Assembly: GCA_046563655.1 (NCBI GenBank)
Contig: CM102283.1
Span: 1,178,001-1,242,000, forward strand
DNA length: 64,000 nucleotides
Origin: Yuukianura sp. NJ FZ-2021
Lineage: Eukaryota
Direction: 5' to 3'
Shown: positions 1 to 64,000 of the stretch, in pieces
How the letters are laid out: the number at the start of each line of letters is the position of its first letter
How positions within the stretch are numbered: position 1 is the stretch's first letter
Position numbers and translations under genes: made by a program
The notes under the pieces: generated by a model
Database searches by the model: none
What the model was told of the DNA's origin: nothing
What the model saw: only the letters and a program-made list of their open reading frames with translations

Positions 1-12
1 TTGAAGTTAAAA

Positions 13-1816
13 ATGGAAGTCATTTTAATTTTTCTTGTTCTGCTTATCATGATTTTCGGGGTGTACTTTTTTTCCAACCAAGAAAAGCTTAAAAATTATC
101 CACCAAGTAAATGAATCACACAAATCTCTAATTCCAAAACATAAAATATTAAAAAGTTGTTATTTTTTTAGACATTTTTTTTTCAAAATAGGTCCAAAAT
201 GGAGACAGCCTGTTCTCGGCCATATCTTGCAAATCCGACCGAGTCTCCATAAGAAACTTCTGTACTGGAAAGAGTCCATGGGTCCAATCGTATCACTTCA
301 ACTTGGTTCGTTTCCAGCAGTTGCCATTAGTGATCCAGAATTAATCAAAGAAGCCATGGCGGACCCAAGATTTTCTGGGAGGCCTGATATACCTTTGCTC
401 ATGGCCAGAAGTGGTGGAACACGTCGTGGTAAAGCAATCTAACCTAACTAAACGTAATTTCAAGATGAACTTAACATTTTTTTGAATTTGAACATCAGGA
501 GTTATATTTTCGCATGGTGCTGAGTGGGTCGAACTACGCCGGTTCGTCATGCGCCACCTCAGAAACTTTGGATTTGGAAAAAAGTCAATGGAGTCAATTA
601 TTCTAAATGAGGCAGGAATTTTGATTGGTCGACTGAGAGCGACTGCACAAACTCCGATAATCTTCAAATCTTATGCCAGCGTTGCAGTGATCAACTCAAT
701 CTGGTCTATTGTTGCCTCGGTTAGATTTGAACATGATGACCCGAAGACGACACTAATGCTCAAATCCGTCGAAACGTAAGTTACACTTTGCATTCCTGTT
801 CTAAAAGCAAGCTAAAAGTTAAAAACCTTAGAAAGTTTTAATTGGACAGACACATTATTTTTATAGGACGTTTCAACACAAAAGCTTGATTCGCTTATTT
901 GTACCTTGGGTGCCCAAATATTTTTCTAAACTATCCGGTTTTCATAAGTTCGTGACGAATGTCGCTAAGCAGTACGAGTTAATTCAGAGTTTCGTAGATG
1001 CGCATGTGCCAACTCTTCAGCCAGGCCAACCACGTGACCTAATAGATGCTTTCTTAGAACAAAATCAAAATTGTACCAATCCTGAATCAGCATTTTATGG
1101 ATCCTTAGGAAGTAAGCGGCAATTTAAACTTTAAGTCTTAAGGTCAAATTAACTTAAAGTAACAACCTAAACTAACTTTTTCAGAAAAAGTAATGCTGGC
1201 AGTGTTTCGAGATTTGTTCACTGCTGGAACTGACACAACGAGCACCGCCTTGGCATTTTGTTTCATGTACTTGTCAGCATTTCCAGAAGTGCAAGAAAAA
1301 ATGTTTTTAGAAATTGACAAGGTCGTCGGGAGGTCACGCCTGCCTTCACTCAATGACAGAGGTCAAATGCTGTACACTGAAGCAGTGATGTTAGAGACAT
1401 TTCGACTTTCTTCCTTTGTTCCCCTTGGGGTACTTCATAGTACTTTGGCTGATGCTGAGCTTGGTGGTTACAGCATACCCAAGGACACAATGGTCATTAC
1501 TAACCTATTCGGGTGTCACTACGATGAAAAGTACTGGGGAGATCCAGAAAAATTTCGTCCAGAAAGATTCTTGTCAGAAGATGGACAGAAAATTGTCAAG
1601 CACGACGCCATGCTCATTTTTTCAACAGGAAAAAGAGTTTGTCTTGGTGAGACCATGGCCCGAGCAGAATTTTTTCTTTTCTCTACATCAATTTTACAGC
1701 AATTCAAGTTGACCTTTGACCCTGCAGCGAAACCGGCAACTCTTGAACCACAATTGGGAGTCATCTCGTCTACAGCTCCGCATAAACTTATTTTTACAGA
1801 AAGAAAAAAAAGTTGA
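13..1816 (+). CDS. Cytochrome P450, CYP2 clan; 5 exons (approx. 13-106, 192-428, 499-775, 867-1111, 1185-1816)
   Basis: Hydrophobic N-anchor plus PPSP hinge, I-helix AGTDTT, ETFR (ExxR), PERF and heme motif FSTGKRVCLG. The GT-AG introns join in frame. Confidence 0.93.
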
Positions 1817-2358
1817 ATTCACACGTTTTACGTTAACATAACAAACATAAACTAACCTTAGTAAATATGTGATCTGAAAACGTATAATAAAATTCTAACA
1901 ATAATCTAATGTCATCGTTGGAATCGCATCAAAAGTCAATAGATATAAAATTCTTCTCTCGAAAATAATTTCCTCAACAATTCCGGTTTTTATGAAGTTA
2001 ATCTCAATTCTAAACATAACCACGTACGACCAAACGAGAACTAAATTTTGAATAAGCTATTGTTCAGGAAAAACATCCAAATTAAAAATGTACTAAAAAC
2101 TAGAGGACGTATAGTTAGGAATAATTTTTCACACCTTTAAATAGAATTTGGTCGAAGTAAAAGAAAAATTATTAGAAAGAAATGGGAACTTTTTTCAGTT
2201 TTTATGTTCTGCTGGCTTACTATTATTTTTTGACTCCAAAACGGAAGCTTCCACCATGTAAAAACAATCATAACATACACTTTTTTATTAAGTTTTTGAA
2301 AATTGTTTCAAACTGTAGAATCACTTTGTGTTTGTAAACAGGTCCAACATGGCGACTA

Positions 2359-2616
2359 CCAGCCCCCTGCAAATGGCGCCCATAGCAACCAACGCAATTT
2401 TTGTTTGTGACGTCACCAGCTGAAAAAATACCGTAATCGTGAAAATGGAACCTGCTGGCATCTATGTAAACAAAATGTGTCATACGGGTTTCTCTAGGAC
2501 ACCATCAATAATGAGCAGAATTCCGGTATTTTTCAGCGAGTGACGTAATTTTTTTTTGACATGGCAACCAAACAAAGTTCCCATTCGCACTTCCTAGTAG
2601 TATTCTATTTACCTTG
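2359..2616 (-). mobile_element. 258-bp non-autonomous DNA element (hAT-like), inserted in P450 exon 2
   Basis: Flanked by ggcgacta/ggcaacta (8-bp TSD, 1 mismatch). A reverse-complement copy of the same length lies at 38253-38510. Internal inverted repeat acgtcac..gctgaaaaataccg. Confidence 0.85.
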
Positions 2617-3530
2617 GGCAACTACCAATTTTCGGTCACACGTTCCACGTCGGACCGTCATTGCACAAAAAACTGCTGGTTTGGAAGAAAACTGTTGGTC
2701 CAATTTTGTCACTCCAATTGGGTTCATTCCCAACAGTGGCCATCAGTGATCCAGGATTAATTAAGGAAGCGATGGCCGATCGTAGATTCGCTGGAAGGCC
2801 AGATTTGCCGTTTTTCAAAGTCCGAAGTGGAGGAACGCGTCATGGTAAGCCTAACTTTTCAAAATTTCAAATTCAATATTATTCAAATTCGATATTATTC
2901 AAAATTTTGTAGGAATTTTGTTTTCGGATGGCCCGGAGTGGGTTGAAGTACGGCGGTTTGTTTTGTACCATCTCCGAGACTTTGGATTTGGAAAGAAATC
3001 TATGGAGTCCATTATGCTCGAGGAGGCAGAAGCGCTGACTGGACGACTCAAAGAAGCAGCGCAGACGCGAATTCCAATCGTCTTCAAAAAATATGTTAGC
3101 ATTGCAGTACTCAACTCTATTTGGGCTATAGTTGCTTCTGCTCGATATGAACACGACGATCCTAGGTTGATTCTCAGCCTTAAAACTTTAGAAAAGTAAA
3201 TATCTTTTTCACAATTTTGGAATTCTTAAAAAGCGCCAGTTGTTTTAATTTGTTTTTCAACTGCAGAACACTAAACCAAAATCAATCATCTTTCTACTTT
3301 TTTGTACCTTGGATTGCCAACTGGTTTCCACGCATTTCTGGGTTCACTGGATTCTTGAGAGACATGCACAATCAAAATAATCTGATCAAAACACTGCTAA
3401 CTGAACATGCTAAAACGCTCGTGCCAGGTCAACCACGTGACCTCATGGACATATTTTTAGAAGAACGTCAGAAGTGTATCAATTCCAACTCTCCATTCTA
3501 TGGAAAAGTTGGAGGTAAGCCAGTGTGTTT

Positions 3531-3938
3531 CTACTATACCTACCCCGAAAAAAACAGTGGAGTTTTTCTACTGAGCGATTAGTGAAAAAAACACGAACGT
3601 TTTTGCAAAATCTCGCGTATCCCAAACTACATTCGAGATTTTTGAACAACATAATTACCAAAGTTAAAATGTTTCAAATCAAATTAATTTGAGAAGTCAC
3701 ATTTTAAAAAGCTGGAAAGTTAATTATGAACGTTTTCTGTTTTTTTAAATTCATCTTTAAATTAATTTTCAATATTTTTAACTTTCTTAGTTAATTACCT
3801 TCATTTATTGCTCAAAGAAGTGCGAATTGCGTAAGGGTGATGTGAACGTTGAATTTTGCAAAAACGTACCTTTTTTCGCTGATCGCTCAGTCGAAAAACT
3901 CCACTGTTTTCTTCGGTTTAGGGTGCAAGGAATAGTAG
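3531..3938. mobile_element. MITE-like element with ~80-bp imperfect TIRs in a P450 intron
   Basis: aaaacagtggagtttttctactgagcgat...tttttgcaaaat (3551-3611) is mirrored at 3853-3910. Confidence 0.7.
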
Positions 3939-5036
3939 GAGAAAAAAGTTTTTAAATTCGTAATGTTTTTTGAAAATTTTGTGACTCTCTTTAGAACAAG
4001 TGACGCTAACAGTGCTACGAGACCTGTTTATTGCAGGATCAGAGACGATAAGCACTGTGTTGTCATTTCTGTTCATGTTTTTAGCTGAATTTCCTCAAGT
4101 TCAGAACAAAATGATTGCAGAAATTGACAAGGTCATTGGAAGGTCGCGCCTTCCTTGTATCGAAGACAAGTCAAATGCCGTACACAGAAGCAGTAACACT
4201 TGAAGTCCTCAGACTCTCTTCAGTGTTACCAATTTCACTGTTTCGTAGTACCCACGCTGATTCTGAACTGGGTGGTTTCGTTATTCCAAAAAAACACTAT
4301 GGTCATTACTAACTTGTACAGTTGTCACTACGACATACAGTACTGGGGAGATCCAGAAAATTTCAGACCAGAAAGATTTAGATGCGAAGATGGACAGAAA
4401 ATTGTGAAACACGATGCCATGTTGGCTTTTTCAACTGGCAGAAGAGTTTGTCCAGGAGAGAATTTAGCAAGAACTCAATTGTTCTTGTTTAGCACCTCCA
4501 TTCTGCAGCAGTTCTACGTGACCTTTGACCCTGCAGCTAAACCGCCAACTCTCGAACCTCAACCGGGTATAGTCATGTCCACAGCACCTCATCAGCTAGT
4601 TTTTACAGAGAGAGAAAACTAACTTTTAAGTAATACTGGATTGATTTCTTAACTTGTTTTGAGAGCAGTATCGTGTTTAGAAATTTTCCATTTTCTAAAA
4701 ATTTCATTACAAGCTATTTAAAAAAAATAATCAACCATCACCGTAACAATTTCATCAAAATTGGACAAACCTCTTTCCTACGAAGACCTGTTGAATTTCA
4801 TTTTACGGCTTCATTTTTAGATAACGAAAAGCACAAATTTATTAGATTTTTGGAGTGTTAAACGTTGGGAGGCGAGAGGCGACGCTAATAAAGTGCAGCA
4901 AGACTTAGAGAATTCTGTGAAGTTGCTGAATTTGTGCAGCTGATCAGCAATTTCTTCGAAAGTTATTAAAATTTAAAAACAAAAGAAGATTATTTACAAG
5001 TTTGTCAAAATTTTGAAGAAAAAAAAACGTTTTTTT

Positions 5037-7017
5037 TTAAATTGAAGTCGGTGTGACGCGTTTTGGTTTCCCAGCGGGTGCCATGTAGTTGAACATCGCC
5101 GGAGAGAATTTGTGGGCAAATAGGACATTCAGTTGCTGGAAATCAAAAAGAAATGCCAAAGTTTAAAATGATTCAAAAACAGTTTCAAAATCTGGACTTT
5201 TTTGTAACTTTATAAAATTACATGTCTAATAGCCAGTCCGAGTAGCACAGCCTTCCCATTGGGGTGAATTGAGACATTTTCTAGGCCTAATATGAAGTCT
5301 GACGTAGAATCGTGGTGACTTAATTGACGATTTGATTTTGGCGGGATGATGATTTCGCCTAGAATTTGACCGTCGGATGCCACAATTTCGAGACCGTAGT
5401 TCCCATGCGCATGAGTCCAAGCAGTTTTAACGTCCCCATCACCATCGACGTACTGAATCACGTATCTCACGTGATACCGCGAGCAGCGTGGTCGAGCGCG
5501 CCAACTACAAACTTTTAAAATTTGAAATTTTTGAAATTCACGAAAAAAAATTGTGTTGTCGTACCCTGAAAATACACACGGTTTGTATGCGCATTCTTGA
5601 ACAGTGATAAACCCAACTTCTGTTTTCTTCACCAAAACTCTGATTCCCTGCAAAAAAAAAAATTATAAATAACAACAACGGTCAATGGTCACAATGTCAA
5701 AGGTCACGTGAGGTCAAAGGTCATGTGACTGCAATAGTCATTGAATCTTACGTCCGACTCATGACGTCGTGGACAACAGGAGAAGAAGTCTTCGTCTCCC
5801 CTGGAAAACAACATCATTTTCCAAAAAGAAAACGGTTACACGCCATTACTGCGAATGAATTACTGCAAAACGAATTACTTCGAAAGTGGAATTACTTCGA
5901 AATAGAAAGGCAACTTACTTCGGAAAGTAGTTTTTAACAAAAAATAACCTTAGTGGTCTCGAATTTAATCGAAATGATATTTAGCCTAACTAAAGCCTAA
6001 CTTTGGGATTCCTGACATAACTAACGTAATTTGAATTTAAAAAAACTTTTCGAAATTATTTACCTTTGCCAGTAATTATCGACTTTCGAAGTAATTCGTT
6101 TCGCAGTAATTCATTCGCAGTAATGGCGCGCTCTCAAAGAAAACCAGTGTTCTCAAAAATGTTAATTCTCAAATTTTTTTGATTTCCTTCCGTAAATTTT
6201 TAAATTTTGGAAATGTAATTTTAAAATACCAAGTGGGAACAGGTTGTTGAAAAGTGACGACGACTTCACCATCGGGACCGACCATTCTGAATTCAATGAA
6301 CTCGTCCTCATCTTCTTTTGAACTTCCTGCTTAACAAATTATGTTTTTCAAAATACTTGCTCAACAATTCAAAAAATGTAAATTTTTGTTAAATTACTCA
6401 ACGGTTGACTATAGTAAAAATCCTTTTCCCATGTTTTGTAAAAAGATCATATGACTTGTACACTGAAGGTCCAAATGAAGATGGATTCCGCTCAATTTGA
6501 AACAGAAATTTCTTTGGTTCTACTAAAGACTCCAGTCCTTCTGGAATCAGCATTCCATGGGATTCTAAAAAACAAGTTCAAAAAACGTGGAAATTTTGAT
6601 TTTCACTCAGTTGAAGAGGAAAAAAAGTTCGAAAAAAGTGGGAAATTTTGGTTTTCAAAGTTGAAGAGGCTTACCTTGGGTTGATGCTTCAGCGTCAGTT
6701 TTCGGTGGTTGTTGAGTATCGACAGTGATGGGGTCAGACTTAGGCAGTTCTCCCTTCTGATTGGCTTGTTGCGCAGCCTTGAGTGTTGCAGCTAGTTTTG
6801 GCTCAACAGTTAATTTCCCTTGGCTTTTCAAATTTGCTGCAACTATTCTTAATTTTGCATCTTCCGGTTTGATACTGATTTTTGTAGACTTCCGCTCGGG
6901 TTTAGGCTCGGGTCGAGGAAGAACTTTGTTAGGGTCATAGATGTCATAAACTGACTTCACACGCATCTTTTCTTCAGACTTGCGCTGCTTCTCTTCAGGC
7001 ATACGTACGCCAGACAT
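5037..7017 (-). CDS. Divergent phospholipid scramblase-like protein (multi-exon)
   Basis: Spliced exons give a Pro/Lys-rich N-terminus, then IPEGLESL (cf. scramblase PPGLEYL) and C-terminal KAVLLG (cf. KAVMLGA). The last exon ends TPTSI* at 5037. Family assignment rests on two short motifs. Confidence 0.45.
5834..6135. mobile_element. Mutator-like MITE in an intron
   Basis: ~55-bp TIR cgccattactgcgaatgaattactgc..., G...C termini, and a perfect 9-bp TSD aaagaaaac (5825-5833 and 6136-6144). Confidence 0.8.
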
Positions 7018-8125
7018 CAGAATACTCGTGACTTTTGACCTTCAAGTGACCTTTGTGACCGGTATCCTTAGAACGTTTGACCTTGCAACCTTGAGCTTCG
7101 AACTTGTGACCCTGACTTTACGAATTTGTGTTGTGACCACGAGTTTCAAAATTTGCGACTTTTAACTTTCAGAATTACAAAAATTCGATTCCGACTTTCA
7201 AAATACTGGCTTTTCTCGGCTGGCTTTTCTCAGTTTCTGATTTTCAATTGTTTGAGTTTTTGATTTTCAAGTTCTCCCGACTCCCAAATTTTTAAATCTT
7301 GTCAAACAGCTCAATTTTTGTTCGTTTCTAAAGCAACCAAAAAAGAACCTTGCTTAAGAAGGAATCACACATGGCAACGGTGGGTCTCGTTTCGGCTCAA
7401 ATTAATTAACTTTAGGGCCTTATAAGTATTCACAGGAATAACGCAGAAATGTGTACGAGGACTCTAAAAATTCGATATTATCAGTAGAATAAGGTATATT
7501 TCTCAGAATTTGCCTTTTTGTTGTGGAATGAGGTTAAAAATTGCATACAACGTTCATTTTTTTCTAAGCCTGTTATGATACAAAACTTCGGGAATTTGGT
7601 AAATATAACTTATGTGCCATGGTCTTTCGGATTTTTAGACACATTAAACGCATTTTTAGGTCTTATAATAAAAAAGTTATAAGACAAAACAGATGTAATT
7701 CTGACATAATTCAACAATTTGCAAATATCGGCACTGAATTCAACCGTCTCCATGGGCACAAAGTTGTTGTTGAACCCATGGTTGTTTGAATTACTATCCT
7801 ACGAAAAACTTTGGTTTGTCAACCATTGGAAACAGTGCCGACTTTTGCAAGTTTGAGCAGTGATTTTGCTTTGTTACTAACGGCAATAGCTGACACCAAA
7901 TCGTAAACAAACGCTGCCTCTTACCCGTCCTTAACGATTTTCAGACAACTTAGGGCAATAGAAGTTGGCCAGTTCGCTATAGACATTAATTGGTATAATT
8001 TTTCTCATATTCAATTTTTGTTCTGGTAGTTCCTATACTTATATTATAAAAAGACTAAACTAAACTTTAGTATTTCGTTAAGGAAAAGAAGTATAAACAT
8101 TTTTTTTGAGCTGTCATTTTAGTTA

Positions 8126-9763
8126 TTAGTAGAACCAAAAGGAAATAGAGAAGGAAGGAGTAAGACTTTTGACAAAGTGCCACCATTTAGGTGGAATGTA
8201 AAGCATTGACCCTGGACTTAGAACGACATCGGCGTAAGTAGCGCTTGACAGCAACGGAAAGTGAGTAAGGGCTGAAGGGTCTTCCATGTCTACTTGACTC
8301 GTGTTGAACAGCAAAGAATCGTTTTCATGTGGATTCAAGCGCTGGGATTCCGATGGCGGAAACAGACGAACAATTTTTGAGCCAAAGACTTGAGCCAAGA
8401 GATTGTGTTTTGGATCGTAATGGGTGGGGGTGACAGTGAAAGCTGGACCAAACCATGCATTGATCTCTACGTCTTCACTCTCTCCAAGAGAACAGTATTC
8501 TGGAACTCGAATGTCACGTTTCAGTTCAGGAATCTAAACAAAATTAAGTTGGCTTTAACTTATAGTCACTGAAAAGTGTACTAAAAATTGCAATACGATT
8601 GAAATTAGATAAGTGGACTTCATGCTGATTGCCCAGCTAAGCTACCTGATCAAAAAGCATGTGCTGAGCCATGTAGCCAATCGGAACAGAGTTGCTCGAG
8701 TCTTGCATGAACTTTTCAACAAATTCTCCAATCGTCATCAACTTTTGTGTCCAGTCTTCAGCAGTGTACTTCGAACCAATTTCGACTGGCACTGTCCTGG
8801 CTCCGTAATTCTAAAACAAAGAGCATATTTTGTTCGTGATCATAAATATTCAAGATGACTAAGAACTATAAACTTGTACCTCGTAAATATATTTAGGGCT
8901 CCAAAGATTCAGAGCAGGCCAATGCTCGAGAGCATGCGCTATGACAAGCGGCAGCTGAGGCTGAAAGTGTTGCTGATAAAAACATTCCAATGAAGGCTTG
9001 CTTATTCGCGGTACTTCCAGTTGCTTGCCGGGTAGAAAAATAAGGTTAACTTGGTTCGATAAAGAGGAAATTGAGCAGTCTTCGTCAGTCGTATCTAGTA
9101 AGGCCTTATGTTGCGTTTTCATTTTCTGAATCTGAAGTTCACTGGCGATGGCAGCTAGGATCTTTCCCACTGTAGGATCTCCCATTAGTAAGCCCGTGTC
9201 ACACCATTTGATGAGAGTTTGGCACTCAGCACTTCTTTGTTTTGAGAATATGATTATCTGCAAACATTGGAAACGATAAAGTTAGAACCAACGATTTCAA
9301 AAATTGAAACAAAATGTGTGGAGTTACTTTGACGAGCATAATCATGGCGTAAAATGTTCTCCAGTGGCACGGTACATCTTTCCAGTGTTTGGTATTAAGT
9401 TGCTCCCAAACATAGTCTTCTAGCATGTCAACAACAATGTCGTCATCGTCTCCTACGCCACAGTTTTTGACAAGACTGCCTCCACTGACATAGAATCCCT
9501 CATCGCCGGCTGTCGAAGAAGTCTGCGGGACTAAATTTGCTTTGAGGATGTCGTCGATGGCTGTTAGAAATCCAATAGGAACTCCAATTTCATTGTAGAC
9601 TGCACCAGTCATAGCCAGCAACTCATCACCTAAACAAATTTGAACTGTGTAAAACAAAAGACAAAACGGGTGCCTTCTCTTTCAAAAGGATCAAAACAGT
9701 GATTTTATTACGCGTCTTACCACTGGGAATCAAGTGCTTGATTAGATCAAAATAGTTTGACAT
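8126..9763 (-). CDS. KDM8: JmjC protein JMJD5/KDM8
   Basis: WEQLNTKHWKDV, RTVPVEIGSKY, NAWFGP..T.TPTHYDPKHNLLAQVFG and MLYIPPKWWHFVKSLTPSFSISFWF. The ATG is inferred at 9763. Confidence 0.92.
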
Positions 9764-10343
9764 TCTGCAACATCACGATAGACGGGTTTCAAGGAAAAAC
9801 GAAATGGAAAACAAAATTACGAAATAATAACAGCAGAGGCCGTAAGAATTTATGCATATGAAACCAAATGTAATCAGAACTCAAAAATTAAAAAACAAAA
9901 CGGTCGGTCAGACAAAAAGCTACTCACATAGTCTTCTCCACCAAAAATATATTCAGATCGTATATGGACACGTGGGGCCGTCTCAACATTGATAACATTG
10001 TCCACCGTCAACTAATTAAACATTATTAACCTCAATTTTAATTTGCTAATTTATAATTCAGTAACATGCAACTGTGATATTTTCTTTTTGTAACAAAACA
10101 ATGTTATTATAACATAAGTATGTGCTAAAGTGGTGTGTTTGTGTACGTTAAGTTTTTGGCGGGAGAAAGAAACAGCTGTTTTGAGTGGGAACTCAATTTA
10201 AATTTTCGATTTTTGAACAAAATTCTCTTTGTCTCTCTCTCAGTCACTTGTTCTTCTTATTCTGTTTTACTTACGATCATCAATTTGCAATAGCAAATTA
10301 ATTTTTTGTTGATCGTAAATAGCAGTGCTCAAAATACTTCAGA

Positions 10344-12226
10344 ATGAACCGTGGACCTTCTTCATCAAAGGGAAATCCTAGCCGTTCTTCTATAGCCGAA
10401 ATTAACAGAAGAAGATCATTTGGAGAGAATAACATTAATGCTGGAAGACTACGTGAATTTCCATGGATTTCAATCGACAAGTTCTATGGAGAGCATCTAC
10501 AAGCAACGATTTTCATTTTATCACATTGCCATACAGGTAACATCATCACATTCATTTTGTTTGGAATTCTACAATTTGTACGCTTGTAGTTTAAAATTTT
10601 GATTGTTCATGTCATTGTTGTTTATAGATCACATGGTGGGTCTGGATGAAGAAGAATTTTGGAATAAGTTAAACGAACCTGGAGTTCACTTGTACCTGCA
10701 CAGAATTACACCGGTGTTATTACCACTGTTCCAAGGCTATTTGCATGGAGAAGAGGGAATCCGGATGCTCCTGGAGAAGGGGAAAATCATTCCGCTGGAT
10801 ATCAACAGACCAGTTGATATTCGTGAACCGACAACAGGAACTGTAGTAAAAATGACTCTTTTGTCAGCGGGCCATTGTCCAGGATCAGTCATGTACGAAC
10901 GAGTGGTGACGTTTTCTCTTATACCCTTAATGGCAGTCTCATTTTTTTCAAATTACTGATTTGTGATTTAGGTTTCAATTCGAGTTTGACCAGCAATGCA
11001 TTTTGCACACTGGAGACTGTCGGGTCACTGTTAAGGACCTGAAGGCAATGGATTCTCTTCACTTCATTAATCGCTCAACGAATGGAACCGTCCAAAAAAC
11101 ACTTAAGCCCATAAGTCACCTGTATATTGACACAACCTTTTGCTCATCGCGTTCGCAACACGTAAGTTGCCCACCATCAGTGTGTTCAGTGTCGTTTCGA
11201 ATCTGAATGGAGGGTGTATTTTAATGGTTTTGAAGTCAGACGTGGAGACGTTGTTTTTAGTTTCCAGGAAGAGTAGATGCTGTGGAACGACTAATAGAAA
11301 TGGTGGAAACTTGGTTGAACCAGTCACGTAATAATCATGTCAACTTAATATTTGCAGGTGAGATAATTTTCTTGTCAATTTCATTACTTGAACTATAAAA
11401 ATAGTTATTTGATGTGATGTGAAAAAGAAAATTGTGTTTTACAGCTCGGTTTGCCCACGAGTTTGTTTTGCACGAATGCTACAAAAAGTTTGGAATCCAA
11501 TACCACGTGAATCCGCAACGATACGAAGCTTATCGACGCATTCCGGACTTATCCTTGGCAGTTACGCTTAATCCGAATTCAAGGTTCCATTTGTGTGAGA
11601 GGGAGTCGGTTAGTGCGACAGTTTTAGTTTCTGGATCAGTCGGTTATTAAGATTTTGTAGTATTTTCTTTTCTACTTCCTTAGCCATGTTTAGTCAATCT
11701 GATGAATGGCAGACCTCGCGGGAAGATTCTTCGAATCAAACTTTCGTCGTTGTGGTACATGAAGAATAGGAACGGACTCGGACCTTCTTGTGCTATAAAG
11801 CAGAACGAAGAAAAGAACGTGATCACCATTTGCTATGCAATGCATTCTTCACTGGACGAAATCAGTGCTATGATCGATTATCTGAAACCCAAAGTCGTTA
11901 CGCCGTTGGTTCTTCCTAAAGGAATGTCACGGAAGGAGGTATAAAATCAGGAAGTCAAATTAATTTCTTTCCCGGAATTAATTGACATTTTTATTTATAA
12001 TTTTATTTAGTTAAAATCGGAGTTACGGCGGAATGCCTGGGGAAATTATGTCTACGAGGACTACGAGAAAGGAATCGACAGCGAAACGATTTTGACGGTT
12101 AAGCGGCCAGTGGCAGTGACCAAACCAATGCCGGAGGATCAATTGCCGCCATCTTGTGAACCAGAACGAAAACGGACTAAACGACAGCTTCGCTGGACTC
12201 CTTCACCTTCTCCTCCACCTTCGTAA
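10344..12226 (+). CDS. DCLRE1C: Artemis / DNA cross-link repair 1C (MBL/beta-CASP nuclease)
   Basis: GRLREFPWISIDKF, SHCHT-DHMVGL, AGHCPGSVM, LHTGDCR, HLYIDTTFC and CYAMHSS. The last exon is 12011-12226. Confidence 0.88.
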
Positions 12227-13132
12227 CCTTACTATAACCAAAGTCATGAAGATCAATTATTTCCGGTTAGAATATACTTGATTACTGATTATTTTCCGTT
12301 TTCTAGTTTCATCTTAATATGAGCATTTGCTTGTACTTTGAAACAAGGAAAAGTTTTTTGTTTTGTTTTTTAGCTTTTAGGTAACAACCGTATGTACTGC
12401 CACTGGTTAGTGAACTAATTTACCAGTAAATCATGCTGGTGTAACCTAACAGTGTTTTATAAGCTGGGGTGTAGTAATTTATTTGAAGTTTAGTGCAGTT
12501 TTTTTATTTTGCTTTTGCATCTTGATTTCTTTGAAATATTGCTGGTGTGTAACTTTTTTTTTGTCAAGGTTTTGCTTACGAAAGTTTTAGTTTTTAGCAG
12601 TTTGATGGACGCTTCGGTTTCATGCAAACTTTGGATGGAACTGTAACGAAGATGACCAACGACTATTAGATTGCGTAATGCAGGAGAAGATGTTATATGA
12701 ATCAAGATAACACACAACTTAAGATTGGTCATTTTAATCTGCATGGCTTGTAGTTTCTTATTCAGCGTGGACTGTGGAGAAATTGTGGTCGTAAACGCAT
12801 TTTTAGCTCACCGTTTTCTGATATTTTTCCCAAAGAAACTTGAAATTTTTAGTCTTTTTTAACCTTTGGTCGGTTAACTCTAAAATTTTTGTTGAAATAG
12901 AGTTGATGGACTGACTGGACTGTTCATTCTTTCACCGCGTCTCATCATATCAACATCCAAGATTGGAAAAATTACACAAGGTTAACTAACCAACAGGTAA
13001 GGCTCTTCCTAATGGATTTTTATTAAAGTTGATTTATTTTGCTAAATTCATAATGTTTAGAAGTAGAATATGTGGGTTTTGTGCAAATATACAACAGCTC
13101 TTTTTTTATTGTTTGCAGAGTTGTGATCCATC

Positions 13133-15439
13133 ATGGACATCGTTTTTATTAAAAAGTTGTGCCTCCGTGTGTCATTGACCTCAACTTCTAAAGCAACGTG
13201 TCAACCAGTCCTTGTCTCCGTGGTCGCTCCTACCGACATACGAGAAGCCGCAGAAACAGACGACGTGAACCTCACTGTTGACTATGCTAAGCTAAGTGCT
13301 GAAATTACAGGAAGATGCGACGACAAATCATTTCCGACGTTATTAGATCTCGTCAAAGCTATCAGTGATCTTTGTCCTCCTGGAGTAACGATTGAAGCCG
13401 AACAAACTAGAGGTCACTACCGAGCGGGGTCAATTGGACTTGGACTGAGGAATGTTAAAAAGTCAAACTCCGACAACTATGAGCAGCAAGTACAACATGT
13501 TATCCAAGACATCAGAGTGTGTACCATCATCGGAGTAAATCCAGAAGAGCGATTTCAGAAGCAGTTCGTCGTGGTTGATGTCAAGTTCGGAGAAACGGAT
13601 TCCAGTATCTCCGAAATCGTTGATTTCGTTGCAGAGTTAGTCGAGTCTTCCAATTTCTTTACCGTCGAAGCTCTAGCTCATCGAATTGCATCACGAGTTC
13701 AGGATGTTTTTCAAGTTAAAGGAGATATCAAGGTGAATGTCACCAAACCGGATGCTATTACGTTTGCAGAGGGCGTTGGAGTGAGGGTGAACAGAAAGGA
13801 ACATGAAACATCGCTTTCGAAACCGAAGAGAGTTGTGGCTATAGAACCTCCATGTTGTGCCGTGGCAGGTGGCATACATTGCCTTTGGATCCAACATTGA
13901 ACCGCGTGTCGACTTCATTTCCAGAGCATTGAAACGAATTCACGATAATGAAAGAATCAAAGTAATGGACACAAGTTTCATGTACGAGTCACTCCCAATG
14001 TACTTCCTGGAGCAAGAATGTTTTTACAACGGAGTCGCCAAAGTTCTAACGACGTGGAACCAGTTTGAACTTCTACAAGCTTTGAAACAGATCGAAGTCG
14101 AAGTTGGGCGGGAGAATCGGTTCGAAAATGGGCCCAGGGAAATTGACTTGGATATTCTATATTATGTCAATGGTTATGGTGATGGTCCTGTTAGTACCGA
14201 TGCATTGACTATCCCACATCCTAGGATTCGCGAACGCGAATTCGTATTACGGCCACTCATAGAGTAAGTTTCAATTTCAGACCACTTTTTCATTTTATTA
14301 TTTGTTGTTAATTTGTATTTCCTTGGATTTGTTAGATATTAGGATTTGTAAAATATTTTATACAATTTTATATTTTATATTCATTTTATATTTATATTGA
14401 TTTTATTGAGTTATTTTATAAAATTGGGTTCTATATTGATAAAATAATTATTGTGTTTTGTTTTTCTAGTTTGCAGGACAGTTTCATGGAGGAGGATGTG
14501 GGAGCCAACCCAACTCTGATGCTGAAATCTCTAATGTCAAAGGGGCCATCGACTGTACAGAAGGTTCTTCCACTTTGGTCTCCGCAGCATCCTGAACCGC
14601 GCCAGCTCAAATGGAATTCAAAGACGTTCATCATGGGCATTCTGAACATGTCTCCAGACAGTTTTTCGGAACCTGGAATTACAAACGCTGAAAGAGCAGC
14701 GGAGGCTGCGCTGAAAATGGTGGCTGATGGAGTTGACTTGATTGACATCGGAGCAGTGTCGAGGAGTCCTGGACGCACAGAGTCCATGTCAACTCGAGAT
14801 GAAATTGCAGCGTTGACGTCCGTCATCAAGCTTCTGCGCGCCAAAAACGTCAAAGTGCCAATTTCAGTTGATGTGTTCAAGGCCGAAGTAGCGGAAGCAG
14901 CTATAAGAGCAGGGGCGGACATCATCAACGACGTTGGCATGGCGGTTCGTGACCCAGAAATGATTGAAGTTGCTGCCAAGTTGGGAGTTCCCATTGTCTT
15001 TATGCACACTCGCGGAAGTCCGTCGGACATACACAACTACACTGAGTACGACAATGACGACGTCGTAGATGGAGTCATCTCAGAGTTAAATCAAGTCGTC
15101 GAGAAGGCTATTACAGCGGGAATTTTCCGGTGGAACATTATTCTCGACCCGGGAATCGGTTTTGCCAAGACTGGAGAACAGAATTTGGAAATTTTGAAGA
15201 ACTTGAAAAAATTCAAGTCACCGGATTCTCCAGTTCGTGGATTTCCGCTGCTGATTGGTTGTTCCAGAAAGAAGTTCATTGGCACACTCACGGACGTTGA
15301 GGATCCGCTTCTGCGCGGTCCGGGAACCATGGCCTCTACTGCAGCATCGATTTGTGAAGGCGCTGATATCATACGAGTCCACGATGTATTAGAAAATATA
15401 CAAGTAGCGAAGTTTGCCGACGCTTTTTGGAGAAACTAA
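13133..15439 (+). CDS. FOL1: Trifunctional folate synthesis protein copy A (DHNA x2, HPPK, DHPS); intron 14264-14469; apparent +1 frameshift near 13850
   Basis: DHNA motifs TVDY, IGVNPEER, FTVEALA, VTKP. HPPK motifs AYIAFGSN, GPREIDLDIL, IPHPR..EREFVLRPL. DHPS motifs GILNMSPDSFS, IIND, DPGIGFAK, SRK, RVHD. Confidence 0.92.
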
Positions 15440-16248
15440 TTTTTCCAAAGGTAAAATTTGCAGCTATATTTCAAATTTTGATTTTTTTTTTAATCAAATT
15501 TTGATTCTGTTTTTTATATTTTGTGTAGAGACTTGGAGCTGAAAGCGTAAACTTGGATCCTTGGTCTTCGTCTGTAGTAAAACTTAAAGTAGGTTAATAC
15601 TAGAAATCTTGCATAATCCTTAGTATTTCCAATTTTTCCAAATTTCACGTCCCTATCTAAAATTTCCGTATCTAATGATCAAATTTTGGTATGAGGTTAG
15701 CAATGCTAATTAGATGATGCTAACTTTAGCATCATCTATGAAATTCGCTTTCCCGTTTACTCTTTCTTCAAATTAAAAATGAATTGAGTTCGATTCGGTA
15801 ACCTAATTAGTATTCAATCCCAGTAAAATCCCACTAAAGTTATGTTCAATTGCAGTAGTAACTTTACTTTACAGCCCAAATGGTTTTTTGAAGGTGCAAT
15901 TTAATTTAGCTTAAAAATTTAACTACTAAAAGGATGTATTTAGCTCTAAAACAGCAATAAGTATCGAATATCCTACGCTAATATAAATTAGCACTTAATT
16001 TAATTTTTCGCCAATAAAATTTAACGGTCGAAAACTCGAAAAGGTGTTTTATTTTATTTTTTTCAAAAATTATTTAAAAATGAAAATTCTCAACTATTTT
16101 TTCTTTTTAGTTCTTTGGTTTCAAAGGCCGCAGTAACTCAAGTCTTTACAAGTCAAGTCAAGGATTGACAGTATAAATTGATTATTTTTTAGAAAATTAC
16201 TGAAACCACAATAGCTAACACAGGTAATTTTGGAAGTTTTTCATTACG

Positions 16249-17312
16249 TTATTAAGTATCGTCAGATACTTATAGGGATCGTAATGGCCGTCCGTCCGTC
16301 CGTCCGCCGTCCGTCTGTCCGTCCGTCCGTCTGTCCGTCCGTCTGTCCGTCCGTCTGTCCGTCCGACTGTATACTAGCCACAACATCTCTGGAACCGCTG
16401 GACCGATTTTCAATCTGTCTTCACAGATGAACTACACATGGTCCAGGGGTGGACAAGTGGTTTCCGGTTTGACCGGAAGTGGCCAACTTCCGGGTCAAAG
16501 GTCAAGGTCAAGTACATTTTCGACGGAATTTGGAAAAGTTGCCTGTACAAAAGTTGTTCATCTCAATGAGAGGAGCAACTTTTTTGTCGCTGATGCTGAC
16601 CTTCGACGTACGGTTCTAGAGATATAGACGCTGCAAAGTTGCAAAATGGCGTCGCTCATACTACGCGCGTCTATAACTCTGGAACCACTTAACCGATTTT
16701 CAACCTGTCTTCGCAGATGAGCTTCACATGGTAGAGGGGTCACTAATCGGTCTCTGGTTTGAACGGAAGTGGCCAAATTCCGGGTGAAAGGTCAAGGTCA
16801 AGTACATTTTTAAGTATCGTCAGATACTTTCATTCAGAGAAAAATCAGTTTCTGGATTCATCTCAAGTGACCTCTATCGGTGTCAAAGGTGAAGGTTATG
16901 CTCCATTTATATTAGGGAAACGGACGGACAGACTCGGAAGGGGTTTGCGGAAATCCAGCTTTGATGACCTTGAGTGACCTCTAACGTGGTGAAATGTCAA
17001 AGACATTTTTTTTTGTACAAGTTGGGAAACGGATAGACCGATTTGGTAGCGGTTTACGGGGATCCGATTTTGATCACTTCTAGTGACCTCTAACAGGGTC
17101 AAGGCTCAAGGTCCTCTTTTTCTCTATAATTCGGAAAAGGATGGAACGATTTGGAAGTGGTTTCCAGGCATCGCTGTTTGACGACGCGAGGACTAAGATT
17201 TCTGTTTGACCTCTAACAATGTGAGAGATCTAGGTCAACAATATCTCGCGCGGGAACTCTCTATAATTGATCTGACGATACTTAGTTACATATCGTCTTT
17301 GCAAGAAGTTTA
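16249..17312 (+). mobile_element. Helentron-associated (DINE-1/HINE-like) non-autonomous element in the probable 5' UTR intron of FOL1 copy B
   Basis: 5' subTIR aagtatcgtcagat within a hairpin (aagtatc/gatactt), (GTCC/GTCT)n microsatellite at 16288-16365, and 3' subTIR atctgacgatactt at 17270-17283 followed by a short hairpin and T-run. Internal duplication 16385-16510 vs 16675-16810. Confidence 0.8.
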
Positions 17313-17441
17313 TTTTTTCTACTTAAAAGTGAAACTAAATTCTCAAGTCCATTGCTATTGAATTTGGAACCTCTAAATTCTAAAATGTTTCAAATTGATT
17401 CAATAGCATTCTAATTTTTTTGTTTTTCAGAGTCCGGAATC

Positions 17442-19852
17442 ATGGGTATCGTTTTCATTAAGAAATTGTGCCTTAGAGTGTCGCTCACTTCAGACCCGAA
17501 TCCGAAGTATCAACCAATCCAAATCTCCGTATTTGCGCCGTTCGATACTGCTAAAGCAGCAGATGCTGACGATGTTGCTTTTGCCCTTGACTATTCTAAA
17601 CTTGCTGTTGAAATTCAGAGAAGCTGCGACGATAAATCATTTTCGACATTACTAGATCTTGTCAGAACTATCAATGACCTTTGCCCTCCTGGAGCCATGG
17701 TTGAAGCAGAACAAAGTAGGGGTCACTGCAGAGCTGGAACAATCGGACTGCGACTAAAGAATGTTAAAAATCTGAAGGGCTACGAACATCAAGTTGAAAA
17801 TTATATTCAGGACTTACAACTTTGTGCCATCATCGGAATAAACGCAGAAGAACGAATTCAAAAGCAGACTATCGTTGTTGACCTTAAGTTTGGCGAAACT
17901 GATTCCGCTGCTGTATCGGAAATTGCTGATTTCGTTCAAGGTTTTTAATCAAAACAAAAAAAAACATTTTTCTACACAGGTTGTCCAATAACTCCACGGT
18001 CTTAATTTTGTAAAATAATTTGCAAAATTTGCTTCGCAATGCCTTTCTATGGTAATAATTTGTACTATGTAGTGTAATAGGAATTCCTGCAGAAATTGGA
18101 TTGAAGTAAGATTATTGGAAACCCTGAGTTATTGTACAACCTGTTGTAGGAAATACAATTTGGTTGTCAAGAAACCTTGATTTCGTTCCAGATCTGGTGG
18201 AATCTTCTAACTTCTTCACAGTCGAAGCTTTGGCTCACAAAATTGCTGCCCAAGTTCAAGTCGTTTTTGGTCTTAAGGGAGATATTTCTGTCGATGTCAC
18301 TAAACCTAACGCCGTTACATTTGCAAAGGGAGTTGGAGTGACTGTGACACGAACGGATACTGAATCGCTGATACCAAAAATGATTGAGGCTGCAGACGTT
18401 TCGGAAGTTGTGGCTTACATTTCCTTTGGATCCAACATTGAACCGCGTATCGATTTCATTTCCAGAGCTTTAAAACGGATGTCCAGTACTCCAGGCATGA
18501 AACTACTGGACACAAGTTTCATGTACGAGTCACTTCCGATGTACTTTCTGGAACAGGATTTGTATTACAACGGAGTAGCCAAAATTGAAACGACGTTTGA
18601 CCCATTTGAACTACTGCGGGCTATGAAAGAAATTGAAGACGAAATTGGGCGCCAAAAACGTTTCGAAAACGGTCCAAGAGAAATTGACTTGGATATTTTG
18701 TATTATGGGGCTCATCGTGTCAGTAGCGACGAACTGACCATTCCACGTCCAAAAACCTACCAAAGGGAATTTGTGTTGCGACCACTTGTAGAGTAAGTTT
18801 TAATGTCAAAGGTCAAAGGTCACGTTGTAAAATGAATTTCAAATTTTAACGTTAATTTTAAATGAAATTTGGTAAATTTTAGTTTGCAAGATGCGTACAT
18901 GGAAAATGTGATCGGGGTCAACCCAACTGTGATGCTGAAATCTCTTATGTCAAAGGGGCCATCGACTGTCCAGAAAGTTCTTCCACTTTGGTCTCCGCAG
19001 CATCCTGAATCGCGTCAACTCAAATGGAATTCAAAGACGTTCATCATGGGCATTCTGAACATGTCTCCAGACAGTTTTTCAGAACCTGGAATCACAAACG
19101 CTGAAAAAGCAGCGAAGGCTGCGCTGAAAATGGTGGCTGATGGAGTTGACTTGATTGACATCGGAGCTGTGTCGAGGAGTCCTGGACGAACAGAGTCCAT
19201 GTCCACTCGGGATGAAATTGCAGCGTTGACATCCGTCGTCAAACTTCTGCGCGCCAAAAACGTCAAAGTGCCAATTTCAGTTGATGTGTTCAAGGCCGAA
19301 GTTGCGGAAGCAGCAATAAGAGCAGGGGCGGACATTATCAATGACGTTGGCATGGCAGTTCGTGATCCAGGAATGATTCAAGTTGCAGCAAGTTTAGGCG
19401 TGCCGATTATTCTAAAGCACATGAGAGGAAGTCCAATGAACATGCGGAATTTAACGGAGTATGACAACGACGACGTCGTAGGCGTAGTCATCTCAGAGTT
19501 AAATCAGGCAGTCGAAAAACTAATTGCTGCTGGAGTATTTCGGTGGAACATTATCGTGGACCCGGGAATTAGTGGTCCGAAGACGGCATTACAGGATTTA
19601 CAAATTTTACAAAATCTGAACAAGTTTAGTTCGCTGGAGTCTCCACTTCGCGGAGTTCCGTTGCTTGTTGGTTGTTCCAGAAAGTCGGTAATTGGTGCTA
19701 TAACGGGAGTTGAAGATCCACTTTTGCGTGATCCAGGAACACTGGCTTCCACGGCAGCATCAATTTCTCAAGGTGCGGATATCATTCGTGTCCATAATGT
19801 TGAGCAAAACATGCAAGCTGTAAAGTTTGCAGACACATTTTGGCGAAAATAG
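17442..19852 (+). CDS. FOL1: Trifunctional folate synthesis protein copy B; exons 17442-17940, 18192-18792, 18883-19852
   Basis: Collinear with copy A and fully open after removal of two GT-AG introns. Several motif substitutions are present (IPRP, DPGISGPK, RVHN). Confidence 0.92.
17937..18179 (+). mobile_element. 243-bp hAT-like MITE forming FOL1-B intron 1
   Basis: Termini caaggttt...aaaccttg, perfect 8-bp TSD atttcgtt (17929-17936 and 18180-18187), and inner IR acaggttgt.caataact. A homologous copy lies at ~22995-23190. Confidence 0.85.
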
Positions 19853-20120
19853 TTTAATAAGTTTATATATTCTAGTGGTAAAAAATTGCGATTATCAGAA
19901 AACTTGTAAGTTAAACAAAAATTAAATTTTGCCGAGACTGGAAGGCAAAAGCCGAACGTAGTTGCTGCTTTTTTCCTTCTCAATAATAAAAGTAGAATTT
20001 TATATGGAAAACTTTTGCATCTTTATTTTTCATAACTAGTATACATAAATTTCACTTTCAACATTTTCAACATAACAACTTTTACCATTTTGAAAATATT
20101 TTCATAATTTATAAAGTTTG

Positions 20121-21343
20121 CTAGGAGGTTACCGTAATCTGAGAAGATCTCTTGCGCGTTAGCCTTCTTACCTTGTGAAGAGCAACTGAACCGTTCCAGT
20201 AAGCTGAAATTTTGAAATATAAAATTGGAATGCAAAAAAATGCGAGTTTTGCAAAAAAAAAATGAAAGGGAAAGAGAAATTTTCTTACAGTCGTAGCAAG
20301 GATTTTCACTAATAACTCTTGGAATGGTTTCTTTATCCCACGCATCATGTTCTTCAAGGTTCCCACCTAAAGATTTTGGTAGGATTTCTGCTCCAATATT
20401 TTTAGCAAGGGATTCCATATTTCTATGGACATGAACTCGCTTCTGAAGTTTTTTCGACAACAATTTCACAGCTACTTTGTAGACTGGCCAGAATATAAGA
20501 GGAACGTTCACGAAGTGGAATCCTGCCGCCTTCATTGGAAACATTTCCTACTCAGAAAACAAATTTTTTTAGCATTCCTTAAAATTAGTCATATTGTAGA
20601 AACTAAAACTTTAGTCATGTTCATGCGCAGAACGCATTTGGCACAACTCTTGGTTTACTAAAAGGTAAGGTGTATCAATGATAATTAAGTTGGTTTGTTA
20701 ATTACAGTGAAGAGTTTGACGGTAAAGATGAGTGCTTGAGGCGTGAATTGGCGAGCAATGGAAAATGGGAATCCAGACAAGTCTGCGATAAAGACGAATC
20801 CACTGAGTTGGACGGAAACGTCTTGAAAGTATTCTTCCGTGAAAAATGAGTATGCCAACTGTAGCTGCTGGAGAGAACCAATTTTAGTGTCCCAGTTTGT
20901 CGTACTGAAGAAAGCAACAATTGCCCCGTCCCTCCTGTTTTTGAGTATGCGCATAACGTCCATGTCGTAGATAGGGATGAAGTCACACGGTCGAATTCGC
21001 TCCACGAGGTGGAGGTTGACAAAGATGCTGTCGTAGTACTTTTCAATGGCCACGACGGTGGCATGTGGACAGTACTTTTTACAGCGCAGGAACTTCACTA
21101 AGAATCCACTGTCAGTTTTTACCGGCAGAGGGAATTTCTTTTCTACAAATAATTACAAAATACTCAATTTTGAATATTTTTTTTTTAATTTTTGCAGTAA
21201 CCAAGTAAAAAATGGCGAAAATTTTTGGAATTACCTAAAAGAATTTGTCGCACAATTTCGAGCAATTGTGGAATTGTATGCTCCTTTGACGTATTTGCTG
21301 CATCTGCTGCTGGAGAGGGGAAAAAGCATTGCTCCATTGTCAT
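20121..21343 (-). CDS. CRAL-TRIO / alpha-tocopherol transfer protein-like, copy 1 (4 exons)
   Basis: D.GFLVKFLRCKKY, Q.SGFVFIADLSGF, FP.K..GFHFVNVP, KKLQKRVHVH and ILPKSLGG. Confidence 0.88.
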
Positions 21344-22505
21344 TTCGAAAAAATTATTTGAAAAAAAAATTGAACAATTTTGTTTAAAAGGTTTTCGGCG
21401 ATTCCTTGACCAGGCAAAATCCAACTGCTGGAAAATGATTTGGAAAAACGGATTTTATTAAAGAAAACTTTCTCACAGTTTAAAAGTTTAAAACGAACAT
21501 GTTTTAAAAGATTGGCGCAAATCCTTCCGAAAGGACTGCAAGCATGGGAAAACATTTTTATATAAAAAATTACGAGTTAATTAAACTCAAATAAGCTAAT
21601 AAATTTCGAACATGTTGAAATAAAGCATTCACGTAAATTTACAAAACGGAACTATGAAATTATGAGATTATACAGATAGAGCGGTATTTTCCGCTTTTGC
21701 GATTTTATTTATTCCTCTTGGTTTTAACTTTTTCCTGCAATGTGAAATTCTGGCTCAAAATTTTGATTTTTCAACTCTGATGGGAACATTTGGCTTCAGG
21801 GTTAACGCAAAATTTATCTTTGAAAAGATTAACGTAACCGTGTGACCGCTGCAGGTCAGTTCTGTGGACTTGTTAAAAAATGTACCGGAATCTTCGTTGG
21901 GGCATTGTAGACGTCATAACTTAACTTTGACTTAAGCAACTCTTTGTGTGCATAAAAAGTAAAACCGAAAATGTTTTTTGAGTTATTGAAGTTTTGCAAA
22001 AATTCAAATGTCTTTCTATATCTTTTTGGGAAGTCAACATTTTCCAGTCAAAAAAACGAAAATACTAAGTACCGAAACGCGTTATGAATGTTCGTTTACA
22101 TTGGTTCAAATTCGATTTTAATATGCGATAAAAGTATTCTTAAAAATGAATGAAAATTAAACATCTAAATCTCGAAAGTCGGAGTTAATAGTTGTGAATA
22201 CGTTTTATTCAGAACTCATTCTTGAAAAATTAAACCTCGAAAACACATTTTCCAAGATACCATTTCTACATTACCACGTTTAATTGTATGTATTGTGCAA
22301 TTTCCTTTACTTTGTTTTCGAGATGAACAAAAAATTGGAAAATTTAAATAATGGACAGCAGAGTTAGTATTCACAAAAAGTCTTGTATATCTTTACTATT
22401 TTCATTAGGGTGTATAATTTCACTTTCAAAATTTTCATTTTGGCAACCGATCATTTCAAAAATATTTTCGTAATTTAGAAGAGTTTTCTATGCGGTCATC
22501 ATAAT

Positions 22506-23904
22506 CTATGAAGATCTCTTGCGACGCATTCTTCTCGCTCGATGAAAACCAACGGAACCGTTCCAGTAAACTAAAATTTTGACACAAAGTATATTGGAAT
22601 GCCTTTGGAAGAAACAAAAATTGTGTTTAATATATCAAATTTTGGAAAATTGCTTACAGTCATAGCATCGATTTTGATTAATAACTTTTGGAACAATTTC
22701 CTCATCCCAAGCTTCATGTTCTTCAAGGTTCCCGCCTAAAGATTTCGGTAGGATTTCTGCTCCGAGGCTTTTTGCAAGGGATTCCATGTCTTTATGGATG
22801 TGAACTCGCTTCTGAATTTTTTCGGCAGTAATTTCACACCTACTTTGTAAACTGGCCAAAATATAAGAGGTACGTTCACGAAGTGGAATCCTCCCGCCTT
22901 TATTGGAAACATTTCCTGCACAGAAAATAAAATTTTTGTAACATTCTTAAACGTAAAGTCCAAGTTGAGGAATATTCTTCGTAAACGAAGGGTACGTAAA
23001 CAAAAAAGTTTTTTGTACACAAGGATATCCAATAACTCTACGTTTTTAAATTTGTTAAATAATTTGCAAAATTTTCATCGCCAAGTCATGTAATAGGAAT
23101 TGGTGCAGAGTTTGAAATAAGATTATTCAAAACCCTTAGTTATTGGGCAACCTGTTGTAGGAAATACAATTTGGTTGTCAAGGAACCTTGATTCTTGCAT
23201 ACAAACTAAAACCTAAGTAATATGCGCAGAAGGCATATTTGACACAACTGCGGCTTAACTGAAGCTTAGGACATAGGATAAAATTATTTTGTTAATTACA
23301 GTGAGGAGTTTCATGTAAAACTTGACTGCTTGAGGTGTGAATTCGCGAGCAATGGAGAATGAGAATCCAGACACGTCCGAGATGCTGACGAATCCACTGA
23401 ATTGGACGGATACATCCTGAAGGATTTCCTCCATGAAGAAGGAGTAGGCCAACTGTAACTGCTGAAGGGGACCAATTTTAGTGTCCCAGTTTGCCGTACT
23501 GAACAAGGCAACTCTTGCACCGTCCTTCTTATGTTTGAGCGTACGTAGAACGTCCATGTTGTAGATGGGCAAAAAATCACTTGGACGAATTCCCTCCATG
23601 AGTCGTAGGTTGACGAAGATGCTGTTGTAATAGTTTTCAATGGCAACCACGGTAGCATGTGGACAGTACTTTTTACAGCGCAAAAACTTCAGTAGGAATC
23701 CATTGTCGGTTTTCAGTGGTAGAGGAAAATTCTTTTCTACAAAAAGTTATGATATTATGAGTTTAGAAATTTTTTTTAAAAAAAAAATGATAGTTTTTGA
23801 AATTTCAATATCAGCCAAGTAAAAAAGACAAAAAAGTTGTGGATACCTAAAAGAATTTGTCGCACAGTTTCGAGCAATTCCGGTATTTTCTGTTCCATTG
23901 ACAT
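22506..23904 (-). pseudogene. CRAL-TRIO copy 2, 5'-truncated, with a frameshift
   Basis: Exon 1 lacks its N-terminal part and the conserved upstream block. An A-run near 22820 is one base short, which may be a sequencing error, and the stop is 6 codons early. Confidence 0.7.
22995..23190 (+). mobile_element. Second, more decayed copy of the MITE that forms FOL1-B intron 1
   Basis: Aligns by eye with 17952-18179, ending caacctgttgtaggaaatacaatttggttgtcaag.aaccttg. The paralogous intron near 32905 shows the empty site. Confidence 0.8.
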
Positions 23905-24697
23905 AATTATAATAATAATATAATATAATTTGGGAATCCACTCAAAAGTCGCACAGTTTGCAACTCAATTCTGAGCGTATAGTCAGAAATAGAGAAGGGA
24001 ATGGAAAAATGGGCGATTTACTCTGACTTCTGAACTTGCGTCAAAGACAGATCCAAAGTATTTTGAGTCAGAATCAGCTCTTCCCGACCTCCCTATTAAT
24101 CCGGTTTTGATTAATTTCTAATTCAAATGAAAAATAACCAGAGTTTTAATTGACCTTGACAACTTTTAGTTTTAATGAGACTAGTGGCAAGACTTGTTCC
24201 GAGTGCTGAAGATTACAGAGAAGAAAAGACACGCTCTAATATATGTAACCGCGCATGGGACGTTTTTAAACAGCCCAAGGTTTTTTTTTTCGCATGCAAG
24301 GAGATTTTCTTTTAAACTGCAATTGAAAAAGTTTCTTAATCTAAAGCCAAAGAAGGGGATTGAGTCTTTTGGAAAACCCAAGAATTGAAAGTCATTGAAT
24401 TGTATCAACATTCGGTGACCTTGGTGGATGACCACCATAGTCTGGATATACAACTAAACATTATTTTTATTCAGTTTAATTCAATTTAGATATTTAAATA
24501 AGCATGAAACATACACTTAGAAAATAAAGGTGAAGGCTGAAATTTAAAGTTAAAATCTAAGCTTTAGACTGAATTGAATTCGAAAAATGAAGCAGCTTTG
24601 TATCTTCACTACTTTCATAATACGTATTAACTTCAGTTTCAAAATTCCCAATTTGACAACAGCATCTCAAAAATATTTTCATAATTTGTAAAGTTTG

Positions 24698-25905
24698 CTA
24701 TGAGGAGATCATCATCTGTGAAGATCTCTTGCGCGTCAGTCTTCTCGATCGATGCAGAGCCACGGAACCGTTCCAGTAAGCTAAAATGTCGGAATAAATT
24801 AAAGGGGAACGTTATTGGAAGAATAAAGTTTGTGTTTTAAAAAAATCCAGTTCTGAAAAATTTCTTACAGTCATAGCACGGATTTTGATTAATAACTCTT
24901 GGAACAATTTCCTCATCCCAAGCATCATGTTCTTCAAGGTTCCCGCCTAAAGATTTCGGTAGGATTTCTTGTCCAAGGCTTTTTGCAAGGGATTCCATGT
25001 CTCTATGGATGTGAACTCGACTCTGTAGTTTTTTCGGTAACAATTTCACACCTACCTTGTATATTGGCCAAAATATAAGAGGTACGTTCACGAAGTGGAA
25101 TCCGCCTGCTTTCACTGGAAACATTTCCTAAGCAGAAAGTAAATTTTTTCTAACATTCCTTAAATTAATGTTCCATTTTAGGAATATTGCGCAGAACGTA
25201 TTTGTCTCAATTCCTGCGAAATGTGAATTTGACTTAATCAACTAATCTTAGAAATTTCATTATTTTGTTAATTACAATGATGAGTTTGATGCAAAACTTG
25301 AGTGCCTGAGGCGTGAATTCGCGAGCAATGGCGAGTGAGAATCCAGACAAGTCTGAGATGGTGGCGAATCCACTGAGTTGGACAGATACGTCCTGGAAGT
25401 ATTCTTCCGCGATAAAGAAGTAGGCTAACTGTAACTGCTGGAGTGAACTAATTTTAGTGTCCCAATTTGACATACTGAAGTAGGCAACTGTTGCCCCGTC
25501 CTTTTTGTGTTTGAGCATGCGCATAACGTCCATGTCGTAAATGGGCAAGAAGTCACTTGGTCGAATTCCCTCCACAAGTCGGAGGTTGATGAAGATGTTG
25601 TTGTAGTAGTTTTCAATGGCCTCGACTGTTGCATGTGGGCAGTACTTTTTACAGCGCAGGAACTTCACTAGAAATCCACTGTCAGTTTTTACCGGCAGTG
25701 GGAACTTTTTTTCTAAAAAAAAGTCATGAAGTTAGAAAACTAAAAGACTTTAAAATTTTCACAGTAATGAAGTAAAAAAAAAGGCGAAAAAGTTAGGAAT
25801 ACCAAGAAGAGTTTGTCGCACTATGTCGAGCAATTCTGGAATTTTCTGCTCCTTTGACATAATTGCTGCATCTGCCGCCGGAGAAGAGGAAAAGCACTGC
25901 TCCAT
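24698..25905 (-). CDS. CRAL-TRIO / alpha-TTP-like, copy 3
   Basis: Same motifs and 4-exon structure as copy 1, with frames intact. Confidence 0.88.
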
Positions 25906-27149
25906 TCTCAATTAGAAAAAAATTCAAAATAAAAAAAAGAACAAATTTAAAAAAAAAATCGAGTTTTTCCTTAACTACGCAAAATCCAACTGCTGGAAAA
26001 GGATGTAGGAAGGCGGATTTTATTGAAGAAAAATTTCTCACAATTTAAAAGCGTCTTTCTTTAAAAAATTGGCGCAAATCCTTCCGAAAAGATTGCAATG
26101 ATGGGAAAACATTCTTATTTCAAAAATTATGAGTTAATTAAACTGAAATAAGCTAATTAATCTAATCTAAATAAAATGGACAAATTTTTTTAAAAATTGG
26201 TTTAAGGTTTCCCTTGACTAGGCAAAATTCAACTGCTGGAAAAGGGTTTGGGAATGTGGAATTTATTGAAGAAAAATTTCTCACAGTTGAAAAGTTTAAA
26301 ACAGTCATTTTTTAAAAGATTGGCGCAAATCCTTGCGGAAGGATTGCAATGTTGGGAAAACATTCTTATATCAAAAATTACGAGTTAAATAAACTCAAAT
26401 AAGCTAATTAATTCCGAACATGTTAAAATAAAGCATTAACGTAAATGGAATCATGAGATTATTCAGATAAAACCGTATTTTCCGCTTCTGGAATTTTATT
26501 TCTCTTTCCTGAGATGTGAAATTCTGGTTCAAAATTTTTGATTCCTCAACTTTGATGGGAACATTTGACATCAAGGTCAACGCAAAATTTGTCCTTGGAA
26601 TGATTGACGTAACCATGTGACTGCTGCAGGTCAGTTCTGTGGCCTTGTTAAAAATGTACCGGAATCTTCGTTGACGCATTGTGGAAGCCATAAATAACTT
26701 TGACTTAACCAACTCTTTGCAACCACAAAATGTTCTTTGAGTATGGCTTTGCGGATATTAAAATATCTTTTGATATCTTTTTGGGAAATCAACATTTTCT
26801 CATCGTCCAAACTAAATCGCGTTCTAAATTTTCGTTCGCCTTGGTGCAAAGTCGAACTTAAAATGAAATAAAAATGTTTTGAAAAAAAATGAATGAAAAT
26901 TAAGCACGTAAATCCCGTAAATCAAATGTTGTTTTCAGAACTCATTCTGTAAAAATGAAACCTCTAAAACATTTTTCCCAATATACCATTTCTAGATAAT
27001 CACGTTTAATTGTGTTTATTGTGCAATTCCGTGTACCTTGTTCTAAAGATTAAGAAAAACTGGAAATTTTAAATTCCGGACAGTAGAACTAGCAAGCAGA
27101 AAAAAGTCTTGTATCTTTATTATTTTCATAACTAGTGTACATCTTTTAG

Positions 27150-27472
27150 CATGGATGTAATTGTAGTAGTTTTCAATGGCCATGACGGTGGCATGTAGAC
27201 AGTACTTTTTACTGCGCAGGAACTTCACTAGGAATCCACTATCAGTTTTGACCGGTAGAGTAAATGATATTACCAATTTAAACATAGCTATTAATTAAAT
27301 TTTAACTAAATGGTAGCTTTTAAAATTTCCTCTGCAATGAAGTAAAAAAATGCAAAAAGTTGGGGATACCTAAAAGAATTTGTCGCACCATTTCGAGCAA
27401 TTCTGGTATTTTCTGTTACTTGGACGTAACTGCTGGATCTGCCGCCGGAAGAAGAGAATTGGAATGTTCCAT
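27150..27472 (-). pseudogene. CRAL-TRIO copy 4 remnant
   Basis: Exon 1 has an in-frame TAA. Exon 2 stops after IENYYNY and joins directly to 3' flank sequence, indicating a large internal deletion. Confidence 0.85.
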
Positions 27473-30187
27473 TGTCCTTTAGAGAGACAATTTCAAAAGA
27501 TTTTTGTTAGATTTTTAATTTTTAATTTTTAATTAGACTTTTATTTTAATTTTAAACTTTTAATTTAATTATGAAATTTTAATTAAATAATTTTTAATAA
27601 ATTTTTTAAAAAGTGTTTTTGAGTTATTCTTGACTAGAAAAATCCAAAATGTTTGGAAAAAAATTCGCTTGGGTGGATTTTATTGAAAAAAAAATTTCTC
27701 ACATTACGCGTCACCAATTAAAACCTTGGCCTGCGCAAATGCTTCCCAAATGGTTGTGATGATGGGAAATCATTTTTATATCCAAGGTTACGATTTAATT
27801 ACACTCAACTAAGCTAATTACTAAAATGTTGGAGTGTTACGTCATTCCTTTAGCGAACTTTTGTGTGAAATGTGAACTTATAGTTCGAAAGTTTTGATGT
27901 CTCACGTTCGACGCCGACATATGGCATCATAATGAACTAAAAAGTCCTTGGAAATACTGACGTATGACTGTGTGACCGCTGCATGTCACTTTTATGATAC
28001 TGTGTGACCTTGAGCAAAAAAATGCTCCAGGAGCATCATTGACGAAGACGTAGTTTCGTTTATATTACGCAACTCTTTGTGAGTTAAGCGTCATCCAATG
28101 AACAAAATAAAAAGAAAAGGCAAGGTTTTTTGAAATTGAAAAATTGCTTTAGGAAATCGGCGTTTTTTTCGTGCCAACTAGAAAACGGAAGAGTAACAAA
28201 ACGCTTTTGAATGTTGGTTTATTTTGGTTTTTTCAATTTTGAGTCTAACTATAAATATAAACAAATGAAAAGACTTGAAAATCCGTAAATCAGAATTAAT
28301 GTTAGAAAATGCGGTTTCTTAAGAATGCTTATCCAAGTTTTTGCTCTTATATATAAATACTTAATGTCTGTCTAAAAACGTAAGGCAGTTTGTTTACATA
28401 AATTGTCGCAGATTTTGCAGTTGTTGCCATACGTTACTGCAAGGTTGAATGCAATCTGCGCTACATCATTTGTAACCAGTAATCATCCGAATATAAATCA
28501 CTAAAAATAATATCGGAATCATAGGAATCATCCCCAATTTTAGTATTATTATTGGTTGATGAATGCTGTTCCGCATAAACTCTCCACTTCCTCCAGGGTT
28601 GACTTTGGTTTAAAGAAACCAATAGTTTGTCCAAATCAATTATTGAGTAAAACATGGTTTAAATCAATAATCAAGTGTTCTATTTTCTTCTTTTTTTAAA
28701 TAAAAACCGTCCTAACACAAATATACAACACAAAACAAAAGAAATTGGAAATCTCCAGGATTTTTCGGGAAAATAGTGAAGCAACCTGTCGATATCACTG
28801 TCTCCAATTCCTATTGCTGTATTAATCTGTTAGTTTGTTTCAGATTAAAACAGAATTAAAAGAGAAGATTATAAAATTTTGTAAATTTCCTGTGATATAA
28901 TTTTAAATATTTCTATTCTTTGCACTTTGCTATACTCATTTTAGTAATTAACACAACAACGAAATGGAATTAATTAACTAAAAGGAAATAGTGAAGCAGA
29001 AAACCGCAACGGTAAAATAAGCGCCAAAGATTTCAGAAATGATACTGCAGTGATTTACGTTTAAAAATATCTGACGCATGCGCCGGTGTATACATGAGGT
29101 TGCGCACGCGCAACCCAACCCGCGCCGAAAAAATCAAAAATATACGATTGTGAAAATAAATAAACTGCCTTGCGTTTTTAGACAGACATTAATTTATTTT
29201 TTCAGTTTTACCAAGCCAAGTGTGATTGTGTGCGCTGTCCAATTTCCAGCACTTTGATATAAAGATGAACCACAAACGTAAGGTCATCTATGGTTGCAAA
29301 TATGAATAAATCCGGTCGTTACCCGGAGTATACGAAAGTAGTGAAGCACTTAACCTTTGACCCGGAAGGAGTTGACCCACCGGGATGGTATTCAATAGTG
29401 AACTTCCGTCCGACCCACGGTGTTGAGACTGGTGAAAACAGATCCCGCAAATGCTTAGCCGTTTTGGAGATAATTCCCGCCATCGGCAAGACAGACAGAC
29501 AAGGTCAAGCCAATAAGTAGCTTCTCTACTTAATAAAAAAAAAGAACCGATAATAAATTCCAATTCTGGAAAAAAAAAATTAGTGAAAAAACACACGAAC
29601 AAAATATTAATCTACTTGAGTAATATAATTATTAAAAAATAAACTGTAAGAGTTAAGTGAGTAAAGATGGCTTTTAGATTACAAATGGTAGGTAGACTCC
29701 TTCGCTATTCCAAAAAAAATAAGTAGTACGCAAAAAAAAAAATTCAAAATACTAATCTATCTGCATAATATCAACAAAAATATGACAATTATAAACTATA
29801 GAATTAAAGCTGCTTTGAGAAGGTTTTTTAAAAGTAAAATTTAAAGTGAAAAATCATATTTCTAAAGGCGAAAGTCTGTTATTTTCGCAAAACCTACAAT
29901 TGGAGCTATATTAAATTCAACAGTCCGTCAGCGACATTTGCGTATGACGGCGAAAGTCTGAATCTAAACAGAATTGAAGAAATTAAAAAATAAAGAAAAT
30001 GTAGGTAAAACTGCAGCATAAGCATGAAATTGATTGGAAAAATTGAAAAATTTCTTTACTACTTCCATAACTAGTGTACATAATTTCACTTTCAATATAG
30101 TCATTTGACAACCCAGTTTTTTAAAAACACTTTCATAATTTACAAAGTTTGCTATGAGGTCATCACCAAGTCTGAGGGTCCCTTGTA

Positions 30188-31396
30188 CTAAATCAGTGTT
30201 CTCGTTCGATGAAGAGGAACGGAGCCGTTCCAGTTAGCTACAATTTTGAAATAAAGTAAATTGGAATGTAATTGGCAAAAATGTGATTTTTTTAGAATCC
30301 AATTTTGGAAGTTTCCTTACAGTCGTAACACGGATTTTGCTTAATAACTCTTGGAATAATTTCCTCATCCCAAGCATCATGTTCTTCAAGGTTCCCGCCT
30401 AAAGATTTCGGTAGGATGTCTGGTCCAAGGCTTTTTGCAAGGGATTCCATGTCTCTATGGATGTGAAGTCGACTCTGAATTTTCTTCGGCAGTAATTTCA
30501 CACCAAGTTTGTAAATTGGCCAAAATACAAGAGGTACATTCACGAAGTGCAGTCCGCCCACCTTAATTGGATACATGCCCTGCGCAAAAATGTTTTTTTT
30601 TCTAAACTTCCTTACATTAAAGGGTATTTGTTGCGTAAACTATAACAAACTAAAACGAAAGTGTTCAGTAGCAGGAATGTTTGACTTACTTCCTGCTTAA
30701 CCGAATTAATTTAAGTGTCAATTCACGCTTTTAGCACATAGGATTAATTATTTTGTGAATTACAATGGTGTATTTGATGTAAAGCTTGAGTGTGTGAGGC
30801 GTGAATTCGCGAGCAATGGCGAATGAGAATCCAGACAAGTCTGAGATGGTGACAAATCCACTGAATTGGACGGATACGTCCTGAAAGTATTCTTCCATTA
30901 CAAAGGAGTATGCTAACTGTAAATGCTGGAGGGAACCAGTTTTGGTGTCCCAGTTTGATGTACTGAAGTAAGCAACTGTTGCGCCGGCCTTCTTGTGTTT
31001 AAGTATGCGCATGATTTCCATGTCGTAGATAGGCAAGAAGTCACTTGGCCGAATTCCCTCCACAAGTCGGAGGTTAATGAAGATGTTGTTGTAGTAGTTT
31101 TCGATGGCCACCACGGTGGCATGTGGACAGTACTTTTTACAGCGCAGGAACTTCACTAGAAATCCACTGTCAGTTTTTACCGGCAGTGGGAACTTCTTTT
31201 CTACAAAAAGTCATGAAGTTAGAAAATAATAGACTTTAAAATTTTCACCGTAACGAAGTAAAAAAAAGGCGGAAAAGTTAGGAATACCAAGAAGAGTTTG
31301 TCGCACTATGTCGAGCAATTCTGGAATTTTCTGCTCCTTTGACATTATTGCTGCATCTGCCGCCGGAGAAGAAGAAAAGCATTGCTCCATTGTCAT
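30188..31396 (-). CDS. CRAL-TRIO / alpha-TTP-like, copy 5
   Basis: Same motifs and exons, with a shortened C-terminal tail. Confidence 0.85.
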
Positions 31397-32419
31397 TTAT
31401 AAAATCAATTTTTAAAAAAAAATGGACAAATTTAAAAAAAAAGATGTTTTCAGGTTCCCCTTGACTAGGCAAAATCCAACTGCTGGAAAAAGGTTTGGGA
31501 AGGTAGATTTTATTGAAGAAAAATTTCTCACAGTTGAAAAGTTTAAAACCGTCATTTTTTAAAAGATTGGCGCAAATCCTTCCGGAAGAATTGCAATGAT
31601 GGGAAAACATTCTTATATAAAAAAAAAATTACGAGTTAATTAAACTGGAATAAGCTAATTAATTCCAAACATGTTAAAATAAAGCATAACGTAAATGGAA
31701 TTATGAGATTTTTTAGATAAAACCGTATTTTACACTTTTGGAATTTTATTTCTCTTGGTTAATATTTTCCTGAAATGGTCAGTTCGCTGCAGGTCAGTTC
31801 TGTGGCCTTGTTAAAAAATTGTACCGGAATCTTCGTTGAGGCATTGTGGAAGCCATAATTAACTTTGACTTAAGCAACTCTTTGCGTACAAAAAAGCAAA
31901 ACACAAAATGTTTTTTGAGTAAGGCTTTGCGGATATTAAAATATCTTTTTATATCTTTTTGGGAAATCAACATTTTCTCCTTGTCCCAACTAAAAAACTA
32001 AAAAGTAACAAAACGCGTTTTAAATGTTCGTTTACTTTGGTGCAATGTCGAACTTAAGATGAAATGAAAATTTTTTTTTAAATGAATGAAAATTAAACAC
32101 GTAAATCCCGTAAATCAGATTTTATGTTTGTGTATATGTTTTATTCACAACGCTTTCTGTAAAAATGAAACCTCGAAAACATCTTTTCCAATACACCATT
32201 TCTACATAATCACGTTTAATTGTATTCGTATACTTTGTTCTAAAGAATAACAAAAAAGAGGAAAATTTAAATTCCGGAAAGTAGAACCTGCAATGCAAAC
32301 AGAAGAAAGCCTTGTATCTTTACTATTTTCATAACTATAGTGTACATCATTTCACTTTCCAAATTTTCAGTTTGCCTACCTATTATTCCAAAAATATTTT
32401 CATAATTTATACAAGTTTT

Positions 32420-33663
32420 CTATGCGGCCATCATAATCTGTGAAGATCTCTTTCGACTCATTCTTCTCGCTCGATGAAGAGCAGCAGAACCGTTCCAGTA
32501 AACTAAATTTTGACACAAAGTAAATTGTAATGTCGTCTTTTAGTAGAAAAAAATGTGTTTAAAATATTTAATTTTTGAAATTTTCTTACAGTCATAGCAC
32601 GGATTTTGATTAATAACGCTTGGAACAATTTCCTCATCCCACGCTTCATGTTCTTCAAGGTTCCCGCCTAAAGATTTCGGTAGAATTTCTGGTCCAAGAC
32701 TTTTTGCAAGGGATTCCATGTCTCTATGGATGTGAATTCGACTTTGAAGTTTTTTCGACAATAGTTTCACCCCTACTTTGTAAATGGGCCAAAATATAAG
32801 AGGTACATTCACGAAGTGGAACGCGCGGGCCTTCATTGGAAACATTTCCTGCGCAACAGATAAAATGCTTTTTAACATTCTTAAACGTAGAGTGTCTTAG
32901 TCCCGGAATATTCTTGCATACAAAATCAAACCCTTCAGTAATGCCTAGAACGCGTATTTGACACAATTGCGGCTTAGCTAAAGCGATTAGGATCAAATTA
33001 AAATTATTTTGTTAATTACAATGAGGAGTTTCATGTAAAACTTGATTGCCTGCGGCGTGAATTGGCGAGCAATGGCGAATGAGAATCCAGACAAGTCGGA
33101 GATGCTGACGAATCCACTGATTTGGACGGATACGTCCTGGAGGATTTCTTCCATAAAAAAGGAGTAGGCCAACTGTAACTGTTGTAGGGGACCAATTTTA
33201 GTGTCCCAATTTGGCGTACTGAAGAAGGCAATTCTTGCCCCGTCCTTCTTGTATTTGAGCATGCGCAGAACGTCCATGTTGTAGATGGGCATGAAGTCAC
33301 AGGGTCGAATTCCCTCCATGAGTCGGAGGTTAACGAAGATACTGTTGTAATAGTTTTCAATAGCCTCAACGGTGGCATGTGGACAGTACTTTTTGCAGCG
33401 CAGGAACTTCACTAAGAATCCACTGTCAGTTTTTACTGTCAGAGGAAATTTCTTTTCTACAAGAAGTAACGAAATTATGAATGTAAAAAATTAAAAAAAA
33501 AGTTGAAATTTTTAAATAAGCGAAGTTAAAAACACGAAAAAGTTGGGGATGTACCTAACAGAATTTGTCGGACAATTTGAAGCAACTCCGGTATTTTCTG
33601 TTCGTTTGACATGATTGCTGGATCTGCCCCCAGAGGTGGAAAAAAACACTGTTCCATTTTCAT
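32420..33663 (-). CDS. CRAL-TRIO / alpha-TTP-like, copy 6
   Basis: Same motifs and exons, with frames intact. Confidence 0.88.
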
Positions 33664-35063
33664 TTCGAAATCAATTAAAAACAATTGCCAACAAATTTTC
33701 TCCTTTTAAAAGAAAACGTTTTTGGGTATTTCTTGGATAGCAAAATTGAAAATGTTTGGAAATTAATTTGGTAAGGTTGATTTTATTGAAGCAAATTTTC
33801 TCACAGTTAGCGTCACTTGTTAAAACATTGGCGCAAATCCTGCCCAAAGGATTGTGATGATGGGAAAACATTGTTTATCTAAAATTACGAGTTAACTAAA
33901 CTCATCCAGCTAAGCGAATTACTAAACGTCTAAATAAGGCATTAGCATCAATGTTCCAATGAATTTTGTGAAATTGTATTAAAATAAAGTCGAATTTTCC
34001 AGCTTTGAAATTTTATTTAATTTATTTTTTGCCTGGAATGTCAAATTGTAGCTCGAAATTTTTATTTCTCCCCTTCGATACCCACATTTGGCATCAAAAT
34101 GAACTGAAAAGCTGTTGGAAATATGGACGTATGAGCGCTGCGGGTCACTTCTTTGGTACTGTGTGACCTTGTAAAATATGCTCCAGAAGCGTCATTGACG
34201 AAGACGTAGTTTCATTTAGATTACGCAACTTTTTGTAATCAGGCATCTCCAACGAACGAAACAAAAAGTAGGGTTTTTCTTGTCCGGAAATTGAAAAATA
34301 TCTCTTTGGAAAATCATTCTTTTCTCATCGTACCAACTAAAAAACTAAAAAAAGAAAGTAGCAAATGCAAAACGTGTTCCAAATGTTCGTCTGCCTTAGT
34401 TTAAATTAAAATTGAAGTTAAAATTATGAATAAAAATTCGTGAAAATTAAAGTTGGAAATCCCGTCAATCAGATTAAATATTAGGCAATATTACGCTGAT
34501 TTCTCTAGAATGTATTCTGTAAAAAATTAAAAATTCACAAACTTGTTTTCAAGTTTACATAACCACATCTAATCGTGTGTATTGCCCAATTTCCTGCACA
34601 TTGTTCTAAAGATGAATATCAAACACGTATAAGTTATGGTTACTAATATGTAAAAAAAAACAACTGGAAAATCCGATTCTGGAAGATAGAATTAAGCAAA
34701 AACGAATAAAGAAATATTAATTGCATAATATAAATAAGAATGTCAAAATTAGGAGCTAATAAGAGTAAAGATGCTTTTAGATTAGAGATGGGAGAATTCA
34801 TTTATGTTTCAGTGAATTACAGAACTTGGATTGTTTTGTAGTAAGATCAACATGCATATGCAGATAGAAGATGTGGGGGAAGGCTTTTTAAAGTTAAGTT
34901 TAATTTTACTTTGAACTCAAAGCTTTAGGTTGAATTGAATTCGAAAAATGAAACTGTCTTGTATCTTCACTAAATTCATAATTCGTATTAATATGAGTTT
35001 CAAAATTGCAAATATGACAACTTAGCAATTTAAAAATATTTTCATAATTTATAAATTTTGCTA

Positions 35064-36318
35064 TTAGGCCATCATCATTTGTGAAGATCTTTTACGAGTG
35101 AGTCTTCTCGCTCGGTGAAGAGCCACGGAACCGTTCCAGTAAGCTAAAATTTTGAAACAAAGTAAATTAGAACGTTATTGGAAGAAAAAAATAAGCTGTG
35201 TTTTTAAAAATCCAATTGTGAAAAATTCCTTACAGTCATAGCACGGGTTTTGATTAATAATTTTTGGCACAATTTCCTCATCCCAAGCTTCATATTCTTC
35301 AAGGTTCCCGCCTAAAGATTTCGGTAGGATTTCTGGTCCAAGGCTTTTTGCAAGGGATTCCATGTCTCTATGGATGTGAACTCGACTCTGAAGTTTTTTC
35401 GGTAACAATTTCACACCTACCTTGTATATTGGCCAAAATATAACAGGTATGTTCACGAAGTGGAATCCGCCTGCTTTCACTGGGCACATTTCCTGAGAGT
35501 AGAAAGTAAATTTTTTTCTAACAGGTTCGAAATTAATGTTCAACTTTAGGAATATTGTTGTTTACATACTAAAACTTTAGCGTTTATGCGCTTCAGTGTT
35601 TAGTTGTTGACTCAATTCCTGATTAATCGATTTGACTTAGAAGTCATTATAGCTTAGGAATTAAATTATTTTGTTAATTACAGTAAGTAGTTTGACGCAA
35701 AACTTCATTGCTTGAGGCGTGAATTCGCGGGCAATGGCGAATGAGAATCCAGACAAGTCTGAGATGCTGACGAATCCACTGAATTGGACGGATACATCCT
35801 GGAGGTATTCTTCCGCGACAAAAGAGTAGGCCAGCTGTAACTGCTGGAGTGAACTAATTTTAGTGTCCCAGTTTGCCGTACTGAAGAAGGACACTGTTGC
35901 ACCGTCCTTTTTGTGTTTGAGTATGCGCATAGCTTCCATGTCGTAGATAGGCAAGAAGTCACTTGGTCGAATTCCCTCTACGAGCCGTAAGTTGCTGAAG
36001 ATGCTGTTGTAATAGTTTTCAATGGCCACCACAGTGGCATGTGGACAGTACTTTTTACAGCGCAGGAACTTCACTAGGAATCCACTGTCTGTCTTCACCG
36101 GTAGCGGAAATTTCTTTTCTACAAAAAATCACGATATTATATGTTTAGAAAATGAAAGTTTCTCTCTTGAATTTTTGCAGTATCGAAGTTAAAAAGTCGA
36201 AAAAGTTCGGCATACCTGAAATAATTTGTCGCACAATTTCGAGCAATTCTGGTATTTTTTGTTCCTTTGACGTAACTGATGGATCTACGGCCGGAGGAAA
36301 AGAATGGAAATGTTCCAT
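35064..36318 (-). CDS. CRAL-TRIO / alpha-TTP-like, copy 7
   Basis: Same motifs and exons, with frames intact. Confidence 0.88.
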
Positions 36319-37672
36319 TGTCCGTTTTAGAGACAATTTAAAGAAAAATTATCACCAAATTTTTCTAAAAACGTTTTTGGACTATTCTTGACTAGAAAAG
36401 TCAAAATGTTTGGAAAAGGATTCGTTAAGGTGGATTTTATTGAAGAAAGATTTCTCACATTACGTGTCACTAGTTAAAACACTGACGAGCAAAAATACTT
36501 CCCAAACGACCGTGATGATGTGAAATCATTTTTATATCTAAAATTACGAGTTAATTACACTCAATTAATCTAATTACTAAAATGTTAAAGTTTGGCGTCA
36601 TTTCCTTTGTTAACTTTTGTGTGAAATGTGAAATTATACTTTGAAATTTTTGATTTCTCAACTGCGATGAGCACATTTGGCATCAAGTGAACGGAAAATT
36701 CCTTAAAAAGATTGACGTATGACACCGTGTGACCGCTGCAGGTCAAATCTAAGGTAATGACCTTGTGAAAAAAAATGTTCCAGCAGCATCACTGATGAAG
36801 ACGTAGTTTCATTTCAATGTAAACTACTTTTTGCGATTAGGCGTCATCCTATGAACGAAAAAAAAGTAGGATTTTTCGGAACTTGAAAAATCTCTTTGGG
36901 AAATCAACGTTTTCTTATCGTGGCAACTAAAACAGAAGGCGTCACACCCATTGTGCAAGTTGGTTTGCATTGGTTCAAATTGCAATTTAAGTTAAACTAA
37001 AATTATGAACAAAATTAATGAAAATTAAAGCTGTAAATCCCGGAAATCAGATTTAACATTAGCCAATATGTTTTGTTTAGAATGCATTCTCTAAAAATTA
37101 AAACTTTGAACAATGGTGGTTTTTCCAGGTTTTCACTTTTACACAACCCCATGTTATTGTGGGTTTTGTGCCATTTCCTGTACATTGTTTTAAAGATGAA
37201 CGACAAACACTTAAGATATATGGTTATGTAAAAAAAACTGGAAAATTCCAATTGTCGGACATACAAGTACTAAAAAAACCAAACTATTACTACGAGCACA
37301 ATGTAAATAAAACTTTAAAATTTACAAAGCAAGAATTGAAGCTATTCAATTCTACAAACATCCAGCGGGCTTCTTGGATTACTACGATGGTCTATGTCTA
37401 AACTAAAAATTTAAAAGAATGTTAATAAAAGTGAAGCAACGAACATACAGATAGAAGAAGAAAGGGAAAGCTTAAACTTCAGATTAAGTCTAATTTTACG
37501 TTAAAATGTAATGGTTGATTTATTAGGAACTGCGGTATCCTGCGTTGCTTGTAATTCCACCGTGGACGTAGAATTGAATTGGAAAAATGAAACTGTCTTA
37601 TAATATATTTTCATAATTTCAATTAATTTCAGTTTAAAAATTGTCAGCATTTCAAAAATATTTCATAATTTA

Positions 37673-39204
37673 TCAAATTTGCTGTGAGGTCATCATGATC
37701 CGTGAAGATCTCTCGCCGGTCAACCTTCTCGCCCGATGAAGTGCAATGGAATCGTTCCAGTAAGCTAAAAATTTGAAATGGTTTAGCAAATTTCAATGTT
37801 ATTTGCAGAAAAATTTTTTTTTTTAATGAAATACAATTTTGGAAATTTCCTTACAGTCATAGCACGGATTTTCACTAATAACTCTTGGAATAGTTTTGTC
37901 ATCCCAAGCATCATGCTCTTCAAGGTTACCACCTAAAGATTTTGGTAGAATTTCTGGTCCAACATTTGTAGCAAGGGATTCCATGTCTCTATGGATGTGA
38001 ACTCGCTTCTGAATTTTTTTCGACAACAATTTCACACCTACTTTGTGAACTGGCCAAAATATAAGCGGTACGTTCACGAAGTGGAATCCACCCGCTTTCA
38101 TTGGAAACATTTCCTGCGCAGAAACCAAATTTTTTTTTCAACATTCCTTAAATTTAGACATTATTATTCAAGTTTAGGCATATATTGTAGAAACTAAAAC
38201 TTTAGTCATGTTCTTGCGCAGAACGCATTAGGCACAATTCCTTGTAACAGGTCAAGGTAAATAGAATACTACTAGGTAGCGCGAATGGAAAATTTGTTTG
38301 GTTGCCATGTGGAAAAAAAAATGACGTCACCCGCTGAAAATACCGGAATTCTGCCAATTATTGGTGGGGTCCTATAGAAACCCGTAAGACACTTCTTGTT
38401 TACATAAGTGCCAGCGGGTTCCAATTTCACGATTACGGTATTTTTCAGCTGGTGACGTCACAAACAAAAAATTGTGTTGGTTGCTATGGGCGCCATTTGC
38501 AGGGGGCTGGTAATAGGTAAGGTATCAAAAGCTTGGCAATGATAATTAAGTGGTTTCGTTAATTACAGTGAAGAGTTTGACCAAAAACATGAGTGCTTGA
38601 GGCTTAAATTGGCGAGCAATGGAAAATGAGAATCCAGACAAGTCTACGATACAGACGAATCCACTGATTTGGACGGAAACATCTTGAACGTATTCTTCCA
38701 TGAAGAAACAGTAGGCCAACTGTAACTGCTGGAGAGAACCAATTTTAGTGTCCCAGTTTGCCGTACTAAAGAAAGAAACAACTGCCCCGTCCCTCCTGTG
38801 TTTGAGCATGCGCATGACTTCCATGTCGTAGATGGGCATGAAGTCACTTGGCCGAATCCCTTCCAAAAGCCGGAGGTTGGCGAAGATGTTGTTGTAGTAG
38901 TTTTCAATGGCCACCAGAGTGGCATGTGGACAGTACTTTTTACAACGCAGGAACTTCACTAGAAATGCACTGTCAGTCCTCATCTGCAGAGGGAACTTCT
39001 TTTCTGCAAAAAGTTAGAATATTATAAATTTAGTAAAAATGATAGTTTTTGAAATTTTAGCAGTAGCGAAGTAAAAAAAAAACAAAAGAGGTTAAGAGTA
39101 CCTAAAAGAACTTGTCGCACTACTTCGAGCAATTCTGGAACTTTCTGTTCCTTTGACGTAGTTGTGGGATCTGGCACCAGAGGGAGAAAATACCAGTGTT
39201 CCAT
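37673..39204 (-). CDS. CRAL-TRIO / alpha-TTP-like, copy 8
   Basis: Same motifs and exons. The usual TAG is CAG here, giving a 3-codon extension. Confidence 0.87.
38253..38510 (+). mobile_element. 258-bp hAT-like element, same family as 2359-2616
   Basis: caaggtaaat...gggggctgg flanked by taacaggt/taataggt (8-bp TSD, 1 mismatch). It is absent from the paralogous intron of copy 1 (~20660). Confidence 0.85.
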
Positions 39205-39441
39205 TGTTATTTGGAATTTGGAAAACAATTTTTAAAAAAATGCCAACTTTTTTCGAATTACGAACTTCGGATTTTCGAATACGAAAATTGGAATTGTTTG
39301 AAAAAAATTGGTTAATGTGGACTTTATTGACTAAAAACTTCTCACAGTACGCGTCGTTTTTTAAAACAGTGGTGGGAATACTCTCTAAAAGATTACGACG
39401 ATTAGAAAACATTTTTATATCCAAAACTTACGAGTTTATTA

Positions 39442-40352
39442 CCGTATTTTCCCTAATAGTACACCGTACTTTAATAGTACACCGGGTCCCTAATAGTACA
39501 CCGGGGTCGGGGCCCCAAAAATTAATTAGTACACCGTCCCAAATAGTACACCGGGTCTCCAATAGTACACCGGGTATTTGGTCTTTGGTAATACACCCAA
39601 GAAGTATGCCCAGTGATGCTGTATGTAAACATCCAGTGGCTTAATCCATCCGGATACCCAGCAGAATAAATGGGGTTGTAGTGGACGGTGAATGCAACAA
39701 ATTAAAAATTAGCGAAGTTCAAATAAATTTAAGTTAACTATTATAAAATAATTTATTTGCATTTTAAACCGTCTCTTGATATGCGCACCCATTGACGAAA
39801 TATCGAAAAAGTGGATTTCCAGCAACTCTGAGTATATGCCTTTGCCTACTGGAAAAGTTTAGCTATATTTAATTAAATACAGTGTTGGTGGATAGATAAA
39901 ATTCTTCTCCACTTGCCTCAAAAGTGGTGGATATATCCGGATTTTCTTGGTTTCTTCCGGACGAAACTCAATTTCGTCCATCTGAAACTGGATTTCATCC
40001 GGAGTTATCCATTTATCCAGTGGATATATCCTGTACGAAATTCTCAAAAAGTGGATATCCACCAACACTGATTAAATACAACAGAAAAAACATTAATGTT
40101 TTTTATATCTTGTTTCTACACAAATAATTCTACAAAATACACATCATTTAGAGGCTTCTTTAAAATTTTTGCAAGCAAAATTCGAATATTTCTTGCGTAA
40201 TTTCAATGAGAGGTTAGTAAAAAAATAATGCTTTTTGGAAAAAAAGAATTAATACACCGTCCCTAATAGTACACCAGGTCCCTAATAGTACACCACCCCC
40301 AGAAGTCGAAAACAAAATTAGTACACCGGGTGTACTATTTGGGAAAATACGG
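39442..40352. mobile_element. Tc2/pogo-like non-autonomous element
   Basis: TA TSD, TIR ccgtattttccc.aatagtacacc, and multiple subterminal aatagtacacc repeats at both ends. Confidence 0.85.
39880..40070. mobile_element. 191-bp hAT-like MITE nested in the pogo-like element
   Basis: TIR cagtgttggtggata / tatccaccaacactg with a perfect 8-bp TSD attaaata. Confidence 0.88.
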
Positions 40353-40941
40353 TAAGCGCAATTACGCTAATTACTAAGATGTCAAAATAAGGTATTAAAG
40401 GAAATTTCCCACACAAAATCGAATTTCGAGAAAGTTTAATAAGATAAAAGACGTATTTTCCAGAATTATATTTATAGTAATTCTTTTACTCAACTTTTGC
40501 ATGAAATGTGAGAAAAGTACTCATCGTGCAAACTAAAAAAAAGTAAAAATAAAAACTAGCAAAATCCGTTCTGAATGTTCGTTTACCTTGATTCTTTGGA
40601 TTTTTGAGTTGAACTAAAATTATAAACAAAATTAGGAAAAAAAAAACAGCAAAATATTAAGCTATTTAAATAATATAAATAAAAATACGAAAAGTAGTAA
40701 AGATGCCCTTTAGATTATAAATAGGAGGCTTCCATTAAAACCCAAAAAAATAAGTTTTCAAAAATCAAAACGTAGCACATACATATATTTTTATTATGTT
40801 TACTAAAGTTTGTTGTTGACATTTTATGAAGTACTGCAACATTTCTATTAATTACGTCCTGTTTACATTCAACGGCAGTCAGATTTTTAAACTCCACTAG
40901 TAATAAAATCATGCCGTAAGTAAAGCTGTCATATAAAAATA

Positions 40942-41080
40942 CCGTAGAGGTTCAAAAACATGGCACAAACAATGGGCGCTTAACACCAGAACCGCTATTT
41001 TGACGCAAAAGGCAAAACAGATCTTACACTTTGAGCCACTTTGAATTTGCACGCTCTAACACCAATTTGACCTCCTACGG
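40942..41080. mobile_element. Small MITE with TA flanks
   Basis: ta-ccgtagaggttcaaa ... tttgacctcctacgg-ta, an imperfect TIR. Confidence 0.5.
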
Positions 41081-41716
41081 TAAAATCTGTTTAAGATAAG
41101 GACTTAGAGTTTACTACACGCGTTGATAGTTACAGTTTTAGTTTCTAAACATGAGTGTAAGAGTTTCGACGTCAATGTGTATTCACATACTAGAGTGAAT
41201 TTAGTTGTTATCAACGAAGCCTTGTGACAAATAGACTCTATTCCAGAAAATACTGGAATCTTTTTCGATTTTGAGGTCAACTGTGCTGACCTCCTCGTGT
41301 CTTCAAATTTTTTTTGTCAACGTGACTGACTCCTCGTGTGCCAAATAGATGCAGATCCTTGCAAATTATTTCGCAAGTTCGTTAGAACTCGATCACTCCA
41401 CCGTGTCACTCGTCCAGTTAATGGGAATTTAGTGACGAACTTTTAATTTGTGAGATTTTTCTAGTTGCGAAGTTCGATCAACTACCCACGTCGTGATTTG
41501 TTTATTGTTCAGTTTCTGTTTTTCGTATTAGCGCTTATCGAGGCGTTTATCTCTACACAAAGGTAAATGTTCTCATACATTGCATAGCATACAATGTATT
41601 TTGGTCAAAGTGCAAAAATTCAAGTTAATAAAGCAGAGGTTAAGTTTTGAAAAACTAAAACTTTTGATTTTTTTTGAAAGGTGTGCACTAGCCCATTTCG
41701 AGGAAGGTCAAAAGTC

Positions 41717-43282
41717 ATGGAACTTCCAATTTTGTACTACGATGTAGACGGCACTCAAGTTTTTCGAAATGACCTTTTGGCTGAAGTTTTTGAAAAAGTG
41801 GGGTCAAGGTCATTTGCCGTTTTATCGGTAAATGGAATGCGGCAAACCGGAAAATCATCTCTGTTGACCCAGATTTTGAGATACTTGACCCCCGAATTAC
41901 CGGAAATCGAATGGAACACAACCGAAGACGAACCGAGTATCGGAATTTGCGTTTGGTCTGAACCGATTCTGGTTCGGAACGACTCCGGTCACGAACAGTG
42001 TCTGATTTTGCTCAAAACGAAAACGAGTCTCGAACCACCGGCGACATTGGAGCAAAATGCAACTGTCTCTGCCCTAAGCCTTTGTCTCTCGTCACTTCTA
42101 ATCCTTAATCTGCGCAAGTCTATTACTAAAGAGTCGCTGACTTTTCTCCAATACTTTTTGAATTTGGCCAGATCGCTCCAGGAGAGCGGGAGTTTTGAAA
42201 GGAATTTAAAATTTCAGCGAATCCTGTTTCTTGTTCGTGATATGGATCTAAGAGTGAAGGATTTTGCGCATGGGTACCACACTCCAACTTACAAACCGCC
42301 ACCTACTGCTCACTCACAAACGAACCTCTTCACGCAGATTTTTAGTATTGATCCGACCCGACAACCTCTCGAGGTACAACACACTTACCGTCAAGTTCTC
42401 TCGGCATTCCACGAACTCGGACTTTTCGCTCTGCCCGAACGGTCTCCGATTGCAACCGGACGAGAACGAATGCTTGAACTGGAATTTCAAAATTATGTTC
42501 AAATGCTGATGGATTTGCTGGTTGGTGGAGAGTCCGGATTGGTCCACTCGGAGTGCAAAAGAGTCAACGGTCTGCCGATCTCTGGGCATGACTTTATTGA
42601 CGTCATTGACCTTTATCATCGACGACTCAAACGAACCATTTCAGCTCAAAATGACGACATGTTTGGAGGTCCAGGTCACCAAAGTCGTGCCGAAATGCTG
42701 AACAGGATTGCGACTTCGAATCTGCTGAGTCTATACGTCTCTACAATCAGCGACTTCTTAGCGGAACATGGACGACGAACCGGAAAAAGTGTTATGTACT
42801 CCAAGACGTTAGCTGAGAAGATGAACTCCTTTCTAAAGATTTGTCTGGACACGTTCAGCCGTCGATTGAGTCAGGGGGACGATAACCTCAAGGTCAAGTA
42901 TCGGGAGATTTTGAGCGGCGAAATTGAAATGAAAATGAAACTGTTTGAGAGTCTGAATGAGAGTAGGTTGAAGTACGGACGGGAAGTTGGGGTTCTTCGG
43001 GCGGAAGCTACTGGAATTCTGGAGCAGCTAGACAGTCTTCGTCTCCAGAGGGATCACGCAAACGCAGAACAAGATGGACGGGCAGATGATCAGCTAGAGC
43101 GCAGTCTCCGAGCCGTTCAGGATGTTCACATTCGGAAACAGACGGAAGAGTTCGCTGGACGACTTGTTCGAATTGAGCAGAAAATTGAGGAAACGCAGCA
43201 AGAAAATGAAAAAGTTTGGATCAAATTGTTAATCTCATCCACAACATGTCTTTTTACTAAAAGAAATTATTTTTTGGGTTAA
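41717..43282 (+). CDS. Atlastin/GBP-family GTPase-like protein with C-terminal coiled coil (3' end uncertain)
   Basis: VLSVNGMRQTGKSSLL..ILRYL (P-loop), GICVWSEP, ALSLCLSSLLILNL and LFLVRD (G4). Confidence 0.75.
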   Translation: MELPILYYDVDGTQVFRNDLLAEVFEKVGSRSFAVLSVNGMRQTGKSSLLTQILRYLTPELPEIEWNTTEDEPSIGICVWSEPILVRNDSGHEQCLILLKTKTSLEPPATLEQNATVSALSLCLSSLLILNLRKSITKESLTFLQYFLNLARSLQESGSFERNLKFQRILFLVRDMDLRVKDFAHGYHTPTYKPPPTAHSQTNLFTQIFSIDPTRQPLEVQHTYRQVLSAFHELGLFALPERSPIATGRERMLELEFQNYVQMLMDLLVGGESGLVHSECKRVNGLPISGHDFIDVIDLYHRRLKRTISAQNDDMFGGPGHQSRAEMLNRIATSNLLSLYVSTISDFLAEHGRRTGKSVMYSKTLAEKMNSFLKICLDTFSRRLSQGDDNLKVKYREILSGEIEMKMKLFESLNESRLKYGREVGVLRAEATGILEQLDSLRLQRDHANAEQDGRADDQLERSLRAVQDVHIRKQTEEFAGRLVRIEQKIEETQQENEKVWIKLLISSTTCLFTKRNYFLG

Positions 43283-43412
43283 CTTTTCAAACTTGTTAGG
43301 AATTATAATTTAAAAATGTTAATTAATTTTAATTATTGTTGCGGAATTGATAAACATTTAAACTTTGAGGAAATATGTCCCGTTGTGTGAGAATGGTAGC
43401 ATGGGTTGTGTC

Positions 43413-43447
43413 CAGGGTGGGTGGATGATATCATCCACCCACCCTTG
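43413..43447. repeat. 35-bp palindromic micro-element with 8-bp flanking duplication
   Basis: Perfect 32-bp palindrome agggtgggtggatgat-atcatccacccaccct, flanked by gttgtgtc on both sides. Confidence 0.7.
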
Positions 43448-44073
43448 GTTGTGTCAATTTTTTAGTCGGGTCCTGCACAAACAAAGGTTGGAGTCAGGCT
43501 ATAAACGGTTTATTGTAACCAAAATCGTAACGCAAAAGAACACATTTGTATCCATTGAACTGTTATTGTGGATGGTTAAAACCAAGGGGTAACTGTAGAA
43601 ACACTCCAAAAACAATGACATTGCTTTAATCTTGGTGGTTACAAATTTAACTTCAGTTGTTGTGCTGCTTGGTAACAGTAGATGCATCTATGCCTTACGT
43701 CAACATATACAAAAACAACGTGTCTGTTGTCCTACGCAGAAGTTTTTTGCTTGTAAATCAAAACAAGGATAAAGAATTATGAATTTCGTAAACTTCGCAA
43801 GTTAATTGTTAATTTTCCACCAATTAATTAAATTTTGGCGGGATCTGCATTGGTTTGGTTCTCAATTCTTGACGAGGAAGGTGTTGACAAAAACGATTGA
43901 CTGAATTGTACTTAGGTAAGACCAGCTGTTTTGGTACGGAATTTACAAAGTACTCTGGAACTGGATACTAATGAGAAGTTGATTAATTCAAAATACTTAA
44001 CGGATTAAAGTAATTTGTTATGTTTTTGTTGCAGGTTGAGAGATCTTTATGAAAGGAAGTGGAGTAGAACAGG

Positions 44074-46175
44074 ATGGACATTTTGCCTGGATACTTTGAA
44101 GTAGTCGTTGTTGGTACGGGAGTTACAGAGAGTATAGTTTCTGCTGCTGCTGCTCGTCAAGGTCACTCGGTCCTCCATATTGACCCTAGAGACTACTATG
44201 GAGGAAAGTGGGCCACTTTACCATGGAACGATTGGGATTCTGGTGATTTCGCAAGGACTCCTCCAACTCTGAACCTAGATGAACAGAATCGAATTGGTAG
44301 TTTACGAAAACTTACTGGCGAAGAGGATCACTTGCATTGGAAAAACGATATTCGGGAATTGGAGAGCCATTGGTACTGTCCTGACGATTCTGTAAAGACC
44401 GAAGTCAAGTCACTCAGCAGACGGTTCAACATCGATATCGTGCCGAAGGTCAGTAAAAATAAGACTAACACAAATTACGTTTTACTTGTTTTATATTGTT
44501 GATTGTTTTCAGGTGCTGATGGCAAGGGAAGAGGTGATCGACCTGCTTATTAAATCTAACGTTTCACGATACCTCGAATTTACCTGCATCAATCGATTGA
44601 TGGCAACACTTCCACCACCAGAGCAATGCCTAATTGAGCCTATTCCTTTGAGTCGTTCTGACATCTTCTCGACCAAAACCATTTCACTTGTAGAGAAACG
44701 TCGTCTGATGAAGTTTCTCGAATTTGTGCTCAAGGCCGACCAGGAAAGTACAATCCCCATTCGGAAATCGTTTGCGGAACTTGCTGAACGACATCAACTA
44801 ACCGGCAAGGTGAGTCACCTTCTTCAATCTGCTGTGAGAACAATGGATGACTCTTTGCAGATGGGTGAAGGGAACGACGCTTTCAATCTTCGCTTTACCG
44901 AAAACTGTCGCCTTTTTCTTCAGTCCATCAATCGATACGGAAACCAAACACCGTTCCTTTGGACACTCTACGGTGTCAGTAAGTCATTCTGACTTTTCCA
45001 ACTTTTACATTCTCTGCTTAAAAGTTTGAGATTCTTTTGTTGTCAATTTCCCTAAAGTTTGCCTTTTCAGGTGAGATATGTCAGTCTTTCTGTCGTCTGT
45101 CAGCCATCTACGGAGGCACATTCATACTTAAACGGCCTTTCCAGTCGATTGCAGAGGTGGAGGAAGATGGCGGGAGTTTTCTGGAAGTGGAGACTGAAGG
45201 AGTCAATGTCAGAACAAAATTTTTGGTTCTTTGTCCAGAAGTCAAGATTGAGAAGAGAGGGAGTGTGAGACGGAAGAGCCCGAAGTGTATACAGGGAATT
45301 ACACTTGTGAGAGGAGTGTTGCTCGTGAGGGGTCCAAGGCTCAAGGAAGACACATCCGACCAAGCCCAGGATCTCGGAGAACCGGCGGAAGGAACAGGCA
45401 ATAAGAAATTGGCAATTTACCGATTCGGTGATATGGATGTCGTAGAATTGGACGAAACAAGTCTCGCCACGCCCAAAAATTTTAGTAAGTCACTCTGTTC
45501 TTTCGTTTTTAAGAGTTGGATTTAATCCATTAATCTTTGTTTCAAGTACAGAAATCACAACTTCCTTTTCATTTATTTTCAGTTCCTCTTTCCTGATTTT
45601 TTTTTCTTGTGTGGTATGCTTTATGTGCATAGTAGCTAGCAAGAATGTTGCATGTTTTTGACTTGTCCAGTACAAGGAATCTTAAGTTATTTTAAGTAAT
45701 TCTTTATGTGCTTACAGGAATGCTGCAAGTGAGTTTGCCTCACCACGAAGGCTACCCAAGTCCAAGGGAAACTGTGGAATCCCGCCTCCGGCCCTACGTG
45801 ACCTTTGCAGACCGGACGGAGCCTGACGACGAAAGCTCTGCGTCCCAGAGGACCACGACAGAAGAGAAGCCGCGCGTTCTCTACGGAAGTTATTTCCTGG
45901 CAGATTTTTATGATGACATTCGAGACGAGGATTCTCAGCATCCCAATATCTTTCACTGCAACTCCGCCTCAACGGAACTCAAGGAACATGTTGACAAGGG
46001 ACGAGAAATTTTTGAACGAATGTTTCCTGGAGAAGAATTCCTGCCTCCAGCTCCTGAGCAACAAAATGAGAGAGATGACATGGAAATGGAGAGTGATCAT
46101 GGGGAAGAAGACGGTGGAACTGAAGACAGGTACTCTGGCCAACAGCAAAATGGCAGCCAAGAAGTCAGGGAATGA
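44074..46175 (+). CDS. CHM: Rab escort protein (REP, RabGGTase component A; GDI/CHM family)
   Basis: VVVVGTGVTESIVSAAAARQGHSVLHIDPRDYYGG, RRFNIDIVPK, SNVSRYLEF, VEKRRLMKFL, GEICQSFCRLSAIYGG and FPGEEFLPPAP. Confidence 0.92.
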
Positions 46176-47553
46176 AGAAACTATGACGTCAAGACGAAGC
46201 AAAAAATTGGATCGAGGGGAATCCAAATCCGATTGTGAGATTTTATCATCCTAAAAGTTATATTTTTACTTTGAAATTCATCTTATTCTTGACTCTTTCC
46301 ATTGCGGAAATGAAATTACGCTTTATAAAAATTTTCCGGGCGTACTTTCAAAATGCAAAGTAATGGAATATTCTTGTGTCGTTTTCTTTTCAAGGCGATT
46401 TTCAAAACATCGTTGGTATTTTCAAATTATGTTGACGCCATGAGCATTTAAAAATTTTAAAACAAAATCATGAAATAACTATGTAGATTACGGTTAGATT
46501 TTAGAAAATCCTGAAATTTCGTATGTTATAGTAGATTAGCTAAGAATCGCATGACGATTTTTGATTGTAAATTTCGTTTAGCATTGCAGAGAGGCTGTAA
46601 CTGTTCACTGATTTGGATTCCCAATAAATCAAGCTGTTATTGTCTCTCTTGCTTTGTTTTTATATGATTTAATGGCGGTGTCAACTTCCGAAGTAGTTTT
46701 GAAAACGGCAATATTTTTTTCCCCTTTTTCCGAAAAAAAAATTTCAGCCTTTTTTTTTTCAAAAAAGATATTTCTTGATCTCCAGTGCTAGAAATGAAAT
46801 GAGGCTAAATATATTTTTATAAATTTTTATACAATTTAATCGATATCCAAGATATAATAACTGGTTCAATTTAGCAATTAAATAACTTTTATATTTTTAT
46901 ATTTAGATTTTTGGGCTTTTTCGAAGACTTTCTTTTTTAAACGTTCAGAGACTAAAAACGTCTTTGGCTATAAAACATTTTTCACAAGTTCAAGCTAGAA
47001 TTCGATACTACAAAATAGTTTCACTTTTGTCAAAATCTATGAACATGGACATTCACAGTTAACCTTGGTTACTTTTTTCATAACTTTTAGCAAGAGTAAC
47101 GTATAACGTTATAACCTCGTCGGAGACGTTTTAACGTTTAACGTTAATTGCTTTAGCTTAAAGCTAGGCTAAATTGACAAACCAGGTCTCCGGGACATCA
47201 CGACAATAATTTTCTAAGTTGAGGAGTTCTGACTGATCCAGAACGTGGTCAGGCATGCCGTACCAACAAACGTTGTAATTTTTGGCGGCAAAAGGTCAAT
47301 GACCTTTTGATTTGAGGTCAATGACCTTTTGGTTTGAGGTCAACGACCATTTGAGCTCAAAATAGAAGCACCATTTGTGTTTGTTTAGGTAATATTTCGA
47401 TGGAGGCTAAGCGTTTTTGGTAAGTTACTGTTAATAGACTTCCGTGTCGAACCCCGCCTTTTTTAAAATTAAATTTGACCGCCAACTTTCGAATAATTTC
47501 GAGGTCACATGATTGAAACTACTAAAAAGTCTGGCGGCAGAAATGAAAAGTGT

Positions 47554-49585
47554 TTAAACTGGTGTGCCAATGAGAGCCATGACAAAATCCGAGTCAAGGT
47601 CAAAGTCTATTTTGTCTAAATTGTTGTTCCCATTGGAATTAAGGAAAGCACCAGAGAGGGGTTGTGGGGTCGTTCTTTCTAGAAGTGGCACTGTTTCGTC
47701 CGGCACGATTTCCGAATCCGGTCCAATTTCCTGTTTGGTTACCGGTTCCGGTACAGCAGAGTTCCGATTTCTGACGGGAGAGAGTCCCGGTGTTGTGGTT
47801 GTCGGTTCTTCCAAACTGCTGCCGGTTGACAACGGTCCCTTCTCCAAAGACACTTCGACCAGTTCCTGCCTTCCGATTGGTGCCGGAGAGTTTGACGACA
47901 TGCTGTAGGTGGTCCCCGGGGGTGACGACGGGTCATACCCACCCGGACCCCCCGACACTGACGAATCCCCACTCACATTTAACTCCCAGGGACTCCCTTG
48001 TGCCCAATTGGCTCTTTTGCCCACGCGCTCTTCTGGAGTCGGCACTTTAAAGGATATGGACTCCCCGCCAGAGTCGTTTCTATTCGTCTGACTCGCGGAT
48101 TCTGCCAACTTGTGATTCGAAATCAGTAGATTCATGTGAACAGTTTCTTGACTCTGACTCTGACTCTTGCGATGAGCTAGGAAAGTTGAGTCAGCTCCAA
48201 GTGACCTTGCAGAGTGACGCCGAGCACTTAAGTGATCGAGGTGGTAGAGTTCATGATGCATGTGATGAGCGTAATGGTCGTAGTGGATGCTCATCCGAGG
48301 AGCGTGATTGGTCGGATGAGTTAGAGTAGAGAAATAGTGGGCGTGGCTATGAGATTCCCCTGGTGGGGACTTGATTGTAATACCGGCCACGGACACTCCG
48401 GATACTGTTGACATGGCACCACTCTGCGTCGAGTACTGCTTGTGAATGGAGTTGCGTGGTCGGGAGTTATATGATGGTGGTCCAGGAACGCCGAGAATGG
48501 CAGCTTTTCCCTCTTTTTTCAAAATTTGAATCTTTTCAATCATTTCACGAATTTCCCGCCTGAGAATAACTAGGAAACAGAATTTTGAAAATCCTAAAAT
48601 GCAAAACCCGAGAATAAAAAGAACGCCGCTGACCCATTCGACCCACTTGACGAGCTTATCGGCACAACCGTTTCGGTACACACGAACTTTGTTTCGTGCA
48701 CGAAACACAATTTGGGCAGGTTGGTGTGACGGTACCGGTTTGATGCCGTCGACATGTCGAACACGATGTCGTCGTTCCTCGCTGTCACCTCCGTCGTCTG
48801 GCGACTGCACCATTGTCAATGGAAGAGATCGGATCGACTCGGGTGGTGACGTCATGCCCAAAATTTCCGACAACTGAGTCTGTTTATGCAAATTTCCGCA
48901 CAGGAACGACGGAATGGCGACCTCACTCAATTCCGGAATGTCTTCACTACTTGACGGTTTTTCGGTACTCGTGTCGGAGCTAAACGTTAAATTTGGAGGG
49001 AATTTCTGATTCAAATGATGAGCGGAATGTCGTTGATGTTGATGGTTGTCGCCAGTCGGCGTTTCTCTGGGTCTCTTTCTCCGTTGATTCGAAGTTTCGG
49101 ATTTTGGGTTTCGTTTTCTGCGACTCTGACTACCGCTAATGTGCTGAACTCTGACGGTACAACAAGACTCGGGCAGTGAAGTGCCGAATCCACCCGAATC
49201 GTTGTCCCAGGAATTCGGTTTCTGATGTACCGAAGTTAGGAAACGATGAAAGTCTTGTGGACCATTGACTCCGCAGCAGTGCTCTTCTGTTTGAACACGA
49301 TTCCACACAGCAGTGAAATGGGGATCGATTGAATACTTGTTTTGAAAATCCTCTCCGAGTTTCCCGCCAATCAAATTACTTTTGATTGAGTCTAACTTGA
49401 ATACCCAGAAAACTCCAACGACAATGTCGCCAACCGTGAGGAGAAGAAGGGAAGCCCAGTATAGACTCAGTAGTTTTTCGGAGAGGTTTTTGGCACCAAG
49501 GCAACCGACGACTTGGAGCAAACCGCATTGGAGTAGCAGAGCGACGTAGGCGTAGAGAAAAGTAGGATGATACAATTCCACTTCT
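47554..49585 (-). CDS. Tetraspanin-family protein, large terminal exon (5' exons not located)
   Basis: TM2-TM3 (VVGCLGA), LEL motifs CCG, PESCC and GC, TM4, then a long Ser/His/Pro-rich tail. The acceptor ttttgcag precedes 49585. Confidence 0.8.
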
Positions 49586-51104
49586 CTGCAAAAAGAAAAA
49601 AAACACAAAAATTTCAAAACCGGGAGAATATTGCGATTTTACGCGCCTGTGAATCCCTAACCTAATTATACTCCTACTTCACGGCATAGCTTGGTGGCAA
49701 ATTTCACGCCTGAAACTGCTCTACCTGTCACAATTAGAGCGAAATTTAGAAATTTTCATTTCCTTTGAGAATTTCAATCTCCCGAGTTCAATTTACAACT
49801 TTCTGATTTGAGTTCTTCATTTGATTAAACAAAACTCTAATTTTAACACTATAATGCAATTACGCGCTTTTCGCGCCGTGATATGAATTTCTTTTAACCA
49901 TTTTTTGTGTTAAATCTGCCTTTAGTCGATTTCGCACCAATTCTTGGATTTGTACAAGCTTTGTTACGATTTCGCTTCGAGGTGTTTTTACTCCGGTCGA
50001 TGCGATTTTGCGTTAAAATTTGTTTTTAAACTGTGATGAAGCGTGATGGTACCGTTTTGTGAAAAGTGCGAATTGAAATGTTGGTGCGTTATGGTTGATG
50101 ATGCGGAAAACCTTCCACTCGTGTGCTCTGATGCGATTGTTTGTCGAGGTTTTTGTTAAATTTTGCTGAAGCATTTCTGTCATATGTATGCGCATGTGCG
50201 ACAATTCACTAAGAAGCCAATGGTTGTAAAACCTTGTGTAAAAGTGTTTTGATGTGATTGGTTGTTGAACCCGTGTGCTGGAGTGTTTTGAAGCGATTGT
50301 TCGACTAACCGTGTTCTAAGGTGCTTTGATGCGATTGGTTGTCGAACTTTGTCTGTCGTCGTATCTCTTGAATCCCTCAGTTGAAGATTTGCGCTACAAA
50401 AACTTCACGTTCTCATTTTTTGGAGAAATCTTTTAAGCGCCATTGGGATTTTGGGATTTTCTTTGTTCACCAAAGTTCAAACTTTTGTAGAAAAAAAAAG
50501 AAAAGCGGCTACTTTCTGCCGGGTTACAATCGAAGCAAATCAAATTATGGGAAAAAGTAGTGAAAGTTTTTGTGCCTGAATGAAAATCCATTTGAAGTGG
50601 ATAAAGGTTTTTGGACGGAAGAGGGTTTTGTGTACAATTCCTTCACTCATGTAGGCTCAATTTCTTCACTTCACCAACAAAAAAAAGTAACTTTGTATTC
50701 GCAAATATTGGCACACTGGGAAAACTTTTTTCCGTAGCCTTTGACCTCATCCTATCCGCCTCTGGGAGGAAATTGACCTTCTAGAAACGATTTTTAGTTA
50801 AGAGAAACTCTATGCTTGAACGACTTTTAGAAAGAAAAAGTGCTTTTTTTAAACTTAGAAAAATGGTTCTTTAGTTCAAAAAAATTGATTTTGGGAAAGC
50901 GTTTTAGCTTAAGTTACATAAAAAGTTGAATGAAAAAATGAAGATATCGAATGCGAACTTTTCATGTTAAGCCCTTTAAGAGGTCGTGTCTAGAGTATCG
51001 ATTTATCTTCTGAGTAGATGTATGCCTACCCATTAGCTACCCAATTACGCCCTATTCATCTTACATAGTAAAAGCGAAGGTGATCAGACCCAACGGTACC
51101 GCAA

Positions 51105-51655
51105 TTGTTCACGTTTAACTCCCCTGGCGCTTATTTCTAAATTTTCTTCTCGTGTTTTTCTAAAACTTAATGTCACTTCTGGAACCTCTATTTCCATTAA
51201 AGTTTAGAAGAAAGTACTGAAGTACTTTTAGTATCTCGGTGCTGAGGGCGTCTATTCTTATATAAAATTTCTAAAAGTGTTTTTACGGTAAAACTTCTCC
51301 CTGGTGCTTATTTCCAGCTTTGAAATTCCCGCAGTTTGTCTAGATCTAATCTCTTTGAGATCTTCAGATACGAGATCTTCATATTTCAGTTGAAATAAAT
51401 CTTTTAAGCTAAAGTTAGGAACGCAGGCGCCTAATTCTCACTGGGTTTCTATTTGATTACTTACGGTAAAACGTTCTTCAGCTCAAATTTTCTTTGAACA
51501 TTCCCTCACTTTTTATCGATCTTTTTTTATATGTCTCAAAGGATTGCGAGATCTTTAAAGTTCAAAAGTGGAGGAAGATATCTTGTCTCCTGTTTCAGAT
51601 TTTGAGGCATCAATTTCTCAAGAGCTTTCTAGTCGTGTCTTTACGGTAAAAATAC
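51105..51655. repeat. Degenerate ~180-bp tandem repeat
   Basis: ttacggtaaaa recurs at ~51283, 51461 and 51641. ccctgg.gcttattt recurs at ~51122 and 51299. Confidence 0.45.
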
Positions 51656-53132
51656 CAAAAAAAAAATAGATTTTCGCAACTTTTTCAAAAAAAAAGGAGA
51701 AGGAAATGAAAAGAAGATGAAAAGAAAGTTTAGGAGAAGTTGGATTAGTACGGAAGACGTGAAATGAAAGTGCAACGTCGTCATGATTTCAGTAGCGGAT
51801 AATTCCATATAACTTTTCTTGCGCCGATTTCTTCTTTTCTCAACGGATCTTCACTTTTTCTTGCCTTTCTCCCGAATCTGATGGCGGAAGCAACTCAGGG
51901 AATTTGTAAACATCCATTTTTATGGGCCAGAGAAGAAAGTTTCCCACTTTCTGCGTCTCTTTTCTTTCTAAGTCGTACTGCGGATGCAAGAAGAAGATGA
52001 GCAGCTATAGCACAAGATCTCTTTGATGTGAGGTTTGTTAAGAAAGCAGTGGCAGCCAGCATCCCAGAGGCAATAACCATTTCAGCCTCCTCGGCTAAAC
52101 CCTAAGCCTTCTCTCTCAATCCTTTTGTGCGGGCACAAAAAGTCCAAATCTGCCAAAAAATTCTCGGTACTAAAATGAATGGTTTTTGCATTAGGAGGGA
52201 AAGCTAGTGAGATTTTCGTAGTCGCAAAACTTTCACTGGGGATTTGGAAATTGCCGCCAGCTCCTGCCCCTTACTAACTCCATCGTGCACTGAATTCCAG
52301 TGAATGAAGTTGAAAGACATTTATTTGGTTAGACCACTTCTGCACACATGGTAAAGTCTTTAAGAAAACAATGTTACCCAAACACATATAGGAAAGCCAA
52401 AACAATCTTTTGCAGTTTTTGCAATAATCGGTTTTTGGCGTCAAAATTTGAAAATCTTGTTTGATCGACCAAATTCTGCAGCTGCTTGGTTATGCAATTC
52501 AAACATTTCAATATCGATCCCTGCAAAGTTTGCAAAATTCGCCAATTTCAGTTCGTCCAGTATAGAGAAATTACTGCATTTTGCGAATCCGATTTTTGAG
52601 TATCGAGCTTCAAAAATTTCGGTTCGTCAAAACCCAAATTATTTTGGGGAATTTTTCCACAAATTTTAGAAATTCGAATCTGCCAGATCTGGCTTGTTAT
52701 TGCAAAAACGCAAATGTATCGGTTAGCTAGGCTTCAAGAAATGGCGGGAAATTACAAAAATTCTCGATCCGTCGAAAATAATTAACGAATCAATGACTTT
52801 TGTTCTCTGTTTGGTTTCGAAACATTCCGTTTTCGCTCGGAACACATAATGAGGTGAGTTTACAAGAAACAAGAATGACTTTGGCAGAAAAATGTAATAA
52901 AAATTTGTTTGATGAATTTGTCCTGAAATTATGAGTGTTGTGTCAAAGTGCCAAAGAGTTTAGCCATATTCGTTTTTTGGCGAGATTTCATATGGCACGT
53001 TGCCAAAAGATTTCCGCAAATTGCCGAAATTTTTGCAAATACCAAATGACTGCAATTTTTGCAAGTAGGGTGGTAAATGACCGGAAATTTGCTACCAGTT
53101 GACTCTTTGAAATTGTACGTGTCACCTTGTAC

Positions 53133-53444
53133 TGACGGGCTAATGAAAAGCCCAAGGAAACAAGAAGACGACCAGAACACTGATGATGATGTACTGCTAG
53201 TGGAAGGAGTGAACACTCCGTTTATTTAGATTACCGTTAAGTTTAGTTTACTAATTGGAGATTGAAAATAAAGTTAATTTGAAATTGGAAAATGGAGACT
53301 GAAGGGAGAGACTGACGAGAGGAGTTGTTGTTGTGTCGGAAGGTGGGAAGCCACTGAAGTTGTGTGTGCCGAAGGGAGACGGAGAAGAGCCGAGTCGTAC
53401 TTTGGGTTGCCTTGAGGTTGGGTTGCATAGGCTGTAACCCCTCA
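53133..53444 (-). repeat. 3' LTR (312 bp)
   Basis: Matches 61884-62188 apart from a 7-bp indel. Confidence 0.95.
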
Positions 53445-53863
53445 TGACCCCGCCGCCGAGACCAGAGCCGTCCCGGCTCGAAAAAACCTAAGGGGTACAA
53501 ATGGATGGGGTAGACCGTTCGTTGATTTTGGAAATCTTGAAATATTGTCGCCGAATGGAGTCCAGTTCCTGGAAATAGAACAAAATGGGGGGAAAAAGCG
53601 GGAATGGACTCTAAAAACAATAAAAATAATTAAACCAAATTGGGAGTTCTAATTTAGCAATTGATTTTAAGCCTAATTGAGGGGGAAAACGGGTAGGGGG
53701 AAAATTTAGGAAAAATACACGTCTGAGGCTAAATTTTGAAAGAATTAGGGTACTCTAAATGAAAAATCTGCCAATTATGAATGAATAAATGAAAAAATAG
53801 TGTCCATTACCGAAAAATTACCGGGGGAAAAAGCCAAATTGTCATCTGATGATCCACCACGCT

Positions 53864-54457
53864 TCAGTATCGCTGAGGGCGACGCTCACGCCTCGGAGTT
53901 GGACACGGATCTTCAACTCTGTCCCTGGCCACGATGTTTAAATGCGGAAATTGCGGGTTCTCTCTTCCTGGTGGATTCTGGGAACGGCCAATCGGAGGGA
54001 CGTGACGAGGAGCAGCTTGTCCGAAAGGACGTGCATGACGACGAGTGACTGGAGGCTGCAAAGTTAATCCCATGAGGGGAACCGGTGGAGATTGTGGCTC
54101 GAAAATCATCACTGCGTCCAGCACAGACTTTGGGACCTGAAAAGGGTGGAAACGGGTGGGGCGACGACGTTTCGGCCTAGGAGGGGGAGAAACGGGAGTG
54201 GGGACAAGTGGCGGAAACCAAGTAGTTGGTGGCCTGGAGTCTAAAATGGGCTCTGTCTCCATCACAACTGGCTCAATTGGCGCTGGAGGTGGGCCAAACT
54301 CCTCTCCCAGAAGCAGAAGTTCTTGTTCCGGGGTCGGAAGTGGCTCTGCTGCTTCCGACTCAGACAACTCCAAAAGAGAATCTTCTTCCATAGGAAGCGA
54401 AGGAGCAGTACACTCCTGAAGCGAAAGATCCTCTGCAGCTTTAGTTAACTCCTCCAT
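53864..54457 (-). CDS. Retrotransposon ORF3, acidic/proline-rich 197 aa, unknown function
   Basis: ATG-initiated ORF directly preceded by the acceptor-like ttttttctgcttttcag|ACATGG. Confidence 0.55.
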   Translation of the reverse strand: MEELTKAAEDLSLQECTAPSLPMEEDSLLELSESEAAEPLPTPEQELLLLGEEFGPPPAPIEPVVMETEPILDSRPPTTWFPPLVPTPVSPPPRPKRRRPTRFHPFQVPKSVLDAVMIFEPQSPPVPLMGLTLQPPVTRRHARPFGQAAPRHVPPIGRSQNPPGRENPQFPHLNIVARDRVEDPCPTPRRERRPQRY

Positions 54458-54531
54458 GTCTGAAAAGCAGAAAAAAGATAAAATGAATAAAAGAATTGAA
54501 AACTAACTTAACTAACTAAATGCGCGCATGG

Positions 54532-57500
54532 TTATTTTTTGTTTGCGGGGGGTTTTCTCGGTCGTAATCGGCCCAGCCATTGCAAAATTGCGCTGTTTTG
54601 AGGGGCTGGTGGCTCAGAAGCGGTGGCAGGTCCACTACTGGGCAGAACTGGATCGTTCTCGAGATGCAGGATTTCTCGAGACTCCAATTCCTTATCTTTT
54701 CCAATGTCAGCGACTGACGACCTAGAATCAAAGGGGGTTAGGGAAGGGGGGGAATCGGAAATGGTGGAAACGGGCAAACGGGTATCTGAATTAGGGGACA
54801 AAACGGGCAAAGACGAAGTAGATTCGAGGTCAAAGGGGTCAAATTCTTCTATTTCGATTTCTTCTCGGGGCTCCTTGTAGAGTTTGATTTGAGATGTAGA
54901 AACGACAAAAGCTTTGCGTCTCTTCACGATACTCTGGATTTTGACATTGACTGGGCTGATAACCTCCAAAATCTTGTAGGGACCTTTCCACTTAGGCTCA
55001 AATTTTCGGACATGTCGTTTCCTGAGACGAAAGTTCATCCAGAGAACAATGTCCCCAACGAAGTATTTGCGAGGTTTACGTTTCTTGCTGACTTCTGCCT
55101 GTCGATGGACTTGATCTTTTCGTGTCCTTTGGGAAGCAATGACATTTGCAACTTCCGAACGAAGCTGAACTGTTTCCGGTGACTCTAAAATGGGGTTTTC
55201 AACAATCGGGAAGAGCTTATCCGTTTTGACAACGGGCTCTCTACCAAAGGCTAAGTAATAAGGTGAGAATTTTGTTACCTTGTGTGTTGAGCAATTAATT
55301 GAAAAAACGACCTTATGTAGATGCAAATCCCAATCCTTGTGGTTGTCAGCGACAAGTTTGGCCAGAGTGGCTTTGATGGTTCCGTTGTGTCTCTCCACGA
55401 CTCCGTTGGCCTGCGGATTGTAAGCTGCTGATCTCCGGACTTTGATTCCGTAGTCTTTAAGATGATCCTGGAATTCGGCTGACATGAAGTGAGATCCTTG
55501 ATCCATGAGGATTTGAGACGGAATTCCATGGCGGGAAAATACGTGTTGCTCCAGAATCTTGATGGCATTTTCTGAGGTCGAATTGGTTACGGGCCAGGCT
55601 TCCATGTACCGGGTATGGAGGTCAGTCACCACTAGGACGTGAGTTTTCTTCCGGGCAGTCATTGGAAACGGGCCCTGGTAGTCCAACGATAAGGAATGAA
55701 ACGGAATCGGTGGAATTGGATCCGGAAGTCCTGGTGGAGGCAGTGGAAAGTTCCGTTTCTGAAAAATCTGACACTCATGGCAAGCAGTTACGAACTTTAC
55801 AACGTCTCTATACATGTTTTTCCAGTAAAATTTAGAACGAACCATGTACCAAGTCTTGAAAATGCCCAAATGACAAAGGGAATCCTCGTGAATGCTCCGA
55901 ATTGTCTCGGTTCTCAGAGAAACGGGAAGACAAAGACGCCAAAGTGATCCGAATTCTTCGTAATTTGCATGGTAAAGTAGTCCATCTCTCAAGCTGAATT
56001 CTCCAATGTCCTTAGGGGGAGGAGTCAAAAGGGGGGTACCTGCTAAACGAGAGCGGAGATGGTCAATCAGAAATCGCCATTTCTGGTCTTTAAGTTGAAG
56101 TTTCAGCAGTTGCTCCTTCGTGACTTTCCTAGAACCTAAGGGAAAGAGAGAAAGGGCTAAGAGGTGACCTTCAATTGCTAAATGATCGCAATCTGAGGGA
56201 GCGGGCCAAACGGGATTGCGGGAAAGTGGATCAGCGTCTTGGTGTACACGGCCGGAGCGATGTATAACCTGAAAATCGTAAGGCTGAAGTGCAATAGCCC
56301 ACCTAGCGAGTCTCCCATGGGGGTCACGAAAACGGAGAAGGGACGTTAAGGCTCTATGATCCGTTATAAGTTTAAAATGTCTCCCGTAGAGGTAAGGACG
56401 AAAATGGGAAACAGCCCAAATCGCTGCCTTCATCTCGAGTTCTGCTGCTCCGTAGTTAGATTCTGTCTTCGAAGTGACCCTAGACGCGTAGGCGATTACC
56501 TTCTCAACTCCATCAATTGTCTGGACGAGGGTGGCACCGAAACCAATGGCGCTCGCGTCTGTGTGAATGGAAGTTGGCGCATCTTCTGAGGGGAAAGCTA
56601 GAACAGGAGGGGAGGACAAAAGGGCTTTGAGCGCTGTAAAGGCAGTCTCAGCTTCTTGACTCCAAACGAATTCGTCTCCTGGTTTTGCTCCACAAAGTGC
56701 GTGCAGTGGTCTGGCGACAGAAGCAAATCCTTCCATGAACTTTCTGTAGTAGGAGCAGAGACTGACGAAGGAACGAACTCCTTTGGTGTTTGTCGGTCTT
56801 GGGAATTCCATAACTGCAGCAACTTTCTCTGGATTTGGACGAATTCCTTCTGAAGAGACGATGTGACCCAGAAATTTCAACTCATGATGTCCGAAAAGGC
56901 ACTTCTTGGGTTTCAAAGTCAAGTTAGCGGATCGTAGAGCTGCAAAAACTTGGTCGAGGTGGGCCAAATGGTCAGAGAAGGTGCGGGAAAAAATGGTTAT
57001 GTCGTCCAAGTACACAAGCGCACTTGTCCATTTGAGATTTCCAAGGACGCGATCGATTAGTCTCTGCCAAGTCCCAGGAGCATTTGAAAGTCCGAAAGGC
57101 ATTACGTCGAACTGGTACTGGCCGTCAGGGGTGACAAACGCCGTTTTTTCCTTGTCCTCTTCTGCAATTTCGACTTGGTAGTATGCCTGGTCGCAGTCGA
57201 CTGAAGAAAAGTACTTGGCTCCTCCAAGTCGATCCAAAGTGTCGTCGATCCTAGGAAGCGGGTAGGAGTCTTTCTTGGTTAGGGCATTGACACGCCGGTA
57301 GTCGACGCAGAAGCGCCAACTGTCGTCTGACTTCTTGACAAGGACAACCGGGGAACTCCAGGGACTGTTTGATTCACGGACAAAGCCGAGGTCCATGAGG
57401 CGGTAAACTTCCTTGGCGATTTCTTGACGTTCAATTGGACCGACGCGATAAGGATGAGATCTGACTGGCCTGGCGTTTCCTGTGTCGATGTGGTGCTGGA

Positions 57501-59088
57501 CTAAATGGGTACGGCCAATTTCTGTGGGATTTGAAGAGAACATGTCCCTGTTCTGGAACAGAAGCTCACGAAGAGACGACTTTTCTTCCGGAGTTAGCCT
57601 TTCCCCAAGTTGTAGTTCGAGTTGGTCGAATCGTTTCTGCAGAATGGCGAGTTCCTCCTCTGGACTGAAGTCTACAGAGAGGCCGCAAATGACTGGCTTG
57701 ACTGTGGCTGGATCTACTGTCTTCTGGGAACCTGAAAGGCCTTGAAACGGGCACCAATCTCCAATGATGGTGGATCTGAAGACACGAATAGGGGAATTAG
57801 TCAAGTTCCAAAGAAATGTAATGCCTTTGCCATTGTCAAGTGAAACGATACAGTTACCGACAGCTACATGTTGTTTTTCTTGGAATTCCTGGTTCGGGGT
57901 GATGGCTATGTCTCCGGAGAAAGCGACGCTGGACTTGATGTTGACTCTCTTCATGCACCCAGGGAGAATGTCGTACGTCCGATCCAGAGAAACTGTTCTG
58001 CGCATGTCAGAAGAATCGGAGGATGACGTAGATTCTGTGTCTGCGGGCTGCGACGCTGTAGTTTTTGCAGATTCTGAGCAAGTGGAGCAAGTGGAGCTCG
58101 TGGTGAGCGTTTCAGCCTTTGTTGAATCGTCTGAGGGTGCAGTGGTCTGAGATAGGGTAGTGGACTGTAGTGACTGTTTTTCTGGAGGCTGAGACTGCGC
58201 TTTAGGACCTGGGGGAGTAGAGGGGCAAAACGGGTTTGTGTCCTGGCGCCGCCACATCAGCGCGTTCTTCGGATCCAGAAGAAAATCGTAATGGAGGATG
58301 AAGTCCATGCCTATGACTACGGGGTTAGAAAGGTTGGGGATGACGTAGAAAAAATACGAATAATTACAACCAAAAAATTCAAATTTGACAAGTGCAACCT
58401 GATTGATGAAGGACTCCGGGCCAGTAACAGAAAATGCTGTTTTCATGGGGGTAATTTCATGAACAGCCTCAACGGAAGAAGAAATACGACGCAAAAATTG
58501 GGGATTCATTGCACAAATAGACGCTCCAGTGTCCGCTAAAGCGCTTTCTTCAAAACCAGAAAAGAAAATCGGGACTTTAAGTGTATGGTGGACAGAAGGG
58601 GGCGAGGGGCGACTATCTCGGGCAGTAAAAGTACCAAATCCACCTAAAACCTGAGAATCTAAATCATCAAAATTAGACATGGGGGAACAGGGGGGTCTTA
58701 CATACATCGAATTAGATGACTCCGGGCGATCTGCACACTGGGACCGGGCGATCCTATGAGTAAATCGGGGATTCGGTGAAAAATTAGAAAAATCAGAACG
58801 GGGGGGATGACGAGATGATGGGACCTTGGGAGAAATCGGGCTGGGATTTGGAGCGGGGGCCGAATTAGTTTGAGTTCCTGAAGTGGAACCCGGAGAATTG
58901 CGCGGCTTTTCTAACCTAGAGACTAAACTAGTGAAAAAATTGTTTAAAGTATTAGAATCAATGAGAACGTACTTACTAGATTGCCGGGAGACAGGAGGAT
59001 TCCTACCAAAAACCCTCTTTCTCCTGGAATTTACGACACGAGATGGTGGATGCTGTCGTTCCTGCAACGGCAGCTTAGTTAGTTTCCC
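54532..59088 (-). CDS. pol: pol polyprotein (PR, RT, RNase H, integrase), reached by predicted -1 frameshift
   Basis: ALADTGAS, RFCVDYR, MPFGL, YLDD, TDAS, TDH, HHCC zinc region, SLDYQGP, MDQG and NGVVERHN. Confidence 0.95.
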   Translation of the reverse strand, partial: GKLTKLPLQERQHPPSRVVNSRRKRVFGRNPPVSRQSSKYVLIDSNTLNNFFTSLVSRLEKPRNSPGSTSGTQTNSAPAPNPSPISPKVPSSRHPPRSDFSNFSPNPRFTHRIARSQCADRPESSNSMYVRPPCSPMSNFDDLDSQVLGGFGTFTARDSRPSPPSVHHTLKVPIFFSGFEESALADTGASICAMNPQFLRRISSSVEAVHEITPMKTAFSVTGPESFINQVALVKFEFFGCNYSYFFYVIPNLSNPVVIGMDFILHYDFLLDPKNALMWRRQDTNPFCPSTPPGPKAQSQPPEKQSLQSTTLSQTTAPSDDSTKAETLTTSSTCSTCSESAKTTASQPADTESTSSSDSSDMRRTVSLDRTYDILPGCMKRVNIKSSVAFSGDIAITPNQEFQEKQHVAVGNCIVSLDNGKGITFLWNLTNSPIRVFRSTIIGDWCPFQGLSGSQKTVDPATVKPVICGLSVDFSPEEELAILQKRFDQLELQLGERLTPEEKSSLRELLFQNRDMFSSNPTEIGRTHLVQHHIDTGNARPVRSHPYRVGPIERQEIAKEVYRLMDLGFVRESNSPWSSPVVLVKKSDDSWRFCVDYRRVNALTKKDSYPLPRIDDTLDRLGGAKYFSSVDCDQAYYQVEIAEEDKEKTAFVTPDGQYQFDVMPFGLSNAPGTWQRLIDRVLGNLKWTSALVYLDDITIFSRTFSDHLAHLDQVFAALRSANLTLKPKKCLFGHHELKFLGHIVSSEGIRPNPEKVAAVMEFPRPTNTKGVRSFVSLCSYYRKFMEGFASVARPLHALCGAKPGDEFVWSQEAETAFTALKALLSSPPVLAFPSEDAPTSIHTDASAIGFGATLVQTIDGVEKVIAYASRVTSKTESNYGAAELEMKAAIWAVSHFRPYLYGRHFKLITDHRALTSLLRFRDPHGRLARWAIALQPYDFQVIHRSGRVHQDADPLSRNPVWPAPSDCDHLAIEGHLLALSLFPLGSRKVTKEQLLKLQLKDQKWRFLIDHLRSRLAGTPLLTPPPKDIGEFSLRDGLLYHANYEEFGSLWRLCLPVSLRTETIRSIHEDSLCHLGIFKTWYMVRSKFYWKNMYRDVVKFVTACHECQIFQKRNFPLPPPGLPDPIPPIPFHSLSLDYQGPFPMTARKKTHVLVVTDLHTRYMEAWPVTNSTSENAIKILEQHVFSRHGIPSQILMDQGSHFMSAEFQDHLKDYGIKVRRSAAYNPQANGVVERHNGTIKATLAKLVADNHKDWDLHLHKVVFSINCSTHKVTKFSPYYLAFGREPVVKTDKLFPIVENPILESPETVQLRSEVANVIASQRTRKDQVHRQAEVSKKRKPRKYFVGDIVLWMNFRLRKRHVRKFEPKWKGPYKILEVISPVNVKIQSIVKRRKAFVVSTSQIKLYKEPREEIEIEEFDPFDLESTSSLPVLSPNSDTRLPVSTISDSPPSLTPFDSRSSVADIGKDKELESREILHLENDPVLPSSGPATASEPPAPQNSAILQWLGRLRPRKPPANKK
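59052..59088 (-). other. Predicted -1 ribosomal frameshift signal
   Basis: G GGA AAC heptamer just before the gag TAA, a 7-nt spacer, then the stem-loop GCTGCCGTT-gcagg-AACGACAGC. Confidence 0.8.
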
Positions 59089-60572
59089 GCCCCCGGAGGA
59101 GCTGGATTTTGTGGCTGGGTTGGTGGGTTCGGTTGACCTTGACCCTGTCTGGTCAGTATATCCAAGGAACGCTGAATGGACTCGAACATCTGCAAGTAAG
59201 GATCGGGCGTAGGTCGTTGTTGTTGTTGTGGTGGGGCTGGCTGCTGAACGGGAAGAGAAAGGAGGGATGGAATTGGGGCAGGTTGTGTTCCAGCCGCTGC
59301 ATGAGCAGCCTGTGCATCCCTCAACGAATCCAAATACTGGAAGCATCTGGGTTTGATGTGGCCCGGTTTCCCACAATGATGACAAATGAGATGACTTTGA
59401 CGGCCTTGACCTTGACCTGGGCGAGCGTAGTCCCGACTCTGACTGTTGTACCTAGGAGCATAATTGGAGGGACCCGGGTAATTGTTGTATTGTCTTTGTT
59501 CGTAGCCTGACGGTCCACGGAGAGCTTCACGAGGGGGTTCTCGCTGCTGTTCATTTCCGACTCCTAATCCTTGGACTTTGGCTTGAGTGGCTGGTAGCTC
59601 ATTGGAAGGACGTCTTGAGTTAACTTCAGCCATCTTACGAAGCTTCTGAAGGAATTCGTGGGGATTCCTGAAGGACAAAAGGGCAAAGGAACGTTCCATG
59701 TCCAGGGGCAATCCACGGGTCAAGAGGTCAACCTTGTCCAAGTCAGACATATAGGGATCCAGACCCTTGAAAATCTCCAGCTTCTTGAAAACGTAGTTGT
59801 CTGGATTGTCCCCAACCGAAAATCTCAAGTTCCTGTTCCTCTCCTGAAATTCCGACTTCCTGTCTCTGAGAGAGAAATGATTTAGAAATTGATCCTGAAA
59901 CTCAGACCAGATTAATGCAACGTCCAAACCTTGGTTTAATTTGAATTTAAAATTTGGCCAGGCTGACGCATACCACGACGCAGCCAAACCTTCCAGTACC
60001 CTGTCAAATCCCTCCAACATGAATTTCATGGAGGCACCCTGTTCCGATAAATCGGAGACATACCGATCCAAAAACTCCTCAGGATCTCCCTTCCCATCAT
60101 ACTTGCGAAGGTCCCTAAAAATGTTGATTCCTGGGCCTGAGTGAGCTGGAATGGGGACAATCGGTTGGTTGGGGAGAGCCATGATTCTTGGGGTGGGTGC
60201 TGGATTTGTGGGGAGAGAAACGGGAGGGACTGGAGCAGGCTCTGGAGCTGGTGGGGCTACAAACGGGACAGGGACCGGTTCTGGCGGAGGAGGAGCAACA
60301 GTGACTGTAGGTACGGTCTGTGCCTCCGGTGGAAAAAGTGTGACTTGCGATACTTGTCTCTGTCTGCGTGATGTAGTAGGCTCGTCTACAATTCGGGGAG
60401 AACGAGGTGACGTAGCCTGTGAACGGCGAAGTGGTGGTGGCTCCAATTGGCCAAGTACTCTGGGACGTGGAGATCTGGGTTCGGGTTGCGGTGTCTGGGC
60501 AGTTGGAGTTTTCGGTGGTTCGATTTGCTGCTGCTGATCTAAAGAGTTACTCAACATCCAACTCGCAAACAT
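59079..60572 (-). CDS. gag: gag (capsid plus CCHC zinc knuckle)
   Basis: KYDGKGDPEEFL, LEGLAASWY and CHHCGKPGHIKPRC. Confidence 0.92.
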   Translation of the reverse strand: MFASWMLSNSLDQQQQIEPPKTPTAQTPQPEPRSPRPRVLGQLEPPPLRRSQATSPRSPRIVDEPTTSRRQRQVSQVTLFPPEAQTVPTVTVAPPPPEPVPVPFVAPPAPEPAPVPPVSLPTNPAPTPRIMALPNQPIVPIPAHSGPGINIFRDLRKYDGKGDPEEFLDRYVSDLSEQGASMKFMLEGFDRVLEGLAASWYASAWPNFKFKLNQGLDVALIWSEFQDQFLNHFSLRDRKSEFQERNRNLRFSVGDNPDNYVFKKLEIFKGLDPYMSDLDKVDLLTRGLPLDMERSFALLSFRNPHEFLQKLRKMAEVNSRRPSNELPATQAKVQGLGVGNEQQREPPREALRGPSGYEQRQYNNYPGPSNYAPRYNSQSRDYARPGQGQGRQSHLICHHCGKPGHIKPRCFQYLDSLRDAQAAHAAAGTQPAPIPSLLSLPVQQPAPPQQQQRPTPDPYLQMFESIQRSLDILTRQGQGQPNPPTQPQNPAPPGAGN

Positions 60573-60627
60573 AGTTAGGACCCAATTTCAAAAAAAAGTT
60601 TAGAAAAAAAAAGTTCGAACCGTTCCC

Positions 60628-60954
60628 TTAGATAAAAGAAATGTCGTACAGGGTGAAGTGACTCAGTCCCAGTACGTCGAGGTGGAAGTAGATCAGTCTC
60701 CCCACGATTGTGATGAAAAACCAAACTTCAGCGTCGTAAAGTACCGGTATGAAAATTGCAAAGTGCCGGTGACGACGGTAGTAGATGAGTGGAAGGACGT
60801 GGAAGAGCAGATAATTCCAGAAATATGACAACAATCCAGGTAAACAGCGTCGGTCTATGTTCAGCGCGATGAATTTTGTAAGTTCGGCTGCTTCAGGGAG
60901 ATTGACCATCAATAGTGAACCGAAAATCGCAAAAAGAATTGCTCTCCACTGCAT
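60628..60954 (-). CDS. Small hydrophobic ORF (108 aa from ATG) upstream of gag
   Basis: MQWRAILFAIFGSLLMV... has two or three hydrophobic segments and a basic RRHRH patch. Confidence 0.5.
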   Translation of the reverse strand: MQWRAILFAIFGSLLMVNLPEAAELTKFIALNIDRRCLPGLLSYFWNYLLFHVLPLIYYRRHRHFAIFIPVLYDAEVWFFITIVGRLIYFHLDVLGLSHFTLYDISFI

Positions 60955-61883
60955 TAGTTTGTAAGGAACTAAGTTAAACAAACAGAAAATTAGTACGGCC
61001 AAAATTCAGACATTGTTTTTAATTAAATCCTGCACAAAACTTAATTTTAGAAAAAATTTCGCATTAGTTTTGCAAAAAATCCTGCAAAAGAAAGGAATTT
61101 GGGAATTTGCAATTCAGTTTCGCAATTTAGAATTGGTAATTGGCAGTCCTTCCCGTGTTGTAGGCTTCTAAAAAGGGAAAACGGTTTTGTAGTTTTGCAA
61201 TGGCAATTGCAAAACTACTGGTGAATGATGATGGTTGTTGAAGAAGTTTCTAGAAGGAGGGGAAAAAAGGAGGGGTGGCCGTCATGTAGCATGGGACGGG
61301 TGGAGGAAGTGAACTCTTCCTTCTTCTTCCTCCTCTTCTTCACCACACAGCAACCTCCATCTTGGCTTCTCTTGCCTCGTGCATGCTGGCTGCCATCTTG
61401 GTTTTTCGCCTTTTTCCACCTAAATTTGATGTTTTCGGGGTCAAAGTGACCTCGAAATGACCTAAAATGGGAAGAAACGGGAGGGGGGAACAATTACCCG
61501 TTGAAATTATGAAAGTGGGGCCAGTCTGAGCCACCAAAACCACAACTTTCCTTCTTTCAAAAAAAAATTTGCGCAGGGAGGGCCTCTAAAATGGTAAAAT
61601 CGGGTAAAATTACAATCGATATAAGCTCTGCCACTGAGCTACACGCCAATTGACCTTTGATTTTGTACCTGGGAAGGGAAAAACGGGAATGGGGGGGAGC
61701 GGAGCAATCGTTGAACGACTATCTCGCGCGCAAGGACCAGCAAAAAACGAAAACCGATACTTTACCGACTTGTCTTCGCTTGAATTGACGGTTGCTGTCC
61801 ACTGAGGTCAAGTGACGATGATAGGAGAGGTCGTTGGCTCGTTGTGAAGGCCCCTTGTGCAGCACGAAGCGTAGTCCACCACT

Positions 61884-62188
61884 TGACGGGCTAATGAAAA
61901 GCCCAAGGAAACAAGAAGACGACCAGAACACTGATGATGATGTACTGCTAGTGGAAGGAGTGAACACTCCGTTTATTTAGATTACCGTTAAGTTTAGTTT
62001 ACTAATTGAAAATAAAGTTAATTTGAAATTGGAAAATGGAGACTGAAGGGAGAGACTGACGAGAGGAGTTGTTGTTGTGTCGGAAGGTGGGAAGCCACTG
62101 AAGTTGTGTGTGCCGAAGGGAGACGGAGAAGAGCCGAGTCGTACTTTGGGTTGCCTTGAGGTTGGGTTGCATAGGCTGTAACCCCTCA
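61884..62188 (-). repeat. 5' LTR (305 bp)
   Basis: Direct repeat of 53133-53444. Confidence 0.95.
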
Positions 62189-64000
62189 GTACTCAACGAT
62201 TTTTGAAAAAGAGACAATTTTTAGTAATGGTCTTGTTAAGTACCGAGGGCTTCAGAAGCTTTTGAACTTTCCAGACATACGGTTTGCTTGAAACTGTTTT
62301 GTTCAAACAGAAGTAATTCTAAACCTACTTCAGTTTGCGCTTCGTTTGCAAAAAAAAATGCAAGAGTAACTTTTGTTTGCATTTTGAAGAAGGATGTAAT
62401 TGCATTTTATGTGAAAACTTTGTATTATTGCGTCCCAAAGTCAAATGAGATGCTTTTACTTCTATCTTACTGCTGGTCTGGAAGCTCCCTAGAGAAATTC
62501 AACTAAATAAATTGGCAACTTTCGTCTGGAGAAGGACAAATGCAAAGTTCTTTTTGTGTGTGTGATTTTTCGAAAAATAAACAAACTTTATTTTTTTCAA
62601 AAACTTTTTTTTGAGGCAAATAAATTTGCTTTTAGACAGTTGAAAGATTTATCATATATTCCACACTATAGTCAAAATTGTTATAAACTTTTTAAGCTGA
62701 AGTGACAGTTTTCCAGTAACTCCAAAGTTTTTTCTAGTTCAAAACTTTTTCAAATCAAATTTTGACAGGATATCCCACTTCCAATTTTTTGATATCGTTT
62801 TGAAAAAGTGTGGTTTTGCTGAACATGGCACTTTTAGTGCATAAAGATAACCGTGCCATACTTTTCCCGCCAAACTTCAAAACTTTCAAAAAAAACTTAT
62901 CTAATAAACTTCGTTCGTAATAAAGTTACTTCGTGACAAAATAAAAAAAATCGAAAAAAGTTCTCAAAATATTAAATTAAAAAACATTTTTGGAACTAAC
63001 GAAAAGAAAAACAATTTAAAAAAAAAGTGCTACGAAAAAACTTTTCGACTTTTCAGCCTTACGATCTTTTATATGACCTTGTAAAAATAAAATTTTCAGT
63101 TTTCTTTCCCTAAAAATTGGAAAAGTTGTAAAGTCGTTTGGAAAAAGTTGTTCAAACAGAAAGCTTAAACAAAGAGAGTGTGAACCACAAATGACCAATT
63201 TGTGTTACAGTTTTGTGCTCAATAAATGTCAACATTTAGATATGATCTTGGTGCTTAGAGTTCACACATTTCCACTTTCTGCTTCATATGTCTCAACTAT
63301 TCCAAAATGAAAAAATTAGAAAAAGTGAAAAATGGGAAATAATGAAAAAATTATTAGCACTTTGTCACGTGAAACAAGGAAATGAAAAAATGATGAAAAA
63401 CTGTGTAAATAGCAGGAAATGAATTTTATTTCTTGTTGTTCCAAAAGTCTTCACTTTTTTGCCTCCCAAACTTTTTTGTGAAAGGGAAAGCAAACAACCG
63501 TTAAAAAACATTTTCACGCCGTTTCGAATTTCCTTTCATTTTGGCACCGTATAACTCTTCTGTTTTTATTTTTCTTTGTTCAGGATATGTCATTACGCCA
63601 AAAAACTTAGTCATGTATTGCAAAAAGTAATTTTCAGAGGACAATATTGTACATATTGATTAAAAAGTTGAATTCTGCATAGAACGAAATAACACGTAGG
63701 CACAAATCCGGTAATTTGAAAATCAATAGCACTTTGAGAGCGAGAATTAAAACGGGGAAGGAACTTCCTTTTGCAGCACTTTTCATTTCCACACAAAATT
63801 CTTCCCTAAGAACCAAAAGTGGAAAGCGTCATCGATTTTAAGTGATTGGCTTTGATTTTCAAAAACAGCAGCATTTCATAAACTTAATTGCATATAGTTG
63901 GATTAAAATGTGGTTATGTTAGGTAAATCACGTTAGCTGAAATCAAAGCAAAGTCAATGCTTGAACTAAATTTAGTTAAATTTAAATTATAATTAAGGGT

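Follow-up and report, generated by a model that had tools for sequence, protein, structure and literature searches.

Can an animal chromosome hold genes for a part of folate synthesis that animals generally lack? Textbooks explain the selectivity of sulfonamides, and the standing of folate as a vitamin, by the lack of dihydropteroate synthase (DHPS) in animals. In the 64,000-nt stretch of DNA analysed here (the window, to which all coordinates refer), two adjoining genes of an arthropod chromosome, FOL1a and FOL1b, code for the four-domain enzyme with which fungi carry out the middle steps of folate synthesis. We consider it likely that they represent a real, old and domesticated transfer, with enzyme function presumed. 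That a fungus-derived gene may give the arthropod a functioning pterin branch of folate synthesis is a proposal drawn from sequence, and we advance it tentatively.

Two tandem four-domain genes among animal genes

FOL1a (13133-15439, forward strand; ATG at 13133, stop at 15437-15439) and FOL1b (17442-19852, forward strand; ATG at 17442, stop at 19850-19852) form the tandem FolB-FolB-HPPK-DHPS pair described in an earlier note on this DNA, and Pfam finds all four units in both genes. FOL1a scored 103.8 bits for FolB (two stretches), 115.6 for HPPK (PF01288) and 236.1 for Pterin_bind (PF00809); the corresponding values for FOL1b were 51.1 for FolB (PF02152, two stretches) with a further 27.8 past an intron, 113.9 and 220.8. 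The closest match among solved structures was B. anthracis DHPS (1tws, E 1.6e-54), and a protein atlas search gave bacterial DHPS clusters only. Conceptual splicing of the FOL1b exons (17442-17940, 18192-18792 and 18883-19852) yields 689 aa, free of stops and with all domains in one frame. The coding parts of FOL1a lie at 13133-13834, 13869-14263 and 14470-15439, parted by a frame break (13835-13868) and an intron; taking out the 34 nt of the break gives a stop-free product of 688 aa. No extension precedes the first FolB strand, in agreement with the claim that the protein has no N-terminal targeting extension; it may be cytosolic.

The phase-2 intron that the two genes had been said to share after RPL(I/V) is present in both, at the HPPK/DHPS boundary and with the same flanks, GA/GTAAGT...TAG/TTTG; it measures 206 nt in FOL1a (14264-14469, forward strand) and 90 nt in FOL1b (18793-18882, forward strand). 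A homologue on a metagenome contig, L001, carries an intron at the identical position and in the identical phase, and these flanking motifs are also identical.

Pfam domains at the neighbouring genes agree with the earlier placement of the pair between Artemis/KDM8 and a CRAL-TRIO array: a Cupin_8/JmjC domain (8126-8533, reverse strand) and an Artemis-type DRMBL domain (11684-11944, forward strand) lie on one side, and CRAL_TRIO domains (20023-20547 and 23255-23746, reverse strand) on the other. The best named matches of an exon of a neighbouring P450 gene were springtails, at 47-50% identity. A P450 copy in this neighbourhood also carries two 1-nt frame breaks, and a GBP-like neighbour gave a single match, at 59% identity.

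Duplication, a gene-conversion-like tract and constraint

The two copies have diverged to a Ks of about 1.2. They share a gene-conversion-like tract at 14506-14952 of FOL1a (forward strand; partner 18919-19365 in FOL1b), where 424 of 447 nt are identical (95%) compared with about 70% elsewhere. Ka/Ks between FOL1a and FOL1b was 0.10-0.26 in every domain, and against L001 it was 0.07-0.20 where Ks could be estimated. A column counted as invariant when 29 or more of 30 fungi agreed in it. By this measure FOL1a retains 100 of 118, FOL1b 94 of 118 and L001 88 of 104; within FOL1a, 54 of 64 are kept in DHPS and 29 of 31 in HPPK. The first FolB unit is degenerate in both copies, with 4 of 8 invariants left in FOL1a and 3 of 8 in FOL1b. 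FOL1b departs from the fungal invariants in HPPK at H351R and E356Q, and in DHPS by replacement of GFA (of DPGIGFAK) with SGP, by F635V and by D671N; the D of RVHD is lost. Private departures numbered 8 in FOL1b against 3 in FOL1a, and the C-terminal half of FOL1b DHPS has evolved faster relative to L001 (Ka 0.36 against 0.23).

FOL1a is not a single open reading frame. In its first frame a stop occurs at 13898-13900, and the frame of HPPK is open from 13845 on. The break (13835-13868, forward strand) falls in the linker between the second FolB unit and HPPK, a site that is uninterrupted in FOL1b and L001. The break coincides with a GT..AG stretch of 34 nt, and the frame is restored either by removing this stretch or by losing one base within it. 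The only frame-restoring GT..AG pairs span 34 and 37 nt, shorter than the roughly 50-65-nt introns of the neighbouring P450. No in-frame ATG that could start a separate HPPK-DHPS protein occurs between 13845 and the conserved VAYIAFGS. Among the best-supported 12 of 222 read-derived rows there was no indel near 13835-13868; contigs carry a G>A change at 13854, within the 34-nt stretch, which was therefore present in those sequencing runs, and such contigs leave room for a single-base consensus error in the interval. The break may reflect one wrong base in the consensus sequence, or else a very small intron.

These features also bear on a different outcome, in which the transfer was real and the genes are now decaying or repurposed: FOL1a would be a frameshifted pseudogene or a fusion breaking at folB/folK, FOL1b would have weakened HPPK and DHPS activities, and no folate would be synthesised today. 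The broken frame of FOL1a would fit this, as would the private departures and the faster DHPS half of FOL1b, the frame breaks in the P450 copy nearby, and a degenerate DHPS fragment (L002; 83% identity, 64 of 651 positions gapped) from the related metagenome animal, that of L001. Repeated fission of the fusion at folB/folK is described in PMC4224340. We nevertheless regard decay as unlikely, given the low Ka/Ks across domains, the 455 stop-free codons 3' of the FOL1a break, the DHPS and HPPK invariants kept by FOL1a, the intact frame of FOL1b, and the 95%-identical tract, which marks a recent exchange between the copies; the break itself, if an error or a small intron, would not signify loss.

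Relatives and origin of the genes

Among the 120 long matches listed, the named sequences closest to the DHPS part were FOL1 proteins from Mucoromycota, chytrids and Glomeromycota, which are 44-49% identical to it. No animal name appeared among those 120 matches or in 20 clusters that were looked up, 11 of which carried a source name; the named members were fungi, an oomycete and Telonema. Named matches overall came from fungi, oomycetes, algae or plants, archaea, a dinoflagellate and Telonema, and closer matches were metagenome sequences only. An all-length search of 1.84 billion representatives gave a best match at 68% identity and the next at 45-51%. The 68% homologue is the gene on L001, which has BTB and C2H2 zinc-finger genes downstream. 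The earlier note had asked whether orthologues are widespread in animals. No animal was named among the matches listed, a result that applies to the size classes searched by name: proteins of 177-563 aa lay outside that search, and partial animal models may hide behind the 50%-identity representative P0242.

The three arthropod sequences group together in the tree with an SH-aLRT of 100. Their clade falls within a larger one that also holds all fungi (SH-aLRT 96) and stands apart from oomycetes, Telonema and plants. The sister relation of the arthropod clade to Ascomycota is weak (SH-aLRT 84) and the arthropod stem is long (1.22). An AU test did not reject a topology that unites all 43 fungal-side rows to the exclusion of the arthropods (delta lnL 1.54, p=0.455), in a tree composed without holozoan, nucleariid or amoebozoan sequences. 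Given the AU result, the weak link to Ascomycota and the long stem, the tree does not fix the donor, the direction or the question of vertical descent. The proposal of a horizontal transfer, probably fungal, therefore stands in part: the grouping with fungi and the fungal names of the relatives speak for it, and a position outside all fungi was not rejected. A bacterial origin was ruled out because of the fungal four-domain layout and the placement in the tree.

Vertical inheritance would have the four-domain gene pass down from the opisthokont ancestor and survive in this arthropod lineage only. PMC4224340 reports the folB-folB-folK-folP form in fungi and Fonticula and infers that the fusion was ancestral to Opisthokonta, which, with the unrejected position outside fungi and the long, deep arthropod branch, speaks for such descent. 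The same paper also describes sampled Metazoa as having no complete pterin branch and the gene as split in the sampled holozoan protists Capsaspora and Sphaeroforma (PMC4224340). Vertical descent would thus need, on grounds of parsimony, separate losses in nearly every other animal lineage together with retention of the unsplit form, and no animal was named among the matches or clusters described above; we hold it to be very improbable. Three independent points favour the transfer reading: the lack of an animal name among the relatives listed, the orthologue on L001 with its matching intron, and the contigs from a second organism (below). It is most likely that the genes came from a fungus and have been kept since.

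A candidate repeat-borne intron and integration into the chromosome

FOL1b has a further, predicted intron of 251 nt (17941-18191, forward strand), nearly all of which, at about 17955-18182, is a multi-copy host repeat. On either side of the repeat stand TCGTTCAAG (17932-17940) and TCGTTCCAG (18183-18191), which form a 9-nt direct repeat matching at 8 of 9 positions, and the element within contains a 19-nt inverted repeat (95% complementary). The corresponding site of FOL1a lacks an intron, and excision from FOL1b restores the frame seen in FOL1a. The intron body is hence a multi-copy element with direct-repeat flanks that is absent from the paralogue, and from its sequence we consider it a candidate transposon-born intron. 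A CRAL-TRIO intron contains a second copy (23022-23193, forward strand), so the sharing of this element, which the earlier note called a MITE, is borne out. An exact 35-mer of the repeat occurs twice in the window, with 0 occurrences expected. Both copies show an increase in read depth of about 50-100-fold (the FOL1b spike spans 18018-18518), and read joints from 18162 to 23170 and from 18027 to 23088 connect them.

In two studies, short-read contigs that overlap one another extend from the coding part of FOL1b into a CRAL-TRIO exon. Contigs of organism A cover 19325-20219 and 19824-20376; those of organism B, from the second study, cover 17441-18147, 18150-18693 and 19801-20262, and thereby FOL1b, the repeat-bearing intron and the flank on the CRAL-TRIO side. 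FOL1 was seen in the organism B contigs and on L001, and its absence elsewhere refers to the named listing and the all-length search only. GC3 of the FOL1 genes is 0.40-0.46, compared with 0.37-0.54 in adjoining exons. That an assembler joined a fungal fragment to animal DNA is hardly credible, for although the genes look foreign and 13057-13256 on the Artemis side is unbridged among the contig matches listed, the host repeat sits within introns of both FOL1b and a CRAL-TRIO gene, contigs of two studies link the two genes, the composition fits the neighbours, the orthologue adjoins BTB and C2H2 genes on the unrelated contig L001, and duplication and gene conversion took place in situ. The argument from the shared repeat against contamination, made when the locus was first described, thus holds.

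A proposed history and its implications

Under the transfer reading, an ancestor in the arthropod lineage would have taken up a FOL1-type gene, the donor being a fungus or some other holomycotan; the host appears springtail-like, judged from one neighbouring gene. The gene would have settled in the chromosome, where its HPPK/DHPS boundary carries a spliceosomal intron, and its vertical inheritance would go back beyond the divergence from the animal to which L001 belongs. The lineage of the window would then have undergone the old tandem duplication (Ks about 1.2) and a later exchange of the 447-nt tract, and the second intron of FOL1b would have arisen by insertion of the host repeat. If the enzymes work as their domains suggest, the aldolase would convert 7,8-dihydroneopterin, supplied by the product of the animal's GTP cyclohydrolase, to hydroxymethyl-dihydropterin, HPPK would pyrophosphorylate this, and DHPS would add p-aminobenzoate (pABA) from diet or microbes, or pABA-glutamate, to give dihydropteroate or dihydrofolate. 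The outcome would be partial independence from dietary folate.

FOL1a and FOL1b share the four Pfam domains, in the same order, with fungal FOL1 and Pneumocystis Fas. They differ from fungal FOL1 in lying as a tandem pair in an arthropod chromosome, in their degenerate first FolB unit, and in clade-specific changes of DHPS loops, such as DIGAVSRSPG where fungi have a DIGG.STRPN-type motif, besides the frame break of FOL1a and the missing GFA motif of FOL1b. Fungus-to-arthropod transfers of biosynthetic genes are exemplified by carotenoid synthase/desaturase in aphids and spider mites. There, as here, a fungal-type metabolic gene was domesticated, duplicated and given introns, but the present case concerns a vitamin pathway, one whose absence from animals underlies sulfonamide selectivity. 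Introners are transposon-born introns, and the FOL1b intron resembles them in being built from a multi-copy element together with a single copy of the 9-nt direct repeat; it differs in being a single case with predicted splicing. The Branchiostoma folB-folK gene, a bacterial-type gene among native animal genes, is likewise a pterin-branch gene read as a horizontal transfer in PMC4224340; that gene is prokaryote-like, has no folP and covers part of the branch, whereas the whole DHNA-HPPK-DHPS set is present here and is fungal-like.

We found no report of FOL1 in an arthropod in the literature, and supplementary tables of large transfer screens might list such genes. The main texts of PMC5490193 and PMC13342648 do not mention folate, folic or dihydropteroate, and PMC6275457 mentions folate for ticks and symbionts only. 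An arthropod lineage with a chromosomal, intron-bearing gene for DHNA-HPPK-DHPS, if selection maintains it, would plainly break the rule that animals lack DHPS. If the pterin branch works, such an animal would make dihydropteroate from its own GTP-derived pterin and pABA, and should be directly sensitive to sulfonamides. This would matter for how small arthropods of soil or litter are nourished, and also for ecotoxicology, since the targets of sulfonamide residues could include the animal as well as its microbes. The locus would also show a host-transposon-born intron in a transferred gene and a fusion possibly breaking at folB/folK, a boundary split repeatedly in fungi and holozoans, and it would bear on how eukaryote-to-animal transfers are domesticated through transposon intron gain, tandem duplication and gene conversion.

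The upstream end of the duplicated block offers a last structural detail. The block begins 49 nt 5' of the ATG (13084-13132, forward strand; FOL1b counterpart 17391-17441), and both copies conserve, 14 nt ahead of the ATG, a pyrimidine tract plus CAG that could serve as the acceptor of a 5' UTR intron, which makes such introns plausible in FOL1a and FOL1b.

Architecture of the tandem FOL1 genes

The arthropod-lineage gene is an old, chromosomally integrated and selectively maintained FOL1 of fungal type. It subsequently underwent duplication and what looks like partial homogenisation of the copies by conversion, and one copy acquired an apparently transposon-born intron. The raw sequence, read together with its stop-to-stop frames, places FOL1a, on the plus strand, between an ATG at 13133 and a stop at 15437-15439, and FOL1b, on the same strand, between an ATG at 17442 and a stop at 19850-19852. 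In both genes two FolB stretches are followed by HPPK and Pterin_bind (DHPS), all far over the curated Pfam cut-offs, as expected from an earlier note that had read two tandem genes with a DHNA-DHNA-HPPK-DHPS layout. FOL1a has a sole clear intron (14264-14469, plus strand) and FOL1b has two (17941-18191 and 18793-18882, plus strand). The same note's shared phase-2 intron after RPL(I/V) was also recovered: at the HPPK/DHPS boundary both copies carry a phase-2 intron after RPLI or RPLV with identical flanks (GA/GTAAGT...TAG/TTTG). Once conceptually spliced, the genes encode 688 aa (FOL1a) and 689 aa (FOL1b) with no internal stop, the FOL1a frame requiring that 34 nt at 13835-13868 be omitted besides the intron. 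The duplicated block (13084-15442 versus 17391-19855) extends from 49 nt 5' of the ATG to 3 nt past the stop. Between a candidate acceptor and the FOL1a ATG there is an in-frame TGA, so that FOL1a has no N-terminal extension, in keeping with the claim that a targeting extension is lacking; fungal FOL1 proteins likewise begin just ahead of the first FolB strand. Very high-copy repeats, with read depth up to about 200x the local level, occupy 16014-17516 between the two genes and include a (CCGT/CTGT)-type microsatellite and tandem units of ~109 nt.

Relatives of the FOL1 proteins and an orthologue in a second animal

In a search for long proteins (565-2000 aa), 154 of 8000 scored candidates passed E<=0.001. 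The best 120 of these 154 were headed by FOL1 of Mucoromycota, chytrids and Glomeromycota at 44-49% identity and included no animal name, 'Siphonaria sp. JEL0065' being a chytrid. Among 20 proteins whose clusters were examined, 11 of the clusters had a source name, and the named members were fungi, Aphanomyces and Telonema. An exhaustive search of 1.84 billion representatives returned a single match at 68% identity (P0242, 273 aa), with all others at or below 53%. P0242 and the window proteins share clade-specific motifs, for example DIGAV(S/T)R.PG where fungi have DIGG.S.RPN.

P0242 is encoded on the metagenome contig L001 (7143 nt), which begins within the second FolB unit and continues into HPPK without a frame break and then into DHPS. 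The opposite strand downstream carries one exon for a C2H2 zinc finger and one for a BTB domain, an arrangement typical of arthropod lola/broad-type genes. Because L001 has an 88-nt intron whose codon position and flanking bases are identical to those of the window boundary intron, FOL1 and this intron are older than the point at which the window species and the L001 animal diverged. For the window copies compared with L001, Ks was saturated. A second contig of the same metagenome, L002 (1-2725), carries a degenerate DHPS fragment (83% identity, 64 gap positions in 651) adjoining a Peptidase_M64-like (IgA-peptidase-like) gene. The Peptidase_M64 family is mostly microbial, and this gene may be another transferred one.

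Phylogeny and origin

A 53-row tree was built from three arthropod sequences and 50 proteins chosen from 391, of which 40 were named (spanning fungal phyla, oomycetes, green plants and Telonema) and 10 unnamed; bacterial-type short DHPS, archaeal FPGS-DHPS fusions and a 1456-aa chytrid protein were left outside the sampling, and none of the named rows was holozoan or amoebozoan. With 722 columns and a quick IQ-TREE search under LG+C20+F+G4, the arthropod sequences formed one clade (SH-aLRT 100, stem 1.22) that fell in a clade with all fungi (SH-aLRT 96) and was weakly sister to Ascomycota (SH-aLRT 84). Since constraining the 43 fungal-side rows to be monophyletic without the arthropods cost 1.54 log-likelihood units (AU p=0.455), the tree shows affinity of arthropod FOL1 to fungi, and neither nesting within fungi nor a donor. 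The probable fungal donor proposed earlier is thus supported in part, through the fungal affinity.

The alternative to transfer is vertical descent of an unsplit FOL1 that survived only in the arthropod lineage. According to the sections of PMC4224340 drawn on here, the folB-folB-folK-folP form occurs in fungi and Fonticula, Capsaspora and Sphaeroforma have split folB-folB and folK-folP genes, Branchiostoma has a bacterial-type folB-folK, and a complete pterin branch was not found in the sampled Metazoa. Vertical descent would need loss from essentially all other animal lineages and is the less economical account; by this parsimony argument, we infer that a single gain is far more economical. 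The literature searched, supplementary tables apart, contained no description of FOL1, HPPK or DHPS from arthropod genomes. Together, the fungal relatives, the orthologue on L001 and the linkage to the CRAL-TRIO genes support the earlier reading of transfer, domestication and duplication.

Genomic neighbourhood and physical linkage

Upstream of the FOL1 pair are two P450 genes (53-4622), a Cupin_8/JmjC gene (8126-9681, minus strand) and a DRMBL (Artemis/SNM1-type) gene (10323-12226). Downstream, at least seven CRAL-TRIO genes form an array (20023-39013, minus strand), each paralogue with a conserved exon of ~155-165 aa and adjacent copies at 75-89% DNA identity, so the pair does sit between Artemis/JmjC and a CRAL-TRIO array as first described. 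The best single-domain named matches of a P450 exon were springtails (Orchesella, Folsomia, Allacma; 47-50% identity), and metagenome proteins matched it at 52-54%. On this basis the host is an arthropod, in all likelihood a springtail or else a different early-branching hexapod, that lacks close annotated relatives. In both GC content and GC3, the two FOL1 genes fell inside the range of their neighbours.

Short-read contigs of organism B, from a separate study (run X5), cover 17441-18147, from exon 1 into the repeat intron, as well as 18150-18693 and 19801-20262. Contigs of organism A cover 19325-20219 and 19824-20376, and the pieces from both organisms jointly form a tiling path out of FOL1b coding sequence and into the last CRAL-TRIO exon. 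The assembly may itself derive from the organism A runs, and these are not independent evidence; run X5 is independent.

Also downstream are a single-exon, GBP-like ORF of 534 aa (41678-43282, plus strand) and a gene that, read by eye, appears Rab-escort/GDI-like. The sole near-length homologue of the GBP-like ORF was one metagenome protein (59% identity), whose precomputed Pfam entry is PF02263, a guanylate-binding-protein domain, and whose source may be an animal of the L001 kind. A Ty3/gypsy-type retrotransposon (54532-60587, minus strand) has long open frames for a gag-like product (502 aa) and for pol (1639 aa); its GC of 0.47-0.50 is far above the remainder of the window.

A putative repeat-born intron in FOL1b

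The FOL1b intron at 17941-18191 is preceded directly by TCGTTCAAG and has TCGTTCCAG as its 3' end, the two forming a 9-nt direct repeat with 8/9 positions matching. FOL1a lacks an intron at this site, and excision from FOL1b (CAA G/AT) gives ...DFVQ-D-LVESSNFF, in line with ...DFVA-E-LVESSNFF in FOL1a. Almost the entire intron is one element (about 17955-18182) with internal inverted repeats of 19 nt. A second copy lies at 23022-23193 within a CRAL-TRIO intron, which bears out the claim that one FOL1 copy has a repeat in common with an animal neighbour gene; a 35-mer from the element occurs twice in the window and in none of 100 shuffles. At both element sites read depth is 50-100x the local level, and read joints connect the two copies. 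On sequence grounds this is the signature of a putative transposon-insertion origin with predicted splicing, one predicted splice site falling within each copy of the target-site duplication.

Divergence and constraint

Ka/Ks between FOL1a and FOL1b ranged from 0.10 to 0.26 by domain. A tract spanning the linker and the N-terminal half of DHPS (14506-14952 versus 18919-19365) is identical at 424/447 nt (95%) with Ks of 0.1-0.3, against about 70% identity elsewhere and a Ks of about 1.2 outside the tract (HPPK 0.8), and looks like gene conversion, apparently recent. For the C-terminal half of DHPS, Ka to L001 was 0.23 for FOL1a and 0.36 for FOL1b. Counting as invariant any column on which 29 or all 30 of a selected set of fungal FOL1 proteins agree, FOL1a retained 100/118, FOL1b 94/118 and L001 88/104. 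Changes confined to FOL1b were H351R and E356Q in HPPK and GFA to SGP, F635V and D671N in DHPS; DPGIGFAK and RVHD are retained in FOL1a, L001, fungi and Bacillus anthracis DHPS. Both window copies have a poorly conserved first FolB unit.

The frame break in FOL1a

In FOL1a, frame 1 stays open after the ATG until it meets a stop at 13898-13900, and the HPPK frame opens no earlier than 13845; the break site is the length-variable linker joining FolB2 and HPPK. Three readings were considered. The break could be a consensus error or a real lesion, leaving a pseudogene or splitting the fusion at the folB/folK junction; dropping one base near GCAGGTGG repairs the frame. Short-read contigs include position 13854, inside 13835-13868. 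The tandem CYP2-clan P450 genes bear on this question: the first copy (53-1816) is open, and the second (2601-4622, plus strand, especially 4170-4215) has two single-base frame breaks, at most ~120 nt apart and one in an A7 run, which could be assembly consensus indel errors or the real decay of a young pseudogene. The third reading is a micro-intron: the frame is likewise restored (KPKRV-VAYIAFGS) if 34 nt (or 37 nt) bounded by GT..AG are taken out. The neighbouring P450 has introns of about 50-65 nt, so that one of 34 nt would be exceptionally small.

Proposed enzyme route

Going by what is established for the three enzyme families, the DHNA activity would convert 7,8-dihydroneopterin, whose supply in animals comes via GTP cyclohydrolase I, to 6-hydroxymethyl-7,8-dihydropterin; HPPK would add pyrophosphate from ATP, and DHPS would join the product to pABA to give dihydropteroate. 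Food or microbes would have to supply the pABA, and a DHFS step would also be required unless pABA-glutamate serves as the DHPS substrate.

Follow-up and report, generated by a model that had tools for sequence, protein, structure and literature searches.

Did a transposon that entered a protein-coding exon become an intron, or did it disable the gene? The question is raised by copy B of two tandem FolB-HPPK-DHPS genes in the window (the whole 64,000-nucleotide stretch of DNA analysed here). A sequence-only reading of the window had proposed that a hAT-like MITE in this copy supplies a splice donor, that splicing restores the reading frame exactly, and that the empty paralogue, copy A, provides an internal control. 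How introns originate is still argued. Clean single events are rare, and all of their parts must be visible: transposon borders, a target duplication, a pre-existing acceptor and an uninterrupted sister gene. If the junction 17940/18192 is used, copy B would be a textbook-clear animal example of a transposon-born intron. If the element is retained in the transcript, the locus would show a commonplace event, the loss of one redundant gene copy by insertion.

An insertion in one copy of a tandem gene pair

Pfam finds the same order in both copies: FolB (the dihydroneopterin aldolase domain, first of the three and matched in two stretches), HPPK and Pterin_bind (DHPS). The two proteins are identical at 499 of 682 aligned residues (dS ~0.80), and the position of intron 2, after ...VLRPL(I/V), is common to both genes. 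We read the pair as an old tandem duplication that predates the insertion of the element in B. The dN/dS ratio of A versus B is 0.20 upstream of the element and likewise 0.20 downstream of it.

The best long three-domain relatives are proteins of Mucoromycota, at 43–44% identity (22 matches to the DHPS exon among 5.8 billion proteins), and the nearest clusters in the Atlas are FolB families of Ascomycota. A near-length search with exon 2 gave 72 matches, the best at 53% over 23% of the query and the others at no more than 47%, mostly bacterial-type HPPK. No animal protein was found among the 22 long or the 72 near-length matches; animals generally lack the folate-synthesis pathway. A DHPS tree of 22 rows places A and B in a clade of 16 rows (97/97 support), together with fungi, one plant, Dictyostelium and some bacteria. 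Of the earlier claim of horizontal acquisition, a gene of fungal type in an animal-like neighbourhood is supported; the clade around A and B is not resolved inside. We consider a fungal-type origin by transfer plausible, with a donor that the 22-row DHPS tree does not resolve. Among the 15 of 672 papers listed by a literature search on horizontal transfer, none joined DHPS with springtails.

The genes around the pair are of ordinary animal type and include two cytochrome P450 genes, whose nearest named relatives are springtail proteins (47–50% identity), a JmjC/KDM8-like gene and a tetraspanin. There are also a minus-strand CRAL-TRIO array of seven to eight units, GBP-like and Rab-GDI/REP-like genes and a Ty3-type retroelement. 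The P450 matches are a weak sign that the host is a hexapod-like arthropod, which we regard as probable. A search of positions 12000–24000 against Rfam returned 0 matches.

The FolB-coding exon of B is interrupted by an element that lies between two copies of ATTTCGTT, identical to each other at 8 of 8 nucleotides. The first 10 nt of the element match the reverse complement of its last 10 at 9 positions. A repeat finder recovers a 9-nt perfect inverted pair at the ends (17936–17944/18172–18180) and a subterminal inverted pair of 19 nt (95%, 17976–17994/18126–18144). As RNA, the element folds into one long hairpin of –66.1 kcal/mol (z –5.45); shuffled versions reach –43.4 ± 4.2 kcal/mol, and 0 of 200 were as stable as the real one. 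We found no open frame of at least 60 aa inside the 243 bp, i.e. no coding capacity. Copy A has no intron at this site, as had been reported: GATTTCGTTGCAGAGTTA, which contains a single ATTTCGTT followed by GCAG, occurs once in the window, at 13622–13639 (0 matches in 100 shuffles). Without the element and one copy of the duplication, B would read ...DFVPDLVE.... That a transposon entered an exon of copy B which had once been continuous is certain. The coordinates previously given for the duplication, the element, the GT, the AG and the 251 nt to be removed proved exact to the base.

We call the element hAT-like because of the 8 bp that it duplicated and its CAAGG termini; hAT termini follow the consensus YARNG, and 8-bp target duplications are also possible for the P, Mutator and Merlin superfamilies. 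The duplication, the CAAGG ends and the 9/10 inverted ends fit the designation as a hAT-like MITE; no hAT domain was found in the scanned ORFs of the window.

A profile search with the N-terminus of copy A gave 571 matches, one of them clearly closer than the rest (P0215, E 4.8e–42) and the closest relative found in any search. P0215 comes from a 3151-nt Logan contig, is alone in its cluster and is 45% identical over residues 1–223. It reads through the insertion site without interruption; its contig could be genomic or cDNA. In JGI metagenomes, the N-terminal 234 aa of copy A gave 300 pattern matches, 0 of which were confirmed, and the A/B HPPK alignment gave 3 loci at 39–41% identity, too distant to inform.

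We compared the window with contigs assembled from sequencing runs, of which X1 and X2 are one sample, possibly related to the assembly source, and X5 carries another organism label (organism B). The element is a real high-copy repeat. Its summed contig depth is 40351 in X1, 18709 in X2 and 1004 in X5, versus ~156–300, 209–273 and ~5, respectively, in the bins beside it, i.e. ~80–200 times the flanks. Altogether 232 contigs (105 + 87 + 40) diverge from the window exactly after position 18179, the 3′ border; at the 5′ border, no contig divergence was seen among the matches listed. The insertion itself, with its duplication, inverted ends and repeat family, is clearly beyond chance.

The insertion is also not a recent event. 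In X5, a 694-nt contig runs over 17441–18147 from exon 1 into the element (49 differences, 13 gap letters), and a 544-nt contig covers 18150–18693, which includes the element end, the duplication and exon 2 (34 differences, 0 gaps). A contig of X1 covers 17538–18032 with 25 differences from the window. Since the insertion is common to genomes that differ by 5–7% here, it predates a divergence of ~6% and is not fresh. No empty-site allele was found in the DNA runs among the 15 of 76 joints listed.

A sister copy had been reported further downstream, and it is real: 72.9% identity to element positions 20–243 over 225 columns (E 1.8e–38). Neither the first ~19 nt of this copy nor a target duplication can be made out. 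It sits between two large exons of the second gene of the CRAL-TRIO array. The intron position there is found in 7 of 7 paralogues, with the donor context ACT/GTAATT or ATT/GTAATT (the stroke marks the splice site, here and below), and the intron of unit 2 has an excess length of roughly one element. Because it lies inside an intron that is older and present in all 7 paralogues, the sister copy is a passenger and not an intron-maker. With this passenger, in a gene on the other strand, and a single candidate copy in the window, the introner-like label that the sequence-only reading had used is unsupported on present evidence.

The proposed intron and its splice signals

We suggest the following course of events. 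A fungal-type FolB-HPPK-DHPS gene was first duplicated in tandem, long ago; a non-autonomous 243-bp hAT-like element of high copy number then entered the FolB-coding exon of B. The element would provide the donor and co-opt a host acceptor. The donor would come from the AG/GT that both element ends carry (CAAG/GT, 4 nt inside), and the acceptor would be an AG that the host already had, 4 nt past the target site (GCAG in A, CCAG in B), with the second copy of the duplication serving as its pyrimidine tract. Splicing would remove 251 nt and replace the four host bases CCAG by the four element bases CAAG. One residue would be changed, probably Pro to Gln, and the full three-domain protein would be kept. 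Pairing of the inverted ends into a hairpin would draw the donor close to the acceptor. We give the exact splicing of 17941–18191 out of the copy B transcript, as predicted from this geometry, a little less than an even chance.

The donor GT occupies 17941–17942, 4 nt inside the element end, and the acceptor AG 18190–18191 (ccAG/at), in host DNA 4 nt past the second duplication copy, so that the intron length equals 243 + 8. A conceptual join of 17442–17940, 18192–18792 and 18883–19852 gives 689 codons with one terminal stop. The joined protein reads ...ADFVQDLVESS... versus ...VDFVAELVESS... in A, in agreement with the DFVQDLVE and DFVAELVE proposed earlier, and over the first 15 codons past the junction the proteins of A and B are identical. 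If the element is retained, the reading frame (17415–17948) ends at a TAA two codons into the element. Coordinates are collected in the table.

Table. Positions of the two genes, the element and the candidate splice features in the window
Feature	Position	Strand	Basis
Copy A, FolB-HPPK-DHPS, paralogue without element	13133..15439	+	Pfam on three open frames
Empty site in copy A, GATTTCGTTGCAGAGTTA	13622..13639	+	Exact match
Extra 34-nt GT..AG segment of copy A, absent from B	13835..13868	+	Frame broken unless removed
Intron 2 of copy A, GTAAGT..TAG	14264..14469	+	Read in sequence; joined frame open
Copy B, FolB-HPPK-DHPS, with element	17442..19852	+	Pfam on three exons; open 689-codon model
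Target-site duplication, first copy, ATTTCGTT, coding	17929..17936	+	Sequence
MITE, 243-bp inverted-repeat element, CAAGG...CCTTG	17937..18179	+	Sequence, repeats, fold, read depth
Proposed intron, donor CAAG/GTTTTT, acceptor TTTCGTTCCAG/	17941..18191	+	Sole zero-net-length pair
In-frame TAA if element retained	17946..17948	+	Frame 17415..17948 ends here
Alternative in-frame acceptor, TGTTGTAG/	18148..18149	+	209-nt intron, 14 extra residues
Target-site duplication, second copy, ATTTCGTT	18180..18187	+	Sequence
Intron 2 of copy B, GTAAGT..TAG	18793..18882	+	Read in sequence; joined frame open
Sister copy, diverged, in older intron of minus-strand CRAL-TRIO gene	22999..23190	+	Alignment

A different reading of the same site is that the element disabled B, that B is a young pseudogene while A does the work, and that the GT..AG geometry is coincidental. 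We consider this reading somewhat unlikely. The donor gives it part of its strength. It reads GTTTTT, versus GTAA in 13 of 13 other donors placed in the window (5 intron positions). These are GTAATT in the CRAL-TRIO genes (seven times), GTAAGT in the FolB-HPPK-DHPS pair (twice), and GTAAGT, GTAAGC, GTAAGC and GTAAAT in the P450 genes, where the four were chosen among several frame-compatible pairs and one of five junctions had no candidate. In favour of exact splicing, the acceptor TTTCGTTCCAG resembles the other acceptors of the window and is as good. Against it, the modelled fold places the donor in paired positions of the terminal stem of the –66 kcal/mol hairpin, and this pairing could hide it from U1. 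If the splicing is real, whether the weak GTTTTT donor works by means of the hairpin-joined ends would be a question ready for a minigene.

The exact restoration of the frame carries less weight than it may seem to. Thirteen local GT..AG pairs are in frame and stop-free, and only 17941–18191 leaves the length of the coding sequence unchanged. We inserted the element at random into the coding sequences of the two copies in 7942 simulations. Of these, 757 (9.5%) allowed a stop-free GT..AG removal that kept the length, and 4461 (56%) some in-frame removal within 15 nt; both figures favour coincidence in a disabled copy. Because both element ends carry CAAG/GT, exact restoration asks for nothing more than a host AG at a suitable offset and is therefore not rare. 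The earlier claim on the frame stands in that the zero-net-length pair is unique among the 13, and is weakened by the 9.5% expected by chance and by a second acceptor, at 18149, that is also in frame. Overall, exact frame restoration is not strongly beyond chance.

State of copy B and other readings of the site

The 523 codons of B downstream of the element are intact and open despite an insertion that is common across ~6% divergence, and the 544-nt contig of organism B passes over exon 2 without gaps; both observations argue against a disabled copy. Under neutral drift at 2–3% divergence, the probability that 523 codons stay open is 0.2–9%, an estimate for which we assumed between 1 indel per 8 and 1 indel per 20 substitutions. 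However, a dead copy could be kept open by a gene-conversion-like tract (B residues 408–507, 95% nucleotide identity to A). As to transcription, exon 3 of B is matched with 1 difference by one contig (253 nt, 19048–19299) of X6, a metatranscriptome with a share of 0.09 and the only RNA among the 6 runs found. X6 has 4 contigs on 13000–20000; of these, this alone matches closely, at a large distance from the junction 17940/18192. We take the contig as a weak hint of B transcription only; DNA carry-over may also account for it.

Rates of change in the two copies point the other way. Relative to each of 8 outgroups, B has 26–42 lineage-specific changes versus 12–27 in A, and its branch in the DHPS tree is three times longer (0.15 versus 0.047). 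At 134 columns the residue is conserved in 7 or more of the 8 outgroups; it has been kept at 106 of them in B and at 111 in A. The residues that B has lost and A has kept include positions in conserved catalytic motifs: TIPHP to TIPRP in HPPK, and GIGFAK to GISGPK and RVHDV to RVHNV in DHPS. Contigs from the other samples differ from the window by 5–7% in B exons. The corresponding values for A exons are 0–0.9% (X1/X2) and 3.8–5.4% (X5), and for the A intron ~2% (X1/X2); the divergence of B exons thus equals or exceeds that of non-coding DNA close by. This pattern fits relaxed constraint on B. Loss of B would be affordable because its tandem paralogue A looks intact.

Copy A has a defect of its own, which also limits its value as an empty control: it is uninterrupted at the insertion site, but it is an old paralogue (dS ~0.8) with its own frame break in the assembly, so it is not obviously the working copy. 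The break is due to the extra 34-nt segment, which lies in the linker between FolB and HPPK; after its removal A realigns with B (RVVAYIAFGSN versus EVVAYISFGSN). A read contig over 13809–14027 has 13 letter differences and 7 gap letters; with 7 letters fewer, the segment would come to 27 bases, a multiple of three. Frameshifting variation in a variable linker, or a mistake in the assembly, would probably fit better than a micro-intron. The latter was considered and is unlikely, the other introns placed being 64–453 nt long.

Exact splicing at 17941–18191 also has to be weighed against use of another acceptor. Splicing to 18149 (TGTTGTAG/), alone or as an isoform, would remove a 209-nt intron and leave 14 extra residues, GNTIWLSRNLDFVP, in FolB. 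The pair 17941–18149 is likewise in frame and stop-free. Acceptor choice follows rules of distance from the branch site, and 18149 is the first AG at the usual distance (~21 nt) below a branch-like CCTGAGT; its competitor at 18191 has two AGs in the preceding 43 nt. Against this, the CAG with its T/C-rich run at 18191 matches the consensus better. Moreover, the 14 residues would fall, by alignment, in a conserved helix segment of FolB, which makes a working aldolase less likely. We consider use of 18149 improbable. That the FolB part of B is dead and HPPK-DHPS is made alone from a start in or after the element (Met 18383, MIEAADVSEVVAYISFGSN...) would explain the open, conserved downstream frame without the weak donor, and two-domain HPPK-DHPS proteins are known elsewhere (P0004, P0007), but we regard it as highly improbable, the 64 codons from the junction to this Met being well conserved with A (dN/dS 0.10 over B residues 151–200).

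Comparison with known transposon-derived introns

Among the systems most similar to the splicing proposed for copy B, Giroux et al. reportedly described, as the founding case, a maize Ds (hAT) element that created an intron. Ds is likewise a non-autonomous element of the 8-bp-duplication type that inserted in an exon and is removed by means of signals at or near its ends. The maize case has RNA data and concerns a mutant allele, whereas the present one is read from DNA and is fixed across two labelled organisms, in an animal-like genome. For animals, Rushforth and Anderson (1996) are said to have found that Tc1 is spliced from C. elegans pre-mRNAs, and Fridell et al. (1990) that element 412 is spliced from Drosophila vermilion. 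These are likewise insertions in animal exons that are removed through cryptic sites in or near the element. The removals of Tc1 and 412 are reportedly imprecise and partial and occur in mutant alleles; here, a fixed gene structure is concerned.

Transposon insertion is among the classical mechanisms proposed for the creation of introns. According to a 2012 review, 35 intron gains by transposon insertion were known from Oryza, Drosophila, Oikopleura and Zea, none of them demonstrated in vivo, and elements may carry splice sites near their borders or activate latent ones (PMC3443670). Two further papers describe introners from Micromonas, Aureococcus, dinoflagellates and others, some families of which carry a 5′ site and co-opt a 3′ site (PMC9860276; PMC11282704). 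An Aureococcus family has an 8-bp duplication and leaves 4 bp of the element in the mRNA, as stated in the survey by Gozashti et al. (2022), which places introners in only two animal groups, mostly in aquatic species (PMC9860276). Introners, too, are short DNA transposons; they have inverted ends, are flanked by target duplications and bring along one of the two splice sites. They are defined, however, by many intron-forming copies, and here we have one candidate and a second copy that is a passenger in an older intron. The 4 bp also differ: in Aureococcus they are left behind, whereas here 4 element bases would replace 4 host bases and none would be added.

If many copies of the element were spliced in this way, they would constitute an introner family, at work in a terrestrial, hexapod-like animal; we give this only a slim chance. 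Any exon copy of such a family, in either orientation, would bring a donor CAAG/GT, and a nearby host AG would suffice. The family would then have been caught beside an uninterrupted paralogue, in a fungal-type gene that had to acquire introns once it had arrived.

A gene with a similar history is CYP81Q of Cuscuta, a foreign gene that gained introns after its transfer, with transposon hallmarks, including those of hAT (PMC13591195). That work includes RT-PCR and expression data, and its authors call causality not established (PMC13591195). Overall, intron creation by transposon insertion is already known, and if copy B is spliced as predicted, the locus would work like the known cases. The Cuscuta example is from a plant; here, the duplication and the uninterrupted paralogue pin the insertion to the base.

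Tandem FolB-HPPK-DHPS paralogues and the DNA between them

Within the DHPS exon, copies A and B, the tandem FolB-HPPK-DHPS paralogues, share 95% DNA identity over a stretch of about 100 codons (B residues 408-507), compared with 64-82% elsewhere. This tract looks like the product of recent gene conversion.

In the read sets, the DNA between the two copies behaves as a very abundant repeat: over window positions 16042-17445, summed depth rises to 61,000-91,000, against about 200. This repeated block includes a GTCC-rich tandem stretch and reaches to about 3 bases 5' of the copy B start codon. An acceptor (...TTGCAG or TTTCAG) lies about 11-12 nt 5' of the ATG in both copies, and hence the block may lie within a 5'-UTR intron of copy B.

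Reading frames of copy A and the closest relative

The FolB-HPPK linker of copy A carries 34 additional bases, bounded by GT..AG (window 13835-13868), that shift the frame. The segment opens with GTGGCTATA, a near-repeat of GTGGCATAC, the bases after it. A read contig across this segment differs from the window by 7 gap letters; according to this contig, the additional stretch would be 27 bases long and in frame.

The closest relative of the gene, P0215, is a protein with 45% identity encoded on a Logan contig of 3151 nt. Its reading frame is open through FolB and on into HPPK, after which the conserved ENGPREIDLDILYY motif is read in a shifted frame (MAHAKLIWTFY). Hence, either a frameshift or a sequencing error lies at that point.

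Repeats and other features of the window

Matches to the 243-bp inverted-repeat MITE of copy B start only at 18101 in 54 contigs of X1 and 39 of X2, two read sets from one sample. Many family members therefore either have only the last 79 nt in common or carry internal deletions. Internal deletions are present in the sister copy of the element.

In the CRAL-TRIO array, a conserved intron is larger in two units: the element accounts for the extra length in unit 2, and the intron of unit 7 measures 453 nt. The Ty3/gypsy-type retroelement sits in a block of higher G+C (46-50% versus about 36%).

Coordinates of features in the window
Feature	Position	Strand	Description
Near-identical A/B DHPS tract	19003-19303 (B) and 14590-14890 (A)		95% DNA identity
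CRAL-TRIO (Sec14-like) tandem array, seven to eight genes	20000-39500	minus	unit length about 2.2-2.9 kb
Ty3/gypsy-type retroelement	53864-60587	minus	1639-aa open pol frame (protease, RT, RNase H, integrase)
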